DNA from: Escherichia phage phiWec179
Length of the DNA: 64,000 bases
Direction: 5' to 3' (one strand)
Sequence record: LC739533.1
In this document: positions 1-64,000 of the stretch, in pieces
How positions within the stretch are numbered: the first letter of the stretch is position 1
Layout: the number at the start of each line of letters is the position of its first letter
Made by a program: the position numbers and the translations under genes
Notes under the pieces: generated by a model
Seen by the model: the letters and a program-made list of their open reading frames with translations, nothing else
Told to the model about the DNA's origin: nothing
Database searches by the model: none

Positions 1-702
1 TGCGTTGGACATTTGTGAACGAGGTGTAACATAAACAGACCCATCTTGAATAGACACGTTATGATCAATACTCTTACAAATGTGTTCCAGGTAGTGTGAA
101 GTATTTCCACACATCGCTGTCGCAGAAGAAAGGGTCTGATCATTGTCGATATGAATGTTACCTTCTGTTGTCCCAAGATCCTTAACAAGATCTGCAACAA
201 CACGTCTTACTTTCGTCCCTTTAGGGTAGCTACGACTGGTACGGGCTTCAGAGATGTTGATACCTCCGTCCAGACAATGGAGAACAGTTTTACGATCGAC
301 ACTATCGAACGTATCACTTACCCACTGAATTGTACCCTTGAAAATCATAACCAATTCTTGCCCTTCGTATCCAACTGCTAAAGCTACTGCCAGGTTGTTA
401 CGAATGCCTCGGTTGATGTAGTTTACTGTGTCATCCGACAGGTTGTAAACAGTAATCTCCGCTTGGTTAGGATCTTTGTTATTATCTTTCTTGATATTGA
501 AAGTAATTTGATGATGTTCAAGTAGATACAAATTAGAAGAAGATTTTGTAGTGCTTCCCAATTTAGTATCCAAATCTACTGTTGATTTAAAGGATGAGTT
601 GCTTGTCCTTTTCTGCACGGTATTCGTTGCCGTACCAATCAACAGTTTATATGCCCTGTTCAGATTGGGAACAGGGGCTTTTGTATATTCTCTTTCTGCC
701 AT
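1..702 (-). CDS. Tail/baseplate-region structural protein, truncated at window edge
   Basis: Minus-strand frame open to window start; ATG at 700-702 preceded by GGGGAG RBS; co-oriented with tail gene block. Forward ORFs 151-381 and 594-782 are antisense to it. Confidence 0.45.
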   Translation of the reverse strand, partial: MAEREYTKAPVPNLNRAYKLLIGTATNTVQKRTSNSSFKSTVDLDTKLGSTTKSSSNLYLLEHHQITFNIKKDNNKDPNQAEITVYNLSDDTVNYINRGIRNNLAVALAVGYEGQELVMIFKGTIQWVSDTFDSVDRKTVLHCLDGGINISEARTSRSYPKGTKVRRVVADLVKDLGTTEGNIHIDNDQTLSSATAMCGNTSHYLEHICKSIDHNVSIQDGSVYVTPRSQMSNA

Positions 703-720
703 ACAATCTCCCCTTAACTA

Positions 721-1134
721 TTAAGCTTGGTTCGATAGATTATCTATGTAAACCAAAACAAAACGTTTTTCAATTCCTGTAGTTGTGTAACCAGGACGAC
801 CGTTAATCTTTACCGTATCGATCATGTAAAGCTGTCCATCGGGAACACCTTCGAGATACTTGTACGGCTTCAGCAGGTCAAGTCCGTTGGTTATCTTAAA
901 CGTTACGCTCGGTTCGTCTCCTGATAAACCTATAAGGCACTGCCAAGCTTCATCACGAGTGTTCCAACGTAAACGTATATCGTAATCTACACCATCCAAT
1001 GTTACAGTGTAGGTTTGGTCTGGATATTCTTCTGTCTTCAAATACCAGGCAAAGTAATCAGAACGGTCTTCCAAGAAGACAGCCTTATATCCAGAGTTTG
1101 TTGTGCTTCGTGTTGCTTTAGAATAAGTTGCCAC
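721..1134 (-). CDS. Hypothetical tail-associated protein
   Basis: 137 aa ORF tightly packed between minus-strand tail genes; no recognisable motif. Confidence 0.45.
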   Translation of the reverse strand: MATYSKATRSTTNSGYKAVFLEDRSDYFAWYLKTEEYPDQTYTVTLDGVDYDIRLRWNTRDEAWQCLIGLSGDEPSVTFKITNGLDLLKPYKYLEGVPDGQLYMIDTVKINGRPGYTTTGIEKRFVLVYIDNLSNQA

Positions 1135-1136
1135 GA

Positions 1137-1871
1137 TTACCCTCCGTTATTCGACGGTGTATTAGTATCTCTTGCAGCATTTTGGTTAATTGGGTTAGTG
1201 ACTTTAGCACCACCAGTTGGAGCCTTGCTCTTAACCTCGCCACCAGTAGATTTGTTCGGGGCAGTCTTCACAGCTATCGCGTTAGTTGTTGCAGTGCTGA
1301 CCAAACGAATCTGCTCCAATTCCAGGTTGAACTGCATAGCGAATTCTGAACGATATTCGTAAGTGTAACCTTTCAGGATCACGTTCTCGAAAGTACGGTG
1401 TTCTGTTAATAGAACTATCGGTTGACGAGCATCAAAAATCTGATCAAGGTACTCGATTGCTTGGGAAATACGTGTTCCATTAACCCCTGCACTGTAAAGC
1501 TGATCACGCATCAAACGTACAGGCGTTTCTGTAATAACACCTGTCAATTTAAAAGTGTTGTTGTTTATTTTGACGTTATCACTCACTGTACTGCCGGATT
1601 CAACAGGGAAGCTTGTGATATCTGCTGAACGAGTTACTCCAACTTCCGGTGCGGAGTCGAAAGTAATCGCCATAAAGTTTTGTATGTATTGATCACTTGA
1701 GCTATTGTAAACACTGGCTAAGATACAAAAACCGTTATCACCTTTCACCGTGGAGGCGGAGTTATTCGTATTTTGTGTTGAGTTCACCTCTTGCTCGGAT
1801 TTGTAGACGGCTCTTACCGACTGTTGTGGAGTCATTGCTGCCATGATAACCTCATAGTAATGGTAATGCAA
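1137..1871 (-). CDS. Hypothetical tail protein
   Basis: 244 aa ORF directly downstream (minus sense) of tape measure candidate; position-based call. Confidence 0.45.
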   Translation of the reverse strand: MHYHYYEVIMAAMTPQQSVRAVYKSEQEVNSTQNTNNSASTVKGDNGFCILASVYNSSSDQYIQNFMAITFDSAPEVGVTRSADITSFPVESGSTVSDNVKINNNTFKLTGVITETPVRLMRDQLYSAGVNGTRISQAIEYLDQIFDARQPIVLLTEHRTFENVILKGYTYEYRSEFAMQFNLELEQIRLVSTATTNAIAVKTAPNKSTGGEVKSKAPTGGAKVTNPINQNAARDTNTPSNNGG

Positions 1872-1947
1872 AGAGGAAGATGCAAGATCTTCCCATATTG
1901 ATTATGATACCACAAATGTCGTCGTTATGTCAATGTAAAAATAATTC

Positions 1948-3015
1948 TTGACTACCATGATCCGCCTTGCTACACTGTATTTATTAACTAAGGAGGAAAT
2001 TATGGGCGTGATTAAAGGTTGGGACATTCAGAAGAAAGAATGTGAAGAAGTGGCAAGACCAGGTATTACTGTTCTTGGATTTGTTGAACCGTGGAATGGT
2101 GCACATACCAAACTGATGCTGAAATGTGAGAAGCATGGGGAATGGAATACAACCTCCATCAACAACTTCAAAAAGAATGGTTCTGGTTGTAATGGTTGTA
2201 GAGCGGATATATGTGGTGCAAGAGCAGAAGGGAATAGCTTTGCAAGTAAAAATGCTATCTCAGATGAGCAACACATTAAGGATTTCTTGGCTACCGGATT
2301 GTTTGCAGAGGGGACAACCTTCGTCAATACAGGTGTGAAAACAAAAGGTAATCACAACTGCGTGTGGAAAGTAAGTTGCCCTGTTTGTGCTGTGGATGTA
2401 TATTCTCAAGCTGGTTTATGTGATGGTAGTTTTGAAGGTCTGACTACACACCTTAAGGCTGGAAAGGTTCCTTGTCGTTGCTCTCCACGTCATTGCTATT
2501 CTAAAGACCAATGGTTGTTTAGATTTCAGTTAATGTGTGAAGAAAAAGGTTATACTTTCATCAAGGCCATCTACGAAGGGGAAGCATACTCTCATGGAGA
2601 TGTTGAGTATGCTTGTCCAGAACACGGCTCACAACGCATGACTGTGAAGAACCTCATGTCAGGTAAAGGTTGTCCAGAGTGTGCCAATAAAACACAACAG
2701 TTCTGTTATATCAATGAAGTGTATGATGAAGATAATAATCTCTGCGCTCTTAAATTTGGAATTGCCAATGATGCTGAACGTAGGATCAAAGGTCAGAACT
2801 CGAAGAATGCTTTCACAATGCAACAGAAAGCTGTCTACTTCTTTGATGATATCAAGTCGTGTCGAGCAGCAGAAAGGAAGTGTTTGAAGATGTTGAAGTG
2901 CGGTGTTGTGAATAAATTTCAATTGCAGGATGGACACACAGAAACAACCCATCTGGACAATTACGAAATTATTGAGGCTATTTACGAAAGTTTTGGAGGG
3001 GTGTTACAGAAATGA
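1948..3015 (+). CDS. Cys-rich zinc-ribbon protein with C-terminal T5orf172/GIY-YIG-like domain
   Basis: Repeated C-x-x-C/C-P-E-H-G/C-P-E-C pairs; C-terminal LKFGIANDAERRIKG resembles the KIGxT..RL core of T5orf172 domain; opposite strand to surrounding tail genes. Confidence 0.45.
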   Translation: MTTMIRLATLYLLTKEEIMGVIKGWDIQKKECEEVARPGITVLGFVEPWNGAHTKLMLKCEKHGEWNTTSINNFKKNGSGCNGCRADICGARAEGNSFASKNAISDEQHIKDFLATGLFAEGTTFVNTGVKTKGNHNCVWKVSCPVCAVDVYSQAGLCDGSFEGLTTHLKAGKVPCRCSPRHCYSKDQWLFRFQLMCEEKGYTFIKAIYEGEAYSHGDVEYACPEHGSQRMTVKNLMSGKGCPECANKTQQFCYINEVYDEDNNLCALKFGIANDAERRIKGQNSKNAFTMQQKAVYFFDDIKSCRAAERKCLKMLKCGVVNKFQLQDGHTETTHLDNYEIIEAIYESFGGVLQK

Positions 3016-3040
3016 AAAAAGGGGCCGAAGCCCCTTTCTT
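3015..3040. terminator. Bidirectional rho-independent terminator between convergent genes
   Basis: A-run, GGGGC-CGAA-GCCCC hairpin, T-run; reads as terminator on both strands. Confidence 0.6.
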
Positions 3041-4994
3041 AGTTACCACCAGATTGTCCACTTAAAGTAGCTAAAGTTAAACGGTTGAAAACATTGTTAC
3101 CACTGTTCTGAATACGAGCATCCAACATATTACCAAACTCCGAAGACGGGTTGATTGTTACGTTGATCAGATCACTCGGAATAGCAATCGTGTTTTCTAC
3201 AATAGGTTGGTTACGAGCCAGATTAACGTTTGGCGTATAAGCTGTTTCACGCAAATTCTCTAAAGGATTCCCGAAACCGAAAGCATGTGTTCGAGTTTCT
3301 TCTCCTCGGAACATTCTTCCAACGTCTTGAGTATCAATTCCAGTCCACTTATAAAGGAAGTCGGCTACTGGGTTGGTATCTCCTGATTGTGTTGCGGCGT
3401 ACAATTTGTCCGGTATAGTTTTATTAGGATCAGAATCCGGTCCGAAGATAGATGGTAAGTTTGTCACTAACCATTTATTAATATCTTCCGTGATACCGAT
3501 AATCTCTGTACCAAACTTAGCAACATTCAGTGTGGCATTTGCAAACTCCACCCCAAGATTCTTGGCAAAATTGTCCAAAGATTTAACGTTATCTAACCAA
3601 GATTCGTCTTTAGGTATTGCACTCATAAATCCTTCCAGGAAATAGTTCTGCATCCCTTGACCAACCAAACCTATTGTTGCAGTTAAACGTGTGTACTGTT
3701 TAGAAGCTTCCATTTGCTCATTAGTCAATGCAGCACCAGTACGTTGAAGCATACGGAGGGTTTCTTGGAAGCCTTCTCCGTTCTTGCTAAACATACGTTG
3801 GTAATGCATGAGGTCATCTCCAAGGTTCTCAAGAAGACGACCAATCTGTGCCGAGTTCATGCCGCGACGCTCACCTTCATTCACAGTTGCCTGGATGAAA
3901 GCTAACGGATCGTTCTGCATGTGCTTAATTTGCGAAGGGTTCCAGCCGAACATGTTCATGATATCGTTGATACCGTTGTCCCCGCCACGCCATTTTCCTT
4001 TCTTCTCGTCCCATTCAGAAGCCATCATCGAGTTACCTAAACGTTCACGAACGTCTTTAAGGTTATCGATTGACTTGATAATGTTTGCCGAGTCAACACC
4101 GTTCTGTTCACCCCAAGCAGTCATTGTCATAATGGCGTTGGCGTTTGCCTGAACGTTCTCTGCACCACGACCTACAAACTTGATACGATCATTAGCATTT
4201 TGCAAAGTGTTCCCTACAACAGAGCCACCTGCAAATAACCCTGCACCGATCATAGAAGAAACCATCATACGAGGGTTAAGACCTAAAGCACCATCTCGCA
4301 TTTGGGAATACTTACGTTCCTTATCTCGACGTTGTTGTGCCAATTCTCGTTTATGGTTACGTTCAATATCGCGCAACTCTTTATCACGCATACGTTGACG
4401 TTGCTTGGCTTCTGCTTCCAGTTCTCGACGAATCCTACGGCGACCACGAACCTCATCCTCAATATCTTTCGTTTTTTCTCTGTGGGATTTACGAAGGTTA
4501 TCAAGCTGATGGGCCAGAGTTTGGTTCATACGTTGAAGAGTGATATCTCCACGTTTGTATGATTCTACAGAGGCATCCATGATTTGTTTTGCTTGGCGTT
4601 GTGCATCTATGGAAGCTTTGGTATATTGCATACCACGCTTCTCAAAATTCTCCATGCGGAGGTTGCCTAAATCGTTACGACGAGCTTGGAGTTCTGCTGC
4701 GCGTTCTTCTGGTGTTTTCTTACCTGGTTTCGTTGGACGACCAGGACCGGAGGTAGTTCCACCACCTTTTGGAGCAGAAGGGGGAGCAGGGCGAGCAGGG
4801 AAAGTCTGCGCTTTACGCATTTCTCTTTCGATCTCTTTCATCTGCTGCCTAAATTTACTCATGTTTAAGGTAGGTTGGATTTTTTCAGCGAACCTTTTAA
4901 TACTTTCGACAGAATCTTTGGCCTCTTTGAGACTGTTCTTGTCCACCTTAAATGTGACTACGTTACTGATTTTTGAGGCATTAATATCTAACAA
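3039..4994 (-). CDS. Tail tape measure protein (tentative)
   Basis: 651 aa, long charged coiled-coil region (REK-rich), Gly/Ala-rich segment; sits immediately downstream of frameshifted chaperone pair. Confidence 0.45.
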   Translation of the reverse strand: MLDINASKISNVVTFKVDKNSLKEAKDSVESIKRFAEKIQPTLNMSKFRQQMKEIEREMRKAQTFPARPAPPSAPKGGGTTSGPGRPTKPGKKTPEERAAELQARRNDLGNLRMENFEKRGMQYTKASIDAQRQAKQIMDASVESYKRGDITLQRMNQTLAHQLDNLRKSHREKTKDIEDEVRGRRRIRRELEAEAKQRQRMRDKELRDIERNHKRELAQQRRDKERKYSQMRDGALGLNPRMMVSSMIGAGLFAGGSVVGNTLQNANDRIKFVGRGAENVQANANAIMTMTAWGEQNGVDSANIIKSIDNLKDVRERLGNSMMASEWDEKKGKWRGGDNGINDIMNMFGWNPSQIKHMQNDPLAFIQATVNEGERRGMNSAQIGRLLENLGDDLMHYQRMFSKNGEGFQETLRMLQRTGAALTNEQMEASKQYTRLTATIGLVGQGMQNYFLEGFMSAIPKDESWLDNVKSLDNFAKNLGVEFANATLNVAKFGTEIIGITEDINKWLVTNLPSIFGPDSDPNKTIPDKLYAATQSGDTNPVADFLYKWTGIDTQDVGRMFRGEETRTHAFGFGNPLENLRETAYTPNVNLARNQPIVENTIAIPSDLINVTINPSSEFGNMLDARIQNSGNNVFNRLTLATLSGQSGGN

Positions 4995-5008
4995 AGTATT
5001 TCCTCCTG

Positions 5009-5257
5009 TTAGTGTATCATTTTCTTAAACATGTCTTGCATTTGAGAAGCGTTCTCTTGTTGCTTTCTCTTTATTGAAGTGTCTTTGCTGTACAGAGCTT
5101 CGATATAATCCTCATAGGTGAGGTACTCGTACATTCCTAACAGATAATCCACCCCGTATTGATCCAGGGTGGAGCGTGTTTCCGAGGTATTCTTCACAAC
5201 CTTGCAGAGAATGATCTCATACCACTTCAACGTAAGAGTCTTCTCTGCGGTTTCCAT
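5009..5257 (-). CDS. Tail assembly chaperone, frameshift extension (T part of G-T fusion)
   Basis: ORF in -1 frame relative to 5278-5760; its frame stays open upstream across the end of the preceding gene up to a slippery heptamer. Confidence 0.45.
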   Translation of the reverse strand: METAEKTLTLKWYEIILCKVVKNTSETRSTLDQYGVDYLLGMYEYLTYEDYIEALYSKDTSIKRKQQENASQMQDMFKKMIH

Positions 5258-5277
5258 CGCGTGACGAATGGCTGGAC

Positions 5278-5760
5278 TTAGTTCGTTGCCAGATCCTGAA
5301 CCGCTTGGAACTGGGTCAACAGTTTTCCGAAACCTCGTTTGAAAAAAGGGCCATAGTTCACCTCAAGAACTTTTGCTGTCAAGTCGAGGACAAGTTCTGG
5401 GTGAGCAAAGAAGAGTTCATCGAAGTTATCAGATACATTATGTCCTGCTTCGGTATATACTTCGTCTAAGATCTTACGGAGGAACACGGTAAGGTTCTTC
5501 TCTTCAAGACCAGAGAACAATTGAATAAGTGCCATTGCAATACGAGATTCCAGATCTTCATCAGCCGACATAAGGGCGGTATTGTACATGGTCATAGGTA
5601 CAGCTAAAACGCTACCGAGTTCTGGAATACGTTCGAAGACCTTTGAAGGACTCCACTTCAGAATACGGAAGGTTACGAAACGGGTTTCATCCAAGTAAAT
5701 TTTTACGATTTCTTCTGGACGTGCATATTGTTTGATAGTATCGTCTTGTTGTTCTGACAT
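5278..5760 (-). CDS. Tail assembly chaperone (G-like)
   Basis: 160 aa ORF between tube and tape measure candidates; contains in-frame slippery site near 3' end. Confidence 0.5.
   Translation of the reverse strand: MSEQQDDTIKQYARPEEIVKIYLDETRFVTFRILKWSPSKVFERIPELGSVLAVPMTMYNTALMSADEDLESRIAMALIQLFSGLEEKNLTVFLRKILDEVYTEAGHNVSDNFDELFFAHPELVLDLTAKVLEVNYGPFFKRGFGKLLTQFQAVQDLATN
5341..5347 (-). other. -1 programmed ribosomal frameshift slippery heptamer T_TTT_TTC
   Basis: Minus-strand sequence ggC_CCT_TTT_TTC_aaa in zero frame of chaperone gene; -1 frame then runs without stops into ORF 5009-5257. Confidence 0.5.
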
Positions 5761-5780
5761 AGTTTCCTCTCTTTTTAGTT

Positions 5781-5806
5781 AAATAAAAAGGGCATTTCTG
5801 CCCTTT
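5781..5806 (-). terminator. Rho-independent terminator after tail tube gene
   Basis: Hairpin GGGCA-GAAA-TGCCC followed by T-run on minus strand. Confidence 0.6.
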
Positions 5807-5811
5807 CGTTA

Positions 5812-6291
5812 TTATTGAATGGTCAGTGCAGAGATAGAGTTAAGAACACTCATACCTACACCAACTTCATTACGTAACAGGCTTGCATCTTTCAGACCGA
5901 TAACCCATTGGTTCTCTGTAATCATTTCGCCCATGGTGTCTTCAGGTTGAGACTGAATCCAACCAATGGTGCTAATGTAATAGCCACGAGGATCTTCCAG
6001 ATAAACGCTGAATGCTACTTGACGAGTAGAATACATTGTTTGAGCATAAGTTGCAAGAACTTCGTTCGCTGGAGATGTACGTTGCAGAGAAATAGTCATG
6101 GTGCCGAGACGGTTGCGGCTAAGAGCCAGAGAAACATCGCCATCAGTACCAGCATATGGGTTAATAATATCGTTGGCTTTTGCGATTACAATTTTAGTGT
6201 CGGTTGCAAAACCCCACGGCTCCCATCCACCCAGGGACAGAACGATTTGGGAAGGATCATAGGCCATTACGCCAGTAAGCATTTTATCCAA
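5812..6291 (-). CDS. Tail tube protein (tentative)
   Basis: 159 aa ORF downstream of sheath candidate, followed by strong terminator; size and position typical of contractile-tail tube. Confidence 0.5.
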   Translation of the reverse strand: MDKMLTGVMAYDPSQIVLSLGGWEPWGFATDTKIVIAKANDIINPYAGTDGDVSLALSRNRLGTMTISLQRTSPANEVLATYAQTMYSTRQVAFSVYLEDPRGYYISTIGWIQSQPEDTMGEMITENQWVIGLKDASLLRNEVGVGMSVLNSISALTIQ

Positions 6292-6337
6292 TTTGGATCT
6301 CCTTTAGGGATAAGGCGAGGTTGCCCCCGCCAAATTA

Positions 6338-7711
6338 TTAGTTTGCAGTACGGTTGGTCAGGACGTGAACCTGAACCTTAACGTAATGGAAGAATCCTGC
6401 GTAAACGTATTCAATCTTCATGCCGTCAACCAGACGCTGATTAATCTGCGAATCAGTCATGTCAGCACGAGAAGGAAGGTAAACGATAGGCTTCAGGTCA
6501 ACACGCAGTCCAGTTTCTTCTGAAACAACCACTTCGTTAGAAATAGAACCGTTCAGAATACCAACTTGGATCGGGTTAGCCAGAACCGCTTGTTTAATCA
6601 GAGCCAGACCATTGGAAGTAGCACGAACACCACCACCCAACATTGACTGCTGTTTGAACAGAGTGAACAGAGATTCTTCGGTACGAGCTTTGAACCACAG
6701 AGCGTGAACTACGTAGTCAGCAAAGAAACCGTTAACCATCAGACCATCGCGGTAGAACAGAGTTGCGTGTTCTTTACGGTAGATGTTACCATTCTGTTGA
6801 ACAATGTTATTTTCCGCAGTCTGACCAAGCTTCTCGATTTCAACTCCAACCAGAGTTTTACCGTGTAGAGTGGTAGTACCAGGCTGTGCAGAGCAGATAG
6901 AACCAACTACGGCAGCTTCTGGGAATACAGAGTCCGCGTCGCTCATCCACAAGGCGAAACAGGTGTTGACGTAACCGAGGTCATTCAAACGCTCAAGAAC
7001 GTTGTCTTCGGCTTTAGTAGTGATACCAACGTCTGAACTGGAGAAGAAGTATACTTTATCATTCTCTTCTACCCAAGCAGCTACATCAAGAATATCTTCA
7101 ACAGCGTGGGAGTCAGACAGAACCCAGAACCAGCTACTATCGATATCGTGCAGAGCGGCGATATCTTCGGTAATGCCGTTAGCGTAGACGGTTTCTTTAG
7201 CGAAGCCGTTTGCATCCAGAGAAGCGTATTTGCCTACAACTGGAGAAACAGTGATCACAGCACCATCGTTAGCAACGGTAAACAGACCACCATAAACTAC
7301 GTCTGCATTGATCATTTCTGTCAGACCAACAACGATTTCTTGTGCTGTTGCAGTGTCGTCAGCAATGAATTTGAAATCTTTCTTGTTCTTGCCTTCTTTG
7401 ATAGTGACAACATATGTTGCACTGTCTTCAACTGCTGGGGTCAGGGTAAAGTTTGTTACTTCACGCTTACCAACAATCACTTGACTTGGTGCGAATAATC
7501 CGTTAAACAGTTTAACTGCCATGATATAGGCTGGATCATTAACACCGTAACCCGCTTCCAGAAGTGCGTCAGAAGAGGTGTAATATTCAATCGCGTTACC
7601 AGTGACAGTCTGACCAGTAAGGATCAGGGGAATGTCAAACTGGGTTTCACGGATTGATGTAGCTCCGTACAGTAAAGTTACGGTTGCTACCTTTTCACGA
7701 AAAGTTGCCAT
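6338..7711 (-). CDS. Tail sheath protein (tentative)
   Basis: 457 aa ORF preceding tube gene; size and order as in P2/Mu-like sheath-tube-chaperone-TMP modules. Confidence 0.5.
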   Translation of the reverse strand: MATFREKVATVTLLYGATSIRETQFDIPLILTGQTVTGNAIEYYTSSDALLEAGYGVNDPAYIMAVKLFNGLFAPSQVIVGKREVTNFTLTPAVEDSATYVVTIKEGKNKKDFKFIADDTATAQEIVVGLTEMINADVVYGGLFTVANDGAVITVSPVVGKYASLDANGFAKETVYANGITEDIAALHDIDSSWFWVLSDSHAVEDILDVAAWVEENDKVYFFSSSDVGITTKAEDNVLERLNDLGYVNTCFALWMSDADSVFPEAAVVGSICSAQPGTTTLHGKTLVGVEIEKLGQTAENNIVQQNGNIYRKEHATLFYRDGLMVNGFFADYVVHALWFKARTEESLFTLFKQQSMLGGGVRATSNGLALIKQAVLANPIQVGILNGSISNEVVVSEETGLRVDLKPIVYLPSRADMTDSQINQRLVDGMKIEYVYAGFFHYVKVQVHVLTNRTAN

Positions 7712-7744
7712 TTATGCTCCTGTTAGAAACTTATTCCAATGAAT

Positions 7745-8443
7745 TTATTCGTTGGGGTTGTTAAATAATGATCCATCATCAGTTACTGGTGAGTATTCGC
7801 CATTAACCTCATGAACTACGTAAATTCTATCCAGAGTTAAATCCAGAGGTGTGGGATCATTGTAGCTATCTCTGAATGATCGAATATGCATGTTGACAGC
7901 CTCTATAGGGGTTGTCATAATATCCTCAATACTCATACGAGTGTTGAAGGTCATAATCATACGCGCTCTAACTTCAGTCTTATCTCCATCCAGAACTGTG
8001 TTTGCCTGTGTGATATTTGTTGCTGACAGGAAACCCATCCCTTTGGAATAGAGATGCTTGTATTTTAATTCCTCTGCACCACGTAGAGCAGCCAGAACAT
8101 AGCTCAACAGAGTAGTAGGTCTTCCACGGAAAGCCATGAGTTCAATCTCATAGGTATTGTCCATCTCGTAGGAAAACATGTCTTGCTCTATTTTGCCTCG
8201 GTAAGACCACCCACCAGAATCACTGGAGGTGATAATACGTAGTGCCAGGTATGGATTGGTAGGTTGGACGAACGGTTTGTCCATCACGTAAATTGGCAAT
8301 CCAGTTAATTCTTGAAGGAAACTACCTATATTAAGATAGATAGCGTTCTCATACGCTTCGATTTGTTCGTAGATATTAGCCAAAGTTTCCTCCCTCTTGA
8401 TCGTAATCCCATGTATTGTTTTGATCGTCCAATATGGCGACAC
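7745..8443 (-). CDS. Hypothetical virion (neck/tail) protein
   Basis: 232 aa ORF in late block; start overlaps upstream gene, true start may be internal. Confidence 0.4.
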   Translation of the reverse strand: MSPYWTIKTIHGITIKREETLANIYEQIEAYENAIYLNIGSFLQELTGLPIYVMDKPFVQPTNPYLALRIITSSDSGGWSYRGKIEQDMFSYEMDNTYEIELMAFRGRPTTLLSYVLAALRGAEELKYKHLYSKGMGFLSATNITQANTVLDGDKTEVRARMIMTFNTRMSIEDIMTTPIEAVNMHIRSFRDSYNDPTPLDLTLDRIYVVHEVNGEYSPVTDDGSLFNNPNE

Positions 8444-8825
8444 AATGATGATGGGTTAGGAAAGTAGTTCGAGTCCAATCTTTAAGGGAGTACACAGAAT
8501 ACCACTGACCATCAATCAAGATTTGGTCGGATAGTTGAGAGGTTCCTTGTTGGATGCCTCGCATTTCTGTTTTAGTCCAGAAACTATATTGCGCCTTTGA
8601 TCTGTACCCTTCAGGCAGTGCTTTTAGAGTTTTTCCAGAGATTGGTTGCAGACTTGCAGCCGCTATCTCAAACTCTTCATATTCTACGGTACTACCCATA
8701 TTGGCGATAACAGAACCTACAGCTTCTTTGTAGACACGTCTACGCCCTTGATATGAGGTAAGATCAAGGAGAGTGAATTGATCAAGTAACACCTGTATCT
8801 CCTTTTTAGTATACATCAAAAACAA
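8376..8825 (-). CDS. Hypothetical virion protein
   Basis: 149 aa ORF in late block. Confidence 0.4.
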   Translation of the reverse strand: MFLMYTKKEIQVLLDQFTLLDLTSYQGRRRVYKEAVGSVIANMGSTVEYEEFEIAAASLQPISGKTLKALPEGYRSKAQYSFWTKTEMRGIQQGTSQLSDQILIDGQWYSVYSLKDWTRTTFLTHHHCVAILDDQNNTWDYDQEGGNFG

Positions 8826-8837
8826 AATTTATGCAAG

Positions 8838-9326
8838 TTATTTTTTAGACTTGCCTTTTGTGATCTTCGAGTCTATCTCGTTAATCATGTGCCCTGTGTC
8901 AATCAACGTGTGTGTAGAATAATTCCCTCTATCACGACGAATCTTAATTGTCACCGGAGAAAGTGCTCTATATCGTTGGGAAGCTATTGCTCTTGCTATT
9001 CCTTCACGAGAAGCTTTCGCTATCGGCTCAAAAACTCCGAGTCCTTTATTTCGCATCAAGTATTGAACAAAAACATTCGGTAATAGCTTGGCTATCTCTT
9101 TACTGGAAATCACAGCACCGTCAGTCATAAACGGACGGGCTGGAATATTATTTGTTTCGTTACCATATTGCTGGATAGCAGCTATCGCCGGAATAGTGAG
9201 ATCTGATTCAGGGTGTCTCTTGTTTTCAAGGAAACCAGCTTCAATTTCCACATTCTCTAATACCATCATCTTTTTAATGATTGTATCCCAGTCTGTGTCT
9301 GTGCCTGGCAAGATCTCACTTTTCAT
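8838..9326 (-). CDS. Hypothetical head-tail joining protein
   Basis: 162 aa ORF, position between capsid and tail modules. Confidence 0.4.
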   Translation of the reverse strand: MKSEILPGTDTDWDTIIKKMMVLENVEIEAGFLENKRHPESDLTIPAIAAIQQYGNETNNIPARPFMTDGAVISSKEIAKLLPNVFVQYLMRNKGLGVFEPIAKASREGIARAIASQRYRALSPVTIKIRRDRGNYSTHTLIDTGHMINEIDSKITKGKSKK

Positions 9327-9874
9327 TATTTGTCCCTACGATAATATGATACAGGTCCGTAGTTTCGCAGATAGTTTACGTTACGTGTTTTACGATCTAC
9401 ACTGGCAACATTACCTAAACCATTCACAGAGTTAGGATCGCTGTTGACACGATCGATTTCACGAGCATCTACACCACCAATCAGAACACGACTTGTTGCA
9501 CCACGTCCAGCGGTACATCCTGGAATAACCATTAAGCCGTTCAGGTAGTTGTTGTAGATATCTTCCCAAGGAGATTTGTATTCTACTTGACCGTTACTAA
9601 ACTTAACTTCTACTTCCACTTCGCCCATCTTTTCACGGCGGGACATTGCACCACCACTTTGACTGTTGTTATTTAAAACATCAGTGTTCCACAGGTATTC
9701 AAGAACAGAAATTAAACTGTTCCACAGAACAGCACACTTATTAGAGTCGGCGTTACCAATAATATCGATCCACGTCTGGATAATCTGAATCAACACTGCG
9801 TCTGGCAAAGTTTCTTGAGACGGATTATAAACAAGGATTCGAACCATTGGTGCCAATTCAGTAGCAATCAGCAT
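9326..9874 (-). CDS. Hypothetical head-tail joining protein
   Basis: 182 aa ORF; 1-nt overlap with downstream gene. Confidence 0.4.
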   Translation of the reverse strand: MLIATELAPMVRILVYNPSQETLPDAVLIQIIQTWIDIIGNADSNKCAVLWNSLISVLEYLWNTDVLNNNSQSGGAMSRREKMGEVEVEVKFSNGQVEYKSPWEDIYNNYLNGLMVIPGCTAGRGATSRVLIGGVDAREIDRVNSDPNSVNGLGNVASVDRKTRNVNYLRNYGPVSYYRRDK

Positions 9875-9883
9875 AACTTCTCC

Positions 9884-10228
9884 TTACTTTTTACGGAGTG
9901 ATCGTTTCTTGGCTGGTGAATCTACTGCTTCAACTTTCAGAACTTCCTGCTCAACTTCAATCTCTTTGTAGTCTTCGAAGCTGACAAGGAAATACCCCAT
10001 ATGCTCTTCACTACTAAACGGATGAACCAACAGACCAGTTTCTTCACGCAGACGTTGTAAGAAATGAATAAAATTACCACCTAAAGCAACACGACCATCT
10101 TTCAGATAGAAAGACATTGGAGGTGCTTGGGTGAGAGTCTTCTCTGCATCCAGATTGCTCACGAGCTTAGAGAAGTCCTGAATCATTTCGTGGTAGCTGA
10201 AGTAACGTTTTAATTGTGGGTTTGACAT
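9884..10228 (-). CDS. Hypothetical head-tail connector protein
   Basis: 114 aa ORF immediately after terminator that follows capsid gene. Confidence 0.4.
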   Translation of the reverse strand: MSNPQLKRYFSYHEMIQDFSKLVSNLDAEKTLTQAPPMSFYLKDGRVALGGNFIHFLQRLREETGLLVHPFSSEEHMGYFLVSFEDYKEIEVEQEVLKVEAVDSPAKKRSLRKK

Positions 10229-10261
10229 AATAATCTCCTCGGTATATAGTGTTCATATAAC

Positions 10262-10296
10262 AAAAAAGGCTCGCCCATCACGGACGAGCCTCTTTT
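10262..10296 (-). terminator. Rho-independent terminator after major capsid gene
   Basis: GGCTCG...CGAGCC hairpin followed by TTTTTT on minus strand. Confidence 0.6.
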
Positions 10297-10310
10297 AGAA
10301 CAGAGTTCTA

Positions 10311-11309
10311 TTAAGCAGTGGTCAGACGAACGATCAGTTCTGGGCGAACGTTAACTGCCAGAAGAGAGAATTCAGACTGAAGACTTACAGTACGGTGCTC
10401 ACTGATCATGAACGTGTACAGTTCACGAGCAACAGTGTTAGCCAGTTCTGGAGTATCAGCAGGAGCGTAGTGCGCCTGGAACATATCCGCGATACCCATA
10501 GGCAGAACATATGCTTCACCAGCAGGGATGTTACCGTGAATATCTTCGATGTAGGTTACGCCGTTCCATTCGAACACCTGAACGTCCATGTTACCGTTCA
10601 AACGGTCACGCAGAAGGTTAGGAGTACCCTGGAAGTACTGGTAAGCCTGACGAACGAACGGAGAGTTAACCAGAGAAGCGAAGAACTCACGAGAGCACAG
10701 AGCAACGATACGAGTAGCGGTAGAACCGTCTTGTTTTTCGTCGATGATGTATGCACGAGCTTCTTGCTCAACGGTAGCCGCTGGAGAAACAGTGGTAGAA
10801 GCGAAATCTACAGGAACTGATTTCTGGGTAGCGCCCCACTCGGTGTACCAGTTGTACGCAGAGTTAGCAGCGCCGCCGCCAGTGTATGCACGACCCATTA
10901 CTGCTTCAGCAAAGATCTTCTCTTTGGTTTTTGCAGCATCACGCAGAATCTGCGTCATATAACGGTTAACTACTTCTGCTTCAGTACGCAGAGAGTCGTT
11001 GATACCAGCCATAGCGAAGCTACGGAAAGACTGGATATCTTGAGCTTTGATGTTCTTATCCAGTGGGAAGAATGGGATACGGAACACTTTGACTTCTGGA
11101 GTATCCATAGTCAGGAAGTTACGCTCACCACCACGTTCACGGGCAGGGATCAGACCATCTTGAGTTTTTTGTTTGCCGATTTCAACAACGGTAGTTGCAT
11201 GGTACTGTACATCAAACAGACCCAGGCTGGCAATCAGTGTATCAGGAGTATCCTGAAGTTCGATCATTGGGCTGAAATCAACAACCTGATCTAAAATTAC
11301 TGCTGGCAT
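10311..11309 (-). CDS. Major capsid protein (tentative)
   Basis: 332 aa ORF after scaffold-like gene, own strong terminator; position in portal-scaffold-capsid order. Confidence 0.5.
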   Translation of the reverse strand: MPAVILDQVVDFSPMIELQDTPDTLIASLGLFDVQYHATTVVEIGKQKTQDGLIPARERGGERNFLTMDTPEVKVFRIPFFPLDKNIKAQDIQSFRSFAMAGINDSLRTEAEVVNRYMTQILRDAAKTKEKIFAEAVMGRAYTGGGAANSAYNWYTEWGATQKSVPVDFASTTVSPAATVEQEARAYIIDEKQDGSTATRIVALCSREFFASLVNSPFVRQAYQYFQGTPNLLRDRLNGNMDVQVFEWNGVTYIEDIHGNIPAGEAYVLPMGIADMFQAHYAPADTPELANTVARELYTFMISEHRTVSLQSEFSLLAVNVRPELIVRLTTA

Positions 11310-11331
11310 TATATTAATCTCCTATCAAAAA

Positions 11332-11724
11332 TTAAGAAGTGAAAACGACTTTTTCAGTCAGTTTCAGATCACGAGTTTCCAGTGCTGCTACGCCAGCGTC
11401 GTCAATCAGATTACCGTTGCTATAGAATACAGCAAAACGGTTCAGAGTCAGGTCGCGTACACCAACAACGGCGGTGAAAGTGTCACCAACTGCAACATCA
11501 TCGATACCGAACAGAGCATCAGTCCACAGCAGAACTTTAGCAGCATCAGCGGCAGCGGCAGCTTCGGTGTTGTCAGCTTTCAGTACGGAACCAATTTTCA
11601 TGGTTGCGGTTTTAACCAGGTTTACTTCGCGTACACAGTGTCCGAGGTCAGAGCTAAAAACTCCACCCAGAACCAGGTGTCCGAATTCCTGGCGAGAGTT
11701 AGATAAAGTAATTCCTTTAGCCAT
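11332..11724 (-). CDS. Hypothetical head protein (decoration-like?)
   Basis: 130 aa ORF between scaffold and capsid candidates. Confidence 0.35.
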   Translation of the reverse strand: MAKGITLSNSRQEFGHLVLGGVFSSDLGHCVREVNLVKTATMKIGSVLKADNTEAAAAADAAKVLLWTDALFGIDDVAVGDTFTAVVGVRDLTLNRFAVFYSNGNLIDDAGVAALETRDLKLTEKVVFTS

Positions 11725-11743
11725 TTAATTTAATCTCCTAAGA

Positions 11744-12862
11744 TTATTGTTTCTGGGCTTTTTTGAGTTCGGCAGCTTTCTGACGAATCAGTTCAGATGC
11801 AGACTTGGCAACAACTTCAACATTGGCAACATCAGCGCCTTGTTCTTTACCAAACTCTTTCTTAACTGCTTCAACTTCTGCACGGGCTTTTTCGAATGCG
11901 TTAACAACAGTTTCAGCGATCTCTTTATTATCGATCAGGTATTTAACCAGAGCTTCAACTTTTTCTTCTTCTACGAAAGCGTAGGACTTAACAACAGTGG
12001 TGTACTCTTCTTCGATACGAGCCAGTTCAGCTTTACGAAGTTCTTCTGCTGCGAGTTCTGCTTTAGCGATCTTTTCCTGTGCTGCCAGTTCTGCTTGTTC
12101 ACGGGCTTCTGTCGCTGCTTTTTCTACAGCTTCAGCAATCTGTGCTTTCATCAGGTCTTGGAATTCGGCAGATTTCAGGAATTCTTCTTTGTTAATATTT
12201 TCCAAAGGTAATTCTCCTTTATTGATTCCAGTTGTGTTTGCAGATTTGTCACCTGCGGGGTTAGCCTCTGCATCCACAGAGTTCTTATTGGTTTGAGCAT
12301 TATGTGCTTTCACCAGATAATCTTTAACTTGATCGTGTTTCAGAGCACCTTTAATAAGATCGCCAAGAGCATCTTCGATCAGGTCTTCAAAGAAATCGAC
12401 GGAAACCATAACGTCACCATCAACAACTTGATAATCGGTAGTACGTACAACAGGTTTAGCAACTTCAGCCAGTTCAACAACTAATCCGTTCAAAGTGAAG
12501 TCCACAGCAAACATGCCGTGATCAGAACAGAAGATTGCAACGTTAGCATCAAAGTCTACATCTGCCAGCCAAACCCAGTCCCAACATGTGGAGAACTTTT
12601 CGTTTACAGCGTTGGCGATGCGGTCCATTACTTGCTGAATGTAACCTTTACGTAATTCAGTAACGTCTTCACCCATTTTAGCCAGAGCTTCGATTTTCTC
12701 GAAGGTCACTTCAGGAGAGCCGTCAGATTTAAAAAGCAGTGGGGTATTGTAACCAGACGCTGCACCACCTTGAAAATCGAAAGTGTATGCGATATGTGCG
12801 CCCAGAGTTTCTTCCGTAGCTTTACCCGAAAAGTCTACGTTAGTAAGATATGTATTTGCCAC
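11744..12862 (-). CDS. Head scaffolding protein (tentative)
   Basis: 372 aa; C-terminal half highly charged alpha-helical repeats (AEELRKAELARIEEE, KAELAAQEKIAKAEL). Confidence 0.45.
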   Translation of the reverse strand: MANTYLTNVDFSGKATEETLGAHIAYTFDFQGGAASGYNTPLLFKSDGSPEVTFEKIEALAKMGEDVTELRKGYIQQVMDRIANAVNEKFSTCWDWVWLADVDFDANVAIFCSDHGMFAVDFTLNGLVVELAEVAKPVVRTTDYQVVDGDVMVSVDFFEDLIEDALGDLIKGALKHDQVKDYLVKAHNAQTNKNSVDAEANPAGDKSANTTGINKGELPLENINKEEFLKSAEFQDLMKAQIAEAVEKAATEAREQAELAAQEKIAKAELAAEELRKAELARIEEEYTTVVKSYAFVEEEKVEALVKYLIDNKEIAETVVNAFEKARAEVEAVKKEFGKEQGADVANVEVVAKSASELIRQKAAELKKAQKQ

Positions 12863-12864
12863 AA

Positions 12865-13344
12865 TTAGTCCTTCTTGACTTTCACGCCCATCGCACCTAT
12901 ACTCAAACCTTTAAGAACACCGTCCTTACGAGCTTGATACAGTTCAGGGTCGTTGAATTGGATTTTAACGAGGGGAGTTCCTTCCACAACGAGTTCGTCA
13001 CCAATGTAACAATCAACTTCGTTCACCCAAGCTTTAACTGGAGCAAATTTGTCTGTGTTCTTCATGTGACCAAGATTACCACTTACGTTAGTAATATTCT
13101 CATTGAAGTTGTCTACCATCTTCCTGATTTCCATATCGGACATACGCTCACCGTGGAGGTCGTCTTTTTCAGGTGGACAATACAATACCTCAATAACCTG
13201 CATTTGCTCTTCGTCAAACTTATTATGTTTGATTACTGTTTGAGGTTGTTGAGGAGGTGTAGAATCTTGTTGGGATGGGGTTGATTCTTTCATACCGCTG
13301 AACGATTTGAAGAGTTCCCAGAGTGTATCTTTATTAAGTTCCAT
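12865..13344 (-). CDS. Hypothetical head assembly protein
   Basis: 159 aa ORF between portal and scaffold candidates. Confidence 0.35.
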   Translation of the reverse strand: MELNKDTLWELFKSFSGMKESTPSQQDSTPPQQPQTVIKHNKFDEEQMQVIEVLYCPPEKDDLHGERMSDMEIRKMVDNFNENITNVSGNLGHMKNTDKFAPVKAWVNEVDCYIGDELVVEGTPLVKIQFNDPELYQARKDGVLKGLSIGAMGVKVKKD

Positions 13345-13435
13345 ATGAACCTCTTAAAAACAAATATCCCATAAATCTTAGTCTACAGGATATTCGTCAT
13401 TTTGTCAATACCTAAAATCAAAAAAGTTTAATTTT

Positions 13436-15001
13436 TTAATTCGATAAGTTTGCTGCTGATGGATCAAGAGCCGAAACGCTGGTGGATGTACCTGTACCTG
13501 CGGTCGCCATACCGTCTCCAGAACGTGAAGTTTTATCTGGCATGAATGTCTCCATATATTCTACGAATTTATCCTTGTCAGAAACAATGTCGTCTGGTAT
13601 ACGATAATCAAAGCCTAACTTCTCTAAGAACTCGTTGATAATTTCCGCTGTAAGTGGAATAGCTCCTGCTGCAACAATCTGTTGGATCGCTTTAGCGTTT
13701 ACTTCAATATCAGGATCGCCCATTTCACCACTAACAAACTTCGGCATATCTTCATCGGAAAGGAAGATATTGTTTAAGCGAAGTGCTTGTGGGATCAATT
13801 GAGAGTTAATAGCTTCAACAACAATATCTACATCACGTTCAATGAAGTGTGAGAGCAGGGTCTGTTTATTATCGGACAATGCAAAGCTGCCAGCGTCCCC
13901 GTCACCCATTATCAATACACCCGCACCAAAACGGTTGTAAATATCCAGTTTACGTTGTTTGATCAGTTCTTGCGTATCAAACTGTTTACCAGCCCCTTCT
14001 ACACCTTGGAACACCAGGTCATACTGACGCATAACAGTGCCTTCATAAACGTCTGAAGGTAATACCATATATGCTTGCTCACCAGAGTGTAGGTTAGCAA
14101 TGTTTGCCTGGAGCACGCGTAAGGACTGTGCTTCATCTCCGGCAGGGTCAAGAGATGCGCGGTTAAGAATATCGCTCGGTACTTTCAGAACAGGCATACC
14201 GCCCAAATCTTTAGAAACACCGATAACTTCGAATTCTTGAATTAAAGATTTTTCACGCCAGCTACGATATACAGCCAACAGAGGTGACACACCCAGAGGA
14301 TTGTTTTCTGTGATATTGCTACCAACAAAAATAACCTTGTTCATGGGGATTTGACGTACACCCAGTTGTAGCTTACTATTACCTGGAGCCAACATAGTAT
14401 TGGTGATGTTCTGGTTTACCGAAATAACGGAGCGACCATCATCAGAATAGGTGAAAGGGTTTGACATATCCAAAGTATCTTGCGGTCGGAAAGCAAGCTT
14501 AGTGAGACGATAATAGCCATAGTATGGACTCTTCGGATCTTCGTCAAGTTCAAACACCTTTTCAGCAAATGCAAAACCGAACTGCTTATATGTAAGAAGA
14601 GATCTCACATACTGGCGTAATGGTGCTTGCATGTTGCGTAACATGTATTCAATAAACTTTGCAGCTTTTCTTGACTTGGCAGAGTTTACGTTGTATTTTA
14701 TTTTAAAGTCGAAAAATGCTCTGTCTACGAAAATGTATGTTGCATCAAGAGCGGTAGCAACATCTGGGTCTTCACCCATTTCCTTATAAGTACGGATGTT
14801 TTCAGGAAAGCGTGTTTCATACGGTTGCATGAAGTTAGTGAATGCTTTGATTGAGTTCAACCCAATCGTCCCGATTTCAGGAGAGAGAAGTAAACTCTTT
14901 TCTTTCTCTGCCTGTTTTGACGGAGAGAGAGCAGCTTTGTTCACTGCACTTTGTTTCCAGTAATCCGACTTCTTAGTGTACTGTCTTTTTTCTGTTGACA
15001 C
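13436..15001 (-). CDS. Portal protein (tentative)
   Basis: 521 aa ORF directly downstream of terminase large subunit; GTG start at 14999-15001 with GGAGGAAG RBS. Confidence 0.5.
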   Translation of the reverse strand: MSTEKRQYTKKSDYWKQSAVNKAALSPSKQAEKEKSLLLSPEIGTIGLNSIKAFTNFMQPYETRFPENIRTYKEMGEDPDVATALDATYIFVDRAFFDFKIKYNVNSAKSRKAAKFIEYMLRNMQAPLRQYVRSLLTYKQFGFAFAEKVFELDEDPKSPYYGYYRLTKLAFRPQDTLDMSNPFTYSDDGRSVISVNQNITNTMLAPGNSKLQLGVRQIPMNKVIFVGSNITENNPLGVSPLLAVYRSWREKSLIQEFEVIGVSKDLGGMPVLKVPSDILNRASLDPAGDEAQSLRVLQANIANLHSGEQAYMVLPSDVYEGTVMRQYDLVFQGVEGAGKQFDTQELIKQRKLDIYNRFGAGVLIMGDGDAGSFALSDNKQTLLSHFIERDVDIVVEAINSQLIPQALRLNNIFLSDEDMPKFVSGEMGDPDIEVNAKAIQQIVAAGAIPLTAEIINEFLEKLGFDYRIPDDIVSDKDKFVEYMETFMPDKTSRSGDGMATAGTGTSTSVSALDPSAANLSN

Positions 15002-15104
15002 TTTCTTCCTCCGGCACTGTGCTTAAAGATCAATAGGGCAAGGGTTAAATAAATTAACCCGCCCATAAAGTCATTGTACACTTTAAAGTAACTTTTGTCA
15101 ACAA

Positions 15105-17183
15105 TTATCTTCGACGAGGAGTACTTACAGTAGTGAAATGCCTGGAGTTCATGTTACTGTACCCAGTAGGTGCATTTGTTGTTGTAGGTATCGCTACAGC
15201 CTTGTGTGCCGTCTCTTTCGCCAGAGTGTTGAAGCAAGATGCTGCGGCATCTGGAAGGTCATCTTTAAGCATTGCTGTAGATCGTTCACCGTTAAAAGAT
15301 TCCAATTCTTTATAAAAGTGATTCAAAGTTTCAATGTTAGGAAATGAATCTTCTACGATATAAACAAAACCATTCTGACAGGCACTACTGAACGGCATGA
15401 AACGTTGAAGTTTCTTTTTGTTGCCTGGCATTGCGTCGGGTTTAACAACAAAACCTTCAACAATAAGTTTCTTAGCTGATTCCGTATATTCAATGAGTCC
15501 AGCACCAGACGGGTCTTTTGGAAGAACGATCTGAACATCTGGTCCATCAATCTTAGCCTGTTGGAGGATCAGGTTATCCCTGTCACCAGGTAAGCGTCGG
15601 AATCTTCCGAAAACTTTACTCTTCTCGTCTATAGCGTCGTAATCATAATCCCCGAAGATATAAATGTTCCCGTTTAGGTCTTTACCCATCTTAACCGATG
15701 CTGTATAGTCGGGATAACGATAACGTTCACTTGGAACGGATACAGCTTTATCCCATGCACGCATATACTTCATGTTGTTAGGAACATCTTTGTATTCTAT
15801 CTTGTGAAGCCATTCACGTTGGAAGAATGATTCCTCTTGAATACGGGCAAACCAACAACCATCCAGAAGCTGTGCTCGCTTGATCGCTGTCTGCGATTTA
15901 AGAGAAGCCAGGTATTTCGGGTTAAGGCGAATCAGTTCAGGGTTATCAAAGATCGTACCGCCGATAAACACAAACGTTTGAGGTTCGATCGTAACAATCT
16001 CACCAGTGTTTGGGTTCTCCATGAAACAGTTTTCAGGATACTTCTCTTTAAGTTCCTCTGCTGTGTCGGCAAATACAGGCTCATCATTTACAATAATGAA
16101 GTAGGTTTGTTTACCACACATATCTTCACGAGGATAACCGCCTTCGTCAAGATAAGGTAACACCCAGTTCAGTACCCAGCTATCCGCATCGGGGTTACAG
16201 GTACAGAGCATGAAAGATGTTTCTGACTCGGAACGCATACGACCGAGAAGATAAAGCATCTCGTACTGGGTGAAATGGGTGAGTTCGTCAAAACCAACCA
16301 TACTGTACTGTGTACCCTGATGGTTAGTCTCGGCTGTAACGTTATCGTTCTCCAGATGGTCAAACTTCAAAGTACCACCGTTAGTGGCCTCAAAGATAAT
16401 GTCCATCGTACTTTCTTTTACGTGTGGTTGTAAAGGAAGATACAAACGTTTAGCTTCTGTAAACAAACCCCCTGGCTTACGGTGTGCAGTAGTGTTCTTA
16501 CGGAATAAGATACCACCGAACAAAGGATCTTTATAGGCAAACTTAAGGGCTTTTAGCAGAAGCAGACGAGACTTGCCGCTATTGCCAGTAACGAAGCAGT
16601 GATTGCCCCGTCTAAGGACAATATAGCTACTTGGAGTTTCAAAGCAATATTTCTTATCATCAGATGTAATAACCTCGTGTATTTTTAAATAAGTGTTTTG
16701 TTTGCCTGGGATGTTAAATGGAACGCGCTTACCGAACGGATCTTCAATGTATCCTTTCAGTGGTGCTCCTGCTTGTTGCAGAGCAATAAGATCTCCCACA
16801 GCAATCTCAAAATGTTTTTTGGATTTCTTTTTCTTGTAAAAGACGAAACGATGCTCCATACTCAACTCTTGGAACACTCCTGCACCATTAGTGATTCGGT
16901 ACAGGTTGTCATCTTTCATATCGTATTCTACGAAGTAAGGTGTGACCAACTCTAAGCGTTTTCTCTTAGGATTATACTGGTAGATATCTTCTCCACTGTA
17001 CTGACTTATTTGTTTCCAACCATCACGGGTAAGATACTCTGTTTCAGCAGATACACAACCTGCGGCACCACCGTAAATCATAACTTCCGGCATTAGATCC
17101 ATTGCCAGCGTCTGTTTACCTGGTTGAGCCTTTACTTCGATATCAGCGCCAGCTAAACTGCCAGCCGCTTTTTTCTTAGCCAC
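15105..17183 (-). CDS. terL: Terminase large subunit, intein-containing precursor
   Basis: N-terminal YGGAAG ... SGKS split Walker A, Walker B-like VGFDELTHF, nuclease-type C-terminal region; GTG start with AAGGAGG RBS. Confidence 0.8.
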   Translation of the reverse strand: MAKKKAAGSLAGADIEVKAQPGKQTLAMDLMPEVMIYGGAAGCVSAETEYLTRDGWKQISQYSGEDIYQYNPKRKRLELVTPYFVEYDMKDDNLYRITNGAGVFQELSMEHRFVFYKKKKSKKHFEIAVGDLIALQQAGAPLKGYIEDPFGKRVPFNIPGKQNTYLKIHEVITSDDKKYCFETPSSYIVLRRGNHCFVTGNSGKSRLLLLKALKFAYKDPLFGGILFRKNTTAHRKPGGLFTEAKRLYLPLQPHVKESTMDIIFEATNGGTLKFDHLENDNVTAETNHQGTQYSMVGFDELTHFTQYEMLYLLGRMRSESETSFMLCTCNPDADSWVLNWVLPYLDEGGYPREDMCGKQTYFIIVNDEPVFADTAEELKEKYPENCFMENPNTGEIVTIEPQTFVFIGGTIFDNPELIRLNPKYLASLKSQTAIKRAQLLDGCWFARIQEESFFQREWLHKIEYKDVPNNMKYMRAWDKAVSVPSERYRYPDYTASVKMGKDLNGNIYIFGDYDYDAIDEKSKVFGRFRRLPGDRDNLILQQAKIDGPDVQIVLPKDPSGAGLIEYTESAKKLIVEGFVVKPDAMPGNKKKLQRFMPFSSACQNGFVYIVEDSFPNIETLNHFYKELESFNGERSTAMLKDDLPDAAASCFNTLAKETAHKAVAIPTTTNAPTGYSNMNSRHFTTVSTPRRR
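16581..17057 (-). mobile_element. Mini-intein inserted in terminase P-loop (159 aa)
   Basis: Insert begins with Cys (CVSAETEY...), ends ...CFVTGN followed by Ser; removing it restores YGGAAGSGKS. No homing endonuclease domain evident. Confidence 0.6.
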
Positions 17184-17192
17184 TTCTCCTCC

Positions 17193-17519
17193 TTACTTAC
17201 TGATAATCCCTTTCTCTTGCAGAGCCTTAATGTAGTTTTGCAGACCGATTACTTTATTACGATCTTGACTCCAGAGAACATTGTTTGTGGTTCCGTTGTC
17301 AACAACTTCTGAACGAGAAACACCTTTCGCCACTTGTTGATCCGTATACGGCACTGGCTCACTTACACCCTCCATAAGAGAGGATTCTGGAGCTTTGACT
17401 TCTTGTACCGCAACAGCTTTACATTCATCAATTAGAATCGGGGAGGCTTTTGTTGAGGATGCGCAACCCGTCATCATTAGGGCCGAAGCAAGACATAGAC
17501 CCAGTAGTAGTTTTTGCAT
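17193..17519 (-). CDS. Outer-membrane lipoprotein, o-spanin-like
   Basis: Signal peptide MQKLLLGLCLASALMMTG-C lipobox; start overlaps 3' end of i-spanin-like ORF in another frame. Confidence 0.45.
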   Translation of the reverse strand: MQKLLLGLCLASALMMTGCASSTKASPILIDECKAVAVQEVKAPESSLMEGVSEPVPYTDQQVAKGVSRSEVVDNGTTNNVLWSQDRNKVIGLQNYIKALQEKGIISK

Positions 17520-17835
17520 AGTTTGTTTTCTCCTCGTTTATCTTCTTTTCCTTGTTTGCTAAATCTTTTCTCAATTGAGCATTCTTGGCAGAGAGTGAAG
17601 CGATTTGGTTATTAAGAGCGAGACGTTCATCATCTGCTTTCTTTTGAAGAACATCAAAATCTTGTTTTGCTTTTGCTTGTTGTTGCTGATAGATAGTTAC
17701 TTGGTGCTGTTCTCCAGCAGTGTAACCATTATCATATAAAGCCTTTCCGCCGAAGTATAAACCAGCTAAAAGGGCTACTAACAGAAGAATAACGTAAAAC
17801 CATTTACTCTTCAGAATCATTGGTATCAGGTTCAT
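17428..17835 (-). CDS. i-spanin-like protein (N-terminal TM plus coiled coil)
   Basis: N-terminal hydrophobic helix then periplasmic coiled coil (QQQQAKAKQDFDVLQKKADDERLALNNQIASLSAKNAQLRKDL); overlapped by lipoprotein gene. Confidence 0.45.
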   Translation of the reverse strand: MNLIPMILKSKWFYVILLLVALLAGLYFGGKALYDNGYTAGEQHQVTIYQQQQAKAKQDFDVLQKKADDERLALNNQIASLSAKNAQLRKDLANKEKKINEEKTNYAKTTTGSMSCFGPNDDGLRILNKSLPDSN

Positions 17836-18100
17836 CTTTAAATCTCACTTTCGGTAAGGATGGAGAGTTATTCACTACCTTCTTCACTTCCATCGGTTGG
17901 GCTTCCGCAAGAATCTCTTCCCACGTCTTCTCGATCATCATCTAATTCGTCCTCAAGATCCCATTGACGGGAATAATCATTCTTTCTGTCGCGGTGGACA
18001 GAAGATTTGTTAAAATCATTCTTAACTACAAAGTTGCGCATATTTTATCCTCCTCAATATTGATCTTATCACAAAACATATACACAATGCAAGCCCTAAA

Positions 18101-18132
18101 AATAAAAAGCCCCTAACCTTTCGGAAAGGGGT
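18101..18132 (-). terminator. Rho-independent terminator
   Basis: GGGG/CCCC-closed hairpin followed by T-run on minus strand. Confidence 0.4.
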
Positions 18133-18181
18133 TGTTAAAATAACAAGGAGGAGAGGGCAAAGCGCCCCAAGAGAGGAGAGG

Positions 18182-18472
18182 TTAAATTACAATTTTCTTA
18201 GGCTGTTCTTCCACAACGGTAGGCGTTTCTTCCTCCATTGCTTCATAATGTTCTTCCAACCAGTCTTCGACTTGCTCTTTAATGGCTTTCGCTGCTTGGA
18301 ATCGGAGAGGTTTTGCTGCTTCGTTGTCATACACAAGTTCAACGATGTATTTCATGGCTGCGAGATAGTTCTCGGCAAACAATTCCTTCACTGTTGCTTG
18401 TGCTGCATCCATAGCGTAAATTTGTTGCATTTCTGCGGTAGGTCGTCCACGACCACGTTTAAGTTTAGGCAT
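18182..18472 (-). CDS. Small basic protein (possible DNA-binding / small terminase candidate)
   Basis: 96 aa; N-terminal KLKRGRGRPT basic motif; position upstream of terminase. Confidence 0.35.
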   Translation of the reverse strand: MPKLKRGRGRPTAEMQQIYAMDAAQATVKELFAENYLAAMKYIVELVYDNEAAKPLRFQAAKAIKEQVEDWLEEHYEAMEEETPTVVEEQPKKIVI

Positions 18473-18562
18473 GTGTATTCCTCCTACAATTTATCGTATC
18501 ATAAAAATATTCTTGTGTCAAGTTTTACTTTTACATGTACAACTGACATACCAATAACCCAG

Positions 18563-18590
18563 AAACAAAAAAGCCTCCACGAGGGAGGCT
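18563..18590 (-). terminator. Rho-independent terminator
   Basis: GCCTCC-ACGAG-GGAGGC hairpin followed by TTTTTTGTTTC on minus strand. Confidence 0.5.
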
Positions 18591-18672
18591 CTATGCGAGT
18601 TAGGGTTAACATGTGTCCCTAATATCATTTTAACATTTCAGTATAAAAATGTCTTTAGGATAATTCTTATAA

Positions 18673-18943
18673 TTAAGGTCTGTTGATTACCTTAACAGTT
18701 TGTCCTTTGTCGTTCATCAGATAGGCTGATTCAGTTTTGTGAACAAAGATAACACGTTCACCTGCGATAACAGAGGCTACCACGCCATCTGGTCGATCAT
18801 AACCTTCCCAATGATACTGAATAATTACGTCATCCTCTAAGCAGTAAAAGAATTCTTCTTCATTTACATTGAAAGGGACGGTATTGTAAATCTTTACTTC
18901 ATCTTCTTTAGAAAATTTACGGATTGTTTTTAACGTATACATG
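18673..18943 (-). CDS. Hypothetical protein
   Basis: About 90 aa from ATG at 18943; the longer listed ORF to 19170 runs through tRNA genes and is rejected. Confidence 0.4.
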
Positions 18944-19049
18944 ATGTGTCCTATTAAGTATTTAGTGTTTAGTGGGTTGTGCGTTTTAGGAGTCGCACCC
19001 CTCCCTCTTAGAAGGAACCAGGCAAGGTCTTCAAAGATACCGCTGGCGC

Positions 19050-19128
19050 GATATTTGGAGGCGGGAATCGGATTCGAACCGATGATCTCCAGCATATGAA
19101 ACTGGCGAGGACGACCAAACTCCTCTAT
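19050..19128 (-). tRNA. tRNA with anticodon CAU (Met or Ile2)
   Basis: Hand-folded: acceptor AGCGGGA/TCCCGCC (1:72 mismatch), anticodon stem CCAGT/GCTGG, loop TTCATAT, T-arm ATCGG-TTCGAAT-CCGAT, encoded CCA. Confidence 0.6.
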
Positions 19129-19134
19129 CCCGCT

Positions 19135-19205
19135 ATTAGGTGTCCCGTGCTGGATTCGAACCAGCATCACAATAAGTTGTGGATCTCTTATCCTGTAAGT
19201 CTAAC
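19135..19205 (-). tRNA. tRNA-like element, non-canonical (no standard anticodon arm found)
   Basis: Perfect T-arm GCTGG-TTCGAAT-CCAGC and near-complementary acceptor strands, but the middle forms a CACAA/TTGTG tetraloop hairpin instead; no encoded CCA. Confidence 0.3.
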
Positions 19206-19206
19206 G

Positions 19207-19280
19207 GGAAACTGGTTGTTTCGACAAGAATCGAACTTGTGTCTCACGATTATCAGTCGTGGGTTCTACCATTGAACTAC
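19207..19280 (-). tRNA. tRNA-Ile (GAU)
   Basis: Acceptor TGTTTCG/CGAAACA, D-arm GTTC-AATGGTA-GAAC, anticodon arm CACGA-CTGATAA-TCGTG, T-arm ACAAG-TTCGATT-CTTGT, encoded ACCA. Confidence 0.75.
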
Positions 19281-19286
19281 GAAACA

Positions 19287-27770: not shown

Positions 27771-27994
27771 TGGCAACAACATTCTATTTTGAAGGTAGTG
27801 AGAAAAAGACTTCCATTACCTTTCAAAGGGGTACACCAGCAGAAGATTTCTTATGGATGATAATCGATCATCTGAAAAGCGAAGGTATTCACCATATAGA
27901 CGAGTATTTCGCAGAGTCTACGGACTGGCAAAGCGTTGTTATGGAAGATGTTATTTTCGAACTACACCATATTATTAAGGAGGAGGGAATTTGA
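27770..27994 (+). CDS. Hypothetical protein
   Basis: Start at ATG 27770 overlapping upstream stop. Confidence 0.4.
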   Translation: MATTFYFEGSEKKTSITFQRGTPAEDFLWMIIDHLKSEGIHHIDEYFAESTDWQSVVMEDVIFELHHIIKEEGI

Positions 27995-29106
27995 AACAGA
28001 CTAATCAGACACTTTACGGTAAAGACTCAAATGGTAAACTGAAGCAATGGACTGTTTTCACAGACGGGGCAACAGTTACCGTAGCTCACGGTAAAGTTGG
28101 TGGGAAGATTACACAAAAATCATACGAGGCAGAAGCTAAAAACACTGGACGTGCAAATGCAACCACTCCAGAAGAACAAGCTGAAGCTGAAGCTTTTGCC
28201 AAATGGACTAAGCAACTGAAGAATGGTTATTATAAAACCACGGAAGAAGCAGAGAACCATGTTCCATCTACACCAATGAAATGCCAGGACTATAAAGATT
28301 TTGCGCATAAGGTGGTCTTCCCTGGGTATGCACAATACAAACTGAATGGCTTACGTTCAATGATCAACATGAAGGGCGAATGTTTGTCTAAAGCTGGAGA
28401 AGTTTACAAACTCCCTCCGCACTGGCAAGGTATTCCAAACTTCATCAGCGAAGTTGTTGGTCATCCTCTGGATGGGGAAGTGTTCGCTGGTCTTGGTGTT
28501 CTTAGTTTGCAACAGATCAACAGCGCATGGAAAAAGCACAATGAGAATACACCGCTCCTCAACTATTATGTTTACGATGTTCCTGTGGCAGATATGCCAT
28601 TTGAGAAGCGTGTTGAAGTATTAGCGGCTCTTAAAGCTGTAGCCGAAGATAACGGTTTGGACGAACTGATCTGTGTCGTACATACAGAGTATATTGAAAA
28701 TCAAGAACAGTTGGATGCATTTTATGCTAAAGCTTTACTTGAAAAAGCTGAAGGTATCGTGTATCGTAATGCTCATGGTGTCTATGAGTTTGATAAACGT
28801 TCCTATGACGTGATCAAACGAAAACCGCGCCAGACTTTGGAAGTTAAAGTTATTTCTATGCGTTCTGATAAAAATAACGATGGGGTGTTGACAGGTGAGA
28901 TGGAGAATGGTAAACTTGTTGAGTTCTTGATGCGAAAAGATGCTCACGAAACTATCAACTACCGTAAAGCAGAGAATGCCGAAACTTTGATTGGTCAGTT
29001 TGTTGAGATCGAGTATGAAGAATTTTCTGATGAAGGTATCCCAACTAAACCAGTCGGTGTACGTCTTCGTAAAATGATCCCAGGGACTTGGGAGCCAGCA
29101 GAGTAA
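27991..29106 (+). CDS. ATP-dependent DNA ligase-like nucleotidyltransferase
   Basis: Motif I-like KLNGLR, motif III-like LDGEVFA, motif IV EGIVYR, motif V VIKRK in correct order; apparent TTG start after AGGAGG RBS. Confidence 0.55.
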   Translation: MKQTNQTLYGKDSNGKLKQWTVFTDGATVTVAHGKVGGKITQKSYEAEAKNTGRANATTPEEQAEAEAFAKWTKQLKNGYYKTTEEAENHVPSTPMKCQDYKDFAHKVVFPGYAQYKLNGLRSMINMKGECLSKAGEVYKLPPHWQGIPNFISEVVGHPLDGEVFAGLGVLSLQQINSAWKKHNENTPLLNYYVYDVPVADMPFEKRVEVLAALKAVAEDNGLDELICVVHTEYIENQEQLDAFYAKALLEKAEGIVYRNAHGVYEFDKRSYDVIKRKPRQTLEVKVISMRSDKNNDGVLTGEMENGKLVEFLMRKDAHETINYRKAENAETLIGQFVEIEYEEFSDEGIPTKPVGVRLRKMIPGTWEPAE

Positions 29107-29116
29107 AGGAGGTTGT

Positions 29117-29305
29117 ATGTTGATTTTAACAGTGTATATCTTGTTGTCAGTATTGGCTGTATGCTGTATGTTCCTTAGCTGTTGCAAAGATAAGACACTT
29201 TTAGTCTCTGTAGCAAAAACTATAGATGCGATAATGGCGGGTATCGGGTACGCAGCAGTGATCTACATTTTCTGTTTTTACTTTGTGGCTGAATGGGTTA
29301 ATTAA
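29117..29305 (+). CDS. Small membrane protein
   Basis: 62 aa, almost entirely hydrophobic helices. Confidence 0.45.
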   Translation: MLILTVYILLSVLAVCCMFLSCCKDKTLLVSVAKTIDAIMAGIGYAAVIYIFCFYFVAEWVN

Positions 29306-29314
29306 GGGGGATTT

Positions 29315-29503
29315 ATGGGTGTTGAAGTTTTTCTGATTCTTTTGTTGCTTTCTATTGTGGCTTGTGGTATTATTATGGCTTCTACATTCCCATTAAACAC
29401 TTGGTGGCGAAAATTAAGTCTGATGCTTATATACTGTGCAGCAGGTGCACAAATGGGTTCGGTTGTTATCTACTTGACTGAACTCGCAAAAAATTATTTT
29501 TAA
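29315..29503 (+). CDS. Small membrane protein
   Basis: 62 aa, two predicted hydrophobic helices. Confidence 0.45.
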   Translation: MGVEVFLILLLLSIVACGIIMASTFPLNTWWRKLSLMLIYCAAGAQMGSVVIYLTELAKNYF

Positions 29504-29516
29504 TAAGGAGAACAAG

Positions 29517-30245
29517 ATGATCGAGAACTTTTTTAAAGAGATTAAGGTAGATGTGGACTTCTATAAGAAAGCAGCTAAACATGTAATTGATTGGAATGCA
29601 AAAGCGCGTGGCGGAGAACAGCCGGAATTTGACCAGGCGATGTTTGTTTCCCAGATCGGGTTTGTTCGTGAAGAACTGAAAGAGTATGAAGAAGCCGCTA
29701 AAACTAATGATCACGTTGAACTCTTGGATGCAGCCGCCGATGTATTCGTTGTTTCCAGTTACCTGGTGTACATGTTCTTTGGTGAAGAAGCCACTCTGAA
29801 GTTCCTTGAGAATCAGGTTGGTACTGTCTTCACAGAAACAATCTACACCGATTTCGACAATATGGAAGCTACCTTCACTGATCCTGTTCAGATGGCAGTA
29901 TTGAGTGCTGGTATTATGAACCTTGCGCGTGATACGCTGGTGCGTTCTGTTTATGCAGACAAAAAGATTATGAAAGAAGTTCTTGACAGTAATGATTCTA
30001 AGTACCCTACTAAGAAGCAACTGTTGGCTGTATGGAATACTTCCGATATTGATCTTGCAATTTCACAAGAATGCGCAGCGATTGAAGAGCGTAATGCCAA
30101 TCGTCCTGAAGGTGCTTACACTGGCGTACATGCTACGTACAATGAAAAACAGAAAGTTTATGTGTTCTTTGATGATAAAGGTAAGATCATGAAGCCTTCT
30201 ACCTTTGTTAAACCTGATATTGCAAAAATCATTGCTAAGAAATAA
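29517..30245 (+). CDS. MazG-like nucleotide pyrophosphohydrolase (tentative)
   Basis: REELKEYEEA ... LLDAAADVF acidic helix pair resembling the MazG EExxE...D motif. Confidence 0.4.
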   Translation: MIENFFKEIKVDVDFYKKAAKHVIDWNAKARGGEQPEFDQAMFVSQIGFVREELKEYEEAAKTNDHVELLDAAADVFVVSSYLVYMFFGEEATLKFLENQVGTVFTETIYTDFDNMEATFTDPVQMAVLSAGIMNLARDTLVRSVYADKKIMKEVLDSNDSKYPTKKQLLAVWNTSDIDLAISQECAAIEERNANRPEGAYTGVHATYNEKQKVYVFFDDKGKIMKPSTFVKPDIAKIIAKK

Positions 30246-30251
30246 TCTGTA

Positions 30252-30277
30252 AGCCGCCCTTCGGGGCGGTTATTGTG
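30252..30277 (+). terminator. Rho-independent terminator (weak T-run)
   Basis: CCGCCC-TTCG-GGGCGG hairpin followed by TTATTGT. Confidence 0.4.
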
Positions 30278-30302
30278 AGAGTTAAATAATAGGAGGAAAT
30301 AT

Positions 30303-31181
30303 ATGTTCGTTAAATCTTTTAAATCTGCACTTCCGATGGTTGCTGGTGATAATGCTTCTGTAGCGTCTCTGAACGAGTTCAACGAATTTCCGATTGACTT
30401 TGTACCTGCTGAAGGATCTCAAGCCCATACTATTGGTCTGGTTCGTTTTGAAGATGACGGGAAATACGTAAAAGAGTTCTCCGATCTGGAACTCCTTCAG
30501 GTTGGTCAATCTGTCAAGAAAGTTGACAAGAAGAAAGTTAAACGTCTTCTTAATGAACGCCTGGAAGAAATTCGAGTAGATATGGAAAGCCAGGGTCAAG
30601 AATTCTTTGTCGCTAAAGAAGACATGAAAGCCCTGAAAGCTGATATTGAATTTGGTCTGCTTCCAGAAACTGAACCAGAAGATTTCTTCAATTATGTAGT
30701 TCTGGATAAAACAACCAACCTGTTCTATGTGATCAACGGCAGTAAGAAAGTAGCGGAAGCTATTACTTCCTTCTTCCGTAATGTTTTAGGGACTTTCCCT
30801 TCTGTAGGCTTTAGTGTTCACGAAGAAGCGATTATCAAAGGTTTTGGTACATTGCTGAAAGAACACGAAGCTGATCGCCTTACTCTTGGCAACTATATTA
30901 AACTGGAAGATAGTGAAGGTGTTGTTGTCTGGACGAAAGAATCTCTTTACGATTCCAAAGCAATCGAACTTAAAGAAGACGGTAAAGATGTTGTCGCTAT
31001 TGGCTTGGAGTACGATGGTGTGCTGGAGTTTGTAGTAGATAAAGAGTTGAAGTTGAGTAAGCTTCGTTTCCCTAAATACTTCAACGATGACGAAGGTTCT
31101 ATTGAAGCATCTACTCTACTTTGCTTCAACGAGATTCGTGGTTTGATGGCAGATCTGACGAAAGCAACTATTCTTAAATAA
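30303..31181 (+). CDS. Hypothetical protein (RdgC-like size and pattern, tentative)
   Basis: 292 aa; weak resemblance to recombination-associated RdgC; not verified. Confidence 0.3.
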   Translation: MFVKSFKSALPMVAGDNASVASLNEFNEFPIDFVPAEGSQAHTIGLVRFEDDGKYVKEFSDLELLQVGQSVKKVDKKKVKRLLNERLEEIRVDMESQGQEFFVAKEDMKALKADIEFGLLPETEPEDFFNYVVLDKTTNLFYVINGSKKVAEAITSFFRNVLGTFPSVGFSVHEEAIIKGFGTLLKEHEADRLTLGNYIKLEDSEGVVVWTKESLYDSKAIELKEDGKDVVAIGLEYDGVLEFVVDKELKLSKLRFPKYFNDDEGSIEASTLLCFNEIRGLMADLTKATILK

Positions 31182-31185
31182 GTGC

Positions 31186-31214
31186 TTGACTTGCAGACTT
31201 CATTGTGATACTAT
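31186..31214 (+). promoter_or_regulatory. Sigma70-like promoter
   Basis: TTGACT -35, 17-nt spacer, TACTAT -10. Confidence 0.5.
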
Positions 31215-31243
31215 GCCTACCTACTCAACGAGGTAGGCTTTTA
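31215..31243 (+). terminator. Hairpin with T-run overlapping promoter-proximal leader
   Basis: GCCTACCT-ACTCAACG-AGGTAGGC then TTTT; may terminate upstream transcripts or structure the leader. Confidence 0.4.
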
Positions 31244-31252
31244 GGAGGTGTT

Positions 31253-31462
31253 ATGAAAAAGACAATTGCAGCGTTACTGTTGGCAACAAGTTTCTCGGCA
31301 GCGGCTGGACAAACTACTCTCATTCTTTCGGATGAGGAAGTTAGCGGAAATACTAAATATTGTTTCTATTCCAACTCCATCTACGACAAAGTTATCCAGA
31401 TCTCTGCGAGTCGGCAATGTCCTTACACAAAAACATTCAGTACGGATGATGACGATGAATAA
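31253..31462 (+). CDS. Small secreted protein with signal peptide
   Basis: MKKTIAALLLATSFSAAAG signal-peptide-like N-terminus, two Cys, acidic C-terminus DDDDE; RBS AGGAGG. Confidence 0.5.
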   Translation: MKKTIAALLLATSFSAAAGQTTLILSDEEVSGNTKYCFYSNSIYDKVIQISASRQCPYTKTFSTDDDDE

Positions 31463-31506
31463 TAGGGGGAATTATCAGCGGGTACATTTTAATAAAACCG
31501 GAAGAT

Positions 31507-32598
31507 TTGCACAAGTATGTTGACCTAAACACTGTTGTGGTTATTGACTACGATCAGGTTGCTTTCCAAGCGGCTTCTGCTGTAGAGAAGCGTCGTATCT
31601 TGGCTAAACATGCAGCCTCCGGTTCCGAAAAAGAATTTGACAATAAGACAGAGTTTTGGGGTAAGAGTAAGACTGAAATTGGTGGTTGGCTTGGAGCATT
31701 GAATGCTAAACGAGAAGAGCAGGGTAAACGTCCTTTCACCAAAGAAGAGTTTGAAATTATTGATGTGCAATACGTACCAGACACTTTGTCACATGCTTTT
31801 CAAGCAGCTAAAACAAAAGTTCAAGCGATCTTAAAGCATTTAAGTTTAGAAAAATATTGCGGAGTTATCGGTGTAGGGAAAACCTTCCGACATGATTTTA
31901 AGATGCCTACCGAATATAAATCTGAACGATCTGACATTAAGCCTTTACAACTATCCGATACCAAAGACTACTTGGTAGAGCAACACAATGGGGATGTTGT
32001 TACGGTTATCGAAGCCGATGATGAATTAGAGAAGTACGGTTTCCAAGGCTACAAAGATTACAAACGCACAGGCAAATTCTCTTACATCCTGGCGTCAATA
32101 GATAAAGACAGCCTATCCACTCCAAGCATCCTCTTTAACTTCTACAAAGAAGACGGTGTATTCAAGAATCCCGATATCATTCTGATAGACGAGTCCATTG
32201 GAGATTTGTGGATTGTTGAGAAGGGCAAGAAAAAAGAGGTTAAGGGTTGGGGATCTTTCTGGTTGGCCTATCAGATGCTGATGGGAGATAAAACGGATAG
32301 CATCCGTCCTTACCAGGATTTTGGTATTAAGTTTGGAGATGTTTCTTGTTTCAACTTGATATCTGAATGCAAGACCCAAGCTGAACTTTTCCAGAAAGTG
32401 AAAGATACATTTTATACCTGGTTCCCTGAAGGTGTTAAATTTACATCTTGGGATGGGGAAGCAGTAGAATTAACAACCGATCAATGGATCGAGACAATAT
32501 TCCAACTCGTTTACATGAAACGTTGGGATAACGATAACACAACTTTTGAGAGTATGCTTCAAGCGTACATTTCACAACAGGAGATAATTAATGAGTAA
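31507..32598 (+). CDS. 5'-3' exonuclease / flap endonuclease-like (tentative)
   Basis: N-terminal VVVIDYDQVAFQAA resembles FEN/PIN motif; LMGDKTDSIRPYQDFGIKFGDV resembles H3TH LxGDxxDNIPG..GIG; apparent TTG start. Confidence 0.45.
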   Translation: MHKYVDLNTVVVIDYDQVAFQAASAVEKRRILAKHAASGSEKEFDNKTEFWGKSKTEIGGWLGALNAKREEQGKRPFTKEEFEIIDVQYVPDTLSHAFQAAKTKVQAILKHLSLEKYCGVIGVGKTFRHDFKMPTEYKSERSDIKPLQLSDTKDYLVEQHNGDVVTVIEADDELEKYGFQGYKDYKRTGKFSYILASIDKDSLSTPSILFNFYKEDGVFKNPDIILIDESIGDLWIVEKGKKKEVKGWGSFWLAYQMLMGDKTDSIRPYQDFGIKFGDVSCFNLISECKTQAELFQKVKDTFYTWFPEGVKFTSWDGEAVELTTDQWIETIFQLVYMKRWDNDNTTFESMLQAYISQQEIINE

Positions 32599-33556
32599 AT
32601 TAACAACAGAGCAGAAAGTAGAAATCATTAGCCTTAAAACACAAGGTCTTTCTTCTCGCCAGATCGCTGCATTAGTTCTCGGTAGCGCGACAAAGAAAAG
32701 CACAGTGAACGATTTCTTGGTTCGTGAAAACTCTGCCAATGCTGGAACTCCTAAAGTTAAACCAGAAGGTCCAGTAGTTAAAATTATTGACGTTGAAACA
32801 GCACCAGAAATTGCGTATACTTTCCGTCGATTCAAAGCTTTTATCTCTCCTGATCAGGTGATTCGCCGTGGTTACTTGCTGTCCTACTCTTCCGCAGATC
32901 TGCGTACTGCTGAAGTTGAAGGTAAGAACTTGGCAAGCTACCCTCTGTTCGATATTGATCACACAGACGATTGGGAACTGTGTCAAGACATTTGGAAGCT
33001 TCTGGATGAAGCTGATATCGTTGTAGCTCACAACGGTGTTAAATTTGACCGTGCTTATATTAACCAGCGTTTCGCATACCACGGAATGGTTCCTCCGTCG
33101 AACTATGTTGTGGTCGATACTCTGAAAGCGGCTAAGAAACAATTCTTCTTACCGTCTAATTCTCTGAAAGAGATGGGTGCTTACTTCGAAACAGAGAGCG
33201 AAAAACTTGATAACGAAGGGTTCCCATTGTGGAAGGCTTGTTGTGAAGGTGATCGTGATGCGTTTGAACGTATGCAAACTTACAACGATGGTGATGTAGT
33301 TTCTCTGCGAGATCTGTACATTAAGATTCTGGCATGGATTCCGCAACATCCTAACGTATCTGCTTACTACGAAGATACCAAAGTTCGTTGCTCTCGTTGT
33401 GGCAGTGCACATGTGAATGTACTGGCAGATAAGAAGTACCACACAGCAGTAAGTTCTTTTGATATTATTCGTTGTGAAGATTGTGGTGGACTTTCTCGTG
33501 GACGTGTTAACAGCCGTTCCAAAGATAAGATGAAAAACACCATTGTAGGGATTTAA
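32591..33556 (+). CDS. DEDDh-type 3'-5' exonuclease with N-terminal HTH and C-terminal zinc ribbon
   Basis: IIDVETAPE (Exo I), VVAHNGVKFDRAYI (Exo II), YNDGDV (Exo III); C-terminal CSRCG ... CEDCGG. Confidence 0.55.
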   Translation: MSKLTTEQKVEIISLKTQGLSSRQIAALVLGSATKKSTVNDFLVRENSANAGTPKVKPEGPVVKIIDVETAPEIAYTFRRFKAFISPDQVIRRGYLLSYSSADLRTAEVEGKNLASYPLFDIDHTDDWELCQDIWKLLDEADIVVAHNGVKFDRAYINQRFAYHGMVPPSNYVVVDTLKAAKKQFFLPSNSLKEMGAYFETESEKLDNEGFPLWKACCEGDRDAFERMQTYNDGDVVSLRDLYIKILAWIPQHPNVSAYYEDTKVRCSRCGSAHVNVLADKKYHTAVSSFDIIRCEDCGGLSRGRVNSRSKDKMKNTIVGI

Positions 33557-33561
33557 TAAGA

Positions 33562-33590
33562 AAGGGGCTTCGGCCCCTTTTTTAATTTAA
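33562..33590 (+). terminator. Rho-independent terminator
   Basis: AGGGGC-TTCG-GCCCCT hairpin followed by TTTTTTAATTT. Confidence 0.7.
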
Positions 33591-33593
33591 GTG

Positions 33594-33622
33594 TTGACAT
33601 AGAGAACCAAGTGCGATACAAT
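33594..33622 (+). promoter_or_regulatory. Near-consensus sigma70 promoter
   Basis: TTGACA -35, 17-nt spacer, TACAAT -10. Confidence 0.6.
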
Positions 33623-33664
33623 CTTTATCAAGAAGGCATATCGCCTTAACAAGAGGAGACTATC

Positions 33665-34123
33665 ATGAGTAAGAATATTATTGTTTTTCGTAACGCTGCT
33701 GATTTCCGTAATTATGCCGCAGAATCTGGTCGTAACAATGCAGCCCGTGCTTTGTATCGTCAGTTCTTACGTTTAAATAATCTGGAGCGTAACGAGCTAA
33801 TCCAGGATTCCTCTGGTTTGACAGTAGGGAAAGATAACCGTCAACAAGTACTTATCGGAGGTTGCCTGTACGGTGTGTCTGTGAACGATAAAGGTGATTG
33901 TCGTCAGTACGACACTGACTATGTTGGTCTGATTAATATCTCCCCGACTACAGGCAGAGTTCTACTGGCATTCACTAACGATTTATCTTTACACAAGAAA
34001 CCAAACTTGATCCGCACAAAAGGAAACAATGCATCTTATAACGCTGCTCTTAGCAAAGATGCTTCTGTAGAGCTTGAAAACTTTAAAATCTGGGATAACA
34101 CCACTCCAGAACAAAATTACTAA
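33665..34123 (+). CDS. Hypothetical protein
   Basis: 152 aa; first gene after strong promoter; RBS GAGGAG. Confidence 0.45.
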   Translation: MSKNIIVFRNAADFRNYAAESGRNNAARALYRQFLRLNNLERNELIQDSSGLTVGKDNRQQVLIGGCLYGVSVNDKGDCRQYDTDYVGLINISPTTGRVLLAFTNDLSLHKKPNLIRTKGNNASYNAALSKDASVELENFKIWDNTTPEQNY

Positions 34124-34132
34124 GGAGGTTGA

Positions 34133-34360
34133 ATGAGCATTACATTAACAGGTAATGAAATTTTTGAATTATTTGAAATGTTGGGTATGAACTACTCAAT
34201 CGAAAAAGATCCAGAATTATTGGACGTTAGCATCACCGTCTTAGAAGACAAAGAACTTCTTGATGATAATGGTAACGTTATGTACAAAGGTCGTGTAGCT
34301 TTCTATACAGATTACCCTGAAGAGGGTGGAGTTGGAATCCAGGAGGAAAATTATGTCTAA
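34133..34360 (+). CDS. Hypothetical acidic protein
   Basis: 75 aa; RBS AAGGAGG. Confidence 0.45.
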   Translation: MSITLTGNEIFELFEMLGMNYSIEKDPELLDVSITVLEDKELLDDNGNVMYKGRVAFYTDYPEEGGVGIQEENYV

Positions 34361-34751
34361 TGCATTTAATGATCAAGTTGACGGACACCATTACACAGAT
34401 ATGGTAATGCAACCTATAGAGTTGGCTTATCTTGTAGGTGGCACACCTTGTTTCTGCAAGCTTGCTAAATACTCTACTCGTGTCAAGGGTGATCGCATGA
34501 TCAACTTGGACAAAGCTATTCATTGCATCGCGCTGGAAGCTACCATGATGGAAAACCATAGTTTCATGGTACAGGAAAACTACCCAGCAGCCACAAGTAA
34601 GGCCAAAACTGATCAAGCCATGTTACTGATTGACTTCTTCACAAAAGATCCGTTAATCCGCGAAGCTTTGAAGTGTATGTATTGTTCTTACTACCAAGAT
34701 GCAATGATGGCTATCCGAAAACTTAAGGAACAAATTAGTAATGGCGAATAA
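34353..34751 (+). CDS. Hypothetical protein
   Basis: Start at ATG 34353 after RBS AGGAGGA. Confidence 0.4.
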   Translation: MSNAFNDQVDGHHYTDMVMQPIELAYLVGGTPCFCKLAKYSTRVKGDRMINLDKAIHCIALEATMMENHSFMVQENYPAATSKAKTDQAMLLIDFFTKDPLIREALKCMYCSYYQDAMMAIRKLKEQISNGE

Positions 34752-34932
34752 CACAAAACAGTACGGAGAAGGTGAGGTTTATAAAATTTATAACCGTAAA
34801 GGGGATAAGCTTTTAGTAACTATCACCATCCCAGAAAATATGTGCAAGGCAGGTTTGGATCGCCTGTTGTTCTTTAAACACAATATTCCACCTGGTGAAT
34901 ACACAATCAAGAAGGTGCCAATTGTCAAGTAA
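34741..34932 (+). CDS. Hypothetical protein
   Basis: 63 aa; overlapping start. Confidence 0.4.
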   Translation: MANNTKQYGEGEVYKIYNRKGDKLLVTITIPENMCKAGLDRLLFFKHNIPPGEYTIKKVPIVK

Positions 34933-34945
34933 AGAACCAAAAATA

Positions 34946-35500
34946 ATGTGGGGCGAAGGAACGCCCTGGAAGTCACAAGCAGAGTTTTACACTTATCTTC
35001 GTGGCTGTCTTCGTCAGGCTTGGATGCGTCACCCTAACAAAATCAAACTCCTGAATGCAAAACGATACAAAGCGGATCGTCTTGACAAAGATGGTAAGGT
35101 GATGTTAGATAAGAAGACTGGCTTACCGAAACAGGTTTGGCATTGTTCTTGTGAAGTGTGCGGATACACTGGAGGTATGAAAGACTTCCAAGTGGATCAT
35201 ATCCATGCAGCAAAAAACTTGCAATGTTTTGATGACATTCCTATGTTCGTTCTACGTCTGATTTATGTCAATGTGGAAGACTTACGTATGGTTTGTAAAT
35301 CTTGTAACTCTATCTTAGCTTACGCTGACAAGCAGGGCATTTCTTTCGAACAAGCAAAAGTTGAGAAAGAAGCTATTGCGATCTGCAAAGATAAGCAAGA
35401 TAAGAAATGGTTAACGAAACGAGGTATCGAACCAGCAAGTACCGTAGCAAAACGAAGAGAACAAATAGTCAAAATCCTATTGCAGGAAATCGAAAGTTAG
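34946..35500 (+). CDS. HNH / endonuclease VII-like His-Me finger nuclease (tentative)
   Basis: WHCSCEVCG ... QVDHIHA ... VCKSCNS follows the CxxC-DH-CxxCN pattern of T4 endoVII/HNH nucleases. Confidence 0.4.
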   Translation: MWGEGTPWKSQAEFYTYLRGCLRQAWMRHPNKIKLLNAKRYKADRLDKDGKVMLDKKTGLPKQVWHCSCEVCGYTGGMKDFQVDHIHAAKNLQCFDDIPMFVLRLIYVNVEDLRMVCKSCNSILAYADKQGISFEQAKVEKEAIAICKDKQDKKWLTKRGIEPASTVAKRREQIVKILLQEIES

Positions 35501-35534
35501 GTTAATATAACAATACTGGAAGAGAGGAGGGATT

Positions 35535-36152
35535 ATGAAGATAGTTTGTGATTGGGATCTGGTGGTTGCTCCACTGGATGTTGCTTGGCTGGAATGGTTG
35601 GTTAAAGTTAGTGGAGATTGTGTAGGCTTCTCCGAAGCTGTCAAGAATGTTGACTACGATCTTACTAAATACTTCCCAGGTTTCCGTGAGAAGTTTAACA
35701 TCGATCCTTACGGCTTTCTGGATAATCCCCATCTCTATGACACGATGGGATGTATCAAACCTATGGCTGACTTCTTAGAAGGTATTGTGAAAGAGGGCGA
35801 TAATGCACTTATTGCAAGTGTGACTAAAGGTGGACACCTTAGCTCAAAACACAAACATGTTTTAAGAACTTTGCCAACCATTGATTTTGGTAAAGGTTCT
35901 GGTAACGGTTTCTTTGCCACAAAAGAAAAATACCTGTTGCCTTGTGATATTGCCATAGATGATAGGGCAGAAAACCTGTTGTATTTTCCAGATCATGTTG
36001 TTAAGATTTATTACAATACGATGTATAAAGATTTGTATTTGGAAGAATTAAAAAAGAAACCAAACGTAGTTGTCACGGGTTTGTACAATCAAGCAGAAAC
36101 CTGTTGGCAGGTTTATTCAATGTTAAAAGAACGAGGAGAAATTAATGTCTAA
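35535..36152 (+). CDS. HAD-superfamily hydrolase, possible 5'-deoxynucleotidase
   Basis: N-terminal CDWDLVV (DxDxV motif I-like) and downstream IDD motif; located just upstream of thyX. Confidence 0.35.
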   Translation: MKIVCDWDLVVAPLDVAWLEWLVKVSGDCVGFSEAVKNVDYDLTKYFPGFREKFNIDPYGFLDNPHLYDTMGCIKPMADFLEGIVKEGDNALIASVTKGGHLSSKHKHVLRTLPTIDFGKGSGNGFFATKEKYLLPCDIAIDDRAENLLYFPDHVVKIYYNTMYKDLYLEELKKKPNVVVTGLYNQAETCWQVYSMLKERGEINV

Positions 36153-37134
36153 TATCAGTGCACAAGTCATCGCCCAATCCATCAACGAAGAAGGACAGAT
36201 GATCACAACTTTCGAACTGGAATATCCACGCATCATCCATTCGGAACTGATGACACACCGCCTATTCTCCCGAAACGCTGCTTCAAGCCGCGCTATTCCC
36301 GTCAAGACTTTGATTGAGATGGTTCGCAACGAACCTGCGGCACCTGTTCGATTTGGTCAACACCAACCTGGGATGCAGGATCAAGGTGTAGAGTATGATG
36401 CTCTCATTGGGGTAGGTTATTCGAGTCGTGAGTGGTGGAATTTAGCTGCACTTAGTGCGGCAAACTTTGCAGAACAAATGGCGGAAGCTGGTTACGCGAA
36501 GCAGGTTTGTAATCGCCTTCTTGAACCATTCCAAAAAATGAAGACGGTTCTGACAGCAACCGAATATGAAAACTTCTGGTGGCTACGTGATGATGCTGAT
36601 GCTGATCCGACTATTGAAGCTTTAGCCAAAATTATGTTTGAAGCCTATGAAGCTTCTACTCCAGAACTACTGGCTCCAGGTCAATGGCATACGCCTTACG
36701 TAGATCATGTCTACGAGAACATTGGTTTGGAAGGTGATGATGTTTGGGTATTCAGTGGGTATAGCACTACAGATGAAAATGGCAATACTATCATGCTGTC
36801 GCTGGAAGAAGCACTTGCAATCTCTTCTTCTTGTTGCGCACAAGTGAGCTATCGTCGTCTGAATGCAACTAAAGATAAAGCTTTGGACATTTATGGACGT
36901 TTGCTTACCGGACGTAAAGTTCACGCTTCCCCTTTTGAACATCAGGCAACCCCAATGAAAAAAATGGATTTGTCAGGCTTAAAACGACAGGAGCATGGTG
37001 TTAATATTCCTCCGTTCCCGATTTCTTGGGAACCAGGCGTTACTCATGTAGATCGTAATGGTCAATTCTGGTCGGGGAATATGAAGGGTTGGGTACAACA
37101 TCGTCAACTTTTAGACAATCATACTAAATGGTGA
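36145..37134 (+). CDS. thyX: Flavin-dependent thymidylate synthase ThyX
   Basis: ThyX signature THRLFSRNAASSRAIP (RHR...SxR). Confidence 0.8.
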   Translation: MSNISAQVIAQSINEEGQMITTFELEYPRIIHSELMTHRLFSRNAASSRAIPVKTLIEMVRNEPAAPVRFGQHQPGMQDQGVEYDALIGVGYSSREWWNLAALSAANFAEQMAEAGYAKQVCNRLLEPFQKMKTVLTATEYENFWWLRDDADADPTIEALAKIMFEAYEASTPELLAPGQWHTPYVDHVYENIGLEGDDVWVFSGYSTTDENGNTIMLSLEEALAISSSCCAQVSYRRLNATKDKALDIYGRLLTGRKVHASPFEHQATPMKKMDLSGLKRQEHGVNIPPFPISWEPGVTHVDRNGQFWSGNMKGWVQHRQLLDNHTKW

Positions 37135-37150
37135 TTCGAGTAAATTCTTA

Positions 37151-37180
37151 TTGACTTTAGTGTTAGATTTAGTGTAGTAT
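37151..37180 (+). promoter_or_regulatory. Sigma70-like promoter
   Basis: TTGACT -35, 18-nt spacer, TAGTAT -10; followed by leader hairpin GGGGG...CCCCC. Confidence 0.4.
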
Positions 37181-37230
37181 AGCAAAACGTTGGGGGAGGT
37201 GAGATTCCCCCTTTATAAAAGGAGAAAATT

Positions 37231-37641
37231 ATGTCATTAGTAAACACTACCACTTGGGCTACCGTGAGCATGTCTACCGTTAAGTCTACCCCGATCTGGA
37301 AGCAAGAGTCAGAAAAATACCGTGGTCATATTCCTCACGATCGTCACGCAGATGTACTTCGTGCCGCTCTGGTGTTCCTTGGTATGAACGAAGATGGCAA
37401 CTTCTCTGTTGAACGTAATGTTAACATTCGTAGTAACAACGACAACAGTTTGGTTTATATCAACACAACTCTTTATACTTTTGCTGTTAAAGAAAGCTGT
37501 CCTTTCAAACATATCTACCAAAAGAATGATATTTTTCATTACGGAGATGAAGAGTTTGGCGGTTGGGGTGTGACCCACACAAAAATGGATGATTTCGGTA
37601 ATTCCTATGATCCTGCGAGAGCAGAAGATAATTCACTTTAA
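37231..37641 (+). CDS. Hypothetical protein
   Basis: 136 aa; RBS AAAAGGAG. Confidence 0.45.
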   Translation: MSLVNTTTWATVSMSTVKSTPIWKQESEKYRGHIPHDRHADVLRAALVFLGMNEDGNFSVERNVNIRSNNDNSLVYINTTLYTFAVKESCPFKHIYQKNDIFHYGDEEFGGWGVTHTKMDDFGNSYDPARAEDNSL

Positions 37642-37651
37642 GAGAGGGATA

Positions 37652-37897
37652 ATGACCGATAATAAATACGAAGGCTGTGAGATTGAAGTTTACTTTGATG
37701 AGACAGTAGGCTGTAATGTTACAGTTATTTTAGATACTTCCAAACGCTTATCACCAAAACGACAGGAAGCAGATCGCAAAGCTAAAGCGAAAGGTTTCCA
37801 TGATATAAATCATTTTGAAGGGTTCCTTTATGCGAACGGGCTGTTTAACGAAATGAAATTTGGATACGATGTAGACGTGCTTGGGATTCATAGTTAA
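37652..37897 (+). CDS. Hypothetical protein
   Basis: Start moved to ATG 37652 after RBS AGAGGGA. Confidence 0.4.
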   Translation: MTDNKYEGCEIEVYFDETVGCNVTVILDTSKRLSPKRQEADRKAKAKGFHDINHFEGFLYANGLFNEMKFGYDVDVLGIHS

Positions 37898-37911
37898 TAT
37901 AGGGAGGAGAA

Positions 37912-40152
37912 GTGATTCGATACGTTACTAAATCAAATGGTAAGACAGAAGAGTTCAATCCTGAAAAACTGCGTAAATGGTCTGAATTTGCAGCAGGGAA
38001 ACTGAACTGGTCGGAAATTGAATTAGAAGCTGTGAAACGTTGTTACGATGGTGTGTCTACTCGTGATTTACATAAAGCTATGATCGCTGCGTGTATTGAT
38101 AAGAAGACTCAAGCGTACAGTGATATGGCAGGTCGATTGCTTCTCGGTATGATTTACAAACAGGCTCACGGGGGATACCACAGTATCCCTTCCCTGTACA
38201 CTTTCTACCAAGATATGGTGAAGCGTGGACATTGGGCCAAGATGGACTATACCGAAGAAGAAATCAAAGAGATTGGTAAGATTGTCAAACATAACAAGAA
38301 TCTAACCTACGGTTATTCTGTTCTTCGTCAGATGGCGGATAAATACTTGGTTCGTGATGCTGTGAATGATGTTGTTCACGAGTCACCGCAATTCCTGTTT
38401 ATTGGTGTGGCAATGCGTGTTATGGAGATCCAGCCTAAAGATCGTCGTATCAACGATATCAAAAAGCTGTACACATACGTAAGTGATCTTCAGATTAACT
38501 TACCATCTCCTTATCTGACAACGTTACGTACTCCGATCAAAGGTAGCGCGTCTTGTTGTTTATTCCGTGCAGACGATACAGCAGAGTCTTTGGCTATTGC
38601 AAACTATCTGGCACACGAATATACGTTGAATAATGCAGGGATTGGTGTTAACCTCCAAACTCGTGCAACTGGACAGGGTGTTAAGAACAACCGTATCGTT
38701 CATGGTGGTCTTCTCCCTTACCTCAAGTGGATGGAAGATAGCGTAGGAGCTTCTAAACAAGCGAGTCGTGGAGGTAGTGCAACGGTTACGTTCACAATCT
38801 TGGAGCCAGATTTTGAAGATCTGATTCGACTGAAGAACCCAACCACTCCGATCGATAAGCGTGTTGATAAGCTGGATTACTCTGTTGTTGTAAACCGCTC
38901 CTTCCTTCGCCGTGCGGCTAAAGGTGAAGAGTGGATGCTTGTGAGCTGTGACGAAGCACCGGAACTTTACGAAGCATTGTACAAAAGTGAAGAAGAGTTC
39001 GATGCGGTCTACGATAAAGTTAGTCGCCGTCGCATCAAAAAGAAAATTGTTAAGGCTCGTGACCTGTTGACTGAAATCATTGTTCAACGTGCAGAAACTG
39101 GACGTATTTATATGTTCTTCGCTGACAACGTAAACAATCACAGTCCTTTCCTGGATACTGTGTATCAGTCAAACTTATGTCAGGAGATCTTTTTACCTAC
39201 TAAAGCGTTCCATAAAATGACGGATCTCTTTACTGGTGAAAACACAGAAGATCAAGAATTGGCTTTATGCTTCTTGTCCTCTATTGTTGCTGGGCGCGTT
39301 ACGCCGGAGCAATATGAAGATGTTGCGTATTATACTGTATTGACGATTGATAACGTTATTGAGACGATGGAATATCCGTTCAAACATAACGAGATCACAG
39401 CTAAGGCTCGCCGCTCTATCGGCGTAGGTATTACAAACCTTGCACATTACTTGGCAAGCAACTTTGTAACCTATTCTGATCCTTATGCGAAGAAGCTGAT
39501 GCATGAATTAGCAGAACGTCATTACTTCTGGTTGGCACAAGCCTCTCTGCGCTTGGCGAAAGAGAAAGGTAATGCCGAGTGGATGGATAAAACTAAGTGG
39601 CCTCAAGGTTGGCTCCCTATTGACACCTACGCTAAAGCAGTAGATACTATTGGGGACTTTGAACTGAAGCTGGATTGGGAAGGCTTACGTGCTGGTATCA
39701 TTGAACAAGGTGGTATCCGTAACAGTGTGCTTGCAGCAGTGGCCCCGAACGAATCAAGTAGCTTGGTGAGTAATACGACCAACTCACTCTACCCTGTACG
39801 TGACACGATCATGTACAAACAGAGTCAGAAAGGTAACGTACTGTTTATCGTACCAGATTACGAAAAACTGAAAATGTTCTATCAGTCGGCGTGGGATACC
39901 CCGTCTAAAGATATTGCCGAGATGTATGGACTCTTCACTAAGTTTACGGATCAGGGTATCTCCTGTGATGCTTGGTTAGATTATTCCAAAATGGAAGGTG
40001 GACGTTTATCAGTGAAAGCCGAGATGCAATTTATCTTAACATTTGCAAAGCTTGGTGGTAAATCTCTTTACTACCTGAACAGCCGAACCAAATCAGCGGA
40101 ATCTATGGCCCAAGAAGATTCTGATGGTGGTTGTGAAGCTTGTAAAATGTAG
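37912..40152 (+). CDS. nrdA: Ribonucleoside-diphosphate reductase alpha subunit (class I)
   Basis: 746 aa; N-terminal ATP-cone (IRYVTKSNGKTEEFNPEKL), paired with adjacent R2; GTG start after GGGAGGAG RBS. Confidence 0.85.
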   Translation: MIRYVTKSNGKTEEFNPEKLRKWSEFAAGKLNWSEIELEAVKRCYDGVSTRDLHKAMIAACIDKKTQAYSDMAGRLLLGMIYKQAHGGYHSIPSLYTFYQDMVKRGHWAKMDYTEEEIKEIGKIVKHNKNLTYGYSVLRQMADKYLVRDAVNDVVHESPQFLFIGVAMRVMEIQPKDRRINDIKKLYTYVSDLQINLPSPYLTTLRTPIKGSASCCLFRADDTAESLAIANYLAHEYTLNNAGIGVNLQTRATGQGVKNNRIVHGGLLPYLKWMEDSVGASKQASRGGSATVTFTILEPDFEDLIRLKNPTTPIDKRVDKLDYSVVVNRSFLRRAAKGEEWMLVSCDEAPELYEALYKSEEEFDAVYDKVSRRRIKKKIVKARDLLTEIIVQRAETGRIYMFFADNVNNHSPFLDTVYQSNLCQEIFLPTKAFHKMTDLFTGENTEDQELALCFLSSIVAGRVTPEQYEDVAYYTVLTIDNVIETMEYPFKHNEITAKARRSIGVGITNLAHYLASNFVTYSDPYAKKLMHELAERHYFWLAQASLRLAKEKGNAEWMDKTKWPQGWLPIDTYAKAVDTIGDFELKLDWEGLRAGIIEQGGIRNSVLAAVAPNESSSLVSNTTNSLYPVRDTIMYKQSQKGNVLFIVPDYEKLKMFYQSAWDTPSKDIAEMYGLFTKFTDQGISCDAWLDYSKMEGGRLSVKAEMQFILTFAKLGGKSLYYLNSRTKSAESMAQEDSDGGCEACKM

Positions 40153-40157
40153 CAATA

Positions 40158-40181
40158 CAGGGGCTTCGGCCCCTTTTTTAT
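40158..40181 (+). terminator. Rho-independent terminator after nrdA
   Basis: AGGGGC-TTCG-GCCCCT followed by TTTTTT. Confidence 0.65.
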
Positions 40182-40193
40182 TGAGGAGCGATT

Positions 40194-40532
40194 ATGAGCA
40201 CACTTATAGTTTTACCTGGAGTAACCCCAATCTACCGACCTGGGTTTAAGCCTCTGTTGCTTTGCCCTGAAGATTTCACCCCTACTTGGTGTCACCATTA
40301 TCTTGGTGGACGTGAAATAGCTAACATGCAGATTTGGGAATCTTTTTATCCAGAAGCCACGGCTTACGCAATAACAAGAGCAAGAAGTGAAGAAACAGTG
40401 ACTGTTATACTTGGTAGAAGCGTATGGGAAGCATTAGAAGGTTTCTACCGGAGTAATGGTTTTGAGGAACAAGATATTTTAAACTTAAAAGGTTTTTGTG
40501 AAATAGTGGAGGATTTAAATGGCAGCAATTAA
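40194..40532 (+). CDS. Hypothetical protein between nrdA and nrdB
   Basis: 112 aa; RBS GGAG. Confidence 0.45.
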   Translation: MSTLIVLPGVTPIYRPGFKPLLLCPEDFTPTWCHHYLGGREIANMQIWESFYPEATAYAITRARSEETVTVILGRSVWEALEGFYRSNGFEEQDILNLKGFCEIVEDLNGSN

Positions 40533-41604
40533 TTTACATAATGAGACTTACAAAACAGGTAAATATCCGGTATTCATGGGTGAGCAATTGGGGATCTTTG
40601 ACTCAATTAATGTGACGTATCCTGAAATGCACCGTCTGTATAAACTTCAGAAAGCCCAAGATTGGGATGAGAATGAAGTGGATCTTAGTCAGACCCGTAA
40701 AGACTTTGTAGCGTGTTCAAAAAACAACTACGATGTTATGATCAAGAACTTGTCGTTCCAGTGGGAGAATGATTCTCTGGCAAAATCCATCATCACTTTG
40801 TTCTCTCCGTTTTTGAGCAACAATGAAGCATGTGCTATGATGATGAAGCAGAGTGAGATGGAAGTGCTTCACGCTCTAACTTACTCGGAGATTGTTCGCC
40901 AGTGTACTCCAAACCCTGTAGAAGTTATTGATCAGATTATGGAGAACGACAAGATCTTCAACCGTATGGGTATCATTGCAGAGATCATGGGAGAGTTGGA
41001 AGAAGCAGGTCACAAATATGCACTTGGTCTGATTGAAGCTGATGATAAACTACGTTTGCTGGTCATGAAAGGTCTGGTAGCCCTGATTGGTCTGGAAGGT
41101 ATCCAGTTTATCTCTTCTTTCTCGGCAACGTTCGCCTTGGCAGAACAGCAACTGTTTGTAGGTGCTTGTAAGCTGATTCAGAAAATCATGTTGGATGAAA
41201 TCCTGCATGTTAAAATGGACTATGCTGTCATTGATGCTCTGATGCAAGATCCTGTGTGGAAGAAGATCTACGAAGATAACATCGAAGAACTTACAACTAT
41301 TCTGGATACAGTTATCGCTCAAGAAGAGCAGTGGTGTGATTATCTGTTTAGCGAAGGACGTTTTATCGTTGGGCTGAATGCTGAACTGTCCCGTCAATGG
41401 GTGTACTTCAATGCGGCTCCAATTTATCGTCGTTTGAAGATGAAGCACAGCTTTAAATCTCCTAAACAGAACCCACTACCTTGGATGGACATTTGGTTAA
41501 ACCCAGATCAGATTCAAGCAGCGGCGCAAGAGATCCAAGTTACAGCTTACAAACTGAACTCGGCTAACAAAGATGTTTCTGATGATATGGAGTTTGACTT
41601 CTAA
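40519..41604 (+). CDS. nrdB: Ribonucleoside-diphosphate reductase beta subunit
   Basis: 361 aa, helical di-iron R2-like (EVLHALTYSEI), paired with nrdA. Confidence 0.8.
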   Translation: MAAINLHNETYKTGKYPVFMGEQLGIFDSINVTYPEMHRLYKLQKAQDWDENEVDLSQTRKDFVACSKNNYDVMIKNLSFQWENDSLAKSIITLFSPFLSNNEACAMMMKQSEMEVLHALTYSEIVRQCTPNPVEVIDQIMENDKIFNRMGIIAEIMGELEEAGHKYALGLIEADDKLRLLVMKGLVALIGLEGIQFISSFSATFALAEQQLFVGACKLIQKIMLDEILHVKMDYAVIDALMQDPVWKKIYEDNIEELTTILDTVIAQEEQWCDYLFSEGRFIVGLNAELSRQWVYFNAAPIYRRLKMKHSFKSPKQNPLPWMDIWLNPDQIQAAAQEIQVTAYKLNSANKDVSDDMEFDF

Positions 41605-41822
41605 TGAAACTTAAATGTGTAGGATTGATCGACACATTCAAAGACGTATTTGACAAAGGGGCTTCCTATGAAGCCTCGGAGTTAAAGAACGGTTTTTGTG
41701 ATGTGCATGGTAAACGTCTTAAGAAAAACGGAGAACCTTGGCTTGGTGTTATGTCTTGTGGTCATATTGTGGTTAACGGTGTTGCAAAGTTTGAAATCGT
41801 AAAGGAGGAAGATAATGAGTGA
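41604..41822 (+). CDS. Hypothetical protein
   Basis: 72 aa; ATGA overlap with nrdB stop. Confidence 0.4.
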   Translation: MKLKCVGLIDTFKDVFDKGASYEASELKNGFCDVHGKRLKKNGEPWLGVMSCGHIVVNGVAKFEIVKEEDNE

Positions 41823-41958
41823 GTTTAGTTTTTGCCCTATTTGTGGTGGTACAGGTAATGCCTTAATTAGTGCGGAGCAGTACAGCCCGTGTTGGCATTG
41901 TTCTGGTAGTGGTTTGGTAGTTGAAGAAAACAAAGAGGAGGAAAAAGATGGGGATTGA
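41815..41958 (+). CDS. Zinc-ribbon small protein (47 aa)
   Basis: CPICGGTG ... CWHCSGSG (DnaJ-like CxxCxGxG pairs); RBS AAGGAGGA; below ORF-track cutoff. Confidence 0.4.
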   Translation: MSEFSFCPICGGTGNALISAEQYSPCWHCSGSGLVVEENKEEEKDGD

Positions 41959-42274
41959 TATCGAATGGAAGATGGTGCAAGGCGCACCATATAAGAAATG
42001 GGAAGAAGTGTTTAAAGGCGATCCGCAGATTGAGGATCAATTCGATGGGGATTTCAACTGGTTTCTTTACGAAGGTATTGGGTTAGTGAGTGTCTCCCCG
42101 TGGTTTGATGCAGATCCTGAAGATTGTGTCTTTGGTATTGAACTTGCGTCAGGATGCAGCGCACGGGCAATAGATCTCACAAGCTTGGATAAAAAAGCAA
42201 ACGAGATCTATTTTGAACTGCTTAATAAGTATAATATTGAGACTGAAACGTTAGTATCACAAAACGTTTGGTAA
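41948..42274 (+). CDS. Hypothetical protein
   Basis: Start at ATG 41948 after RBS AGGAGGA. Confidence 0.4.
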   Translation: MGIDIEWKMVQGAPYKKWEEVFKGDPQIEDQFDGDFNWFLYEGIGLVSVSPWFDADPEDCVFGIELASGCSARAIDLTSLDKKANEIYFELLNKYNIETETLVSQNVW

Positions 42275-42283
42275 GGAGAACTA

Positions 42284-43276
42284 ATGCGCTATCTGGTAAC
42301 AGGTGGTCTTGGTTTTATTGGGAGCGCCGTTGTGCGCTCTCTTTGTCAAGATCCTAATAACGAAGTTTTTGTCATTGATAAAATGGGCTACGCAGCCGAT
42401 ATTGAAAATGTAGGGGATATCACTCACGCCAAACTAAGCATGACGGATTTGGCAAACGAAGCACAGGTCAAAAGTTTGGTGGTAGAATGCAACCCTGATT
42501 TCATTATTCACTTAGCGGCAGAGAGTCATGTGGACAACTCTATCAAAAATCCACGAGCTTTCATCGACTCCAATATCATCGGTACATATAATTTACTGGA
42601 AGCTGCGAGACTACTCCCAAGGAATAAGCTGAAGATGTTTGTACACGTCTCCACAGACGAAGTGTACGGCGATATGGCAGACTCTGGCGCTCCCTTTACC
42701 GAAGAGACAGCATATACTCCTTCAAGCCCGTACAGCGCGTCCAAGGCGGCTTCTGATCATCTTGTGAAAGCTTGGCACCGTACTTATGACTTGCCTGTAG
42801 TGATAACTAATTGCTCCAATAATTTTGGACCTTACCAATACCCTGAAAAATTGATTCCAAAAGTAATCACAAGCATCTTGACGAACAAAGAAATCCCAGT
42901 GTATGGTAAAGGTGATCAGGTACGAGACTGGCTTTTTGTTGAGGACCATGCACGAGCTATTCTTCAGGTAGCTTCTGGCGGCGAACCTGGACAAACTTAC
43001 AACGTAGGTACACGTAATCCTAAAACCAATATGGAGATCATCTATATGATTTGTGATTACATGGATGCCGTACACCCGCAAAGTGGAACCTACCCCTCTT
43101 CAAGTTTAATAACTTTTGTTGAAGATCGTAAAGGACATGACTTGCATTATGAAATCAACCCTGCTAAGATTGAATCTGAACTGGGTTGGAGTGCAAACTC
43201 CACATTTGAACAAGACCTTTACTCTACGATAGAGTGGTATTTAAACAACCCTCAATGGTGGAGAGAAAAGATTTAA
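42284..43276 (+). CDS. rmlB: dTDP-glucose 4,6-dehydratase
   Basis: TGGLGFIGS Rossmann motif, [10 protein letters not shown] (YxxxK) catalytic motif. Confidence 0.85.
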
Positions 43277-43284
43277 GGAGGGTT

Positions 43285-44163
43285 ATGAAAGGTATTATTT
43301 TGGCTGGAGGAAGTGGAACCCGCCTACATCCAGTAACACGCAGTGTGAGCAAGCAATTGCTCCCTGTGTATGACAAACCTATGATTTATTATCCTTTATC
43401 AGTCTTGATGTTGGCAGATATTAAGGATATCTTAATCATCACAACCCCAGGCGATCAGGAAGATTTTGAGTATCTTCTTGGAGATGGATCTATGTTTGGG
43501 ATAAAGATCACTTACGCAATGCAGTCTGAACCACGAGGTCTTGCAGATGCTTTCATCATTGGTAAAGATTTCATTGGGGAAGATTCTGTTGCCCTTATTT
43601 TAGGGGATAACTTGTTCTTCGGACAAAGTTTCGGAAAACTTCTTATCCAAGCCAGCGAAATGGTGGATGTTTGGGGTGGAGCTTGTATCTTCGGGTATCT
43701 GGTGAAAGATCCTGAACGATTCGGTGTTGTTGAGTTTGGAAGTAATCGCCAAGCTATCTCTATTGAAGAGAAACCGGAACATCCTAAATCAGACTATGCT
43801 GTCACGGGTTTGTATTTCTATGACAACTCTGTTGTTCAACGTGCATTGGAAGTAACCCCTTCCGAGCGTGGAGAACTGGAGATCACAGATATCAATCGCA
43901 GCTACCTCGAAGACAGGAAGTTACAAGTTGAAGTTCTTGGAAGAGGATTCACTTGGTTGGATACAGGGACACACGCCAGTCTAATGGAAGCAGGTCAATT
44001 CGTGCAGACTATTGAGAACTGCCAAGGATTGAAGATTGCGTGCCTGGAAGAGATCGCTTTCAAAAAAGGGTGGATTTCTTTAGAGACTTTGGTGTATCAT
44101 GGCAACTCATTGAAGAAAACAGAGTACGGGCAATATTTGTTAAAATTAGCGGAGGGTAAATGA
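43285..44163 (+). CDS. rmlA: Glucose-1-phosphate thymidylyltransferase
   Basis: [17 protein letters not shown] signature; start set to ATG 43285 after RBS AAGGAGGG. Confidence 0.85.
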
Positions 44164-44720
44164 AAATAAAAGAATTAAGTATTCCTGGTCTGGTTGTCTT
44201 TAAACCTCAAGTTTACAAAGATGATCGTGGTTACTTCACGGAGACGTTTAACGAGAAGATTTACGAAGAGGTTATTGGCAAACAAACGTTTGTTCAGGAT
44301 AACCATTCATTCTCTACTTTAGGTGTTCTTCGCGGAATGCACTTTCAAGTAAACAATCCGCAAGGTAAGCTTGTACGTTGCACACGAGGTGAAGTTTTTG
44401 ACGTGGCTGTAGATCTTCGTGAAGGTAGTCCAACCTTCGGACAATGGGAAGGTGTGATTCTTAGTGGGCGTAACAATAAACAGTTTTGGATTCCACCTGG
44501 CTTTGCACATGGTTTTGTTGTAACCTCTTATGAAGCCAACTTTGAATACAAGTGCACCAACTACTACGATCCGGCATCTGAACGTAGTTTGTTGTGGAAC
44601 GATCCTACTGTGAATATTGATTGGGGTTTTGATATGATTTTCAATGATGAGAATTTTGTACCTATCATTTCGGAAAAGGATGCACAAGCTAAAACACTGA
44701 AGGAGCTTATGGAATCATGA
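44160..44720 (+). CDS. rmlC: dTDP-4-dehydrorhamnose 3,5-epimerase
   Basis: Cupin-type RmlC pattern ([11 protein letters not shown] ... GMHFQ ... [10 protein letters not shown]). Confidence 0.85.
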
Positions 44721-45559
44721 AAACATATTTAGTATTGGGTGGTAATGGTCAATTAGGTCAGGCACTGCGTAAAGTGGTGCCGGAGAATGTGACTTTGGTG
44801 TATCCAGAAAAGCGTGTAGATATCACCAGTTTCGAAGCTGTAAGAAAAGCGATCATGGACACCCCAAATATTAACGGTGTTATCAACTGTGCGGCATACA
44901 CTGCGGTGGACAAAGCAGAGACAGATGTTGATGCAGCTATGGCTGTAAATTTACACGGGGCAGCTAATATTGCTGCCTTCTGTAAGGCTTGGGATATTGA
45001 CATGGTGCATATTTCTACTGACTATGTGTTCAACAGCGATAAACCGTTGTTCCATCAGGATGAACCCAACCCTATCAATGTTTACGGGTTATCTAAAAGT
45101 TTGGGTGAAGCTGCTGTTCGTGGTATCTACCATAAAGCTTTTATTATCCGCACGGCTTCTGTGTATAGCGAGTTTGGTAACAACTTCCTGAAGACTATGG
45201 TGTCTCGTTACAACGATGGTCAAAGAGACTTCTCGGTAGTTGCAGATCAAACATCTCGACCAACTTATGCCCCAGATTTGGCTAAGATGATTTTCCAAGT
45301 GTTGGAAACAGGATATAACACCCGTACTTTGCATTACGCTGGGAACATCACTGTTTCGTGGCACCAGTTCGCAAAAATGATATTGACACGTATGCCTGAA
45401 TCTGTTATTATACACCCGACCTCTGCTGCAACCTATAATTCGGCAGCGATGCGACCAGCAAAGTCTATACTAATTACGTCTGGTTGGAACGAACCTTCAA
45501 GCGTCGGACAAGGTATTGAAGAATCTTTAGCAGTATTACTTAATAAGGAGAGAGCATGA
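44717..45559 (+). CDS. rmlD: dTDP-4-dehydrorhamnose reductase
   Basis: LVLGGNGQLG Rossmann motif; ATGA-coupled to rmlC. Confidence 0.8.
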   Translation: MKTYLVLGGNGQLGQALRKVVPENVTLVYPEKRVDITSFEAVRKAIMDTPNINGVINCAAYTAVDKAETDVDAAMAVNLHGAANIAAFCKAWDIDMVHISTDYVFNSDKPLFHQDEPNPINVYGLSKSLGEAAVRGIYHKAFIIRTASVYSEFGNNFLKTMVSRYNDGQRDFSVVADQTSRPTYAPDLAKMIFQVLETGYNTRTLHYAGNITVSWHQFAKMILTRMPESVIIHPTSAATYNSAAMRPAKSILITSGWNEPSSVGQGIEESLAVLLNKERA

Positions 45560-45816
45560 ATTTTGTAATTTACGGCAAACCAAATTGCCAGTTCTGTGAA
45601 ATGTCCAAACAACTCTTAACTATGCGTGAAAAAGAGTTTGAATATCTGACATTAGATCAGGACTATGATTTTGAAGTGATGACTCAAGCAGTGATCGCAG
45701 CAACAGGAATTGCACCTCGCACCTTCCCGCAGATTTTTGTGGAAGAGCTTGGAGCAGTAACCCACGTAGGCGGTTTTACCGAACTGCGTGATTTCATGGC
45801 TCAAATTGCGGAGTAA
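45556..45816 (+). CDS. Glutaredoxin / NrdH-like redoxin
   Basis: 86 aa with N-terminal C-Q-F-C active-site motif. Confidence 0.6.
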   Translation: MNFVIYGKPNCQFCEMSKQLLTMREKEFEYLTLDQDYDFEVMTQAVIAATGIAPRTFPQIFVEELGAVTHVGGFTELRDFMAQIAE

Positions 45817-45821
45817 TATAA

Positions 45822-45971
45822 ATGAAAAGTAAACAGAAACGTAAGATCTTTTCTCGTGCTTTAGCAAACGAGCTTAAGTCCAACACAAAGAAGACGAAAC
45901 CGAAACGTGAGACTTCTCCTGAACATTTACTGTTTGACGAACTGGATCACGGAGTAGAGGACGACGAATAA
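45822..45971 (+). CDS. Small basic protein (49 aa)
   Basis: Lys/Arg-rich ORF with plausible start; below ORF-track cutoff. Confidence 0.3.
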   Translation: MKSKQKRKIFSRALANELKSNTKKTKPKRETSPEHLLFDELDHGVEDDE

Positions 45972-45979
45972 AGGAAAAC

Positions 45980-46483
45980 ATGGCTAAAAAAGTAGTAGAT
46001 GAGTTTGACATGTTGGCTGTTGATGAAGGACTGAAGCTGACTGTTTACCCAGACACCTTGGGATATTGGACAGTCGGCATTGGACACCTCTTAACTAAAA
46101 AGAAAGATAAGGCGGAAGCTATTCGTATTCTGGATGCTCTTGTTGGTCGCAAGACTAACGGAGTTATCACAGAGAAAGAAGCCCGTGCTATCTTTGCTGA
46201 CGATGTTGAAAAGGCGAAAAAACAGATTAAAAACAGTTCCATTCTTGCCCCAATTTATGATAAGGTGAGTGAAACCCGTAAACTGGCAATCATCAATATG
46301 GTGTTCCAGTTGGGGTTAACAGGAACGGAAGGCTTTAAAAATAGCTTGACTTTAATCAGTAATTCGTACTATACTCAAGCTGGTAAAAACATGAGAGCCA
46401 GTAAATGGTACTCTCAAACGCCAAACCGTGCAGAACGAGTAATCAAGGTTCTAACATCTGGGACTCTTGATTCTTACAACTAA
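45980..46483 (+). CDS. Endolysin, T4 lysozyme-like (GH24)
   Basis: Collinear with T4 lysozyme: DEGLKLTVYPDTLGYWTVGIGHLLTK ... NMVFQLG ... WYSQTPNRAERV. Confidence 0.85.
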   Translation: MAKKVVDEFDMLAVDEGLKLTVYPDTLGYWTVGIGHLLTKKKDKAEAIRILDALVGRKTNGVITEKEARAIFADDVEKAKKQIKNSSILAPIYDKVSETRKLAIINMVFQLGLTGTEGFKNSLTLISNSYYTQAGKNMRASKWYSQTPNRAERVIKVLTSGTLDSYN

Positions 46484-46485
46484 CA

Positions 46486-46506
46486 AAGGGGCGCAAGCCC
46501 CTTCTA
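46486..46506 (+). terminator. Hairpin, weak terminator
   Basis: GGGGC-GCAA-GCCCC followed by TTCT. Confidence 0.35.
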
Positions 46507-46520
46507 TAAGGAGTGCTACT

Positions 46521-47276
46521 ATGGGAAAAACAGCTACCGCTAAATCACCGCGCCAGAAGTTAGCTTCTAATGCGAAAGTAGAAAGTCGTTATGCTGCAAA
46601 AGCAGTTGGAAATGATGACTATCGTTTAGATGGGTTTTCACCAGAAGGAGATCAGCAGCAAATCGTTCAAAGTATGATCTGGAATGATCTTACAGTCGTA
46701 AATGCTCCAGCAGGGACAGGCAAGACTTCCGTGACTTTATGGAAAGCTTTGCAGATGCTTCGAGCAGGAGATTTCCGTAAGCTTCTTTTTATTAAAAACC
46801 CGACTGAAGTTGGTGATGATCAGATTGGTTTCCTTTCAGGAGATAAAACTGATAAACTGGCGGCGCACTACGAATCAACCAAACGAATCTTCCAGCAGTT
46901 TATGACTGCAAACAAATTAGAGAATGATATTGGTTCCGGTAAGATTGAACTTAATATCCCGAACTACCTACTGGGTGCTACCCTGGACAACACTATTGTG
47001 ATCATTGATGAAGCACAGCTTATGTCTCCAGAAACATTAAAACTTCTGGTAGAGCGTGCAGGGATCAACACTCATGTTGTTGTTCTTGGAGATGTTCGTC
47101 AAACCTACGCTATCAAGAAGCGTGCAAACGGTTTGAAAGATCTTCTTGACAAAGTTGCCCCTGAAGGTGAAGATGGTGTTCGTGTCCCTCTGGTAGACTT
47201 TATCGGTTATGTGCAGTTAACCACAGATGACAACAAACGATCTCGTTTGTCTAAGTTCATCACGGAAATTTATTAA
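46521..47276 (+). CDS. phoH: PhoH-like ATPase
   Basis: Walker A GTGKT, Walker B VIIDEAQ; start moved to ATG 46521. Confidence 0.75.
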   Translation: MGKTATAKSPRQKLASNAKVESRYAAKAVGNDDYRLDGFSPEGDQQQIVQSMIWNDLTVVNAPAGTGKTSVTLWKALQMLRAGDFRKLLFIKNPTEVGDDQIGFLSGDKTDKLAAHYESTKRIFQQFMTANKLENDIGSGKIELNIPNYLLGATLDNTIVIIDEAQLMSPETLKLLVERAGINTHVVVLGDVRQTYAIKKRANGLKDLLDKVAPEGEDGVRVPLVDFIGYVQLTTDDNKRSRLSKFITEIY

Positions 47277-47315
47277 TAACAAAAAAGCAAGGATGCTTTA
47301 TTAAAGGGAGGGTCG

Positions 47316-47813
47316 ATGGTACAGACAATTATAGATCGGACTGGTATTGATGAATGTTACCAAACTGGGCTTGTGAAGCCTAACGAGTTCCGACAGATTT
47401 GCGTGAATCATATTGAGAAAGAAATTGCACTAACTTTGGAGAACCTTACTCTCCGAGACAAGCTGTCAATGTTTGTGGCTTGGTGTAAAGGTGAAGATTG
47501 GTTATTGGCCCATTTTCAAGAACTTTCTGATAGTCAAGAAGGCTTATATGAATGTATAATAGGAATAGCTGGCTCCAATCCTGAACTTCTCCATTTGGAA
47601 GAAGAAGAGGCGAAGTTATTGTTCTTAAGCAACATGTTCAATCGTAAAGCATTGCTTGTTCGTGAGTGTAGTGATCTTTTAAATCATCCACTGGCGATCA
47701 CAAACGAAATACTGGTTGACAAAGAGACATTACGTGCGATAGACTATCTGCGCAAGTATGTCAACGGCGGGAAAGCAGTTCTTAAAACATTAACAGAGGA
47801 GGAAGCAGAATGA
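47316..47813 (+). CDS. Hypothetical protein
   Basis: 165 aa; ATGA-coupled to HslV-like gene. Confidence 0.45.
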   Translation: MVQTIIDRTGIDECYQTGLVKPNEFRQICVNHIEKEIALTLENLTLRDKLSMFVAWCKGEDWLLAHFQELSDSQEGLYECIIGIAGSNPELLHLEEEEAKLLFLSNMFNRKALLVRECSDLLNHPLAITNEILVDKETLRAIDYLRKYVNGGKAVLKTLTEEEAE

Positions 47814-48499
47814 CTACAATTATCGCAACCAAAAACAAGATCCTTAGCGACGGTAAAGTAACTTTCGGTGGTCGTGTAGATTCAACCAATTTCAAGAAAG
47901 TACGTAAGATTGGGGATTATCTCGTAGGTGGCGCAGGGCGTTTGACTTCGGTATTAGCTTTCTTCCAGTGGTTCGAACAGAACCTGCAATGTGAAGCGGC
48001 GCGTGAGGCAGTGCCTGGGTTGATGATCAGTTCTAACCCTGATCGTGAAGATGAAGAGTTTATTGCTCTCGTTGTTCACCCAGACGGACGTATTTTCCTG
48101 CATGAAGGTAATGATCCTACTCGTGCATACCCAATCGACGAAGAATACTACGCAGTAGGTAGTGGTTCCGATTTCGCGCTCGCAGCACTGGACGGCGGTG
48201 CTTCTCCAGAAGCTGCTATGGAGGTTGCCAAGAAGCGTGACGCATACTCCGGTGGCGAAACCTTCGTTGAAGAATTAGATGAGATCATTGAACTGACTGA
48301 CGAAGATCTCGAAAACTTCACCAAACAAGAACTGATCAACCTGCTCAAGTTTGGTGATCCTTCTGGTGAAGAAACTCCTCGTGACGTGGCAGGTGACGAG
48401 ACGGTAGAAGAAGAGGTTGCTGTAGAAAAAGACTTGACTTCTAAACCGGAAAATATTAATCTCGTAAACGTAGCGGATTTCGACAATCCCGCTGCTTAA
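47810..48499 (+). CDS. HslV-like N-terminal-threonine peptidase with acidic C-terminal extension
   Basis: After Met: TTIIATKNK (Thr nucleophile position), KKVRKIGD, GGAGRLTS, AVGSGSDFALAAL, collinear with HslV; extra acidic tail. Confidence 0.55.
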   Translation: MTTIIATKNKILSDGKVTFGGRVDSTNFKKVRKIGDYLVGGAGRLTSVLAFFQWFEQNLQCEAAREAVPGLMISSNPDREDEEFIALVVHPDGRIFLHEGNDPTRAYPIDEEYYAVGSGSDFALAALDGGASPEAAMEVAKKRDAYSGGETFVEELDEIIELTDEDLENFTKQELINLLKFGDPSGEETPRDVAGDETVEEEVAVEKDLTSKPENINLVNVADFDNPAA

Positions 48500-48504
48500 T
48501 AAAA

Positions 48505-48527
48505 CTGCCCCTTCGGGGGCATTTCTT
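48505..48527 (+). terminator. Rho-independent terminator
   Basis: GCCCC-TTCG-GGGGC followed by ATTTCTT. Confidence 0.45.
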
Positions 48528-48544
48528 ACACAGAGGAGATTATT

Positions 48545-48982
48545 ATGTTGAACGTTCCTGTTAAATTCGTCGATAGCTGTGTTAATGCTTACCAACAAAC
48601 TTGTAAACGTGCCTCAAACTGTTTGCAGTCTTTGATTCAAACGCGGTACGTGATCCAAAAGAAAAGAAAGTGGTTTGGTAAGGATTCTTATAGTGTTAAT
48701 GCGTTTGGGGAGTATCAACTCCAATATGACGATAACATGCAGCACATCTTAGAGTTTTTACTGATAAAAGATAAAATCTCCCCTGCGGATTACCAGTTAC
48801 TTAAATTCTACGATCAGAGTTTGTCTATTGAGGAAGTTATTGAAGATATCCTTTCTCGTAAGACAGATAAGAACACTATTGGTATTACAAACTTAGAGAT
48901 GCAATTGCTTAATGAGATCTTTTTGTTTGTGGAAGATGAGTCTGTAACTAAGGAGGAGCTTTTAAATGGCTTTAAGCTATGA
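48545..48982 (+). CDS. Hypothetical protein
   Basis: 145 aa; RBS AGAGGAG. Confidence 0.45.
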   Translation: MLNVPVKFVDSCVNAYQQTCKRASNCLQSLIQTRYVIQKKRKWFGKDSYSVNAFGEYQLQYDDNMQHILEFLLIKDKISPADYQLLKFYDQSLSIEEVIEDILSRKTDKNTIGITNLEMQLLNEIFLFVEDESVTKEELLNGFKL

Positions 48983-49475
48983 TCGTCCAGAGTCCGATTA
49001 CTATCCGACTCCGCAAAAAGCGATTAACTCGTTATTTAGCATTATTGATTTTAAAAATTTGAAAGAGGAAGGATTTACATTTGCAGAACCGTGTAAAGGA
49101 CAAGCAGCGGCTATTTACCGTCACTTCCCTGAAGGTTCTCAGTATTGTGAGCTTGAAGAAGGTAAAGATTATTTTAGTCACGTATGGGAAAATCGTCCCG
49201 ACATTATAATCACTAACCCCCCGTTCAAGCTGGCATTAGAGTTCTTGGAAAAGAGCTTGAAAGAAGCAGACGTATCAGTCTACCTGCTTCGCTTGGGATT
49301 CCTTGAGTCAAAGAAACGTCGAGCGTTTCATCAAGAAAACCCACCTACGAATTTGATTGTACTCTCCGAACGTCCTTCGTTCGTAGCGGGTGGAACAGAT
49401 AAGACAGCGTATGCTTGGTACGTATACGATCCAAAACAAATTTTGGGTCTAACTCAACCATTTTATTTCGTTTAA
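48966..49475 (+). CDS. DNA N6-adenine methyltransferase, small phage Dam-like
   Basis: N-terminal DYYPTP and catalytic NPPF motif in 169 aa. Confidence 0.55.
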   Translation: MALSYDRPESDYYPTPQKAINSLFSIIDFKNLKEEGFTFAEPCKGQAAAIYRHFPEGSQYCELEEGKDYFSHVWENRPDIIITNPPFKLALEFLEKSLKEADVSVYLLRLGFLESKKRRAFHQENPPTNLIVLSERPSFVAGGTDKTAYAWYVYDPKQILGLTQPFYFV

Positions 49476-49485
49476 GGAGCACACT

Positions 49486-49722
49486 ATGGCTAAATTTATT
49501 ATGACCGTTTCTATTGATTTTGATGATGAGGACGGAGGCATTAACTTAGGTATTGCTCAGAACCTGGAAGGGGATTTGAACCCGACAGAAGCAGCTATGG
49601 CGGTATTCTTTAAAGATGCCATAACAGCCACAGCAACGCATTCTGCAAATCAAACTGTAGATTACGGTAGCATGGTTCAAGCCTTGGTTGATGCTCAAAA
49701 CGGTGAAGATTGGGATGATTAA
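49486..49722 (+). CDS. Hypothetical protein
   Basis: 78 aa acidic ORF. Confidence 0.4.
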   Translation: MAKFIMTVSIDFDDEDGGINLGIAQNLEGDLNPTEAAMAVFFKDAITATATHSANQTVDYGSMVQALVDAQNGEDWDD

Positions 49723-49925
49723 TGGCTTACAATTATTATTGCGTTTACGCAAATGAAGCAAAGAAAGGCGACACTGGCACTAATGTCTATGCAGAATCAG
49801 AAATACATGCAAAAGAAATTGGTGCGATCCTTCTGTCACGTTGGACAGGTGGTAACTATTCTGCTGCGGATTTGTTCGCAGAAATGGATGACACCATCCA
49901 AGAAGATACCATCACCACAACCTGA
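49722..49925 (+). CDS. Hypothetical protein
   Basis: 67 aa; overlapping start. Confidence 0.4.
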   Translation: MAYNYYCVYANEAKKGDTGTNVYAESEIHAKEIGAILLSRWTGGNYSAADLFAEMDDTIQEDTITTT

Positions 49926-49946
49926 TATTGCTTGAAGTAGTTGGTA

Positions 49947-49978
49947 CTCTCCTTGTTTCGGCAAGGAGGGTATTTTTA
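49947..49978 (+). terminator. Hairpin with T-run
   Basis: CTCCTTG-TTTCGG-CAAGGAG followed by TATTTTTA. Confidence 0.45.
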
Positions 49979-49989
49979 AGGAGGAAATT

Positions 49990-50181
49990 ATGCAGGAGAA
50001 TGAAGAGATAGTTGTTAAAAAGTTCCCGACACGTACACAGGCAGTCAACTTTGCCTCTGATTTGCTTTTGGATGTGGAAGGAGTTCTCATTAGACATGAA
50101 GGGGATTCCTGGAATGTCTCTTATAATGTAAACAGATCAATTATATATTTAGGAGAAGAGAACTTCTCTCGTATAGAGTGA
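49990..50181 (+). CDS. Hypothetical protein
   Basis: 63 aa; RBS AAGGAGG. Confidence 0.4.
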   Translation: MQENEEIVVKKFPTRTQAVNFASDLLLDVEGVLIRHEGDSWNVSYNVNRSIIYLGEENFSRIE

Positions 50182-50195
50182 TCGAAGGAGCAATT

Positions 50196-50768
50196 ATGCG
50201 TTCTACTTACACAGGTAAGATTAATTCTGGTATCATTTTAGCAGCAGCAGGAATCATCAGCAAAACTTTCAAAGTGGCAAACCTACCAGAGTGTGTAGAT
50301 TTTGACCACGTATTCAATCCATTAAATCCTTCTCGTTGTGTTGTTCGTAGCAACGTTGAGAATCCAAATGAGAACTTGTTTTATGTAACATCACCTTCAC
50401 AAAGTATTCTAAACCAAGTGGAGGCTAAAATTATTACCGAAGGTAGTTATTTCTCATTGCTACCTTGTAAATCGGTGGAGATTGAAGATAGTATCACCTT
50501 CGCAAATAACTTGGTCTTGACCATGTTCATGGTTTCTGATAAAGACTGTGGAGACGATATGGTTTTAGCTGTAAGGAATGTTTATGACACATTGGGTATT
50601 GCTTATAGCTGTAAGTTGTGCGATGATTATAAATCTTGTTCAGACTTTTACATAAATGGTGTTCGGGTATGCCGTGTTGAATCCTACTGGGTGCAAGACA
50701 CATACATAACAGTAGCGAACGTGATCAATGAACCTATGTTCAGCCACGCTTTAGCGTTAATCATTTGA
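50196..50768 (+). CDS. Hypothetical Cys-containing protein
   Basis: Start moved to ATG 50196 after RBS AAGGAG. Confidence 0.4.
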   Translation: MRSTYTGKINSGIILAAAGIISKTFKVANLPECVDFDHVFNPLNPSRCVVRSNVENPNENLFYVTSPSQSILNQVEAKIITEGSYFSLLPCKSVEIEDSITFANNLVLTMFMVSDKDCGDDMVLAVRNVYDTLGIAYSCKLCDDYKSCSDFYINGVRVCRVESYWVQDTYITVANVINEPMFSHALALII

Positions 50769-50778
50769 GGAGGAAGGA

Positions 50779-51108
50779 ATGGAAATTACTACAGAACAGG
50801 CTCTTATCGACGAAGGGCGTAAAATCTTAGAGAAGCATTTGGGAGATATACATCAAACCCCTGGCTACTTAGGGTGGCGCATGGTTGAAGCTGTAGATTT
50901 CCTTCCTCGTACAAAACAAGACGTTGAAATGCGTTCTCTGTTCTTGCTTGTCAAAGTAGACGGGGATACGCCTTTCAAACTCGCAGCTTCACACATTGAG
51001 AAGGTGGAGGAGAAAGCTTATTCAGAGTTTGCCGAACTCGTATTACAGGAGGATCTCGAAGGGAAGGTAAACATTTTTATTTTTCTGGATTTTGAGGAGG
51101 AGATATGA
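50779..51108 (+). CDS. Hypothetical protein
   Basis: 109 aa; RBS GAGGAGG. Confidence 0.45.
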   Translation: MEITTEQALIDEGRKILEKHLGDIHQTPGYLGWRMVEAVDFLPRTKQDVEMRSLFLLVKVDGDTPFKLAASHIEKVEEKAYSEFAELVLQEDLEGKVNIFIFLDFEEEI

Positions 51109-51842
51109 TTTTATATAAAGAGATTACCGTGGAGCAGGATCAAGACCTCTTCATCATCGGGGACTTACATGGTTGCTACGATCTTTACTTGAAAGGTAAG
51201 AATTATCTTGGTATCCGAGATACAGATGTGGTTGTGTCTCTCGGAGATTTGACAGATCGCGGTAAACAAAACTTCAAATGTGTTGTGGAATTTACACGCA
51301 AAGAGAATCGTTATGCGCTTTGTGGTAATCACGAAGATATGATGATTAAAGGCTTACTGGAAGGGGATCGTCGTTACTACGAATGTTGGTATCAGAACGG
51401 TGGTCATACAGTGTTGGCAGAATGTGATGAAGAAGGCTCTACATTACTTGCTACGATGGTCGAGGACAACCCTGTGGTTTTGGTTGTGAATTACCGAGGT
51501 ATGAAGTTAGGGTTTATTCATGGCGGATATCCTTCCTCTTTTGAATATATTCCGCTGACAGACATACCGCACCTACGTATGAACAAAGCAAGAGAGGCTA
51601 CTTTTGCTGAAGCTTTGATGTGGGATCGTGACATGGTGGAGTGTGCTAAAGAAGGTATGAAACTTCCGGTTGTTATGGGTGTTGATTATGTGTTTCACGG
51701 GCACTCTTATGTGAAAGAACCTTTGATCAATGCTAATCGTGTTTATATGGACACTGGGTCTGTTTTCAATAACAACTTAACGTTTGCCTATTTTGATGCA
51801 GACGGTGGACTTCAGTTTTATTCAACTTTACAGGAGGATTAA
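51105..51842 (+). CDS. PPP-family Ser/Thr protein phosphatase (lambda PPase-like)
   Basis: GDLHG, GDLTDRG, GNHE motifs in canonical order. Confidence 0.7.
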   Translation: MILYKEITVEQDQDLFIIGDLHGCYDLYLKGKNYLGIRDTDVVVSLGDLTDRGKQNFKCVVEFTRKENRYALCGNHEDMMIKGLLEGDRRYYECWYQNGGHTVLAECDEEGSTLLATMVEDNPVVLVVNYRGMKLGFIHGGYPSSFEYIPLTDIPHLRMNKAREATFAEALMWDRDMVECAKEGMKLPVVMGVDYVFHGHSYVKEPLINANRVYMDTGSVFNNNLTFAYFDADGGLQFYSTLQED

Positions 51843-52135
51843 TGTATAAAATTACAATCGTAGAATCTGTGGGTGAGATTCGTAAAGAAATTATTCTGGA
51901 GACGGAAGATCTGGAACTGGTACGTGAAATCATAATTGGTAAGAATGTAGACAAGGTGGAGTCGGACGCACCCAACCTGATGATCGATGACCAATATGCA
52001 GAATTTCGTCGTATTTTTGAGGAAGAAAGGAAGAAGTGGGGCAAAGAACCAAACGTTTTTCGTCCTTATAATCCGTATCCTTCTGGTGATCCGTGGATCA
52101 TGACTAACAGAAACCCGTTTGAAATAACCTGTTGA
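51842..52135 (+). CDS. Hypothetical protein
   Basis: 97 aa; ATG overlaps upstream stop. Confidence 0.4.
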   Translation: MYKITIVESVGEIRKEIILETEDLELVREIIIGKNVDKVESDAPNLMIDDQYAEFRRIFEEERKKWGKEPNVFRPYNPYPSGDPWIMTNRNPFEITC

Positions 52136-52143
52136 GGTGGCCT

Positions 52144-52722
52144 ATGAGCAACCTATTTTACACAGGCGTGGGAAGTCGAGAGATAACCCACGAAGAATGG
52201 GATTTAATGGTCGCTGTAGCAAAGTGGTTGGCTAACTGTGGTTTTACTTTACGTTCAGGTAATGCAAACGGTAGTGACTCTGCTTTCGAAACAGGTGTGG
52301 AAGAATCCAAAAACAAATCTCTCAAGGAGATTTATATCCCTTGGGAGAAGTTTGAAGGCAATGATATTCCAGGTGAGAAAATAGTTCTTGCTAAACCTGA
52401 CAGTATGAACTATGCTATCAGTCTCCAGTGGATAAAGGATATTCATCCGGCATTTGATAAATTGAAACAAGGTGCACGTAAATTGCATCAACGTAACGTT
52501 CATCAGGTGTTGGGACAAGATCTGGAGCATCCAATTCCTTCTTTGTTTTTACTGGCTTGTTCCAAAGAAGATAAGAAGGGAGACGTTATGGGTGGAACAC
52601 GGACGGCGTGGCTCATCGCTAAAGCTAATAACGTTCCATGTTTTAACTTACGTGGTAAAACAAAGGAAGAACTTTATGCTTTTCTTAAACCGTTGGTCAA
52701 GGGGGCAATCAGTGGCAATTAA
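52144..52722 (+). CDS. SLOG / DprA(Smf)-like Rossmann-fold protein
   Basis: GVGSR ... LRSGNANGSDSAFETG ... HQRN ... GGTRTAWLIAKANNVPCF matches DprA/SLOG pattern; start set to ATG 52144. Confidence 0.45.
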   Translation: MSNLFYTGVGSREITHEEWDLMVAVAKWLANCGFTLRSGNANGSDSAFETGVEESKNKSLKEIYIPWEKFEGNDIPGEKIVLAKPDSMNYAISLQWIKDIHPAFDKLKQGARKLHQRNVHQVLGQDLEHPIPSLFLLACSKEDKKGDVMGGTRTAWLIAKANNVPCFNLRGKTKEELYAFLKPLVKGAISGN

Positions 52723-53236
52723 GTTAAATCGTGCAAACGTAGGTAATCGTTTTAACCTTAGCCGTATAAACGAGGACGTAGATGTTACAGCAGATATTGA
52801 AAAAATCATGCAGGGTATTGTCCATCACGGTTTGCGTTTTGCCAGGGATTTGGTAATCTTCCGTTATGACGGAGAAGATGATCGTTCAAAGAATGATGGG
52901 ATTATCTTCGTAGATAAAGATTTAACCCAAGCAGATATTGAACAGATCAACCGTTATTTTATTGGTGTAGGGGATCTTCAAGACACGCAGCTTGCACGTA
53001 TGGCAGAAATTCTGGCGAATAAATTGTTGCAAGATATCGGAAAAGTTCTTGACAAAAATCCAAAACATGTTATAGTGACTATCCACAAAATGAGTTTTAT
53101 TAAGTATCTTAACAAACCTGGTAAACTGGGTTATGGATGGATACGCACAAGTGGACCACAAACCACTCTCGAAACCGAGATGTGCTATACAATTGAAGAA
53201 GTAAAACGTGAGGAGGAAGAGAATGGCGGAATTTAA
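52676..53236 (+). CDS. Hypothetical protein
   Basis: Long listed ORF trimmed to first start with RBS (ATG 52676; GTG 52712 alternative). Confidence 0.35.
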   Translation: MLFLNRWSRGQSVAIKLNRANVGNRFNLSRINEDVDVTADIEKIMQGIVHHGLRFARDLVIFRYDGEDDRSKNDGIIFVDKDLTQADIEQINRYFIGVGDLQDTQLARMAEILANKLLQDIGKVLDKNPKHVIVTIHKMSFIKYLNKPGKLGYGWIRTSGPQTTLETEMCYTIEEVKREEEENGGI

Positions 53237-53513
53237 TGAAGTGAAAAGTTACGAAAGCAATTTCGTAAGCAATTGGGAAGCATGGGATGAGATGGGTGTT
53301 GGTGAACTCTATTTCTACAATGTAACCCTTCGTCCAGAATATCAACATCTCATTCCAGAAGGCACTGTGCAGATCGGTATGTTCATGTCTTCTCAAGACG
53401 GTGTTGTGCAGTTTGAGTTTTACTCTGACACAGAACAGAACGAATTCACTTATCGTGCATTCAATATCGTATTAGCTTTAGGAGAGGAGAAATTTTATGA
53501 CGACGAAGTATAA
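53223..53513 (+). CDS. Hypothetical protein
   Basis: Start set to ATG 53223 after RBS GAGGAGGAAG. Confidence 0.4.
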   Translation: MAEFNEVKSYESNFVSNWEAWDEMGVGELYFYNVTLRPEYQHLIPEGTVQIGMFMSSQDGVVQFEFYSDTEQNEFTYRAFNIVLALGEEKFYDDEV

Positions 53514-53694
53514 AACAGTAGCAGAAGCACTGAAAGCAGCACACGAAGCCATTGCAGAAGCTGAACAATTGGCTGATGAAACTGGCACAAGTTTTCACTT
53601 CTCTGTTGAATATGGGATGGGTGGTACTTATGACCCAGAAGATGAGAACGAATACACTGGGACCAACTGGCACCCATCTTCCCTCGGTTGTTAA
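53497..53694 (+). CDS. Small Cys-terminated protein, paralogue 1
   Basis: N-terminal alanine-rich helix, Gly/Tyr/acidic core, C-terminal W-x-P-SS-x-x-C. Confidence 0.45.
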   Translation: MTTKYKTVAEALKAAHEAIAEAEQLADETGTSFHFSVEYGMGGTYDPEDENEYTGTNWHPSSLGC

Positions 53695-53708
53695 TAAGGA
53701 GAAATAAA

Positions 53709-53927
53709 ATGAGTGATCGTAATGCACAAGCATTAGCAGACAAAGCAAAAGAAATCATGAAGCTTGTGGATGCACTGGCAGCAGAAGCAGAAAAGGAAGG
53801 TTTCGGTCTTAGCTTAGAAAACAATACAATCTGTTTTGAAGATTGGCAGTCTTCTGCTTGCTATGGCGAAGCTGATGATGGTTTCACCGTTGACTCTGAC
53901 GGTGTTTGGTATAGCAGTAATTGTTAA
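53709..53927 (+). CDS. Small Cys-terminated protein, paralogue 2
   Basis: Same architecture as 53497-53694; ends ...VWYSSNC. Confidence 0.45.
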   Translation: MSDRNAQALADKAKEIMKLVDALAAEAEKEGFGLSLENNTICFEDWQSSACYGEADDGFTVDSDGVWYSSNC

Positions 53928-53936
53928 GGAGGGATC

Positions 53937-54206
53937 ATGTCAGAAGGTAGTGCCTTAATCAAGGCAAAAGTTAAAGAGATGGAAGAATCACAACAGAAGT
54001 TCCGCAACGAGATTGAAGAGCTTTGTGAGCAGTTCCAAGAACAAGCGTGGATCGGTGATTACGGGAATGGGGAAACTTACTACCCAACAGGAACAAACGC
54101 AGAAGAACATTATCTCACCTATATCTGCGGAGACTATGATATTGAGATTGACGAAAACGGTCTGATGACCGAAGGTCTTTGGGTGTCTTCCTCGGAAATG
54201 TGCTAA
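53937..54206 (+). CDS. Small Cys-terminated protein, paralogue 3
   Basis: Same architecture; ends ...LWVSSSEMC; followed by strong terminator. Confidence 0.45.
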   Translation: MSEGSALIKAKVKEMEESQQKFRNEIEELCEQFQEQAWIGDYGNGETYYPTGTNAEEHYLTYICGDYDIEIDENGLMTEGLWVSSSEMC

Positions 54207-54214
54207 TAAATAAT

Positions 54215-54238
54215 AACCCGCTTCGGCGGGTTTTTTAT
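54215..54238 (+). terminator. Rho-independent terminator
   Basis: CCCGC-TTCG-GCGGG followed by TTTTTTATT. Confidence 0.7.
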
Positions 54239-54247
54239 TGTGTGAGT

Positions 54248-54276
54248 GTTGACAAGACACGAAGAACCTGGTAGAC
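54248..54276 (+). promoter_or_regulatory. Sigma70-like promoter
   Basis: TTGACA -35, 17-nt spacer, TAGACT -10. Confidence 0.5.
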
Positions 54277-54305
54277 TTGTCTCATCAACTAAGAGAGGAG
54301 GATAT

Positions 54306-55244
54306 ATGAAAGTATTAATCGGTAGTCGTGCGTTGGAAATGATTTGTCGTTCTCGTGGTGTAGAACTGTATCGTGCTTGCGTAGATCTGGATTACCTCTG
54401 CACTGAAGAAGAGTGGCAAGCAGAAGCCCAGAAATTCTCGAAAGATCGTTTCGTAGAAATTGTTGAACGTAAAGGTAACAAAGGGCATATCAAAATGATC
54501 GCGGGCGCTCATCTGGAATATGATATTGCACAACCAGGCGACTCTACAGATGCTTTGATTCAATACATCAAAGAGAATGCAGATCATCTGCCGCGTATTG
54601 GTTATGATGTGGTCGCGCCTTTGGATGTTTTATACCTTCTGAAGATGAGTCACCGTTTTAAGAAGGACAGTCCTCACTTCCTGAAAACAATGAAGGATAT
54701 CCACTTCATGCGTAACCTTGGAGCGAAGATCCCTGAAGAGTTGGAAGATACATACAAACTGCGTCAGAAGGAGTCCTATAATTACGGGCACCCTAATCTG
54801 AACGTGAAAAGTAAAGATTTCTTCAAGGGTGATGAAGTGCCTTATGTGTATGATCACGATAGCCTGCACAGAGTTTTAGCTGTAATGGAGGAACCAGCTT
54901 ACACGAACTACCTAAAGGATGGTAACGAGGTAATGACAAGTAAAGATAAGTTCTATGCTGTTGACGAAACTACCAGATTGCTTGGGGTGTTAGAGGAGAG
55001 TTTGGTTCTGGCTTCGGAAAGGTGTCTAATACCTTTCAACTACAGTGTTACAGGGAAGAAGGCATTTCTTATGGCTTTGACTAAAGTTTGCACTTCTATC
55101 ACATCGGGCTACTTTCGAGAATATGCTTATGAAAAGTTCTTCCTTGTGTGTAAGGTATACGATAATATGTATCCTAACGACGAGTGGGTGGATACGTTAA
55201 GACAAGCCATAGATAAGGGGGCTGTTGATGTATATAAAGCATAA
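54306..55244 (+). CDS. Hypothetical protein, possible nucleotidyltransferase fold
   Basis: N-terminal LIGSRALEM ... CVDLDYL loosely resembles the GS...DxD signature of Pol-beta-type nucleotidyltransferases; weak. Confidence 0.3.
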   Translation: MKVLIGSRALEMICRSRGVELYRACVDLDYLCTEEEWQAEAQKFSKDRFVEIVERKGNKGHIKMIAGAHLEYDIAQPGDSTDALIQYIKENADHLPRIGYDVVAPLDVLYLLKMSHRFKKDSPHFLKTMKDIHFMRNLGAKIPEELEDTYKLRQKESYNYGHPNLNVKSKDFFKGDEVPYVYDHDSLHRVLAVMEEPAYTNYLKDGNEVMTSKDKFYAVDETTRLLGVLEESLVLASERCLIPFNYSVTGKKAFLMALTKVCTSITSGYFREYAYEKFFLVCKVYDNMYPNDEWVDTLRQAIDKGAVDVYKA

Positions 55245-55839
55245 ATATTTAGGAATCACAGACGAAGACTCCAAAGATGGAGAATTCGTCTACACGATCA
55301 CAGCAGCGAATGGATACTACCAGACCCGTATAGGGGGTTTATGGAGAGCTTTAAATGCGCGGGTAGGTAAGGGATCATACACAAACGTATGTGTAGATTT
55401 TAAAGATTTCAAAGAGTTTGCCGAGAGTGTAACAATATTAGCCAATTATAAAACATTAGATAGTTATGGGAACCACTATCACTTAGATAAAGACTTAAAA
55501 TGTTACAAGAAGGATAAATCTTACAACAAAGATTCAGTGCTGTTTATCCCTGGGCACTTAAATACCGCCTTGAAAGGTGTGATCCCTTACTTGGAGTGTG
55601 GGGCTACTTGTGGAGTCAGTTTTAGTAAGATTCGGAATAAGTTTCGAGCCTACTGTAATGATGGCGGTAGTAGACAGATACATTTAGGGTACTTCGAAAG
55701 TAAAGAAGCTGCTCAAAAAGCTTGGGTATTGGAGAAGATAAATCAAATAAAACGTTCCTTAATCAAAGAGAACATCTCGGACGAAGATATTTTGTATTTT
55801 ACGGGTGTTTTGATAAGCGATTTAGAAGGAGGTTATTGA
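55228..55839 (+). CDS. HNH homing endonuclease-like protein with AP2-like domain
   Basis: GNHYHLDKD ... N ... PGHLN HNH-like core plus FRAYCNDGGSRQIHLGYFESKEAAQKAW AP2-type element. Confidence 0.45.
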   Translation: MYIKHKYLGITDEDSKDGEFVYTITAANGYYQTRIGGLWRALNARVGKGSYTNVCVDFKDFKEFAESVTILANYKTLDSYGNHYHLDKDLKCYKKDKSYNKDSVLFIPGHLNTALKGVIPYLECGATCGVSFSKIRNKFRAYCNDGGSRQIHLGYFESKEAAQKAWVLEKINQIKRSLIKENISDEDILYFTGVLISDLEGGY

Positions 55840-55840
55840 T

Positions 55841-56239
55841 ATGGGTTGGTGTGATCAGTCACAAAGTTACTTCAAAGTGACACATGTGGATCTCAACAAG
55901 GCAAGAGTGAAGCTGTTGAGTATTGAAAAAGAAACAGCAGCTATTGACAAACGCCTCCGAGAGAGTAAAGTGGTAATCACTTCTTGGTTCGGACTGAAAC
56001 GTAAAGTCCTCACGCAGCGAGAGCATGTAATTAAAAATATGCATGGTTGGGCTTGGTTCCACGACATGGCAAAACACCTGGGGTACATTTCTACTGAAGA
56101 ACACGACCTCTTGGAGCTACGTTATCGCCTTCCAGATGTAGAAGATTTAGATTTGTGGATCAGTTCCGAACAAATCTTCTTAACCGAGAGCGATTGGAAG
56201 AAAGTCAATATTTGTCTTAAATGGAGGGAGAATGAGTAA
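55841..56239 (+). CDS. Hypothetical protein
   Basis: 132 aa; coupled start. Confidence 0.45.
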   Translation: MGWCDQSQSYFKVTHVDLNKARVKLLSIEKETAAIDKRLRESKVVITSWFGLKRKVLTQREHVIKNMHGWAWFHDMAKHLGYISTEEHDLLELRYRLPDVEDLDLWISSEQIFLTESDWKKVNICLKWRENE

Positions 56240-56915
56240 AGTAGTTTTATCAACATTTGATGGATCTGGGATCATGGTACTTCGTTACGCAGAAGCGGGA
56301 CATAAATGCTATTGTGTAAATGCTGACGAAGGTGATCACGGGGCTTATGAAGTTCGCATGGAACATCCTAACATCACTTACGTGAACGCATGGATTGATT
56401 CCAACTTCAACCCTGAAGATTACGGTATTCCTAAGCCAGATATTATCTTTGGCTTCCCTCCATGTACCATGCTTGCTGGTTGCGGTAGTAAGCACGAACG
56501 TAGCGCAGAAGAGTTGGAAGAAGCTTTGGCTAACATTCGTATCGTGGAAGCTTTAGGAAATAAATACAACGTTCCGTGGATGATTGAGAATCCGGTGGGT
56601 AAACTGTCAACATTGTGGCGTAAACCGGATTTCTATTTCGATCCTTACGAATATGGCGGATATCTGTTTGATGAAGAAGGCAGCTTCCACCCTAAAATGC
56701 CTACCCGTGACGGTTACACAAAGAAAACCTGTATTTGGCATGGCAATGGTTTTGTTAAGCCTGTGAAGAAGCCTGTGGAACATATTGGTTGCTTCTGGGG
56801 CTGGAAAAGTTTAGGCGGAGCAAGTGCGAAAACAAAGCAACTCCGATCGTTAACTGCTCGCGGTTTTGCTCGTGCTGTGTTTTTATCTAACAACCTTTTA
56901 GATAAGGAGGAATGA
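56232..56915 (+). CDS. DNA cytosine-5 methyltransferase-like protein (compact)
   Basis: Motif I-like FDGSG, motif IV GFPPCT (Pro-Cys), motif VI ENPVG, in canonical order. Confidence 0.5.
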   Translation: MSKVVLSTFDGSGIMVLRYAEAGHKCYCVNADEGDHGAYEVRMEHPNITYVNAWIDSNFNPEDYGIPKPDIIFGFPPCTMLAGCGSKHERSAEELEEALANIRIVEALGNKYNVPWMIENPVGKLSTLWRKPDFYFDPYEYGGYLFDEEGSFHPKMPTRDGYTKKTCIWHGNGFVKPVKKPVEHIGCFWGWKSLGGASAKTKQLRSLTARGFARAVFLSNNLLDKEE

Positions 56916-57580
56916 TGACCCATTTAAAACCTTTTGGTGGAAAACCTATTGTGGCGTATCAAGTAGATCGTGATGATTGGGAAGGCAGTGTAGTTGTCTT
57001 TGGTAATCATTTCTTTGCTGTGCGTCGTAAAGGCGCAAGCATGTTAGATTGTGAGGAGGAGTATTGTCATGTCTCCCGTGCCAAAGAATTCGACCAGTAT
57101 GTAGAAAAAGGTTTTGTGCCTGTCAAAGCTTTACTGGAGGCAGGATGGTGGATACACTCTGCTCATGATGGTGTTAGACTTGACGAGTCTGTAGATAGTC
57201 TTGAGGCAGATTTTGACGAATGTGAAGATGGCATGTATATTGAGGGGGATCTTGTATTTTCCCTTGACGAGAAAAGTGTGTGGAAGAACTGGGAAGAAAT
57301 GGAACGTCACGCGCATTTTATCAATGATGCTTTGATTCGTAAAGCTTGGTTCACGGAGGCGGTGAAGGTAGCGTATCCGCAATTCACCTTTACAGAGGTT
57401 TGGGGCGGTCCACACCACATCACCCATACAGCATTTTTCGACTTCCCTGGTTCACGTTACAAAGGTAATGTAATGTGGGACTGGGATGAGAATGAAGTAC
57501 CATCTGTTCAAGACTTTCGTTGTTATGTTTGCCAAGGCGATCAAGAAGCCCTTGACAAATACCTGCAAAGTCTGGTATAG
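56912..57580 (+). CDS. Hypothetical protein
   Basis: 222 aa; ATGA-coupled. Confidence 0.45.
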   Translation: MMTHLKPFGGKPIVAYQVDRDDWEGSVVVFGNHFFAVRRKGASMLDCEEEYCHVSRAKEFDQYVEKGFVPVKALLEAGWWIHSAHDGVRLDESVDSLEADFDECEDGMYIEGDLVFSLDEKSVWKNWEEMERHAHFINDALIRKAWFTEAVKVAYPQFTFTEVWGGPHHITHTAFFDFPGSRYKGNVMWDWDENEVPSVQDFRCYVCQGDQEALDKYLQSLV

Positions 57581-57597
57581 TGCCAGCATCTGAACAA

Positions 57598-57625
57598 AGC
57601 CTCCTGCTTCAGGGGGCTTTTCTTT
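57598..57625 (+). terminator. Rho-independent terminator
   Basis: AGCCTCC-TGCTTCA-GGGGGCT followed by TTTCTTTT. Confidence 0.55.
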
Positions 57626-57638
57626 TATGGGAGGAAAT

Positions 57639-58133
57639 ATGTTTCAAGTAGAAATTCATGTGCACAACAGTTGTTCAAATTGCGAAACTTGTGGTTACAA
57701 TAGTTCAACCATGATCACTGTTAGCGGAGACTTAGGACATGCCAAGTTTGGCGAAGTCGCAAGCTGCTTCAGCGGAGAGGATGCAGATTGGCATGATATT
57801 GCTTTGTGGCTATGCGGAAGACTGAATGTAAATTGTAAAGACTTCCCTGAACTGTTGAGCCGAAATCTTATTGATAGTCGGGAACAAGCCTACAATATTT
57901 ATGCCGCTTCTGTTTATGTTGATCATAAATGGGTAGAAGATGAAGAAGCTGAACGTTTGCTGCGCCTCTACTACGAAGCAGAGGAAGCTTATGATAACTA
58001 TTATAGCATGTCCAACATTCTACGCTTGTTTGCAGAGTTTGATATTTACTTTGAAGTGAGTTATTCTGAAGAGGAAGTGTATGATTTTGATGACGATGAT
58101 TACGAGGAGGATGAAGAATGCCAAGACGATTAA
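57639..58133 (+). CDS. Hypothetical Cys-containing acidic protein
   Basis: Start set to ATG 57639 after RBS GGGAGGAAA; C-terminal poly-acidic tail. Confidence 0.4.
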   Translation: MFQVEIHVHNSCSNCETCGYNSSTMITVSGDLGHAKFGEVASCFSGEDADWHDIALWLCGRLNVNCKDFPELLSRNLIDSREQAYNIYAASVYVDHKWVEDEEAERLLRLYYEAEEAYDNYYSMSNILRLFAEFDIYFEVSYSEEEVYDFDDDDYEEDEECQDD

Positions 58134-58918
58134 TAGTGATCAGCGGTGCTGGTCTAAGCGCCGATAGCGGTGTACGTACTTTCCGCACTGATACAGATAG
58201 CGGGAAAGCTTTGTGGGATGAATACGACCTTTCTGAAGTGTGCGATATTTTCAATTTCCGTGCTGGCTACCAGCAAGAACAATGTGTTCCTGGCGCTGCT
58301 GGTGGATTAGATGCAGAGGGATACAACCTCTACCGTAAAACTCACGACTTCTACAATAAACGTCGCGTAGAGATGGATAGTGTGTCTCCTAACGCTGCGC
58401 ATTACCAGATCGCAGAGTGGTTCCAAGAGTACGGCTGCGATCGTGTTATCAACATCACAACAAACGTAGATGATCTTCTGGAACAAGCAGGGGTTGTTCA
58501 TGAAGATGTTCTGCATGTTCACGGCTTCCTGCCTGAAGTGATTGTAGACAATAGAATCATCAAGGATGTTGGTTATGCTGCTATTGATGTAGATGATTAC
58601 AAGTATGTGAAGCCCAATGTAGTGTTCTTTGGGGAGACTGCCCCACTGTATAACGATATGTACCACATCTTAGACGGCTTGACGGCTCAAGATATGGTGG
58701 TTGTAGTGGGCTGCTCTAATCAAGTGATCAACTTCAACTGGGATTTGTTCCCAGCCCTCAACATAGGAACAAAGATGGTCGTAGTTAATCCTGGGGTTAA
58801 TTACGAAGAAACACTTCTCTATGAAGATCGTGGAGTTTTTGTTTACCGAGAAAAAGCTGCAACAGCCTTCAGTAATGAAGGTTTCATTAAAATGATCGAA
58901 GACCACTTAAACAAATAA
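58118..58918 (+). CDS. Sir2-family (sirtuin-like) NAD-dependent protein
   Basis: ISGAGLSADSGVRTFR, VLHVHG, VVFFGE; no obvious Zn-binding Cys tetrad. Confidence 0.6.
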   Translation: MPRRLIVISGAGLSADSGVRTFRTDTDSGKALWDEYDLSEVCDIFNFRAGYQQEQCVPGAAGGLDAEGYNLYRKTHDFYNKRRVEMDSVSPNAAHYQIAEWFQEYGCDRVINITTNVDDLLEQAGVVHEDVLHVHGFLPEVIVDNRIIKDVGYAAIDVDDYKYVKPNVVFFGETAPLYNDMYHILDGLTAQDMVVVVGCSNQVINFNWDLFPALNIGTKMVVVNPGVNYEETLLYEDRGVFVYREKAATAFSNEGFIKMIEDHLNK

Positions 58919-58923
58919 ACCAA

Positions 58924-58948
58924 CCAAGGGGCTACGGCCCCTTTCTTA
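58924..58948 (+). terminator. Rho-independent terminator
   Basis: AGGGGC-TACG-GCCCCT followed by TTCTTATT. Confidence 0.55.
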
Positions 58949-58961
58949 TTAGGAGATTACT

Positions 58962-59234
58962 ATGCAACAAGAAACTTTCGATTTTTATCTCGCCAATTAC
59001 GTCTACTACTTCTCTAATGGTACACAGAAAGGGGAAGGCAACCTTTACCTGGCTACCAACACTGGAGCAGGTGTTCGTAAAGCCAATATTGATTTAGCAA
59101 GAGAAACAGTTCGCTCTGGACTGGAAGAGACGCTTGAAACTCCCGTTGTTGTGGTTATACAAACTATCAGTTACCTTGCAACTTGTACTAAAGAAGATTT
59201 TGAGGCTCCTCAAACGCAATCTAACGAAGCATAA
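58962..59234 (+). CDS. Hypothetical protein
   Basis: 90 aa; last plus-strand gene before convergent terminator. Confidence 0.45.
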   Translation: MQQETFDFYLANYVYYFSNGTQKGEGNLYLATNTGAGVRKANIDLARETVRSGLEETLETPVVVVIQTISYLATCTKEDFEAPQTQSNEA

Positions 59235-59268
59235 AAGAAAGGCACCCAAGTGGGTGCCTTTTCTATTT
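59234..59268. terminator. Bidirectional terminator between convergent gene blocks
   Basis: A-run, AGGCACCC-AAG-TGGGTGCCT hairpin, T-run. Confidence 0.6.
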
Positions 59269-59303
59269 GAGAGCGTCTCTGTGCGATTTAAGGGGGTTCT
59301 CGG

Positions 59304-59534
59304 CTATTTGTGAAGTGCTCTCTCGTACAACTCGATAATCAACTCGTCTTCGGCAGTAATACGGGCCATTTGATCTGTCTTCAGGATTGCTGGTTGGTAA
59401 TGATGCATTTCACTGCTCAAGATACACTCCCACTCATCTTCCCCTACTCTCTCACCTACGTGAATCTTCACAGGATACCAGAAAGGATTGTCCACCAGGA
59501 ATGCCATACAACCTTCTTCGATTTTGCTCAACAT
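59304..59534 (-). CDS. Hypothetical protein
   Basis: 76 aa; RBS AAGGAG. Confidence 0.45.
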   Translation of the reverse strand: MLSKIEEGCMAFLVDNPFWYPVKIHVGERVGEDEWECILSSEMHHYQPAILKTDQMARITAEDELIIELYERALHK

Positions 59535-59555
59535 AGTAATCTCCTTTGTTCAGAT

Positions 59556-59580
59556 ATGAAAAAACCCGCCGAAGCGGGTT
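59556..59580 (-). terminator. Rho-independent terminator
   Basis: ACCCGC-TTCG-GCGGGT followed by TTTTTTCAT on minus strand. Confidence 0.6.
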
Positions 59581-59624
59581 CATGTGCTGCGGTAGGATCA
59601 GTATCCTACAGCACGAATTGTTTG

Positions 59625-59909
59625 TCAACGTTTGGAGTAGAAAAACTCCTCATATTCTGATCGTGTGACTATTGCTGGGCGACCTTTAGTGCCGAAGAAG
59701 TTTGCGCTTGGGCCTTGTGCCATACCTTTATTGAACAAGCAGTAATCCCCACGCATATAAATCCCAGAGAATGTTTCAACAACATCGTATTTGCCAACGC
59801 TGGAGAACTTAATTTCTCCATCTGCATCTCGAACTGCGATCACAGCTTGTTCAGGCCATTCTTCGTTGAGAGCTTTAAGACCGTTGTAAACTTCTTGTAC
59901 GAGTTCCAT
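59625..59909 (-). CDS. Hypothetical protein
   Basis: 94 aa. Confidence 0.45.
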   Translation of the reverse strand: MELVQEVYNGLKALNEEWPEQAVIAVRDADGEIKFSSVGKYDVVETFSGIYMRGDYCLFNKGMAQGPSANFFGTKGRPAIVTRSEYEEFFYSKR

Positions 59910-59918
59910 ATTACCTCC

Positions 59919-60092
59919 TTAAAGTACGATTTTTTCTTCGTCTGGTTTGTCATAATTTGGAGAGTAGACATGTGAAGGGTTGAAACCCTTGAAGCTACCA
60001 CGTCCTTTACGAGGACAGTTGAAAGTACGAGCCTGATGATCACCGAAAGACTTACCACAATGCACACATTTGAAGTTGGTAACTTTATTCAT
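59919..60092 (-). CDS. Zinc-finger small protein
   Basis: CVHCG ... CPRKG Cys pairs; start set to ATG 60092 after RBS AAAGGAGAAG. Confidence 0.45.
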   Translation of the reverse strand: MNKVTNFKCVHCGKSFGDHQARTFNCPRKGRGSFKGFNPSHVYSPNYDKPDEEKIVL

Positions 60093-60248
60093 GTTCTTCT
60101 CCTTTAGGTTAATAGGCTGCACCTATTAAGATGCAGCTTTTGATAGATTACTTAGATGAGTCCAGAATATCTTTTACTTTGGCGATGATAACATCTTGAT
60201 ACTTATGGATGTGATATCCTACTACTAAACCTACGATAAATGCAATCA

Positions 60249-60848
60249 TTATTTTCTCCTATTTTGCTCGAATGTAGCTTGTGTCGGTATGTCAAACCAG
60301 TGGAAGTAACCTTTTTGTTGGGGTGCGATGCTGGTGCCAGTTGCCACAGCCAACACATCCACACTGATACCTATCTGATCATCTTCTACCGTATAATCCG
60401 AGGACCATAATTTAACAGTCAACGGTGTCTTTCCGACGAGGAAGTGAAGTCCTGCGTTTCCCCAGAGATTCACTTCAATCGCCTCGTCTTGAGATACATC
60501 TTGCTCTACTTCCTGTAGTTTGTCAAACACTTTCTGCACATCTTTTGGGTTAAGACGGATACTGTGCAGATAGTCAAACATGTTCACAAAATCTTGTGCT
60601 CGTTTTGTGTTTTTGGATACAGGATGAAGACAGTGTGGCACTAACGGCGACACACGAATATACCCTCCATCATCGTACCAACGCACAATAAACACGTCTC
60701 GACTTGGCTGACGATCTTTTGCTAAGATCGTAACTTCTTGACCCTCTTCAATAGATGGGTAGTCTGGATCATACGCTGATGCACCATAGACCAAAGCTAC
60801 GTGTCCAACATCCAAAGGTGTTTTTCCGTCCCAATAATTTGTTTCCAT
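60249..60848 (-). CDS. Hypothetical protein
   Basis: 199 aa; RBS AGGAGGGGAAA. Confidence 0.45.
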   Translation of the reverse strand: METNYWDGKTPLDVGHVALVYGASAYDPDYPSIEEGQEVTILAKDRQPSRDVFIVRWYDDGGYIRVSPLVPHCLHPVSKNTKRAQDFVNMFDYLHSIRLNPKDVQKVFDKLQEVEQDVSQDEAIEVNLWGNAGLHFLVGKTPLTVKLWSSDYTVEDDQIGISVDVLAVATGTSIAPQQKGYFHWFDIPTQATFEQNRRK

Positions 60849-60857
60849 TTTCCCCTC

Positions 60858-61121
60858 CTAAATAAGATCTGTGAAGTAGTGAATAACTTCAATATTATGG
60901 AAAAGCGTTTTACGCTCTTTTGTGTATTCTGTTGTCGTGACAGTTACCTTCGCCACCCCAAAATCTTTCATAGGGAACGTGGGTGCCTCTTTCAGGATAT
61001 TATGTACTGTTTGGATGGCTTCAAATTCTGTCTCCCAGTAACTGAAGTAACCTTCGTCATCCGTGACGAGATTCTTGCCTTCCAAGTTCACGAAACAATA
61101 AAACTCTCGCGGTGTTGTCAT
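60858..61121 (-). CDS. Hypothetical protein
   Basis: 87 aa. Confidence 0.4.
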   Translation of the reverse strand: MTTPREFYCFVNLEGKNLVTDDEGYFSYWETEFEAIQTVHNILKEAPTFPMKDFGVAKVTVTTTEYTKERKTLFHNIEVIHYFTDLI

Positions 61122-61272
61122 TCCACCTTCTCCAAAGCTTTCTTGAAGAATGTAGCATGTAACAGATGGCCCTCTGTATCAAACCATGTCACTTTACAGG
61201 AGTCCCCGTAGTCCTCTGTGACGGTCATGATAACAGCTTCCCCACGTAAGGTTACAACATCGCCTACTGTAA

Positions 61273-61719
61273 TCATAAATCCTCCGGTGTACCAGCACGT
61301 AAAGCAGCTAAAGGTTCGGCTACAGCTTCCAGGGCGGCTTCAATTTGATCTTCAATCACATCACGAACCATTGCAATACGCTCATCAATATGCACAACGA
61401 AAGCATCGCTATAAGCACCAACTAACGTATTGTAAAATGTTTCTTGTGCGCTTAACGCGCCGCTAAGAATGAAATTACGTTGATCTTCAGGTAGTTGTTG
61501 GTGCTCTTCATATTTGGCAAACGTTTCACGGTTGATTTCCAACAGAGTCCCCATCATAAGGTCAAACTGCAAATCTTTGTCCGAGGGATTTCCCATTACA
61601 ATGGTATTGTAAATGTTCAGCAAGCTGGTGCTAACACGAGCATTGTTTTCTACACCTTCCATCTGACGGAAAATAGTTAACACATCAATAGTTTCTTCAA
61701 TCTTTTCGTTTTGGTTCAT
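61273..61719 (-). CDS. Hypothetical protein
   Basis: 148 aa; RBS AGAGGAGAACG. Confidence 0.45.
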   Translation of the reverse strand: MNQNEKIEETIDVLTIFRQMEGVENNARVSTSLLNIYNTIVMGNPSDKDLQFDLMMGTLLEINRETFAKYEEHQQLPEDQRNFILSGALSAQETFYNTLVGAYSDAFVVHIDERIAMVRDVIEDQIEAALEAVAEPLAALRAGTPEDL

Positions 61720-61897
61720 ATACGTTCTCCTCTATTATTGGAAGATATCCTGTAGTTTTACAGGGATTGCACTCATAAAGCTGGCCTACATCAACCATAA
61801 CGTAGCCTAAACCTCCACAATATGGACACTCCATAGGGGTACAAGGTACAGGTGTTGTTACGGTTACATCCACAACACGGGCAATTCTCATTCCCAT
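61697..61897 (-). CDS. Zinc-ribbon small protein
   Basis: CPYCGGLGY ... CNPCKTTGY (CxxCxGxG pairs). Confidence 0.45.
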   Translation of the reverse strand: MGMRIARVVDVTVTTPVPCTPMECPYCGGLGYVMVDVGQLYECNPCKTTGYLPIIEENVYEPKRKD

Positions 61898-62139
61898 TCT
61901 CCTATAAGCTGGGGATTCAAGGCGAATTGTGACATACGTTCAGTGGGAGAGTATAAGTACGGAGGTGTAATTTGCTCCAGCACCTTAGCTGCACGTACTT
62001 CATCTTCCACATCAATATGGAAACCACGTTCCATAGTTAATACGCCATGATCATTAAGAAGGAATAGAGATTCTACTCCATCTACCTTATCAATTGCAAC
62101 ATAAAGTTTAGTCATATTATCTCCATTACCATTCGGCAA
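61888..62139 (-). CDS. Hypothetical protein
   Basis: 83 aa; overlapping coupled start. Confidence 0.4.
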   Translation of the reverse strand: MPNGNGDNMTKLYVAIDKVDGVESLFLLNDHGVLTMERGFHIDVEDEVRAAKVLEQITPPYLYSPTERMSQFALNPQLIGEWE

Positions 62140-62431
62140 TCAGTTGAGGTTTGACAGCAAAAGCTTGAAAGGTTGTAATATCATAAAGAAAGACATTAGT
62201 CGCCTCTTTCAGCTTAGTTGTCATGCCAGCCTTAGTTTCTCCGTTCCACGGGAAGATAGCAACACCTTGCTCTCCAACTAACCACCAGTGGTAATTGCCG
62301 TCACGAAGATCTTTTGCTTTATAAAGATAATTAGTAATCATTGCCACGTTTCTCCCATCTTTGCATCGCCTGTAACCAGCCCTCGGCTCTTTCCCTGGTT
62401 TCGAAGTAGACAGGAATACCCGTCCCTGCAA
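62126..62431 (-). CDS. Hypothetical protein
   Basis: 101 aa. Confidence 0.4.
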   Translation of the reverse strand: MQGRVFLSTSKPGKEPRAGYRRCKDGRNVAMITNYLYKAKDLRDGNYHWWLVGEQGVAIFPWNGETKAGMTTKLKEATNVFLYDITTFQAFAVKPQLIAEW

Positions 62432-62694
62432 ATGTGACCCACCAAGTGAAGATCCACCAACCTGTTTTTATGCGATATCCTGTTTCATATTCGACCACTT
62501 TCATGAGTCACCTTTAAAATCGTCTCACTATATCATTTACTATGTGTGTCTGTCAAGTTTTTCTTAGGGAAGAAGAGATCACAATAATGAATGTAGAAAA
62601 GTTCCACCAAAACCTCATCCTTGTACGACAAACACTGCTCATCCTATTATTTTACATTAAAGCTTGGATAACAACCATCAGACAAATCTTAGTA

Positions 62695-62859
62695 TCATCT
62701 TATGGCTACAAGATAGAAACATAGAACACATCCAACCACACTTACTAAGAAACTGACATAAACAACAAACCTGTTATCGTCCACAATAGCCACAGCTAAT
62801 GCGGCAGATGTTATCAGGAAAAGAACCATCAACAGAATATCCCTGTTTACTGCATCCAT
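62695..62859 (-). CDS. Small membrane protein (54 aa)
   Basis: AGGAGGTG RBS before ATG 62859; mostly hydrophobic; below ORF-track cutoff. Confidence 0.4.
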   Translation of the reverse strand: MDAVNRDILLMVLFLITSAALAVAIVDDNRFVVYVSFLVSVVGCVLCFYLVAIR

Positions 62860-63146
62860 AGACACCTCCTCTTGTTAGTTACAGAGAGTATAATACCGGA
62901 ACGTTACGATTACAACTACGAAGAACGGGTGATTTTTGATTGATAGGTAGGACTTATCTGAAAGGAATAATTGATAGGGAACGCTGTATTGACTTTTGCG
63001 AAAAAACATGCTACCCTAAACATATGTTTACGAGCGATAGCGAGTAGTGATTTCTATAGTATTATTGCATGTTACTCACGATAGGGAGTAAGCAATGTTA
63101 GTGAGGTAGACAGACTATGATCAACCATCTACCTACTAACTATCTA

Positions 63147-63347
63147 TTACTCAGAGAAGGTACATTCGAGTACAGTCCAGACTAATATTACAGTCCAAGA
63201 TGCTAACAGTATCCTGAAGATAGTCCACCAACTAAACACATCTACCGTAATCCAGTGTCCAGCTACCAGTGATCCTGCTAACCAACCTCCTACAACAGTG
63301 ATAACCCAAAGAATAAAACCTATCAAAGAAAACGTAGCAAGTTTCAT
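63147..63347 (-). CDS. Small membrane protein
   Basis: 66 aa, two hydrophobic helices, Trp-rich. Confidence 0.45.
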   Translation of the reverse strand: MKLATFSLIGFILWVITVVGGWLAGSLVAGHWITVDVFSWWTIFRILLASWTVILVWTVLECTFSE

Positions 63348-63628
63348 TAGACTTCTCCTCTATAAAGTTTATCTTCTCTTCTAACTTCAATCTTACACTC
63401 TTTGTCTACCACAATCAAGACTGAACATGAGTAATATCCTTCTGCAACAGTCTCGATCTGTTCTTCCAGATCCTTCGTCAATTCCTCTCCCATGAGATAG
63501 AAGGCAAACTTCGTGCAATGTAATAACTCTTCCTTGAAGTTAACCATCTTGTAGATGTTCATCCCAGTCTTATGTTCATCTACTGTCCAACCACTTGATC
63601 GAAGTCTGACTGCTGCGTTATGTCTCAT
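63347..63628 (-). CDS. Hypothetical protein
   Basis: 93 aa; coupled overlaps on both sides. Confidence 0.4.
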   Translation of the reverse strand: MRHNAAVRLRSSGWTVDEHKTGMNIYKMVNFKEELLHCTKFAFYLMGEELTKDLEEQIETVAEGYYSCSVLIVVDKECKIEVRREDKLYRGEV

Positions 63629-63768
63629 CGTCCGTTACCATTCAATTGATCACGTAGCTTTTCTGCATCTCGTTTCTGTGGGAACGTGGCAACAGAGACA
63701 TTGAATTCATTAACAACAGAAAAGGACTTGTCCAGGTTTTCACGGATAGTAAAAGGTTTCTTGCTCAT
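63625..63768 (-). CDS. Small hypothetical protein (47 aa)
   Basis: ATG 63768 with ATGA overlaps at both ends; below ORF-track cutoff. Confidence 0.3.
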   Translation of the reverse strand: MSKKPFTIRENLDKSFSVVNEFNVSVATFPQKRDAEKLRDQLNGNGR

Positions 63769-63977
63769 AATCTCCCTCCATCTTTAAGACGATTTTTAAC
63801 CCAGCGTAGACGATCTGGATCTGTGTGTTGTGAAGCGTTTTCCGAATCCAGTAAATAAGCCTTTCTTCCGAACGGATAGGTTTCACATAACCCTGCTTCA
63901 ATAAACTGATTATACATCTCTTTCATAGTGTTTTCGATTAAATACCAGTTACCTTCTGGAAGGTCTAAATCATACAA
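63765..63977 (-). CDS. Hypothetical protein (start may lie beyond window)
   Basis: 70 aa ORF near window edge. Confidence 0.35.
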   Translation of the reverse strand: MYDLDLPEGNWYLIENTMKEMYNQFIEAGLCETYPFGRKAYLLDSENASQHTDPDRLRWVKNRLKDGGRL

Positions 63978-64000
63978 CCAATACTCAAGATTACCACACA

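Follow-up and report, generated by a model that had tools for sequence, protein, structure and literature searches.

A tRNA-like element without an anticodon arm in the tRNA array of phage phiWec179, probably one of a mobile family of non-decoding tRNA mimics

The tRNA array of phage phiWec179, a Phapecoctavirus, contains a tRNA-like element that has no anticodon. The window in which it was studied is the whole 64,000 nt stretch of sequence record LC739533.1. The element is probably, at a rough probability of 55%, a real gene for a non-decoding tRNA mimic, and its family has passed from one to another of several unrelated virulent phages infecting Enterobacteriaceae. The family keeps the acceptor stem, a D-arm with its GG, the T-arm and a helix at the position of the anticodon arm. 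The loop of this helix is free in both length and sequence, which leaves the RNA unable to decode. Since the family is conserved in several unrelated phages, the element is probably a working mimic and not a dead tRNA. Both a functional RNA derived from a tRNA and a processing signal are compatible with the data.

ARAGORN identifies 10 tRNAs in the window and none at the element; the whole array is on the minus strand. The coordinates of the element and its surroundings are given in Table 1. The sequence-only reading had placed a tRNA-like element between tRNA(CAU) and tRNA-Ile, with an ideal T-arm, nearly complementary acceptor strands, a central tetraloop hairpin and 2 nt to the next tRNA, and all of these features are present in the gap. 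Its extent of 71 nt, from 19135 to 19205, has to be corrected. The alignment to the Rfam tRNA model spans 19141–19210, and the match to R1, a model built from the family in this analysis with the window sequence in its training set, covers 19138–19210 at 86 bits. Ending the element at 19205 loses 5 nt of the 5' acceptor strand. The minus strand orientation, the D-arm, the U1·C72 mismatch and the absence of an encoded CCA had been overlooked.

Table 1. Position of the tRNA-like element, its parts and the features around it in the window.
Feature	Position	Strand	Remarks
tRNA-Met(CAU), downstream neighbour	19056..19134	minus	79 nt; ARAGORN; Rfam 50 bits
Gap between tRNA-Met(CAU) and tRNA-Ile(GAU)	19135-19212	minus	Holds the element
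3' trailer CCUAAU	19135..19140	minus	Extends to A1 of tRNA-Met
tRNA-like element	19141..19210	minus	70 nt; U1 = 19210, discriminator A = 19141
Acceptor 3' strand ACGGGAC	19142..19148	minus	From sequence and Rfam tRNA model alignment
T-arm GCUGG-UUCGAAU-CCAGC	19149..19165	minus	Perfect; base-pair probability ~1.0
"Variable region" AU	19166..19167	minus	2 nt; A invariant in the family (alignments A2, A4)
Central hairpin CACAA-CUUA-UUGUG	19168..19181	minus	Replaces anticodon arm; 5 bp stem, 4 nt loop, no anticodon
D-arm	19182..19201	minus	Outer pairs G10-C29, A11-U28; inner stem CUUA/UAAG
U8 A9	19202..19203	minus	Invariant, 22/22 family members (alignments A2, A4)
Acceptor 5' strand UUCCCGU	19204..19210	minus	U1 mismatched with C72
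Spacer GU	19211..19212	minus	2 nt; separates tRNA-Ile CCA from element U1; U at -1
tRNA-Ile(GAU), upstream neighbour	19213..19286	minus	ARAGORN; Rfam 72.2 bits
Nearest upstream promoter-like site, TTGACA-18-TATAGT	19722..19751	minus	11/12 consensus matches

Much of the canonical tRNA (RF00005) is recognisable in the element, including the seven-position acceptor, U8, A9, G10, the GG of the D-loop, the GGUUCGAAUCC T-arm and the discriminator. The acceptor has six standard pairs (U2–U7 with A66–A71), and its 1-72 position is flagged as non-standard; mismatches at 1-72 are found in some real tRNAs. The T-arm has the expected 5 bp stem and 7 nt UUCRANY loop. The D-arm carries the G18 G19 equivalents in a CAGGA loop, with its stem shifted by 2 nt, extended by two extra outer pairs and bulged by 3 nt (AGA) on the 3' side. 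The element differs from a canonical tRNA in this extended D-stem, in having no 7 nt anticodon loop and in its 2 nt variable region, where 4–5 nt are usual. No CCA is encoded, the tail being ACCU in the window copy and ACAU in phAPEC8. The fold z-score is -2.3. The nearest-neighbour minimum free energy of the window copy (-20.5 kcal/mol) is below that of the cloverleaf (-17.9 to -19.3), and in this fold the 3' side of the D-arm is paired with the hairpin loop.

Scored alone, the 98 nt stretch containing the element reaches 21.3 bits (E=0.012) with the Rfam tRNA model, under the gathering score of 29, and the same model finds no match at the element in a 2.5 kb search. The alignment takes in the acceptor, U8-A9-G10 and the T-arm only, skipping the D and anticodon arms. 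The earlier failure to find a 5 bp stem with a 7 nt anticodon loop was therefore not an error of hand folding that hid a standard cloverleaf, since neither ARAGORN nor the covariance model returns an anticodon. The window has a single family copy, with no second R1 match above 44 bits; a candidate at 20103–20180 was rejected, having only 16 bits with R1 and no Rfam support. The same unannotated 78 nt gap between tRNA-Ile and tRNA-Met is present in phAPEC8. The element is not the orthologue of the extra tRNA-Asn of that phage, which sits between tRNA-Thr and tRNA-Tyr.

The element is widely distributed. By blastn, about 70 Phapecoctavirus records carry a homologue at 90% identity or more, and it is kept in 70 out of 70 records of the genus that cover most of the query. 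Homologues are also found in E. coli Vequintavirinae (82% identity) and in the siphovirus phiEB49 (78%, E=1e-6), with onward links to the SonariX type, Klebsiella 05F01, NDO71, KP8 and Gamaleyavirus; the match to A7_1 has 82% identity (E=1e-12). Klebsiella Vequintavirinae and another Stephanstirmvirinae phage carry it as well, and the N4-like carriers are Gamaleyavirus, KP8 and the SonariX type. The element is no chance match, as its relatives in other phage families are matched with E-values from 1e-6 to 1e-12 across 2.3 Gb of database sequence. The members found are in virulent phages of the Enterobacteriaceae, and the element has been exchanged among rV5-like myoviruses, N4-like podoviruses and a siphovirus infecting this same bacterial family. 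No match suggesting a host or prophage origin was found by blastn among 5,426 complete E. coli genomes. Pattern scans of IMG/VR and a metagenome collection returned only more copies of the Gamaleyavirus and SonariX types, with no new loop types. All-against-all blastp of the ORFs at 11 loci revealed no protein partner shared across lineages; the similarities were only those expected among N4-like phages or among Vequintavirinae.

Members share U8 A9 G10, a (G/A)CUUA...GG...UAAG D-arm closed by two outer pairs, a central helix without a preceding linker, a variable region of 2–3 nt opening with A, and the T-arm. Model R1 gives members 74–91 bits and ordinary tRNAs no more than 44 bits, the highest of these being tRNA-Ile of the window at 43.2 bits. 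The D-arm motif UAGGCUUAAUGG is also present in ordinary phage tRNA-Trp and tRNA-Asp genes, for which R1 scores are at most 35 bits. A blastn search with four family members found no canonical ancestor of known isotype, the ordinary tRNAs being matched at the T-arm only.

Comparison of the locus in related phages, one of the checks put forward with the sequence-only reading, showed compensatory changes in the helices of this conserved family. Across 22 distinct sequences, representing only about seven independent lineages, 94.9% of the cells are paired and 12 of the 23 pairs have double-sided changes. None of 500 shuffles reaches the observed pairing and covariation, slid controls reach at most 48%, and an alignment made with MAFFT only gives the same covariation result. 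All four helices covary, and RNAalifold independently predicts the acceptor, the central hairpin and the T-arm. Acceptor pairs 2–7 covary across the family. For D-arm pair 11-28, 12 sequences have G-C and the other 10 have A-U; the inner stem of this arm is invariant and therefore yields no covariation. Three of the five pairs of the central hairpin are changed on both sides, while the T-arm is paired in 100% of cells, with covariation at two pairs. Part of this covariation could date from a stage when the ancestor was an ordinary tRNA. There are, however, compensated stems around a common non-standard loop in two sets of unrelated phages. KP8 (N4-like) has CAUAGCA/UGUUAUG and NDO71 (Mydovirus) CGCAGCA/UGUUGCG on the same tetraloop, and SonariX has CCCAG/CUGGG where 05F01 has CCCAA/UUGGG on the same loop type. 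Being within one non-standard loop type, these changes postdate the loss of the canonical loop.

The G·U pairs are confined to the tRNA-sense strand, which fits structure at the RNA level. A feature of the DNA itself, such as a recombination scar or the target of a homing endonuclease, or a chance feature, with no role for an RNA, is the kind of explanation that a mosaic array invites. Compared with phAPEC8, tRNA-Pro is 71% and tRNA-Thr 83% identical, the other tRNAs exceed 94%, and insertions in the array vary from genome to genome. Both the strand-specific G·U pairs and the compensatory substitutions are as expected of an RNA helix and not of a DNA site, and the homology has E-values down to 1e-12, making this explanation highly improbable.

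Variation within the genus also respects the structure. Among 10 Phapecoctavirus genomes, only one of the 10 variable sites falls within the 44 paired bases (binomial P=0.0035), and this lone variant keeps its pair by changing A-U to G·U. In a neutral pseudogene, changes would be spread over paired and unpaired bases alike and none would be compensatory, which is not the pattern seen. Decay of a tRNA that lost its anticodon loop, the remnant persisting because too little time has passed, nevertheless accounts for several observations. ARAGORN finds no anticodon and the Rfam score is sub-threshold. Among the members, reduction has gone furthest in the Phapecoctavirus copy, which has the shortest hairpin of the family, no encoded CCA, and U1·C72 or U1·U72 mismatched in 10 out of 10 genomes. 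It is more variable than the flanking tRNAs, with 10 variable sites in 78 nt, whereas the 74 nt of tRNA-Ile have 1 and the 79 nt of tRNA-Met have 4. Single genomes have changes at positions universal in tRNAs: ev052 has A in place of G18, and ESCO25 has an insertion in the T-loop. Either may be a sequencing error. The adjoining tRNA-Met has been labelled 'Pseudo-CAT' by other annotators. In the sister genus Justusliebigvirus, tRNA-Met is kept and both tRNA-Ile and the element are absent, so the element is dispensable there. A passing remnant would not, however, be expected in 70 out of 70 Phapecoctavirus records, nor in six or more lineages from unrelated families of phages that all combine a non-standard loop with helices, a T-loop and a D-loop GG that are intact. 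Decay is therefore quite unlikely, given also the pairing-preserving changes within single loop types. The sequence-only reading had offered three identities, namely decayed tRNA, regulatory RNA and processing signal. In view of the conserved family and its compensatory helices, the least support is for simple decay.

The loops of the central hairpin vary between lineages. They are 3–4 nt in Phapecoctavirus (3 nt in phiWec188 and ECML-183-2), 5 nt in A7_1 and UPEC06, 6 nt in Gamaleyavirus and 9 nt in SonariX and 05F01. KP8 and NDO71 have a central helix of 7 bp with a GGCA tetraloop. Only phiEB49 has a 7 nt loop, UUAACAA, which ARAGORN calls as tRNA-Val(AAC). This call, the SonariX copy scoring above the Rfam tRNA threshold at 33.3 bits and the Gamaleyavirus copies called as tRNAs with a two-base anticodon could be taken to indicate an unconventional decoding tRNA, such as a suppressor or frameshifting tRNA whose anticodon loop is non-standard. 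tRNAs with 8 nt loops can read four-base codons. Decoding is very unlikely for this family, however, as the loops of the window copy (4 nt), of phiWec188 and ECML-183-2, and of KP8 and NDO71 cannot stack three anticodon bases, and neither the length nor the sequence of the loop is conserved. In addition, no single amino acid identity is kept, because members differ in the discriminator and in the identity bases of the acceptor.

The element is closely packed in its array. It begins 2 nt past the CCA of tRNA-Ile and stops 6 nt short of tRNA-Met. It had been thought probable from the packing that it is transcribed with the array, and the common orientation, together with the finding of no terminator-like site between the element and the neighbouring tRNAs, is consistent with this. 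The promoter-like site of Table 1 could drive a Gly-Gln-Pro-Ile-element-Met sub-array; it was identified by consensus scan alone, in which the number of sites is not above shuffle expectation. The ORFs lying across the element, on one strand or the other, also run over genuine tRNAs. The anticodon arm of tRNA-Ile, CACGA-CUGAUAA-UCGUG, resembles the hairpin of the element; in other lineages the stems are unrelated.

In every lineage a genuine tRNA is found 1–9 nt from the element on the same strand. This proximity, which also counts in favour of the mimic, would fit a role in processing, in which the element would be pure punctuation of the transcript and the excised RNA itself idle. The U at -1 and the tight spacing to both neighbours agree with such a role, as does the robustness of the acceptor and T-arm, the core of an RNase P substrate. 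tRNA-like folds are known as processing elements from the dimeric tRNA precursors of T4, the t-elements of plant mitochondria and MALAT1 mascRNA. True tRNAs of the same array adjoin without any spacer element, however, with 2 nt between Met and Arg and 6 nt between Pro and Ile. In Gamaleyavirus the element is the first of a two-gene tRNA-type unit with no tRNA upstream. RNase P requires neither a D-arm of conserved sequence nor a helix in the anticodon position, but the family conserves the two, with covariation in the helix. Punctuation with no further function is thus an unlikely reading.

As a working mimic, the element would be co-transcribed with the tRNA array and released through RNase P cleavage at two 5' ends, its own and that of the following tRNA. 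Its 3' end would be trimmed, and a host enzyme may then add the CCA. The RNA would act through the shape of a tRNA, by its acceptor/T-arm stack and elbow, and not through codon reading; without an anticodon it would stay out of translation. The mechanism weakly preferred here, by inference only, is that of a harmless pseudo-substrate or decoy that would occupy a tRNA-binding factor, possibly a host tRNA-directed defence enzyme or an enzyme of tRNA processing or modification. The wider proposal, that the mobile anticodon-less mimics serve phages of E. coli, Klebsiella and Enterobacter as RNA decoys that block a shape-recognising host factor, is put forward tentatively. Such decoys would be made by the tRNA-processing machinery of the host and directed against, for example, a tRNA-directed defence nuclease or a transferase. 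Across the family there is no conservation of the encoded CCA, of the discriminator (A, G or C) or of the first three pairs of the acceptor, so it is not obvious that one conserved partner would recognise the acceptor end.

Phage tRNA genes matter against host defences that cleave tRNAs, and attention has so far been on decoding tRNAs. The RNA described here, of about 70–78 nt, keeps all of the requirements of tRNA shape and none of those of codon reading. If it has a function, a class of phage non-coding RNA is defined, with a single small gene in E. coli phages that can be cultured; if the decoy reading is true, this gene of about 75 nt would provide counter-defence by RNA alone.

The closest precedents come from phage T4 and are rnaC (species 1) and rnaD (species 2), two small stable RNAs without an assigned function at the 3' end of the phage tRNA array, which the present family may illuminate. 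In T4, rnaD begins 1 nt past tRNA-Arg and rnaC 6 nt past rnaD. Like the element, rnaC has a perfect T-arm, CCGGGUUCGAAUCCCGG, complementary acceptor-like flanks and no anticodon arm. The T4 RNAs differ in size, at 139 nt (rnaC) and 119 nt (rnaD) compared with 70 nt, and in lacking the D-arm motif of the family. No homology to either was found, R1 matching the T-arm of rnaC alone at 14.8 bits.

Other non-decoding RNAs share parts of this design. MALAT1 mascRNA and the plant mitochondrial t-elements are tRNA-like, with a reduced or non-functional anticodon arm, and are excised by tRNA-processing enzymes. They differ from the element in being eukaryotic, in having no sequence relationship to it and in chiefly forming the end of a flanking transcript; neither Rfam search matched the mascRNA model (RF01684) to the element at E<=10. 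YrlA, the Y-RNA-like RNA of bacteria and phages, and the tRNA-like domain of tmRNA mimic the elbow formed by acceptor, T-arm and D-loop. The element has neither the Ro-binding helix of YrlA nor the mRNA-like domain and G3·U70 pair of tmRNA, positions 3-70 being C-G or U-A in the family. YrlA was not matched over the element, the sole hit being at 19263–19324 (tRNA-Ile/tRNA-Pro), with 21.7 bits against a threshold of 69.

The Gamaleyavirus-type genes are true homologues, at 74–77 bits with R1. They have the same acceptor, D and T arms and 2–3 nt variable region, and are linked to the element by blastn through the SonariX type. They differ in having a 6 nt loop, AAACCA, a paired 1-72 position and in some cases an encoded ACCA. 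Their D-arm has a continuous GGCUU/AAGCC stem without a bulge and an AGUGGUA loop. Unlike the window copy, they are detected by tRNA finders. To our knowledge no earlier work has treated them as a family or assigned them a function. A literature search found no functional study, only genome reports in which relatives are entered as tRNA-Undet or, in one case, counted as a tRNA-Leu.

Standard annotation either misses the element or labels its relatives arbitrarily. Even if the element is not functional, there are therefore systematic errors in the numbers of tRNAs and the isotypes assigned to these phages. It is unannotated in all of the Phapecoctavirus records examined, and relatives elsewhere are labelled Undet, OTHER, Thr, Leu or Val. 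In the genomes of Gamaleyavirus and other N4-like phages the genes appear as 'tRNA-Undet-NNN' or 'tRNA-OTHER' (GenBank, PMC11927229). The published Gamaleyavirus annotation has three tRNA genes, with the element listed as tRNA-Undet-NNN (PMC11927229). At the Gamaleyavirus loci examined here, the element is one of only two tRNA-type genes called by ARAGORN.

Judged by sequence comparison, the element is a conserved, structured, tRNA-shaped gene predicted to be unable to present an anticodon, that is, a non-decoding tRNA mimic. ARAGORN calls ten tRNA genes in the window, which span 19056 to 21113 and share the minus strand; Rfam backs each of them (46–72 bits). The gap holding the element leaves the tRNA orientation unbroken, the element being co-oriented with the surrounding array. 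On the minus strand the gap reads GU, then UUCCCGU UA GA CUUA CAGGA UAAG AGA UC CACAA CUUA UUGUG AU GCUGG UUCGAAU CCAGC ACGGGAC A for the element, then CCUAAU. The T-arm, acceptor strands and CACAA/UUGUG tetraloop hairpin described in the sequence-only reading are all found here, and its location, 19135-19205, covers most of the element; its end falls short of the true 5' end at 19210, and the strand was not recognised. Absent from that description were the D-arm, D-loop GG included, the U1·C72 acceptor mismatch, the 2-nt variable region and the missing encoded CCA. The genome of phiWec181 (Phapecoctavirus, Stephanstirmvirinae) is 100% identical to the window.

Coordinates of the element, its neighbours and the compared features (window positions unless a locus is named)
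Feature	Position	Strand	Remarks
Element	19141-19210	minus	70 nt
Gap holding the element	19135-19212		78 nt; between tRNA-Ile(GAU) and tRNA-Met(CAU)
tRNA-Met(CAU)	19056-19134	minus	79 nt; ARAGORN, Rfam
tRNA-Ile(GAU)	19213-19286	minus	ARAGORN, Rfam
tRNA-Pro	19293-19369		
Sigma-70-like match, upstream of the element	19751-19722	minus	
Sigma-70-like match	20735-20764	minus	
Sigma-70-like match	21325-21353	minus	
tRNA-Thr	20024-20098		
Slot of phAPEC8 tRNA-Asn	20099-20338		
Hypothetical ORF	20189-20317		42 aa; annotated
Second tRNA-like gene	20641-20726	minus	unannotated
Family member, phiEB49	L004:399-475		
tRNA-Ile(AAU), Gamaleyavirus	L020:782-856		
tRNA-Ile(AAU), Gamaleyavirus	L021:783-858		
tmRNA, metagenome contig	L039:1302-1660		
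rnaC, phage T4	L042:1909-2047		
rnaD, phage T4	L042:2054-2172		

The scan found no terminator-like site upstream of the element within the array, and a promoter-like site lies upstream of it. This is one of three sigma-70-like matches (10–11 of 12 positions each) in or just upstream of the array, each preceding one tRNA sub-group; their total count is not above shuffle expectation. Given this placement, the array may consist of several transcription units.

The earlier claim that a standard cloverleaf with an anticodon is lacking withstood the use of tRNA-finding programs. ARAGORN does not call the element in the window, and the Rfam tRNA model leaves it unmatched in a 2.5-kb search at E<=10. 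On a 98-nt stretch alone, with laxer filters, that model gives 21.3 bits (E=0.012; gathering score 29) in an alignment spanning the acceptor, U8-A9-G10 and the T-arm and skipping the D and anticodon arms. The element thus departs from canonical tRNAs in anticodon arm, variable region and model score, and agrees in all defining characteristics with the family as defined in this analysis. Among its relatives, ARAGORN reports the Gamaleyavirus copies as 'tRNA-???' with a two-base anticodon, reads the phiEB49 copy as tRNA-Val(AAC) and makes no call in the remaining family lineages. The Rfam tRNA model scores the SonariX copy above threshold (33.3 bits), a Phapecoctavirus copy at 25.2 and phiEB49 at 24.6. 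Family members score 74–91 bits under the covariance model built from the family; the top ordinary tRNA in about 170 kb of phage tRNA arrays, the tRNA-Ile adjoining the element, scores 44.

The slot is occupied in all 70 Phapecoctavirus records covering most of the query (>=90% identity). Sensitive blastn found relatives in the E. coli Vequintavirinae A7_1, A73, W70, UPEC06 and LTH01 (82%, E=1e-12) and in the siphovirus phiEB49 (78%; annotated tRNA-Val). Onward searches from these led to SonariX and SABI, which are N4-like phages of Enterobacter, to Klebsiella phages 05F01 (Stephanstirmvirinae) and NDO71 (Mydovirus), to KP8-type N4-like Klebsiella phages (annotated tRNA-Leu) and to some 20 genomes of Gamaleyavirus, where the label is tRNA-OTHER or tRNA-Thr. 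The 5,426 complete E. coli genomes searched yielded no copy. In every family lineage a genuine tRNA lies 1–9 nt away on the same strand, either Ile, Tyr, Arg, Gln or Thr, or a tRNA-Ile(AAU) downstream. The latter is the Gamaleyavirus neighbour (loci L020, L021, L034, L038, L040 and L041); its anticodon begins with A34, as does the AAC read in phiEB49, and bacteria seldom have an unmodified A34. Annotation has either missed the element or given it a wrong label. The gap is without annotation in every GenBank record examined, relatives are given only as 'tRNA-Undet-NNN' in PMC11927229, and one is counted as tRNA-Leu(CAG) in PMC6950046. No functional or comparative study of the family was found in the literature. 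The Gamaleyavirus annotation in PMC11927229 also lists a tRNA-Cys ACA.

Conservation of the helices was counted in a MAFFT alignment of 19 distinct sequences and in 22 sequences aligned to the covariance model. The counted structure has five helices, acceptor (7 pairs), outer D (2), inner D (4), central (5) and T-stem (5), with a 3-nt bulge parting the inner from the outer D pairs. In both alignments 94–95% of cells are paired and 12 of the 23 pairs have changes on both sides, values reached by none of 500 shuffles; control structures slid by 1–3 columns are at most 48% paired. Double changes occur at three central-helix pairs, and outer D pair 11-28 divides the sequences into 12 with G-C and 10 with A-U. 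RNAalifold recovered the acceptor, central helix and T-arm without a supplied structure. The inner D stem, CUUA/UAAG, is invariant, so covariation speaks neither for nor against it. The central-helix loop is 3 nt in phiWec188 and ECML-183-2, 4 nt in the window and phAPEC8, 5 nt on a 6-bp stem in A7_1 and UPEC06, 6 nt in Gamaleyavirus, 7 nt in phiEB49 and 9 nt in SonariX and 05F01; KP8 and NDO71 have a GGCA tetraloop on a 7-bp stem.

One of two main alternatives is that the window copy is a slowly dying tRNA pseudogene. Its computed MFE structure, with the D-arm 3' side paired to the hairpin loop, favours this, at -20.5 kcal/mol vs -17.9 to -19.3 for the cloverleaf. The D-arm GAUAAG can pair with the hairpin CUUAUU because the tetraloop CUUA duplicates the D-stem 5' strand (19168-19201, minus). 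The central loops of phiEB49 and the SonariX type also contain CUUA. The MFE structure is the full cloverleaf for the Gamaleyavirus copy, and for the SonariX copy contains the acceptor, outer D pairs, central helix and T-arm. The window copy is also the most reduced of the family, with U1·C72 (U·U in most of the genus), an ACCU/ACAU tail and the shortest hairpin. Its identity to phAPEC8 is 93.6%, a figure higher than for most spacers and close to the lowest among the unreplaced tRNAs, and two single genomes have changes at universally conserved tRNA positions. Justusliebigvirus retains the tRNA-Met and lacks both tRNA-Ile and the element.

Decay of this kind is nevertheless difficult to reconcile with the pattern of change. 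Two non-standard loop types are each common to unrelated phage families with related hosts and show compensatory stem differences: KP8 (N4-like) CAUAGCA/UGUUAUG and NDO71 CGCAGCA/UGUUGCG for the GGCA type, SonariX CCCAG/CUGGG and 05F01 CCCAA/UUGGG for the 9-nt type. On this comparison, both sets of stem changes postdate the loss of the canonical loop. Neutral decay would not be expected to remove the anticodon loop alone, independently in six or more lineages, and leave all helices, the T-loop and the D-loop GG intact. Ten sites vary in the element among ten Phapecoctavirus genomes, vs 1 in tRNA-Ile and 4 in tRNA-Met, as a pseudogene might show, but only one of these lies within the 44 paired bases, an A-U to G·U change (binomial P=0.0035). 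The comparative evidence for selection is good. Because it points to upkeep of a tRNA-derived RNA rather than to mere decay, the interpretation given in the sequence-only reading is partly supported.

Established tRNA biology has RNase P recognising the stack of acceptor and T-arm together with the elbow. On that footing it would cut before U1, 2 nt past the tRNA-Ile CCA with U at -1, and again before A1 of tRNA-Met, freeing the element with a CCUAAU trailer that exonucleases and the CCA-adding enzyme could mature. A pure processing spacer is the other main alternative, weakened in that true tRNAs of the same array directly abut one another and the Gamaleyavirus element stands first in its unit. 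The discriminator (A, G or C) and first three acceptor pairs vary between lineages, and even Gamaleyavirus by itself lacks a constant encoded CCA (ACCA, AUCA, AUUA, CUCC), which makes a fixed amino-acid identity unlikely. What is kept across the family is the overall L-shape, including a helix in the anticodon-arm position, which favours an RNA acting through tRNA shape. The tentatively favoured role is to engage a tRNA-binding factor as its pseudo-substrate or decoy, and the missing anticodon would render such an RNA harmless to translation. That the family is an accessory gene of counter-defence type is a rather doubtful conjecture, although it fits the spread among unrelated phages of one host family. 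The element could easily be tested in culturable coliphages.

The nearest precedents in kind are rnaC and rnaD, stable RNAs that close the T4 tRNA cluster, coming directly after its tRNA-Arg. Like the element, rnaC has a perfect T-arm between complementary acceptor-like strands: its 3' end carries CCGGGUUCGAAUCCCGG flanked by ACGGAACG...CGUUUCGU, a tRNA-like acceptor/T-arm module. No Rfam family matches rnaC above threshold, and neither RNA has homology to the element's family. Remoter analogues are mascRNA, plant mitochondrial t-elements, YrlA and the tRNA-like domain of tmRNA. The 16-tRNA array of metagenome contig Ga0310690_10096792 includes, unrelated to the element, a tmRNA gene between tRNA-Leu and tRNA-Met, with tag peptide AEDYFDEPLAA.

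The second tRNA-like gene of the window, 10 nt upstream of tRNA-Ser(GCU), has the anticodon loop CU-UGA-AA and a long extra arm, and looks like an atypical class II tRNA-Ser(UGA). Its best Rfam match is tRNA-Sec (37.1 bits, threshold 47), and ARAGORN makes no call there in the window or in phAPEC8 (95% identical); in phiWec188 the slot holds an ARAGORN-called 90-nt tRNA-Ser(UGA), only 54% identical. Three oddities mark the tRNA-Met(CAU), namely an A1·C72 mismatch, a long D-arm and U as discriminator; it is labelled 'tRNA-Pseudo-CAT' in phAPEC8 and Mt1B1_P17 and 'tRNA-fMet' in EmilieFrey. Even so, it is 97–99% conserved in Justusliebigvirus, and within Phapecoctavirus one of its T-stem pairs has undergone compensatory change from C-G to U-A. 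Between phAPEC8 and the window, tRNA-Pro is 71%, tRNA-Thr 83% and the other tRNAs 95–100% identical, and phAPEC8 has an extra 86-nt tRNA-Asn(GUU) between Thr and Tyr, in the slot where the window has the hypothetical ORF. The array is a mosaic, which suggests allele replacement and indels inside it.

What the first reader, a model, noticed from the sequence alone, without database searches (positions are those of the whole stretch)
27991..29106. Ligase-like nucleotidyltransferase with Asn in place of Asp in motif I
Motifs III, IV and V match ATP-dependent ligases, but motif I reads K-L-N-G-L-R rather than KxDGxR, and a roughly 100-aa N-terminal domain precedes it. The enzyme could be a DNA ligase, RNA ligase or repair enzyme with altered nucleotide specificity; the gene appears to start with TTG.
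Basis: partly seen in the sequence, partly recalled or inferred. Interest (0 to 1): 0.35.

Follow-up and report, generated by a model that had tools for sequence, protein, structure and literature searches.

The report
ASFV-type phage ATP-dependent DNA ligase

Summary
Window 27991..29106 (+) is a 371-aa ORF with a TTG start and a strong Shine-Dalgarno site. It carries K117-L-N-G-L-R and intact ligase motifs III, IIIa, IV, V and VI, preceded by a ~94-aa N-terminal domain.

It is not an enzyme of unclear class. It matches PF01068 and PHROG 114 (ATP-dependent DNA ligase). The window is an Escherichia phage of the Stephanstirmvirinae group, 100% identical at this locus to phiWec181/186, and near-identical genes are already annotated as ATP-dependent DNA ligase.

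The closest solved structure is the African swine fever virus ligase (AsfvLIG): profile E 8e-26, and the AlphaFold model superposes over all three domains with TM 0.78. AsfvLIG also has KxNGxR (Asn153), binds ATP and seals DNA nicks.

Among 263 relatives that carry the N-terminal domain, motif I has N in 158 and D in 104, and the residue switches often. N tends to occur with loss of the canonical Arg-Phe pair in the OB domain.

Nothing supports an RNA-ligase function or a changed cofactor.

Verdict: a new member of a known kind, of low-to-moderate interest.

The parts
27978..27983 (+). Shine-Dalgarno sequence AGGAGG, within AAGGAGGAGGG, 7 nt upstream of the TTG start
   Evidence: Sequence read directly.
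27991..29106 (+). Ligase CDS, 371 aa, TTG start, TAA stop. It overlaps the upstream ORF's stop by 4 nt.
   Evidence: An ATG sits at the same codon in PD06 and inny. Annotated as ATP-dependent DNA ligase in PsgM04F, PD06 and inny.
27991..28272 (+). N-terminal DNA-binding domain (aa 1-94): a WGR-like beta-sheet plus a long helix (aa 60-77), equivalent to the AsfvLIG NTD
28036..28113 (+). Core of the WGR-like domain, K16-T41 (KLKQWTVFTDGATVTVAHGKVGGKIT). H33-G34-K35 stands where WGR domains have W-G-R.
   Evidence: hhalign aligned region. W20 and G34 are invariant in the family.
28138..28182 (+). Conserved loop and helix start, K50-N-T-G-R-A-N-A-T-T-P-E-E-Q-A64. It aligns to AsfvLIG K85-A99, which includes the DNA-contacting K89/K90/N91 loop tip and Gln98.
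   Evidence: HMM alignment. N51, N56, Q63 and A64 are invariant. DNA contacts are described in PMC6344480.
28273..28830 (+). Nucleotidyltransferase (adenylation) domain, aa 95-280
   Evidence: PF01068 covers aa 96-278. Structural match to the adenylation domains of DNA ligases.
28339..28356 (+). Motif I, K117-L-N119-G-L-R122. K117 is the predicted AMP-accepting lysine. N119 (AAT, 28345-28347) replaces the consensus Asp.
   Evidence: K117 and G120 are invariant in 263 relatives, and position 119 is N in 158, D in 104 and E in 1. It aligns to AsfvLIG K151-R-N153-G-V-R.
28465..28488 (+). Motif III, PLDGEVFA (D161 and E163 invariant)
28507..28509 (+). L173, the nick-site residue equivalent to AsfvLIG Leu211 and human LIG1 Phe635
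   Evidence: L173-Q174 aligns to AsfvLIG L211-Q212 and is invariant in the close family.
28564..28584 (+). Motif IIIa, YYVYDVP (Y195 invariant)
28747..28770 (+). Motif IV, AEGIVYRN (E254 and G255 invariant)
28807..28830 (+). Motif V, DVIKRKPR (K276 and K278 invariant)
28831..29103 (+). OB-fold domain, aa 281-371
   Evidence: The AF2 model superposes on the AsfvLIG OB domain. PF14743 is weak in the query (E 0.013) but hits 100 of 129 diverse relatives.
29035..29073 (+). Motif VI region, GIPTKPVGVRLRK. T352-K353 (29044-29049) sit where human LIG1 has Arg871-Phe872 and AsfvLIG has Leu402-Gln403. R360 is near-invariant.
   Evidence: Ungapped HMM alignment to AsfvLIG. Column counts and covariation with motif I.

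Best explanation
The ORF encodes the phage's own ATP-dependent DNA ligase. It has three domains: a WGR-like N-terminal DNA-binding domain, a nucleotidyltransferase domain and an OB domain. This is the same architecture as the African swine fever virus ligase.

The mechanism below is inferred from the conserved chemistry of the family and was not assayed here.
1. K117 attacks the alpha-phosphate of ATP to form ligase-AMP, assisted by motif VI (R360) on the OB domain.
2. The three domains close around nicked duplex DNA. [quoted passage not shown]
3. AMP is passed to the 5'-phosphate at the nick.
4. The 3'-OH attacks and seals the nick.

Asn119 does the job of the usual motif I Asp without the negative charge. 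This appears tolerated because its usual salt-bridge partner, an OB-domain Arg, is absent: this protein has Thr352-Lys353 there.

The likely biological role is sealing Okazaki fragments and recombination or repair nicks in phage DNA. The gene sits in a co-directional block of nucleotide-metabolism and recombination genes.
For: Family assignment:
- PF01068 above the gathering score; PHROG 114 at E 3e-75; all NCBIfam hits are DNA ligases.
- Near-identical genes are annotated as ATP-dependent DNA ligase.
- All catalytic residues are invariant across relatives.

Relation to AsfvLIG:
- A family profile hits AsfvLIG first, at E 7.9e-26, over profile positions 38-363.
- The AF2 model (pLDDT 93.3) matches the closed AsfvLIG:DNA complexes over about 410 columns with TMq 0.78. 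T4, Lig E and Chlorella virus ligases rank lower.
- AsfvLIG has K151-R-N153-G-V-R, binds ATP, ligates nicks, and needs its NTD for DNA binding and ligation (PMC6344480).

Asn119 as a family variant:
- N is a common family state: 108 of the 120 nearest homologs and 158 of 263 overall.
- At least 33 N/D switches are needed on a crude tree.
- All 28 members with Arg at position 352 have Asp and none has Asn (Fisher p 5e-13). Among representatives below 50% identity, D pairs with F353 and N with non-F353 (odds ratio 10, p 1.5e-9).

Context:
- Neighbours are a metallophosphoesterase, a MazG-like protein, RdgC, a 3'-5' exonuclease, NT5C and ThyX.
- This is the only full-length ligase annotated in the 99%-identical genome of PsgM04F.
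- Inteins sit inside motif I in some relatives, which is typical of indispensable active sites.
Against: - No biochemical data exist for this protein or any close relative in the literature I could search.
- In Chlorella virus ligase the motif I Asp is reported as important for catalysis after adenylylation (cited in PMC4797309 and PMC6035275), so the effect of Asn on rate is unknown.
- The replicative role is inferred from gene context and from the absence of another annotated ligase. The host LigA could contribute.
- The covariation statistics ignore phylogenetic non-independence.
Confidence: 0.9

Rival explanations
1. It is a specialised low-fidelity or lesion/modification-tolerant repair ligase, like the error-prone AsfvLIG, and not a general replicative ligase. 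On this view the non-canonical nick-site residues (N119, L173, T352, K353) relax discrimination at the nick.
For: All four positions that AsfvLIG's authors single out as non-canonical are also non-canonical here, and two are identical (Asn, Leu). AsfvLIG is error-prone (PMC6344480). Recombination and repair genes (RdgC, exonucleases) lie next to the gene.
Against: The AsfvLIG authors could not tie low fidelity to these residues, because the mutants simply lost activity. This is the only full-length ligase annotated in the near-identical genome, which argues for a general role. N/D flips often in the family, suggesting near-neutrality.
Confidence: 0.15
2. It is an RNA ligase or RNA-repair enzyme, because KxNG occurs in archaeal Rnl3 and fungal Trl1 RNA ligases.
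For: KxNG is the motif I of MthRnl and fungal tRNA ligase (PMC4797309). 30 of 129 diverse relatives give weak cross-hits to Pfam RNA_ligase.
Against: The query itself has no RNA-ligase hit. It has the OB domain with motif VI that DNA ligases and capping enzymes carry in place of the RNA-ligase C-terminal modules. All top sequence and fold matches are DNA ligases bound to nicked DNA. No end-healing kinase/phosphatase partner is annotated next to it.
Confidence: 0.03
3. The Asp-to-Asn change alters cofactor specificity (NAD+, GTP or another nucleotide).
For: None beyond the unusual residue itself.
Against: AsfvLIG has the same Asn and was crystallised with ATP. There is no NAD-ligase domain Ia, zinc finger, HhH or BRCT module. 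Closely related family members interchange N and D, which is unlikely if cofactor choice depended on this residue.
Confidence: 0.03
4. It is a catalytically crippled or decaying ligase homolog.
For: Motif I deviates from the consensus, and the start codon is TTG.
Against: Every other catalytic residue is intact and invariant. The N variant is conserved across hundreds of phage and metagenome sequences down to 45% identity. The gene has a strong Shine-Dalgarno site and an ATG at the same codon in relatives. The confident compact model has pLDDT 93.
Confidence: 0.03

Closest known systems
African swine fever virus DNA ligase (AsfvLIG, NP419L; PDB 6IMJ/6IMK/6IML/6IMN)
   Same: Same three-domain layout (mixed alpha/beta N-terminal DNA-binding domain, adenylation domain, OB domain), TMq 0.78 over about 410 columns. 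It is the best profile hit in the PDB, E 8e-26. Motif I is KxNGxR in both. Leu stands at the human-LIG1 Phe635 position in both. The NTD loop KNxG[KR]xNxTT...QA is conserved and includes the DNA-contacting Gln.
   Different: Only about 21-22% identity. AsfvLIG is 419 aa, with a longer first half of the NTD that does not align by sequence. The OB-domain nick residues are Leu402-Gln403 in AsfvLIG and Thr352-Lys353 here. AsfvLIG belongs to a eukaryotic virus with a base-excision-repair role, and its error-proneness is measured, whereas nothing is measured for the phage enzyme.
Phage ligases of PHROG 114 with KxDGxR (FelixO1-like Moogle, rV5-like FV3, Mydovirus KpS8, Nankokuvirus KPP10, Vibrio phage PWH3a-P1)
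   Same: Same N-terminal domain, same catalytic core and OB domain, full-length homology at 25-36% identity.
   Different: They keep Asp in motif I and usually Gln/Arg-Phe in the OB domain. Several (FV3, KpS8, KPP10, KIL1) carry an insertion of tens of residues after motif III that is absent here.
Bacterial WGR-NTase-OB_2 ATP-dependent ligases (delta-proteobacteria, Planctomycetia, third ligase of Prochlorococcus marinus), as listed in the review PMC7470946
   Same: An N-terminal WGR-type domain fused to a minimal NTase-OB_2 core. The NTD here has a WGR-like fold.
   Different: In those proteins Pfam recognises the WGR domain. Here it does not, and the domain carries an extra conserved loop. 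I did not compare this protein directly with those bacterial ligases.
Minimal ligases Lig E (PDB 4D05, 6GDR) and Chlorella virus ligase (2Q2T)
   Same: Closest NTase-OB_2 catalytic cores after AsfvLIG.
   Different: They lack any N-terminal DNA-binding domain and have KxDG.

Membership tests
ATP-dependent DNA ligases (covalent nucleotidyltransferase superfamily; Pfam PF01068 + OB domain) | Adenylation-domain profile match above the curated threshold | tested here: met
   PF01068 at 40.4 bits against a cut-off of 26.2, aa 96-278. All 129 diverse relatives match.
ATP-dependent DNA ligases (covalent nucleotidyltransferase superfamily; Pfam PF01068 + OB domain) | Motif I lysine nucleophile in K-x-x-G-x-R | tested here: met
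   K117, G120 and R122. K and G are invariant in 263 relatives.
ATP-dependent DNA ligases (covalent nucleotidyltransferase superfamily; Pfam PF01068 + OB domain) | Motifs III, IIIa, IV and V with their catalytic Asp/Glu, aromatic, Glu-Gly and Lys-x-Lys residues | tested here: met
   D161/E163, Y195, E254/G255 and K276/K278 are invariant.
ATP-dependent DNA ligases (covalent nucleotidyltransferase superfamily; Pfam PF01068 + OB domain) | C-terminal OB domain carrying motif VI | tested here: met
   The model's OB domain superposes on the OB domains of AsfvLIG, ChV and Lig E. R360 is near-invariant. The PF14743 hit is sub-threshold in the query (E 0.013) but present in 100 of 129 relatives.
ATP-dependent DNA ligases (covalent nucleotidyltransferase superfamily; Pfam PF01068 + OB domain) | Formation of lysyl-AMP with ATP and sealing of 3'-OH/5'-PO4 nicks in duplex DNA | not testable with these tools
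   Needs biochemistry. Shown for the structural homolog AsfvLIG (PMC6344480).
Canonical KxDGxR subset of DNA ligases (human LIG1, Chlorella virus, T4, T7) | Asp at motif I position 3, paired with an OB-domain Arg-Phe at the nick | tested here: not met
   Here the residues are N119 and T352-K353. This is a consensus feature and not a requirement for family membership, because AsfvLIG is an active ligase with Asn153 and Leu402-Gln403.
AsfvLIG-type ligases (mixed alpha/beta NTD + adenylation + OB) | Whole-protein structural correspondence, including the NTD | tested here: met
AsfvLIG-type ligases (mixed alpha/beta NTD + adenylation + OB) | The four 'unique' nick-site residues Asn153, Leu211, Leu402 and Gln403 | tested here: inconclusive
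   Two of the four are identical (N119, L173). The other two are non-canonical but different (T352, K353).
AsfvLIG-type ligases (mixed alpha/beta NTD + adenylation + OB) | Error-prone ligation of 3'-mismatched nicks | not testable with these tools
   Requires ligation assays.
WGR domain (Pfam PF05406) for the N-terminal domain | WGR fold (antiparallel sheet packed on a C-terminal helix) | tested here: met
WGR domain (Pfam PF05406) for the N-terminal domain | Sequence-profile membership | tested here: inconclusive
   The query has no Pfam WGR hit. 9 of 43 close NTDs hit weakly, best E 0.0038, and 1 of 129 diverse members does. hhalign against a WGR alignment gives 93.6% probability, E 2e-7, over only 26 columns. 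The NTD profile hits 2RA8 at E 9e-4.
WGR domain (Pfam PF05406) for the N-terminal domain | Eponymous Trp-Gly-Arg signature | tested here: not met
   The aligned tripeptide is H33-G34-K35. Family variants are mostly H/Y/W-G-K/R/Q.
ATP-dependent RNA ligases (Rnl1-Rnl5, Trl1) | RNA-ligase adenylyltransferase profile plus family-specific C-terminal or N-terminal modules, with no OB/motif VI domain | tested here: not met
   The query has no RNA_ligase hit at E<=1. An OB domain with motif VI is present.
NAD+-dependent DNA ligases (LigA) | Domain Ia, Zn finger, HhH and BRCT modules | tested here: not met
   None is detected by Pfam or NCBIfam.

The most novel reading that the evidence does not exclude
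Two linked readings remain open.

1. The Asn119/Leu173/Thr352/Lys353 nick-site constellation, which recurs in a large phage clade and parallels the Asn/Leu/Leu/Gln set of AsfvLIG, marks a natural class of DNA ligases with relaxed discrimination at the nick, tolerant of mismatches or modified bases.
2. Their N-terminal domain is a diverged WGR break-sensing module homologous to that of PARPs. In that case the NTD fold described as 'completely novel' for AsfvLIG would be an ancient, widespread phage and bacterial DNA-break-binding domain.
Probability: 0.2. Interest if true: 0.45.

Novelty: new member of a known kind. Interest (0 to 1): 0.25.

Why it matters
For genome annotation, the gene can be named without hesitation. 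phiWec181/186 list it as a hypothetical protein, but it is the phage's ATP-dependent DNA ligase.

Three side results have modest value for ligase specialists.
- The two features described as unique to the African swine fever virus ligase (Asn in motif I and the N-terminal DNA-binding domain) are common in a very large phage and metagenomic family: 3,541 clusters at 50% identity with E<=1e-30.
- That N-terminal domain has a WGR-like fold.
- Asn in motif I goes together with loss of the Arg-Phe nick-site pair of the OB domain.

These points bear on claims that the AsfvLIG NTD is a virus-specific drug target. They also point to a pool of natural ligase variants that could be screened for altered fidelity.

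Tried and rejected
- **RNA ligase reading:** rejected. The query has no RNA-ligase profile hit, and it has an OB domain with motif VI.
- **NAD+-dependent ligase:** rejected. No LigA modules are present.
- **Pseudogene or inactive homolog:** rejected on conservation.
- **Second ligase in the phage:** the only other 'DNA ligase' label in the near-identical PsgM04F genome is a 64-aa Cys4 zinc-ribbon ORF (window 61700..61891, minus strand), which is not a ligase.
- **Pfam WGR on the query NTD:** no hit. The WGR link rests on fold and on profile-profile comparison.
- **AFDB50 fold search of the NTD:** the library was not available, so BFVD was used instead.
- **Primary mutational paper on the Chlorella virus ligase motif I Asp (Sriskanda and Shuman, NAR 2002):** not held. 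I therefore cite only secondary statements.
- **Promoter and terminator scan around the gene:** counts no higher than in shuffled sequence.
- **Base composition:** uniform at GC about 0.41, so there is no sign of recent import.
- **Rhizobium phage ligase structure 9FZX:** it has a T4-like helical DNA-binding domain and is not this architecture.
Full report
**Observation.** The window holds one long ORF at 27991..29106 on the + strand, 371 aa. It begins with TTG at 27991. AGGAGG lies at 27978-27983, 7 nt upstream, and the ORF overlaps the end of the preceding ORF (27755..27994) by four bases. The protein carries these motifs:
- Motif I, K117-L-N-G-L-R, nt 28339-28356, with the Asn119 codon AAT at 28345-28347.
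- Motif III, PLDGEVFA.
- Motif IIIa, YYVYDVP.
- Motif IV, AEGIVYRN.
- Motif V, DVIKRKPR.
- A motif VI region, GIPTKPVGVRLRK.

About 94 residues precede the nucleotidyltransferase domain. The TTG start is real. In the 85%-identical genes of phages PD06 and inny the same codon is ATG, and more distant homologs start at the same alignment position.

**Source and annotation.** The locus is 100% identical to Escherichia phages phiWec181 and phiWec186, which are about 154 kb, and 99.1% identical to 'Pseudomonas phage' PsgM04F. Relatives at 85-89% protein identity belong to Stephanstirmvirinae (Justusliebigvirus PD06, inny). The phiWec records call the gene a hypothetical protein. PsgM04F, PD06, inny and AV126 call it an ATP-dependent DNA ligase.

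**Family assignment.**
- Pfam PF01068 (ATP-dependent DNA ligase adenylation domain) matches aa 96-278 above the gathering score, and the OB_2 domain matches weakly.
- PHROG 114, 'ATP-dependent DNA ligase', matches aa 2-361 at E 3e-75.
- All NCBIfam hits are DNA ligases, best to the Lig E type.
- 750 phage genomes hold a homolog.
- A profile search of 1.84 billion cluster representatives finds 18,601 relatives at E<=1e-3 and 3,541 at E<=1e-30. The best 150 are nearly all full-length matches of 350-400 aa that include the N-terminal domain.

**Closest solved structure.** A profile of 54 family members hits the African swine fever virus ligase (AsfvLIG, 6IMJ) first, at E 7.9e-26. The alignment covers profile positions 38-363, that is, the second half of the N-terminal domain, the adenylation domain and the OB domain.

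An AlphaFold2 model has mean pLDDT 93.3. It matches the closed AsfvLIG:DNA complexes over about 410 alignment columns with TM 0.78. T4 ligase, Lig E and Chlorella virus ligase score lower and match only the catalytic core.

AsfvLIG motif I is K151-R-N153-G-V-R. Its authors describe Asn153 and Leu211 (adenylation domain) and Leu402 and Gln403 (OB domain) as unique active-site residues. They also describe the NTD as a novel DNA-binding fold that is essential for DNA binding and ligation, and the enzyme was crystallised with ATP (PMC6344480).

**How unusual is Asn in motif I?**
- Of the 120 nearest homologs (45-99% identity), 108 have KLNGxR and 12 have KLDGxR.
- In a MAFFT alignment of 263 NTD-bearing relatives, the position is N in 158, D in 104 and E in 1, while K117 and G120 are invariant.
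- Among cluster representatives below 50% identity, D is about twice as frequent as N.
- Named phage groups outside Stephanstirmvirinae all have KxDG: FelixO1-like Moogle, rV5-like FV3, KpS8, KPP10, PWH3a-P1, KIL1, VA-RY-3 and Marchewka.
- On a crude UPGMA tree, at least 33 N/D changes are needed. The tree is approximate, but the position is clearly labile.

This pattern argues against a switch of substrate class or cofactor.

**Covariation at the nick site.** The AsfvLIG paper explains that in human LIG1 the motif I Asp570 forms a salt bridge with Arg871 of the OB domain under the nick, flanked by Phe872 and Phe635. The ungapped HMM alignment gives these equivalences:

| Human LIG1 | AsfvLIG | This protein |
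|---|---|---|
| Asp570 | Asn153 | Asn119 |
| Phe635 | Leu211 | Leu173 |
| Arg871-Phe872 | Leu402-Gln403 | Thr352-Lys353 |

Across the 263 relatives:
- 123 combine N119 with T352-K353 and L173.
- D goes mainly with Q/R352-F353.
- 24 members reproduce the full human set D/F/R/F.
- All 28 members with Arg352 have Asp and none has Asn, Fisher p 5e-13.
- In the representatives below 50% identity, D/F353 versus N/non-F353 gives an odds ratio of 10, p 1.5e-9.

These tests ignore shared ancestry, so the p-values are upper bounds on significance. The pattern still fits a simple reading: Asn is acceptable when the Arg partner is absent.

**The N-terminal domain.** Modelled alone (pLDDT 90.3), it is a four-strand antiparallel sheet followed by a long helix (aa 60-77).
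- The matched segment of 2RA8 is a bona fide Pfam WGR domain, E 3e-18.
- By sequence, the NTD profile hits AsfvLIG at E 2.9e-4 and 2RA8 at E 9.2e-4 in the PDB.
- hhalign against an alignment of WGR proteins gives 93.6% probability, E 2e-7, but over only 26 columns. This is the core KxW..V...G..V.V.HGK.GGK, where H-G-K stands in place of W-G-R.
- Pfam's WGR model itself does not detect the query and only weakly detects a few relatives.

I conclude that the NTD has a WGR-like fold and is probably a diverged WGR domain. It carries an added conserved loop, K50-N-x-G-R-x-N-x-T-T...Q63-A64. This loop aligns with AsfvLIG residues 85-99, including the Lys89/Lys90/Asn91 loop tip that fits the DNA major groove and Gln98 that hydrogen-bonds the nicked strand. 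N51, N56, Q63 and A64 are invariant.

A 2020 review already lists bacterial ATP-dependent ligases with an annotated WGR domain fused to an NTase-OB_2 core. The same review treats the AsfvLIG NTD as unique and AsfvLIG as a singleton in its similarity network (PMC7470946). Yutin and Koonin placed the ASFV ligase among bacterial and phage ligases in 2009 (PMC2806865). In BFVD the NTD also matches the N-termini of DNA ligases from pithovirus-like and Solivirus metagenomic giant viruses, and a WGR protein of phage Atu_ph07. The phage-ASFV connection is thus known in outline. The specific correspondences (NTD, Asn, Leu) and the WGR-like fold of the NTD were not stated in the papers I could read.

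**Genomic context.** The gene lies in a tightly packed, co-directional block:
- A calcineurin-like phosphoesterase (25937-26482).
- Small ORFs.
- The ligase.
- Two 62-aa hydrophobic ORFs.
- A MazG-like pyrophosphohydrolase (29517-30245).
- RdgC (30303-31181).
- A 363-aa protein called an exonuclease in PsgM04F (31507-32598).
- An RNase-H-fold exonuclease (32591-33556).
- An NT5C-type deoxyribonucleotidase (35535-36152).
- ThyX (36145-37134).

No promoter or terminator signal stands out, and base composition is uniform. In the 99%-identical genome of PsgM04F this is the only full-length ligase annotated. A 64-aa 'DNA ligase' there is a Cys4 zinc-ribbon protein (window 61700..61891, minus strand). 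In several distant relatives an intein with a LAGLIDADG endonuclease is inserted inside motif I (KL[DN]G^CR), as inteins typically are in indispensable active sites.

**Mechanism.** The shown parts are family membership, conservation of all catalytic residues, the architecture and its match to a DNA-bound ligase structure, and the gene context. The inferred parts are as follows. K117 is adenylylated by ATP with help from motif VI. The NTD, adenylation and OB domains encircle nicked duplex DNA, with the NTD helix in the major groove. AMP is transferred to the 5'-phosphate and the 3'-OH seals the nick. Asn119 fills the position of the usual Asp without its charge. The enzyme serves phage replication, recombination and repair.

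**Rivals.** An RNA-ligase function, a changed cofactor and an inactive homolog each find no support (details in the rival section). A specialised low-fidelity role like that of AsfvLIG cannot be excluded. It is the most interesting open reading, but even for AsfvLIG the link between these residues and fidelity was not demonstrated.

**Verdict.** This is a real, correctly observed feature with an ordinary explanation: a new member of a known kind of enzyme. Interest is low to moderate. It is raised slightly by the WGR-like identity of the AsfvLIG-type N-terminal domain and by the Asn/OB-domain covariation.

Noticed in passing
window 61700..61891 (- strand): A 64-aa ORF with two CxxC pairs (zinc ribbon, CPYCGGLGY...CNPCKTTGY). 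Its 94%-identical ortholog in PsgM04F is annotated 'DNA ligase'. It is far too small to be a ligase, so this is probably an annotation carried over from a PHROG name.
   Followed up: partly
related proteins P0124, P0147, P0159, P0176, P0192, P0200 (metagenomic relatives, not in the window): Members of about 700-785 aa carry an intein with a LAGLIDADG homing endonuclease inserted inside ligase motif I, between Gly and the next residue (KL[DN]G^C...HN^CR).
   Followed up: partly
L001/L002-L004 (OR584014.1, 'Pseudomonas phage PsgM04F'): At the ligase locus, a phage recorded as infecting Pseudomonas coronafaciens is 99.1% identical to E. coli phages phiWec181/186. The host assignment of one of them looks doubtful.
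   Followed up: no
window 29117..29305 and 29315..29503 (+): Two adjacent 62-aa, strongly hydrophobic ORFs (predicted small membrane proteins) lie directly downstream of the ligase, inside a DNA-metabolism gene block.
   Followed up: no
window 31507..32598 (+): A second TTG-initiated gene (363 aa). It is called 'exonuclease' in PsgM04F but has no Pfam match at E<=0.001.
   Followed up: partly
L006, L007, L008, L010 (ligases of FV3, KpS8, KPP10, KIL1): These related phage ligases carry an insertion of tens of residues right after the conserved LQxI segment that follows motif III. It is absent from the window's protein and from AsfvLIG.
   Followed up: no
PsgM04F 13530-16670 and 93619-96894 (the latter maps to roughly window 42.5-45.8 kb; mapping not verified): Four glycosyltransferase genes lie next to the primase/helicase and DNA polymerase genes. 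A dTDP-rhamnose / nucleotide-sugar epimerase set and several DNA methyltransferases are also present. This could relate to DNA or surface glycan modification.
   Followed up: no
L007 (Klebsiella phage KpS8) and PsgM04F 80846-81649: A Sir2-family NAD-dependent deacetylase gene lies immediately upstream of the ligase in KpS8 and is also present elsewhere in the PsgM04F genome.
   Followed up: no
protein P0228 (399 aa, metagenomic): This relative shares AsfvLIG's exact Asn + Leu-Gln nick-site combination and is among the nearest sequences to AsfvLIG (37% identity over shared columns). It may mark the lineage from which the asfarvirus ligase derives.
   Followed up: no

What the first reader, a model, noticed from the sequence alone, without database searches (positions are those of the whole stretch)
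31186..31462. Strong promoter driving a small secreted protein in the middle of replication genes
A good sigma70 promoter (TTGACT-17-TACTAT) and strong RBS precede a 69-aa ORF with a classic signal-peptide-like N-terminus, two Cys and a poly-Asp tail. A periplasmic protein among cytoplasmic DNA-metabolism genes suggests a role in superinfection exclusion or blocking a receptor or cell-wall process.
Basis: partly seen in the sequence, partly recalled or inferred. Interest (0 to 1): 0.4.

Follow-up and report, generated by a model that had tools for sequence, protein, structure and literature searches.

The report
Conserved small exported phage protein
This is a real, conserved phage gene for a tiny protein that is almost certainly exported to the bacterial periplasm, sitting first in an operon with two DNA-exonuclease genes; its function is unknown and blocking of later phage infections is plausible but untested.

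Summary
In a phiWec181-type Stephanstirmvirinae coliphage, a TG-extended sigma-70-like promoter (31186-31214) and an AGGAGG ribosome-binding site precede a 69-aa ORF (31253-31462). The ORF has a Sec-type signal peptide (predicted cleavage AAA|GQ), two invariant Cys and a DDDDE tail.

The gene is under purifying selection (dN/dS about 0.1). It sits between rdgC and an exonuclease gene in the nine Stephanstirmvirinae-type lineages examined, and the family is detected in roughly 250 rV5/phi92-type phage records. It belongs to phrog_4641 (unknown function). The phi92 record already carries a SignalP signal-peptide feature on the ortholog, gp086.

AlphaFold2 gives a confident four-strand beta domain with no solved relative. 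There is no Pfam, NCBIfam or PADLOC match.

New points:
- The promoter most likely drives three genes (small ORF, exonuclease, DNA polymerase exonuclease subunit) up to a strong terminator at 33561-33583.
- A covarying hairpin starts directly after the -10 element and probably ends the rdgC transcript.
- The exonuclease gene seems to start at a conserved ATT/ATC codon 12 nt after the small ORF's stop.
- Homologs lie beside a small recombinase in Enterobacterales islands, and as tandem arrays in other bacteria.

Function is unproven. A periplasmic exclusion or envelope role is the best guess (about 0.3). A protease-inhibitor lead was not replicated.

The parts
31186..31191 (+). -35 hexamer TTGACT of a sigma-70-type promoter
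   Evidence: Read and listed. TTGACTT is invariant in 7 lineages and TTGACA is at the same place in 2 more.
31206..31214 (+). TG-extended -10 element (TGaTACTAT), 17-nt spacer from the -35
   Evidence: (flagged TG_before_second = yes). A TAnnnT hexamer preceded by TG is conserved in orthologous intergenic regions.
31215..31242 (+). GC-rich hairpin GCCTACCT-N8-AGGTAGGC followed by TTTT, starting at the first base after the -10. It is probably the (weak) terminator or 3' stabiliser of the upstream rdgC transcript. Transcripts from the promoter itself should start inside its 5' arm.
   Evidence: It is unique in the window, with 0 matches expected by chance. Folding energy is -13.9 kcal/mol, z = -3.9. 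Other lineages keep a hairpin at the same place with different stem sequences: GCCCTTC/GAAGGGC, GCCCTTCA/TGAGGGGC, and U-A to U-G to C-G changes. The T-run has only 4 T, so the terminator scan did not call it.
31243..31248 (+). Shine-Dalgarno AGGAGG, 4 nt before the ATG
   Evidence: GGAG or GAGG is conserved at this position in the orthologs.
31253..31462 (+). CDS of the 69-aa precursor (stop included); member of phrog_4641
   Evidence: E = 1.4e-22. Annotated as a hypothetical protein in phiWec181, PsgM04F, phAPEC8 (gp142) and phi92 (gp086). dN/dS is about 0.1.
31253..31306 (+). Sec (signal peptidase I) signal peptide, residues 1-18, predicted cleavage AAA|GQ
   Evidence: The n-, h- and c-regions and the -3/-1 rule are met in all 7 orthologs, and there is no lipobox. 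The phi92 record carries a SignalP feature on the ortholog. AlphaFold2 pLDDT is 50-62 for residues 1-20.
31307..31459 (+). Mature 51-aa acidic protein (5.8 kDa, pI 4.2): a four-strand beta domain with Cys37/Cys56 (31361-63, 31418-20) and the C-terminal DDDDE tail (31445-31459)
   Evidence: AlphaFold2 pLDDT is 95-98 for residues 20-63, with strands at 20-31, 34-40, 45-51 and 59-63. Both Cys are invariant in alignment A1 and present in 81 of 92 single-domain representatives.
31464..31469 (+). Shine-Dalgarno AGGGGG of the downstream exonuclease gene, 2 nt after the small ORF's stop
   Evidence: AGGAGG or AGGGGG is at the same place in 10 lineages.
31474..32598 (+). Exonuclease gene (phrog_107), second cistron. 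Proposed true start is ATC 31474 (ATT in most relatives), not the annotated TTG at 31507.
   Evidence: The protein-level sequence (I)SG[YF]I.I.PEDL.KY.. is conserved upstream of every canonical start codon in 10 lineages. phrog_107 exonuclease match, E = 6.7e-56. The phi92 annotation notes 'No RBS identified; weak Prodigal statistics'.
32591..33556 (+). DNA polymerase exonuclease subunit (RNase H-like), third cistron; overlaps the exonuclease gene by 8 nt
   Evidence: (PF13482, E = 3.7e-9).
33561..33583 (+). Strong intrinsic terminator AAAGGGGCTTCGGCCCCTTTTTT that closes the transcription unit. A TTGACA-17-TACAAT promoter follows at 33594.
   Evidence: (repeat family D1).

Best explanation
Shown by sequence and comparison: the ORF at 31253-31462 is a genuine, conserved gene of rV5/phi92-type myophages. 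It encodes an 18-residue Sec signal peptide followed by a 51-residue acidic protein. That protein is a compact four-strand beta domain with two invariant cysteines and a flexible DDDDE tail.

Inferred:
- Host RNA polymerase transcribes the gene early or in the middle period from the TG-extended sigma-70 promoter at 31186-31214.
- It is the first cistron of a three-gene unit (small ORF, exonuclease, DNA polymerase exonuclease subunit) ending at the terminator at 33561-33583.
- The hairpin directly after the -10 stops or stabilises rdgC read-through transcripts, but is not formed by transcripts that start at this promoter.
- After export and cleavage at AAA|GQ, DsbA is expected to form the Cys37-Cys56 disulfide.

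Most likely mechanism (speculative): the mature protein acts in the periplasm as a stoichiometric binder of a conserved envelope or virion-delivery component. The rigid beta domain plus acidic tail would engage a basic surface. This would protect the infected cell's envelope, that is, exclude superinfecting phage or block premature wall damage, in the manner of T4 Spackle but with an unrelated fold.

My confidence by step: exported periplasmic protein about 0.9; three-gene operon about 0.75; exclusion or envelope-protection role about 0.3.
For: Gene reality and conservation:
- The window region is identical to phiWec181/186.
- Orthologs lie at the same position, rdgC - small ORF - exonuclease - polymerase exonuclease subunit, in phAPEC8, phi92, FKP3, Tr1, KP13-16 and three metagenomic lineages.
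- tblastn detects the family in 144-149 Stephanstirmvirinae-type records and 107 Vequintavirinae-type records.
- dN/dS is about 0.1, and the mature part is 73% identical to phi92 compared with 66% for RdgC.

Export:
- Signal peptide features and the aligned cleavage site are conserved.
- The phi92 record carries a SignalP feature on gp086.
- Family-wide, 83/92 representatives have a hydrophobic N-terminus and 81/92 have both Cys.

Fold: AlphaFold2 pLDDT is 95-98 over residues 20-63.

Promoter and operon: conserved promoter. No + strand terminator lies before 33561, and only 12 nt separate the small ORF's stop from the exonuclease start region.

Hints toward a carrier-cell or envelope role:
- Four distinct homologs (P0152, P0169, P0166, P0167) in Enterobacter and Pantoea genomes and related metagenomic contigs always lie directly downstream of a 186-202 aa tyrosine recombinase. 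That position is at the end of a capsid-gene-carrying integrative island, away from any DNA-metabolism genes.
- T4 Spackle sets a precedent: an early, signal-peptide-bearing, disulfide-bonded small periplasmic protein that binds a basic patch of the tail lysozyme (PMC7677548).
Against: There is no experimental datum and no homology to any known exclusion protein.
- Pfam, NCBIfam, PADLOC and the PDB sequence profile search give nothing.
- The gene evolves as slowly as core replication genes, unlike many host-interaction genes.
- The domain also occurs in non-phage bacterial proteins (Gemmatimonadetes, Erythrobacteraceae) as 2-3 tandem copies, so it is not phage-specific.
- The acidic tail is missing in the Vequintavirinae-type members, which end ...KTFH, so it cannot be the core functional element.
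- No tail-associated lysozyme was identified in the structural module, though only annotation labels were inspected.
- The transcription start site, promoter timing and terminator function are inferred, not measured. The T-run after the hairpin is short here and absent in FKP3 and Tr1.
Confidence: 0.3

Rival explanations
1. The protein is a periplasmic inhibitor or binder of a host envelope enzyme or structure (a muralytic enzyme, protease, nuclease such as endonuclease I, or peptidoglycan, LPS or cations). It would condition the envelope for the phage's own cycle rather than excluding other phages.
For: The export and fold evidence is the same as for the best explanation. Slow evolution fits a conserved host target. 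The domain also occurs as tandem secreted arrays in free-living bacteria, which suggests a generic binding module. Three bacterial homologs have a secreted protease gene (Trypsin_2, M48+PDZ, retropepsin-like) directly upstream.
Against: The protease association was not replicated. None of 26 upstream and 37 downstream neighbour ORFs from 66 metagenomic loci matched a peptidase family, and none of three further contexts did. There is no fold match to Ivy, MliC, PliC, PliG, PliI or ecotin-like inhibitors. No target has been identified.
Confidence: 0.25
2. The gene's conserved position mainly serves translation. The well-translated small ORF would deliver ribosomes to the weak ATT/ATC start of the exonuclease gene 12 nt downstream (translational coupling), with the peptide's own activity secondary.
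For: In 10 lineages the exonuclease frame is conserved at protein level from an ATT (8 lineages) or ATC (2 lineages). That codon lies 4 nt after a strong Shine-Dalgarno sequence and 8-25 nt after the small ORF's stop, with no canonical start codon available. The synteny of small ORF then exonuclease holds in the nine Stephanstirmvirinae-type lineages examined. In the Erwinia Vequintavirinae phage the small ORF is separated from the exonuclease gene by two other ORFs.
Against: The mature protein is under purifying selection as strong as that on the enzymes around it, and both Cys are invariant. Homologs in integrative islands and in bacteria have no exonuclease downstream. The exonuclease gene has its own strong Shine-Dalgarno sequence.
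Confidence: 0.1
3. The protein is a periplasmic lysis-timing regulator, an antiholin- or RI-like sensor, or a partner of the spanin or holin.
For: It is a small periplasmic phage protein expressed before lysis. T4 RI and Spackle are precedents for periplasmic control of lysis (PMC7677548).
Against: It is not linked to the lysis genes; the Rz-like spanin lies about 10 kb away on the other side of the tRNA cluster. It is present in integrative islands with no lysis cassette seen nearby. It has no similarity to RI or RIII.
Confidence: 0.1
4. The N-terminal hydrophobic segment is an uncleaved membrane anchor, so the product is a small inner-membrane protein rather than a soluble periplasmic one.
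For: Some relatives are annotated 'putative membrane protein'. KP13-16 has a longer hydrophobic stretch of about 17 residues.
Against: The hydrophobic core in the window protein is only about 11 residues and is followed by a canonical A-x-A site, which is conserved in alignment. SignalP 3.0 gave a cleavage probability of 1.000 for the phi92 ortholog.
Confidence: 0.05

Closest known systems
T4 Spackle (gp61.3), periplasmic superinfection-exclusion protein
   Same: Both are small phage proteins with a cleavable signal peptide and one disulfide. T4 Spackle is made early. It acts in the periplasm by binding a basic patch on the gp5 tail lysozyme (PMC7677548). From my own knowledge (Kai et al. 1999), T4 gene 61.3 likewise lies among replication genes.
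   Different: Spackle is a 75-aa alpha-helical bundle. This protein is a 51-aa all-beta domain. There is no sequence or structural similarity. No target is known here, and no tail lysozyme was identified in the structural module.
phi92 gp086 / phAPEC8 gp142 / phrog_4641 (unknown function)
   Same: These are direct orthologs: 65-71% identity, the same synteny, and a phrog_4641 match at E = 1.4e-22. The phi92 record already carries a SignalP signal-peptide feature on gp086.
   Different: There is no functional difference to report. The family has no assigned function, so membership explains nothing about mechanism.
Bacterial periplasmic lysozyme inhibitors (Ivy, MliC/PliC, PliG, PliI)
   Same: They are small, exported, mainly beta-sheet proteins that protect the wall from muramidases (summarised in PMC7677548).
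Lipoprotein exclusion proteins (T5 Llp, Cor)
   Same: They are phage-encoded, exported and block reinfection at the envelope (10.1101/2022.06.28.497910, listed).
   Different: Those are lipoproteins with a lipobox Cys. No lipobox is present here or in any of the 7 orthologs checked.
Pfam DUF1496
   Same: One source names an Enterobacter homolog (P0152) a 'DUF1496 domain-containing protein'.
   Different: The match is below threshold: 11.8 bits against a cut-off of 20.2, over only 14 residues. The window protein has no Pfam hit. The pOXA-48 DUF1496 protein described in the literature is a different protein with a mature mass of 10.2 kDa.

Membership tests
phrog_4641 (phage protein family, unknown function) | Significant match to the family profile over most of its length | tested here: met
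   E = 1.4e-22, residues 3-63 against profile positions 3-68 of 68. The Erwinia and KP13-16 members also match.
Sec / signal peptidase I substrates | Positively charged n-region, hydrophobic h-region of 7-15 residues, small residues at -3 and -1, no lipobox | tested here: met
   MKK, then TIAALLLATSF, then AAA|GQ. The aligned site is conserved in 7 orthologs and no lipobox is present. The phi92 record carries a SignalP 3.0 annotation on the ortholog.
Sec / signal peptidase I substrates | Actual export and cleavage in the cell | not testable with these tools
   Needs fractionation, PhoA fusions or mass spectrometry.
T4 Spackle family | Sequence or structural homology to the alpha-helical bundle of Spackle | tested here: not met
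T4 Spackle family | Binds and inhibits a tail-associated lysozyme and confers exclusion | not testable with these tools
   No experiment was possible. No lysozyme label appears in the structural module of the close relative PsgM04F.
Lipoprotein exclusion proteins (Llp/Cor type) | Lipobox [LVI][ASTVI][GAS]C at the end of the signal peptide | tested here: not met
   No lipobox in the window protein or in 6 orthologs.
Periplasmic lysozyme inhibitors (Ivy, MliC/PliC, PliG, PliI) | Fold or profile similarity to one of these families | tested here: not met
Pfam DUF1496 | Score at or above the gathering threshold (20.2 bits) | tested here: not met
   The window protein has no hit. Enterobacter homologs score 11.8-12.7 bits.
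Sigma-70 promoter with extended -10 | -35 and -10 hexamers with a 16-18 nt spacer and TG at -15/-14 | tested here: met
   TTGACT, 17 nt, TACTAT with TG: 9/12 matches. Conserved in 9 lineages.
Sigma-70 promoter with extended -10 | Transcription start mapped about 7 nt downstream of the -10 | not testable with these tools
   Needs 5'-RACE or dRNA-seq.
Intrinsic (Rho-independent) terminator | GC-rich hairpin immediately followed by a U-run | tested here: inconclusive
   The hairpin is stable and covaries. Only 4 T follow it, so the scan did not call it. The T-run has 5 T in phAPEC8-type and L012, and is absent in FKP3 and Tr1.

The most novel reading that the evidence does not exclude
The gene would define an uncatalogued periplasmic mini-domain of about 45 aa, with one disulfide and the motif G-x-x-K-x-C-x-Y...C-P, absent from Pfam. 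The domain is shared by three settings: virulent rV5/phi92-type myophages, where it is a core gene; integrative capsid-carrying islands of Enterobacterales, where it always lies next to the recombinase; and free-living bacteria, where it occurs as tandem arrays. In the phages and islands it would act as a new structural class of superinfection-exclusion or envelope-protection effector. In addition, it would be translationally coupled to an exonuclease gene that uses a conserved non-canonical ATT/ATC start codon.
Probability: 0.25. Interest if true: 0.55.

Novelty: new variant of a known kind. Interest (0 to 1): 0.3.

Why it matters
Small exported phage proteins are the known route by which infected cells shut the door on further phage (T4 Spackle and Imm, T5 Llp). 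No such factor has been described for the rV5/phi92 group, which is widely used in phage therapy cocktails.

A core, slowly evolving, 5.8-kDa periplasmic protein with a confident but unmatched fold is a tractable candidate. It is easy to express, to delete, and to test for exclusion or for a periplasmic binding partner. If it does exclude other phages, it would affect how cocktails containing these phages behave.

The side observation of an ATT/ATC start on the downstream exonuclease gene would correct the annotation of that gene in every record inspected here. It also points to deliberately low or IF3-sensitive expression of a nuclease.

If none of this holds, the gene remains one more conserved hypothetical protein whose signal peptide had already been annotated.

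Tried and rejected
1. Known-family assignment. Pfam, NCBIfam, PADLOC and a PDB sequence profile search found nothing. PHROGs gave only an unknown-function family.

3. DUF1496 link. The link was suggested by a source name for P0152. The score is below threshold, and the DUF1496 protein in the literature is a different protein.

4. Protease-inhibitor idea. Three bacterial homologs sit directly downstream of secreted proteases of three different classes. The pattern was not replicated in three more contexts. It was also absent from 63 neighbour ORFs taken from 66 metagenomic loci. Rejected as a general association.

5. Repeated regulatory motif. The hairpin sequence occurs once in the window. The first promoter pattern search used the wrong spacer and was uninformative; it was replaced by a scored scan.

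6. Known RNA family in the leader. None found; the only hit was a sub-threshold snoRNA match inside rdgC.

7. Longer GTG start at 31205 (85 aa). Rejected. It lies inside the promoter, and all orthologs start at the MKK codon after the ribosome-binding site.

8. Literature on this family in phi92, phAPEC8, rV5 or Stephanstirmvirinae. No functional data were found. The rV5 paper only reports many sigma-70-like promoters, 11 of them with extended -10 regions.

9. A first genome-collection search with alignment A3 failed for lack of a conserved block and was redone with A4.
Full report
**Identity of the window.** Positions 30300-32600 are 100% identical to Escherichia phages phiWec181 and phiWec186. 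They are 97% identical to phiWec188, phiWec190 and 'Pseudomonas' phage PsgM04F, and 80% identical to a Phapecoctavirus. These phiWec phages were recently proposed as a new genus in the subfamily Stephanstirmvirinae (PMC12695924). In the window, a structural module lies on the minus strand (about 1-17 kb). It is followed by a tRNA cluster and then a long plus-strand block of early/middle genes rich in DNA metabolism.

**The observation.**
- TTGACT at 31186-31191, a 17-nt spacer, and TACTAT at 31209-31214, preceded by TG at 31206-07 (an extended -10).
- AGGAGG at 31243-48.
- ATG at 31253 and stop at 31460-62.
- A 69-aa product, MKKTIAALLLATSFSAAAGQTTLILSDEEVSGNTKYCFYSNSIYDKVIQISASRQCPYTKTFSTDDDDE.

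The promoter match by itself is not better than chance. The consensus scan finds 36 sites in 16 kb against 35.9 expected, and about 18 sites in the window score as well or better in a stricter scan.

Conservation gives the promoter weight. In alignments of the rdgC-to-small-ORF spacer, TTGACTT is invariant in seven lineages: the window, phAPEC8-type, phi92, FKP3, Tr1, KP13-16 and L011. TTGACA occupies the same place in two more. A TG-extended TAnnnT -10 follows with similar spacing, while the flanking bases diverge. The rV5 genome paper likewise reported 33 sigma-70-like promoters across that genome, 11 of them with extended -10 regions (PMC3606486).

**The gene is real.**
- It is annotated, always as hypothetical, in every related record: phiWec181 BDU12568, phAPEC8 gp142 and phi92 gp086.
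- Against the phAPEC8-type and phi92 orthologs, non-synonymous differences are 0.17-0.23 per site and synonymous differences 0.70-0.73. This gives dN/dS of about 0.09-0.12, the same range as rdgC, the NTP pyrophosphohydrolase, the ligase and the polymerase exonuclease subunit.
- The mature part is as well conserved as its neighbours: 73% identity to phi92, against 66% for RdgC and 63% for the pyrophosphohydrolase. The signal peptide is only 44-56% identical.
- tblastn finds the family in 144-149 Stephanstirmvirinae-type records. Seeding with the Erwinia member finds 107 Vequintavirinae-type records from Klebsiella, Cronobacter, Salmonella, Pectobacterium, Erwinia, Enterobacter and rV5-like coliphages.
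- The order rdgC, small ORF, exonuclease, polymerase exonuclease subunit is kept in every Stephanstirmvirinae-type lineage examined, including three metagenomic lineages only about 45-50% identical.
- It is therefore a core gene of this phage supergroup, not a recently acquired extra gene.

**Export.** The N-terminus has the three regions of a Sec signal peptide: MKK, then the hydrophobic TIAALLLATSF, then SAAA. The site A-A-A|G aligns with V-A-A|G, S-Y-A|G, A-K-A|G, A-V-A|G, S-R-A|T and A-N-A|T in orthologs. None has a lipobox. The phi92 GenBank record already carries a signal-peptide feature of 18 residues on gp086 (SignalP 3.0, probability 1.000).

The predicted mature protein has 51 residues, a mass of 5.8 kDa, a pI of 4.2 and two Cys. 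Both Cys are invariant in the nine-sequence alignment. Of 92 single-domain family representatives, 81 have both Cys and 83 have a hydrophobic N-terminal segment. Most of the exceptions look like truncated or frameshifted fragments. A conserved Cys pair in an exported protein points to a periplasmic disulfide. I could not measure the Cys-Cys distance in the model.

First, there is no plus-strand terminator between the small ORF and 33561. There a strong terminator, AAAGGGGCTTCGGCCCCTTTTTT, follows the polymerase exonuclease subunit gene and is immediately followed by a near-consensus promoter. The exonuclease coding region begins about 12 nt after the small ORF's stop, and the third gene overlaps the second by 8 nt. 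The promoter therefore most likely drives three genes, with the small ORF as first cistron.

Second, a stable hairpin (GCCTACCT-N8-AGGTAGGC, -13.9 kcal/mol, z = -3.9) begins at the very first base after the -10 hexamer and is followed by TTTT.
- The same arrangement recurs in other lineages with different stem sequences: GCCCTTC/GAAGGGC, GCCCTTCA/TGAGGGGC, and a U-A to U-G to C-G series. So the structure, not the sequence, is conserved.
- In KP13-16 the stem instead brackets the -10.
- A sigma-70 start about 7 nt after the -10 would fall inside the 5' arm. Transcripts from this promoter would then lack the hairpin, while read-through from rdgC would contain it.
- I read it as a compact terminator or 3'-end stabiliser of the rdgC transcript, overlapping the next promoter.
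- This is an inference. The T-run is short here and absent in FKP3 and Tr1, and the terminator scan did not call it.

**A wider family.** A profile search of 1.84 billion representative proteins found 135 relatives. They fall into three groups.

1. Single-domain phage forms.

2. Single-domain forms with an acidic tail in Enterobacter and Pantoea chromosomes and related metagenomic contigs.
- Four distinct variants, each 40-50% identical to phage orthologs, all lie directly downstream of a complete 186-202-aa tyrosine recombinase, and three overlap or abut it. The pair sits at the end of an island that carries a major-capsid (Phage_cap_E) gene.
- The islands are inserted at different chromosomal sites.
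- Here the gene has no DNA-metabolism neighbours.

3. Secreted proteins with two or three tandem copies of the domain (motif KTGExTTGMTKQCYY...LCPLSIQV), joined by Pro-rich linkers. They occur in Gemmatimonadetes, Erythrobacteraceae and other metagenome-assembled genomes.

The domain is thus a general exported module that phages and islands have taken up in single-copy form. The acidic tail is present in 33 of 92 single-domain representatives and is missing from the Vequintavirinae-type members. It is an accessory feature.

**A lead that failed.** In three bacterial contexts the gene directly upstream is a secreted protease, each of a different catalytic class: Trypsin_2, M48+PDZ and retropepsin-like. 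I tested this on three more contexts. I also tested 26 upstream and 37 downstream neighbour ORFs from 66 metagenomic loci. No peptidase family appeared. Neighbours are heterogeneous and often mobile-element genes. The protease-inhibitor idea is not supported as a general property.

**What it most likely does.**

Firm: it is a small, early- or middle-expressed, Sec-exported, disulfide-stabilised periplasmic protein, conserved as a core gene.

Speculative: its target. The closest functional analogue is T4 Spackle, an early, signal-peptide-bearing, disulfide-bonded 75-aa periplasmic protein. Spackle binds a basic patch of the tail lysozyme and contributes to superinfection exclusion (PMC7677548). 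From my own knowledge, its gene (61.3) also sits among replication genes. However, Spackle is an alpha-helical bundle, so this is analogy, not membership.

Points in favour of an exclusion or envelope-protection role:
- early-type promoter;
- periplasmic location;
- presence next to the recombinase in integrative islands, where a benefit to the carrier cell is plausible.

Points against:
- slow evolution;
- occurrence of the domain outside mobile elements;
- complete lack of experimental or homology support.

I put this role at about 0.3, a host-enzyme or structure binder serving the phage's own cycle at about 0.25, and the remaining alternatives lower.

**Side finding.** The downstream exonuclease gene (phrog_107) is annotated with different starts in different records. 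The starts are TTG 31507 here, a truncated 690-nt gene in phAPEC8, and 'No RBS identified; weak Prodigal statistics' in phi92. In ten lineages the reading frame is conserved at the protein level from 11-12 codons further upstream ((I)SG[YF]I.I.PEDL.KY...). No ATG, GTG or TTG is available there. Every lineage has a strong Shine-Dalgarno sequence, then 4 nt, then ATT (eight lineages) or ATC (the window at 31474, and FKP3). This suggests a conserved non-canonical start codon. Such a start would give low or IF3-sensitive translation, and could be coupled to translation of the small ORF. Coupling would also help explain why the two genes stay adjacent.

**Verdict.** The 'promoter for a small protein' is better described as the promoter of a three-gene operon. 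The proposed function remains an untested, reasonable guess. The gene itself and its signal peptide were already annotated (phi92 gp086). New here are the family's breadth, its unmatched fold, the promoter-hairpin arrangement and the probable ATT/ATC start next door. Interest is moderate to low (0.3).

Noticed in passing
window 31464-31510 (and L002, L004-L008, L011-L013): The exonuclease gene downstream of the small ORF appears to start at a non-canonical ATC (31474). The equivalent codon is ATT in eight other lineages and ATC in FKP3, in each case 4 nt after a strong Shine-Dalgarno sequence. Protein-level conservation extends 11-12 codons upstream of the annotated TTG (31507), and public annotations disagree on the start.
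   Followed up: partly
window 29117-29305 and 29315-29503 (+): Two adjacent 62-aa ORFs between the ligase and the NTP pyrophosphohydrolase encode very hydrophobic products (each looks like two transmembrane segments). Both are annotated as hypothetical proteins in PsgM04F. The small exported protein is therefore not the only envelope-directed product in this DNA-metabolism block.
   Followed up: no
window 3006-3043, 33549-33586, 40145-40182, 58913-58950: A family of near-identical strong terminator-like hairpins (GGGGC-TTCG/TACG-GCCCC plus a T-run) marks operon ends. The simple terminator scan run over 24000-40000 missed the 33561-33583 copy.
   Followed up: partly
L014-L018, L030, L031 (Enterobacter and Pantoea genomes and related metagenomic contigs): Homologs of the small protein always sit directly after a compact 186-202-aa tyrosine recombinase, overlapping or abutting it. 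The pair lies at the end of an island carrying a Phage_cap_E capsid gene. The islands are inserted at different chromosomal sites, and variable cargo follows (YecR, HNH, CbtA/CbeA, anti-restriction). They look like satellite-type elements but were not classified.
   Followed up: partly
L010, L020, L021: Three tandem-domain bacterial homologs lie directly downstream of secreted proteases of three different classes (retropepsin-like, M48+PDZ, Trypsin_2+Adhesin_E). The pattern was not seen in about 66 further contexts, so it may be chance or limited to one clade.
   Followed up: yes
public records OR584014.1, MG065650.1, MG065645.1, MG065689.1, OP562383.1: Records named as Pseudomonas, Campylobacter and Acinetobacter phages are 97% identical to, or clearly belong with, E. 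coli Stephanstirmvirinae phages. Their host labels look doubtful.
   Followed up: no
window about 42000-57500 (by correspondence with PsgM04F 80800-96900): The close relative's annotation lists several unusual genes in the same early block: a nucleotide-sugar pathway (two epimerases and a dTDP-4-dehydrorhamnose 3,5-epimerase), an HslV-like peptidase, a Sir2-like deacetylase, a DprA-like protein, and PhoH.
   Followed up: no
PP919962.1 (Klebsiella phage KP2025) 124169-124321: The ortholog of the small protein is labelled 'gram-negative pili assembly chaperone' in this record. No Pfam or fold evidence here supports that name.
   Followed up: no

What the first reader, a model, noticed from the sequence alone, without database searches (positions are those of the whole stretch)
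33562..33590. Family of near-identical terminator hairpins with UUCG/GNRA-type tetraloops
At least eight intergenic hairpins share the core (A)GGGGC-NNNN-GCCCC(T) with tetraloops TTCG, CGAA, GCAA or TACG (3021, 33563, 40159, 46488, 48507, 54217, 58926, 59565). Such uniformity suggests a reused terminator cassette, which is useful for defining operon boundaries.
Basis: seen in the sequence. Interest (0 to 1): 0.2.

Follow-up and report, generated by a model that had tools for sequence, protein, structure and literature searches.

The report
Ordinary phage transcription terminator hairpins
The repeated GC-rich hairpins are the phage's ordinary factor-independent transcription stop or slow-down signals, capped with the extra-stable UUCG or GNRA loops long known from such signals, and the matching sites in a sister phage are already annotated as predicted terminators.

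Summary
The window is Escherichia phage phiWec181/186 (Phapecoctavirus). The hairpins are real and far above chance, but only 5 of the 8 listed share GGGGC-N4-GCCCC. The other three have different GC stems, and at least four further members were missed.

On the transcribed strand the loops read UUCG (7 plus one u(UUCG)g), UACG (1), GCAA (2) and GAAA (1). "CGAA" is just UUCG on minus-strand genes. Most hairpins start 1-8 nt after a stop codon, fold at -11 to -19 kcal/mol, and are followed by a full or interrupted U tract.

The same intergenic sites carry hairpins in relatives whose flanking genes are only 72-82% identical. Stems show compensatory changes, and loops swap between UUCG, UACG, GCAA and GAAA. 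Schickermooser (NC_048196.1) already annotates at least 11 of these orthologous sites as ARNOLD-predicted terminators.

Near-copies of the focal hairpin occur in 2,926 phage records of unrelated groups and in 1,605 E. coli genomes. The uniformity therefore reflects a generic optimal design, not a phage-specific cassette.

Best reading: Rho-independent terminators or attenuators for host RNA polymerase. Only some mark operon boundaries. Seven leave 17-33 nt before the next start codon, so that gene needs read-through. Termination was not measured. Verdict: ordinary, already known, low interest.

The parts
33561..33586 (+). Focal hairpin AAAGGGGC-UUCG-GCCCCUUU plus U6 tract, 4 nt after the stop codon of the RNase_H/DnaQ-like exonuclease gene (32591-33556). 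Canonical strong intrinsic terminator.
   Evidence: (MFE -17.9 kcal/mol, z = -3.6). Identical in phiWec188. ESCO32 has the same stem with a GAAA loop, and Schickermooser has a different hairpin annotated as an ARNOLD terminator at this site.
33594..33622 (+). Sigma70-type promoter TTGACA-17-TACAAT directly downstream of the focal terminator. Together they form a real transcription-unit boundary.
   Evidence: (11 of 12 matches). phiWec188 keeps this promoter; Schickermooser has a different TTGACA-containing promoter-like sequence at the same place.
3012..3040 (-). Bidirectional terminator between convergent genes: the tape-measure gene 3039-4994(-) and the CapR/T5orf172-like gene 2002-3015(+). 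On the minus strand it reads AAGAAAGGGGC-UUCG-GCCCCUUUUUU, and it shares 27 identical nt with the 33561 site.
   Evidence: The Schickermooser orthologue after the tape-measure gene has a different stem, ACCTCGC-TTCG-GCGGGG, and is annotated as an ARNOLD terminator.
5782..5806 (-). AAAGGGCA-GAAA-UGCCCUUUUUAUU, a GNRA-capped terminator inside the tail-gene array.
   Evidence: (z = -4.7). The identical hairpin is annotated as an ARNOLD terminator in Schickermooser.
6314..6331 (-). GGCGGGG-GCAA-CCUCGCC hairpin with one G.U pair and a weak U tract (UUAUCCC). Probable weak attenuator or RNA-stability hairpin.
   Evidence: Schickermooser has a different GC hairpin with a non-special loop at this site.
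30253..30277 (+). GCCGCCC-UUCG-GGGCGG followed by UUAUUGUG, 33 nt before the next start codon, with no room for a promoter.
   Evidence: ESCO32 has AAGCCCC-UUCG-GGGGCUU with compensatory stem changes. ZCKP1 and Schickermooser have 5-nt loops.
40159..40180 (+). AGGGGC-UUCG-GCCCCU plus U6, 6 nt after the nrdA stop codon and 19 nt before the next start codon. Intra-operon attenuator.
   Evidence: The hairpin is identical in ZCKP1, Schickermooser and phiWec188; Schickermooser annotates it as an ARNOLD terminator.
46486..46509 (+). AAGGGGC-GCAA-GCCCCUU followed by the poor U tract CUAUAA, 17 nt before the PhoH-like gene. Weak terminator or 3'-end-stabilising hairpin.
   Evidence: At this site the loop is GCAA (window clade), TTCG (phAPEC8 clade) or GAAA (phi92 clade) on a constant stem.
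48506..48527 (+). UGCCCC-UUCG-GGGGCA followed by UUUCUU, 23 nt before the next start codon.
   Evidence: Identical in ZCKP1 and Schickermooser. ESCO32 has AACCCCC-GCAA-GGGGGUU.
49943..49979 (+). Fourteen-pair hairpin closed by u(UUCG)g and followed by UUUUU.
   Evidence: (-19 kcal/mol, z = -3.9). Schickermooser has a different stem with the same u(UUCG)g cap, annotated as an ARNOLD terminator.
54215..54238 (+). AACCCGC-UUCG-GCGGGUU plus U6. Strong terminator followed by a promoter.
   Evidence: z = -3.3. Identical in ZCKP1, Schickermooser and phiWec188, and present in ESCO32. Schickermooser annotates it as an ARNOLD terminator.
54249..54277 (+). Sigma70-type promoter TTGACA-17-TAGACT with an extended -10 TG, downstream of the 54215 terminator.
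   Evidence: A TTGACA also follows the ESCO32 orthologue.
58926..58952 (+). AAGGGGC-UACG-GCCCCUU followed by UCUUAUU, after the Sir2/cobB-like gene and 18 nt before the next start codon.
   Evidence: The loop is UUCG in ZCKP1 and Schickermooser (annotated as an ARNOLD terminator) and GAAA in ESCO32.
59557..59580 (-). AACCCGC-UUCG-GCGGGUU plus U6 on the minus strand. It shares 22 identical nt with the 54215 site and lies downstream of a promoter-like site at 59628-59600.
   Evidence: z = -3.4. The hairpin is identical in ZCKP1, Schickermooser and phiWec188, and ESCO32 has the same core at the syntenic position. Schickermooser annotates it as an ARNOLD terminator.
59238..59261 (.). Bidirectional terminator AAAGGCACCC-AAGU-GGGUGCCUUU between convergent genes. 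Same function, but the loop is not UNCG or GNRA.
   Evidence: Annotated as an ARNOLD terminator in Schickermooser. The loop appears as its reverse complement in phiWec188 and ZCKP1.

Best explanation
These are Rho-independent (intrinsic) transcription terminators and attenuators read by the host E. coli RNA polymerase.

**Proposed mechanism (inferred from the textbook model, not measured here).**
1. Each element is transcribed into a short RNA hairpin with a 5-8 bp G/C-rich core stem. The stem is often lengthened by A-U pairs from an upstream A tract.
2. An unusually stable tetraloop caps the stem and nucleates fast folding. It is C(UUCG)G in most cases, otherwise UACG, GCAA or GAAA.
3. The hairpin forms in the RNA exit channel while the polymerase sits on the weak rU:dA hybrid of the following U tract, and the transcript is released.

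**Graded strength (inferred from sequence).**
- Uninterrupted U5-U6 tracts: 3018(-), 5787(-), 33561, 40159, 54215 and 59563(-). These should be efficient.
- Where such a site is followed by a sigma70-type promoter (33561, 54215) or lies between convergent genes (3018), it marks a true transcription-unit end.
- Interrupted U tracts with no room for a downstream promoter: 30254, 46486, 48506 and 58926. Site 40159 also lacks a downstream promoter despite its U6. These must be leaky.
- The leaky sites most likely step down transcript levels along the long early/middle operon. The terminated or processed RNA then carries a 3' hairpin that protects it from 3'-to-5' exonucleases.

**Why they look alike.** Selection favours one generic optimal design. 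The similarity does not require copying of a cassette.
For: **Shown by sequence**
- The hairpins and their excess over chance are real.
- All fold as predicted, at -12.7 to -19 kcal/mol and z -1.9 to -4.7.
- They start 1-8 nt after stop codons, except 49949 (23 nt) and 59563 (44 nt), and are followed by T-rich tails.
- The special loop is always on the transcribed strand: 9 of 9 co-directional sites in the window (sign test p = 0.004). With 6 more sites elsewhere in the genome this is 15 of 15. That points to RNA function, not a DNA palindrome.
- Near-consensus sigma70 promoters sit in the same intergenic regions, so host polymerase transcribes this region.

**Comparative**
- Hairpins occupy the same intergenic sites in ZCKP1, Schickermooser, ESCO32 and phiWec188, although flanking coding sequence is only 72-82% identical outside phiWec188.
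- Stems differ by compensatory pairs at 30254, 48506, 49949, 3018 and 59238.
- Loops interchange only among stable classes. Site 46486 has GCAA, UUCG or GAAA; site 58926 has UACG, UUCG or GAAA; site 33561 has UUCG or GAAA.
- In a 22-hairpin alignment all 8 stem pairs show two-sided changes and 93% of cells pair. This set was chosen as hairpins, so the test is circular.

**Prior annotation and literature**
- NC_048196.1 annotates 'putative transcriptional terminator, determined by ARNOLD' at orthologues of 3018, 5787, 31215, 33561, 40159, 49949, 54215, 57596, 58926, 59238 and 59563.
- UUCG and GAAA hairpins are described as Rho-independent terminators and as T4 mRNA reverse-transcriptase stops, citing Tuerk 1988 and d'Aubenton-Carafa 1990 (PMC3972237).
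- Phage terminators are commonly leaky: in phage LUZ7 more than 60% had termination efficiency below 50% (PMC9163698).

**Ubiquity**
- A 40-nt query around 33561 hits 2,926 phage records, several under features named 'terminator', and 1,605 E. coli genomes.
Against: - No transcript 3'-end data exist for this phage or, as far as two searches of the held open-access library showed, for any Phapecoctavirus. Termination itself is inferred.
- Four or five members have interrupted or poor U tracts: 46486 CUAUAA, 30254 UUAUUGUG, 6314 UUAUCCC, 48506 UUUCUU and 58926 UCUUAUU. These may terminate weakly or not at all.
- Seven sites are followed within 17-33 nt by the next start codon with no promoter between. 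If they were efficient terminators, downstream genes such as nrdB, the dTDP-rhamnose genes and the PhoH-like gene would be starved of transcript.
- At 59563, and at the non-family hairpins 31215, 37192 and 57596, a promoter-like site lies upstream of the hairpin. That arrangement fits a leader or attenuator role better than simple end-of-operon termination.
- The simple scan tool did not list the focal hairpin in the plus orientation.
Confidence: 0.85

Rival explanations
1. Some or all of the hairpins are mainly mRNA 3'-end stabilisers or processing barriers, not terminators. After RNase cleavage or distal termination, 3'-to-5' exonucleases trim back to the very stable tetraloop hairpin. This sets differential stability of the segments of a polycistronic transcript.
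For: - Several members lack a good U tract (46486, 30254, 6314) and sit inside operons with no downstream promoter.
- Hairpin stability is conserved, with loops switching only among extra-stable classes. This model predicts exactly that.
- C(UUCG)G hairpins were first noted as T4 mRNA structures that stop reverse transcriptase (PMC3972237).
Against: - Six members carry uninterrupted U5-U6 tracts directly after the stem. A pure exonuclease barrier does not need these.
- Two of them are followed by fresh promoters.
- The two roles do not exclude each other, so this refines the best explanation for the weak members more than it replaces it.
Confidence: 0.3
2. The hairpins are copies of one sequence cassette spread within the genome by duplication, gene conversion or a small mobile element.
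For: - 3018(-) and 33561 share 27 identical nt (TAAGAAAGGGGCTTCGGCCCCTTTTTT), and 54215 and 59563(-) share 22 nt.
- At those two sites Schickermooser has different hairpins.
- GGGGC-stem hairpins tend to carry one loop per genome: GAAA at all three in ESCO32 and UUCG at all three in the Schickermooser stretch examined. UUCG and GNRA loops differ at 3-4 of 4 positions on an unchanged stem. Both hint at concerted evolution.
- The 3018 site adjoins an inserted CapR/T5orf172-like gene that is absent from Schickermooser.
Against: - Identity stops at the edges of the extended hairpin and its U-rich tail, and the surrounding sequence is unrelated.
- Every site is orthologously conserved in relatives, so no recent spread is visible.
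- There are no terminal repeats or target duplications.
- The same 20-23-mer occurs in unrelated phages such as Pectobacterium POP18, the T1-like TG1 and an Aeromonas phage, and related sequences occur in 2,926 phage records and 1,605 E. coli genomes. Independent convergence is evidently common.
- Only three clades were compared, so the one-loop-per-genome pattern is anecdotal.
Confidence: 0.12
3. The palindromes act at the DNA level, for example as protein-binding sites or as cruciform, replication or recombination signals, and are not RNA elements.
For: They are perfect inverted repeats. One of them, 59238, shows a flipped loop between close relatives, which is a DNA-level event.
Against: - A DNA palindrome has no strand preference. 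Yet the UNCG or GNRA reading is on the sense strand at 15 of 15 co-directional sites genome-wide, and never only on the antisense strand.
- The T tract is asymmetric and lies on the sense strand.
- Stems change by compensatory pairs, so no fixed recognition sequence is kept.
- The elements sit strictly after stop codons.
Confidence: 0.03

Closest known systems
Rho-independent (intrinsic) terminators of E. coli and its phages, as modelled by d'Aubenton-Carafa, Brody and Thermes 1990 and predicted by ARNold or TransTermHP
   Same: GC-rich stem, 4-nt loop enriched for UUCG and GNRA, a U tract immediately 3', an optional upstream A tract giving bidirectionality, and a position just after stop codons. 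Orthologous hairpins are annotated as ARNOLD terminators in NC_048196.1.
   Different: Nothing in kind. About half of the members have interrupted U tracts and no downstream promoter, so they probably act as leaky attenuators rather than full stops. Activity has not been measured.
C(UUCG)G hairpins of bacteriophage T4 intercistronic regions (Tuerk et al. 1988); UNCG and GNRA tetraloops in general
   Same: The C-G closing pair plus a UUCG loop occurs at seven intergenic sites, with further UACG, GCAA and GAAA loops. The setting is between cistrons in a large virulent coliphage. PMC3972237 summarises the T4 and terminator association. T4-like phages are among the hits to the focal 40-mer.
   Different: This is a different phage family (Stephanstirmvirinae, not Straboviridae). 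The T4 observation itself is recalled from memory and from a secondary citation, because the original paper is not in the held library.
Synthetic terminators built on the same plan, such as iGEM BBa_B1002 (CCCCGC-TTCG-GCGGGG plus T6); the sequence is recalled from memory and was not checked here
   Same: Nearly the same sequence as the window's AACCCGC-TTCG-GCGGGTTTTTT and Schickermooser's ACCTCGC-TTCG-GCGGGGTTTTTT. This illustrates that the design is the engineer's textbook terminator.
   Different: The synthetic parts were tested in reporters. The phage elements have not been.
REP/BIME-type or MITE-like intergenic repeat families
   Same: They are short, GC-rich, palindromic, multi-copy and intergenic, and can stabilise upstream mRNA.
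   Different: There is no shared sequence beyond the hairpin and its U-rich tail, no terminal repeats, several different stems, and orthologous rather than mobile distribution.

Membership tests
Rho-independent (intrinsic) terminator | Stable G/C-rich RNA stem-loop formed by the sense transcript | tested here: met
   All 11 window elements tested fold as predicted, at -12.7 to -19 kcal/mol and z -1.9 to -4.7. Core hairpins are -10 to -13 kcal/mol.
Rho-independent (intrinsic) terminator | U-rich tract immediately 3' of the stem | tested here: inconclusive
   An uninterrupted U5-U6 tract follows 3018(-), 5787(-), 33561, 40159, 54215 and 59563(-). The tract is interrupted or poor at 48506, 58926, 30254, 46486 and 6314. 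The feature is met for about half of the members.
Rho-independent (intrinsic) terminator | Located at the 3' end of a gene or transcription unit, oriented with the gene | tested here: met
   Hairpins start 1-8 nt after stop codons at 10 of the 12 sites measured. The special loop is on the sense strand at 9 of 9 co-directional sites, and at 15 of 15 genome-wide.
Rho-independent (intrinsic) terminator | Transcript 3' ends or polymerase release at the site without Rho | not testable with these tools
   No RNA 3'-end data are available. Two searches of the held literature found no transcript-mapping study of a Phapecoctavirus.
UNCG / GNRA stable tetraloop hairpin | Loop sequence UNCG or GNRA; for the extra-stable UUCG form, a C-G closing pair | tested here: met
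   On the sense strand the window has cUUCGg at 7 sites, cUACGg at 1, cGCAAg at 1, gGCAAc at 1, aGAAAu at 1 and uUUCGg at 1. The closing pair is C-G in 20 of 22 aligned family members. The loop three-dimensional fold itself is not testable here.
Mobile or duplicated intergenic repeat (REP-, MITE- or cassette-like) | Copies share sequence beyond the functional hairpin (flanks, terminal repeats) and differ in presence or absence between close relatives | tested here: not met
   Flanks are unrelated outside the extended stem and U-rich tail. The sites are orthologously conserved in four relatives. The same core is found in thousands of unrelated phage records.
Curated RNA family (Rfam) | Match to a covariance model at the gathering threshold | tested here: not met
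   The only Rfam hits in the window are 10 tRNAs. Generic terminators are not an Rfam family, so this says little.

The most novel reading that the evidence does not exclude
The terminator hairpins of one genome may not evolve independently. They may be homogenised or replaced as units, by short-patch gene conversion or template switching between the near-identical palindromes, or by import with inserted genes.

This would explain four observations:
- The 27-nt and 22-nt identical pairs within this genome.
- The tendency towards one loop per genome (GAAA in ESCO32, UUCG in Schickermooser).
- Loop changes at all four positions on an unchanged stem.
- The flipped loop at 59238.

The graded series of leaky hairpins with no intervening promoters may also be a programmed attenuation ladder, possibly overridden by an unknown phage antitermination activity.
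Probability: 0.12. Interest if true: 0.3.

Novelty: already known. Interest (0 to 1): 0.1.

Why it matters
The practical value is modest. The LC739534/LC739535 records carry no regulatory annotation. The hairpin list above, combined with the sigma70-type promoters, gives a first transcription-unit map of the early/middle and structural regions.

The map carries a warning. Only hairpins with a full U tract plus a downstream promoter, or a convergent gene, should be read as operon ends. The rest are probably leaky attenuators.

The comparative pattern is a tidy textbook illustration of selection on RNA thermodynamics rather than on sequence. The site stays the same, the stem changes by compensation, and the loop jumps between UUCG, UACG, GCAA and GAAA. 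None of this changes current understanding of terminators or of these phages.

Tried and rejected
- **Chance.** Rejected by dinucleotide shuffles.
- **Rfam scan of the window.** It returned only 10 tRNAs.
- **The tool's terminator scan.** It found most members but missed the focal hairpin and listed 46486 only in the antisense orientation. Stems, tails and distances were therefore recomputed by script.
- **IMG/VR scan with the site-46486 pattern.** It gave only 4 loci, all belonging to the three clades already seen, so it did not widen the sample.
- **Cassette or mobile-element reading.** Considered because of the 27-nt and 22-nt identical pairs. Downgraded after the 40-mer search showed the same core in 2,926 phage records and 1,605 E. 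coli genomes, and after the orthology analysis.
- **DNA-palindrome reading.** Rejected on strand asymmetry.
- **The 22-sequence covariation count.** It is strong but circular, because the sequences were picked as perfect hairpins. The argument rests instead on orthologues located by flanking-gene projection.
- **Literature.**
  - Tuerk 1988 and the T4 genome review are not in the held library.
  - One search had a term too short and one found nothing.
  - Two searches for papers linking terminators and tetraloops returned mostly structural or modelling papers.
  - A third yielded PMC3972237, the secondary citation used here.
  - Two searches found no transcript-mapping study of a Phapecoctavirus.
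- **Blastn projection of flanks into ESCO32.** It failed at many sites because of divergence. ESCO32 orthologues were instead assigned by gene order and a hairpin census, which is less rigorous.
Full report
**1. What the window is**

A 4-kb segment around the finding is 100% identical to Escherichia phages phiWec181 and phiWec186 (Phapecoctavirus, Stephanstirmvirinae, 154,550 bp). The whole window equals LC739535.1 53451-117450 except for one base at 59611.

These records annotate only CDS and tRNAs, nearly all 'hypothetical protein', with no regulatory features. Better-annotated relatives supply the gene functions:
- Window 1-18,472 (minus strand) holds structural genes: tape measure, sheath, major capsid, portal and large terminase.
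- Window 19,056-21,113 holds 10 tRNAs.
- Window 22,489-59,234 (plus strand) is one long array of early/middle genes. It includes DNA ligase, exonucleases, thymidylate synthase, nrdA/nrdB, dTDP-rhamnose genes, lysozyme, a PhoH-like gene, a Ser/Thr phosphatase and a Sir2/cobB-like gene.
- From about 59,300 onward there are small minus-strand genes.

**2. Checking the observation**

The focal hairpin is at the stated coordinates. Window 33561-33580 reads AAAGGGGC-TTCG-GCCCCTTT, a run of six T follows, and the site lies 4 nt after the stop codon of CDS 32591-33556.

The exact pattern GGGGC-N4-GCCCC occurs five times against none in 100 shuffles.
- 48506 is TGCCCC-TTCG-GGGGCA.
- 54215 and 59563(-) are both AACCCGC-TTCG-GCGGGTT.
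- The 'CGAA' loops are simply UUCG read on the wrong strand for minus-strand genes.

- 30254 GCCGCCC-TTCG-GGGCGG
- 5787(-) AAAGGGCA-GAAA-TGCCCTTT
- 6314-6331(-) GGCGGGG-GCAA-CCTCGCC
- 49943-49974, a 14-pair hairpin capped by u(UUCG)g

Other terminator-like hairpins have ordinary loops: 10262-10293(-), 18564-18592(-), 57596-57626 and the bidirectional 59238-59261.

The statistics are clear:
- GC-rich perfect tetraloop hairpins: 15 observed against 4.5 +/- 2.0 in 200 dinucleotide shuffles.
- Those with a UNCG or GNRA loop: 10 observed against 0.40 +/- 0.65, maximum 3.
- Of 49 looser tetraloop hairpins, 15 are intergenic. Ten of these have a UNCG or GNRA loop on the sense strand, against 3 of 34 in genes (Fisher p = 7e-5).
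- No intergenic hairpin has such a loop only on the antisense strand.

It is real and non-random, but less uniform and more numerous than described.

**3. Anatomy**

- *Loops.* On the transcribed strand the loops are UUCG (seven with a C-G closing pair, plus one closed by U.G), UACG, GCAA (twice) and GAAA.
- *Stability.* Core stems fold at -10 to -13 kcal/mol. In 41-51-nt context the structures are -12.7 to -19 kcal/mol with z-scores of -1.9 to -4.7.
- *Position.* Ten of the 12 sites measured start 1-8 nt after the stop codon.
- *Strong tails.* Uninterrupted U5-U6 follows 3018(-), 5787(-), 33561, 40159, 54215 and 59563(-).
- *Weak tails.* The tract is interrupted at 48506 (UUUCUU), 58926 (UCUUAUU), 30254 (UUAUUGUG), 46486 (CUAUAA) and 6314 (UUAUCCC).
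- *Downstream promoters.* Near-consensus sigma70-type promoters follow only 33561 (TTGACA-17-TACAAT, 33594-33622) and 54215 (TTGACA-17-TAGACT, 54249-54277).
- *Convergent genes.* 3018 and 59238 lie between convergent genes, and their upstream A tracts make them bidirectional.
- *No room for a promoter.* At 30254, 40159, 46486, 48506, 49949, 58926 and 5787 only 17-33 nt, essentially a Shine-Dalgarno sequence, separates the hairpin from the next start codon. Those downstream genes can only be transcribed by read-through.

**4. Comparative evidence**

Syntenic regions were fetched from phiWec188, Klebsiella phage ZCKP1, Escherichia phage Schickermooser and the Justusliebigvirus ESCO32. Orthologous gaps were located by projecting 300-nt flanks. 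Apart from phiWec188, the flanks are only 72-82% identical. The hairpins sit at the same sites.

- *Identical hairpins.* Those at 40159, 48506, 54215 and 59563 are identical across Phapecoctavirus, so they are better conserved than the neighbouring coding sequence.
- *Changed stems.* Where sequences differ, the hairpin survives.
  - Site 30254 has CCGCCC/GGGCGG in the window and AGCCCC/GGGGCU in ESCO32.
  - Site 48506 has UGCCCC-UUCG in the window and AACCCCC-GCAA in ESCO32.
  - Site 49949 keeps the u(UUCG)g cap on a different stem.
  - Site 3018 has GGGGC in the window and CCUCGC/GCGGGG in Schickermooser.
- *Changed loops.* Loops change only among the special classes.
  - Site 46486 is GCAA in the window clade, UUCG in the phAPEC8 clade and GAAA in the phi92 clade.
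  - Site 58926 is UACG, UUCG or GAAA.
  - Site 33561 is UUCG or GAAA.
- *Exceptions.* A few orthologues carry ordinary loops. Examples are the Schickermooser hairpin at the 33561 site and the ESCO32 hairpin after nrdA. The tetraloop is therefore preferred, not obligatory.
- *Alignment test.* A 22-sequence alignment shows two-sided changes at all eight stem pairs. Those sequences were selected as hairpins, so the weight rests on the flank-projected orthologues.
- *Rest of the genome.* Six more GC-rich UNCG or GNRA hairpins were found elsewhere in the genome, all with the special loop on the sense strand. That makes 15 of 15 co-directional sites.

**5. Prior knowledge**

- The Schickermooser RefSeq record already carries 'putative transcriptional terminator, determined by ARNOLD' at the orthologues of 3018, 5787, 10273, 31215, 33561, 40159, 49949, 54215, 57596, 58926, 59238 and 59563.
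- Another Phapecoctavirus paper reports 55 predicted terminators for phage ASO2A (PMC10612097).
- PMC3972237 summarises the link between UUCG and GAAA hairpins, T4 mRNA and Rho-independent terminators, citing Tuerk 1988 and d'Aubenton-Carafa 1990. The originals are not in the held library.
- A 40-nt query around 33561 matches 2,926 of 50,697 phage records. These include T4-like, T5-like and T1-like phages and phages of Klebsiella, Salmonella, Vibrio, Erwinia, Aeromonas and Pseudomonas, and several hits lie under features named 'terminator'. Exact 20-23-nt identity occurs in unrelated phages.
- The same query matches 1,605 of 5,426 complete E. coli genomes.

The sequence is therefore a generic design and not a signature of this phage.

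**6. Mechanism**

The best-supported reading (confidence about 0.85) is intrinsic termination and attenuation of host RNA polymerase. The hairpin, nucleated by the stable tetraloop, forms in the exit channel while the polymerase sits on the U-tract hybrid, and the RNA is released.

*Shown here:* structure, strand polarity, position, conservation, compensatory change and co-occurrence with sigma70 promoters.

*Inferred:* termination itself and its efficiency.

The sites fall into two grades:
- Full-strength boundary terminators: 33561, 54215, 3018 and probably 5787.
- Leaky intra-operon attenuators that also leave a protective 3' hairpin: 30254, 46486, 48506, 58926 and, despite its U6, 40159.

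Leaky phage terminators are well documented. In phage LUZ7 more than 60% of mapped terminators had efficiency below 50% (PMC9163698).

Site 59563 does not fit cleanly, because a promoter-like site lies upstream of it. It may act on both upstream transcripts and newly started ones.

**7. Rivals**

- *Pure 3'-end stabiliser.* This is plausible for the weak-tail members and compatible with the main model (0.3, overlapping).
- *Copied cassette or gene conversion.* It is suggested by the 27-nt identity of 3018(-) and 33561, the 22-nt identity of 54215 and 59563(-), and the one-loop-per-genome pattern. It is weakened by unrelated flanks, orthologous inheritance and the ubiquity of the same core elsewhere (0.12).
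- *DNA-level palindrome.* Rejected by strand asymmetry (0.03).
- *Chance.* Rejected.

**8. Verdict**

The finding is real but ordinary. It describes textbook Rho-independent terminator hairpins with UNCG or GNRA caps, already predicted at the orthologous sites of a sister phage. 'Near-identical cassette' overstates the uniformity and implies copying, for which there is little evidence. 'Operon boundaries' holds for only a minority of the sites. Interest is low (0.1), and the novelty rating is 'already known'.

Noticed in passing
window 31186-31238, 37151-37211, 57552-57626 (+) and 59628-59557 (-): At four intergenic sites a sigma70-like promoter lies upstream of the hairpin, giving promoter, then hairpin, then Shine-Dalgarno sequence, then gene. 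At 31215 the -10 element abuts the hairpin, so the transcription start would fall inside its 5' arm. The 37192 hairpin has no U tract. The arrangements at 31215 and 37192 are conserved out to ESCO32, with compensatory stem changes at 37192 (GGGGGA/UCCCCC, GGGAGGA/UCCUCCC, AGGAGAGC/GCUCUCCU). These look like 5'-leader hairpins or overlapping terminator-promoter modules rather than simple terminators.
   Followed up: partly
window 59238-59261: The 4-nt loop of the 10-bp perfect bidirectional terminator is AAGT in the window and Schickermooser, but its reverse complement ACTT in phiWec188 (flanks 98-100% identical) and ZCKP1. This suggests recurrent loop inversion at the palindrome.
   Followed up: no
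L012 18775-28237 (LC739535.1 about 136,200-145,700; outside the window): A second, different repeated hairpin family has 8 perfect copies: (G)GCGGCA-ATGG-TGCCGC(C). It is usually preceded by ACGTAGG, usually followed by TCACAAC, a Shine-Dalgarno sequence and ATG, and has no U tract. At L012 24170-24080(-) it sits directly downstream of TTGACA-17-TAAATT. It is probably a repeated early-promoter plus 5'-leader cassette in front of small early genes. The window holds no copy.
   Followed up: partly
window 2002-3015 (+): This gene, convergent with the tape-measure gene, encodes a CapR-homology protein (E = 3.6e-27) with weak treble-clef zinc-finger and T5orf172 matches. It resembles a homing-endonuclease-type insertion. 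Schickermooser has no gene here, and its tape-measure terminator has a different stem, so the insertion may have brought or replaced the terminator.
   Followed up: partly
L003 19898-20105 (ZCKP1, orthologue of window 40153-40193): ZCKP1 has about 170 extra nt between the nrdA stop codon and the conserved AGGGGC-TTCG-GCCCCT hairpin. The hairpin stays next to the downstream gene. In Schickermooser the small gene after the hairpin is missing and nrdB follows directly.
   Followed up: no
window 59611: The only difference between the window and phiWec186 across 64 kb is G versus A at 59611. It falls in the spacer of the promoter-like site 59628-59600 and in the small hairpin that overlaps its -10 element.
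   Followed up: no
window 18473-21370 (-): The cluster of 10 tRNA genes has long, highly structured spacers of up to 583 nt and several promoter-like sites. The tRNA repertoire differs among relatives: 10 in Schickermooser with Asn instead of Tyr, 11 in the phiWec188 stretch examined, and 15 in the ESCO32 stretch examined.
   Followed up: no
window 33561-33586: The consensus terminator scan did not report the focal hairpin. The likely cause is that its maximal stem extension (AAGAAAGGGGC...GCCCCTTTTTT) uses up the T tract. It reported 46486 only in the antisense orientation. This is a caution for anyone relying on that scan alone.
   Followed up: yes
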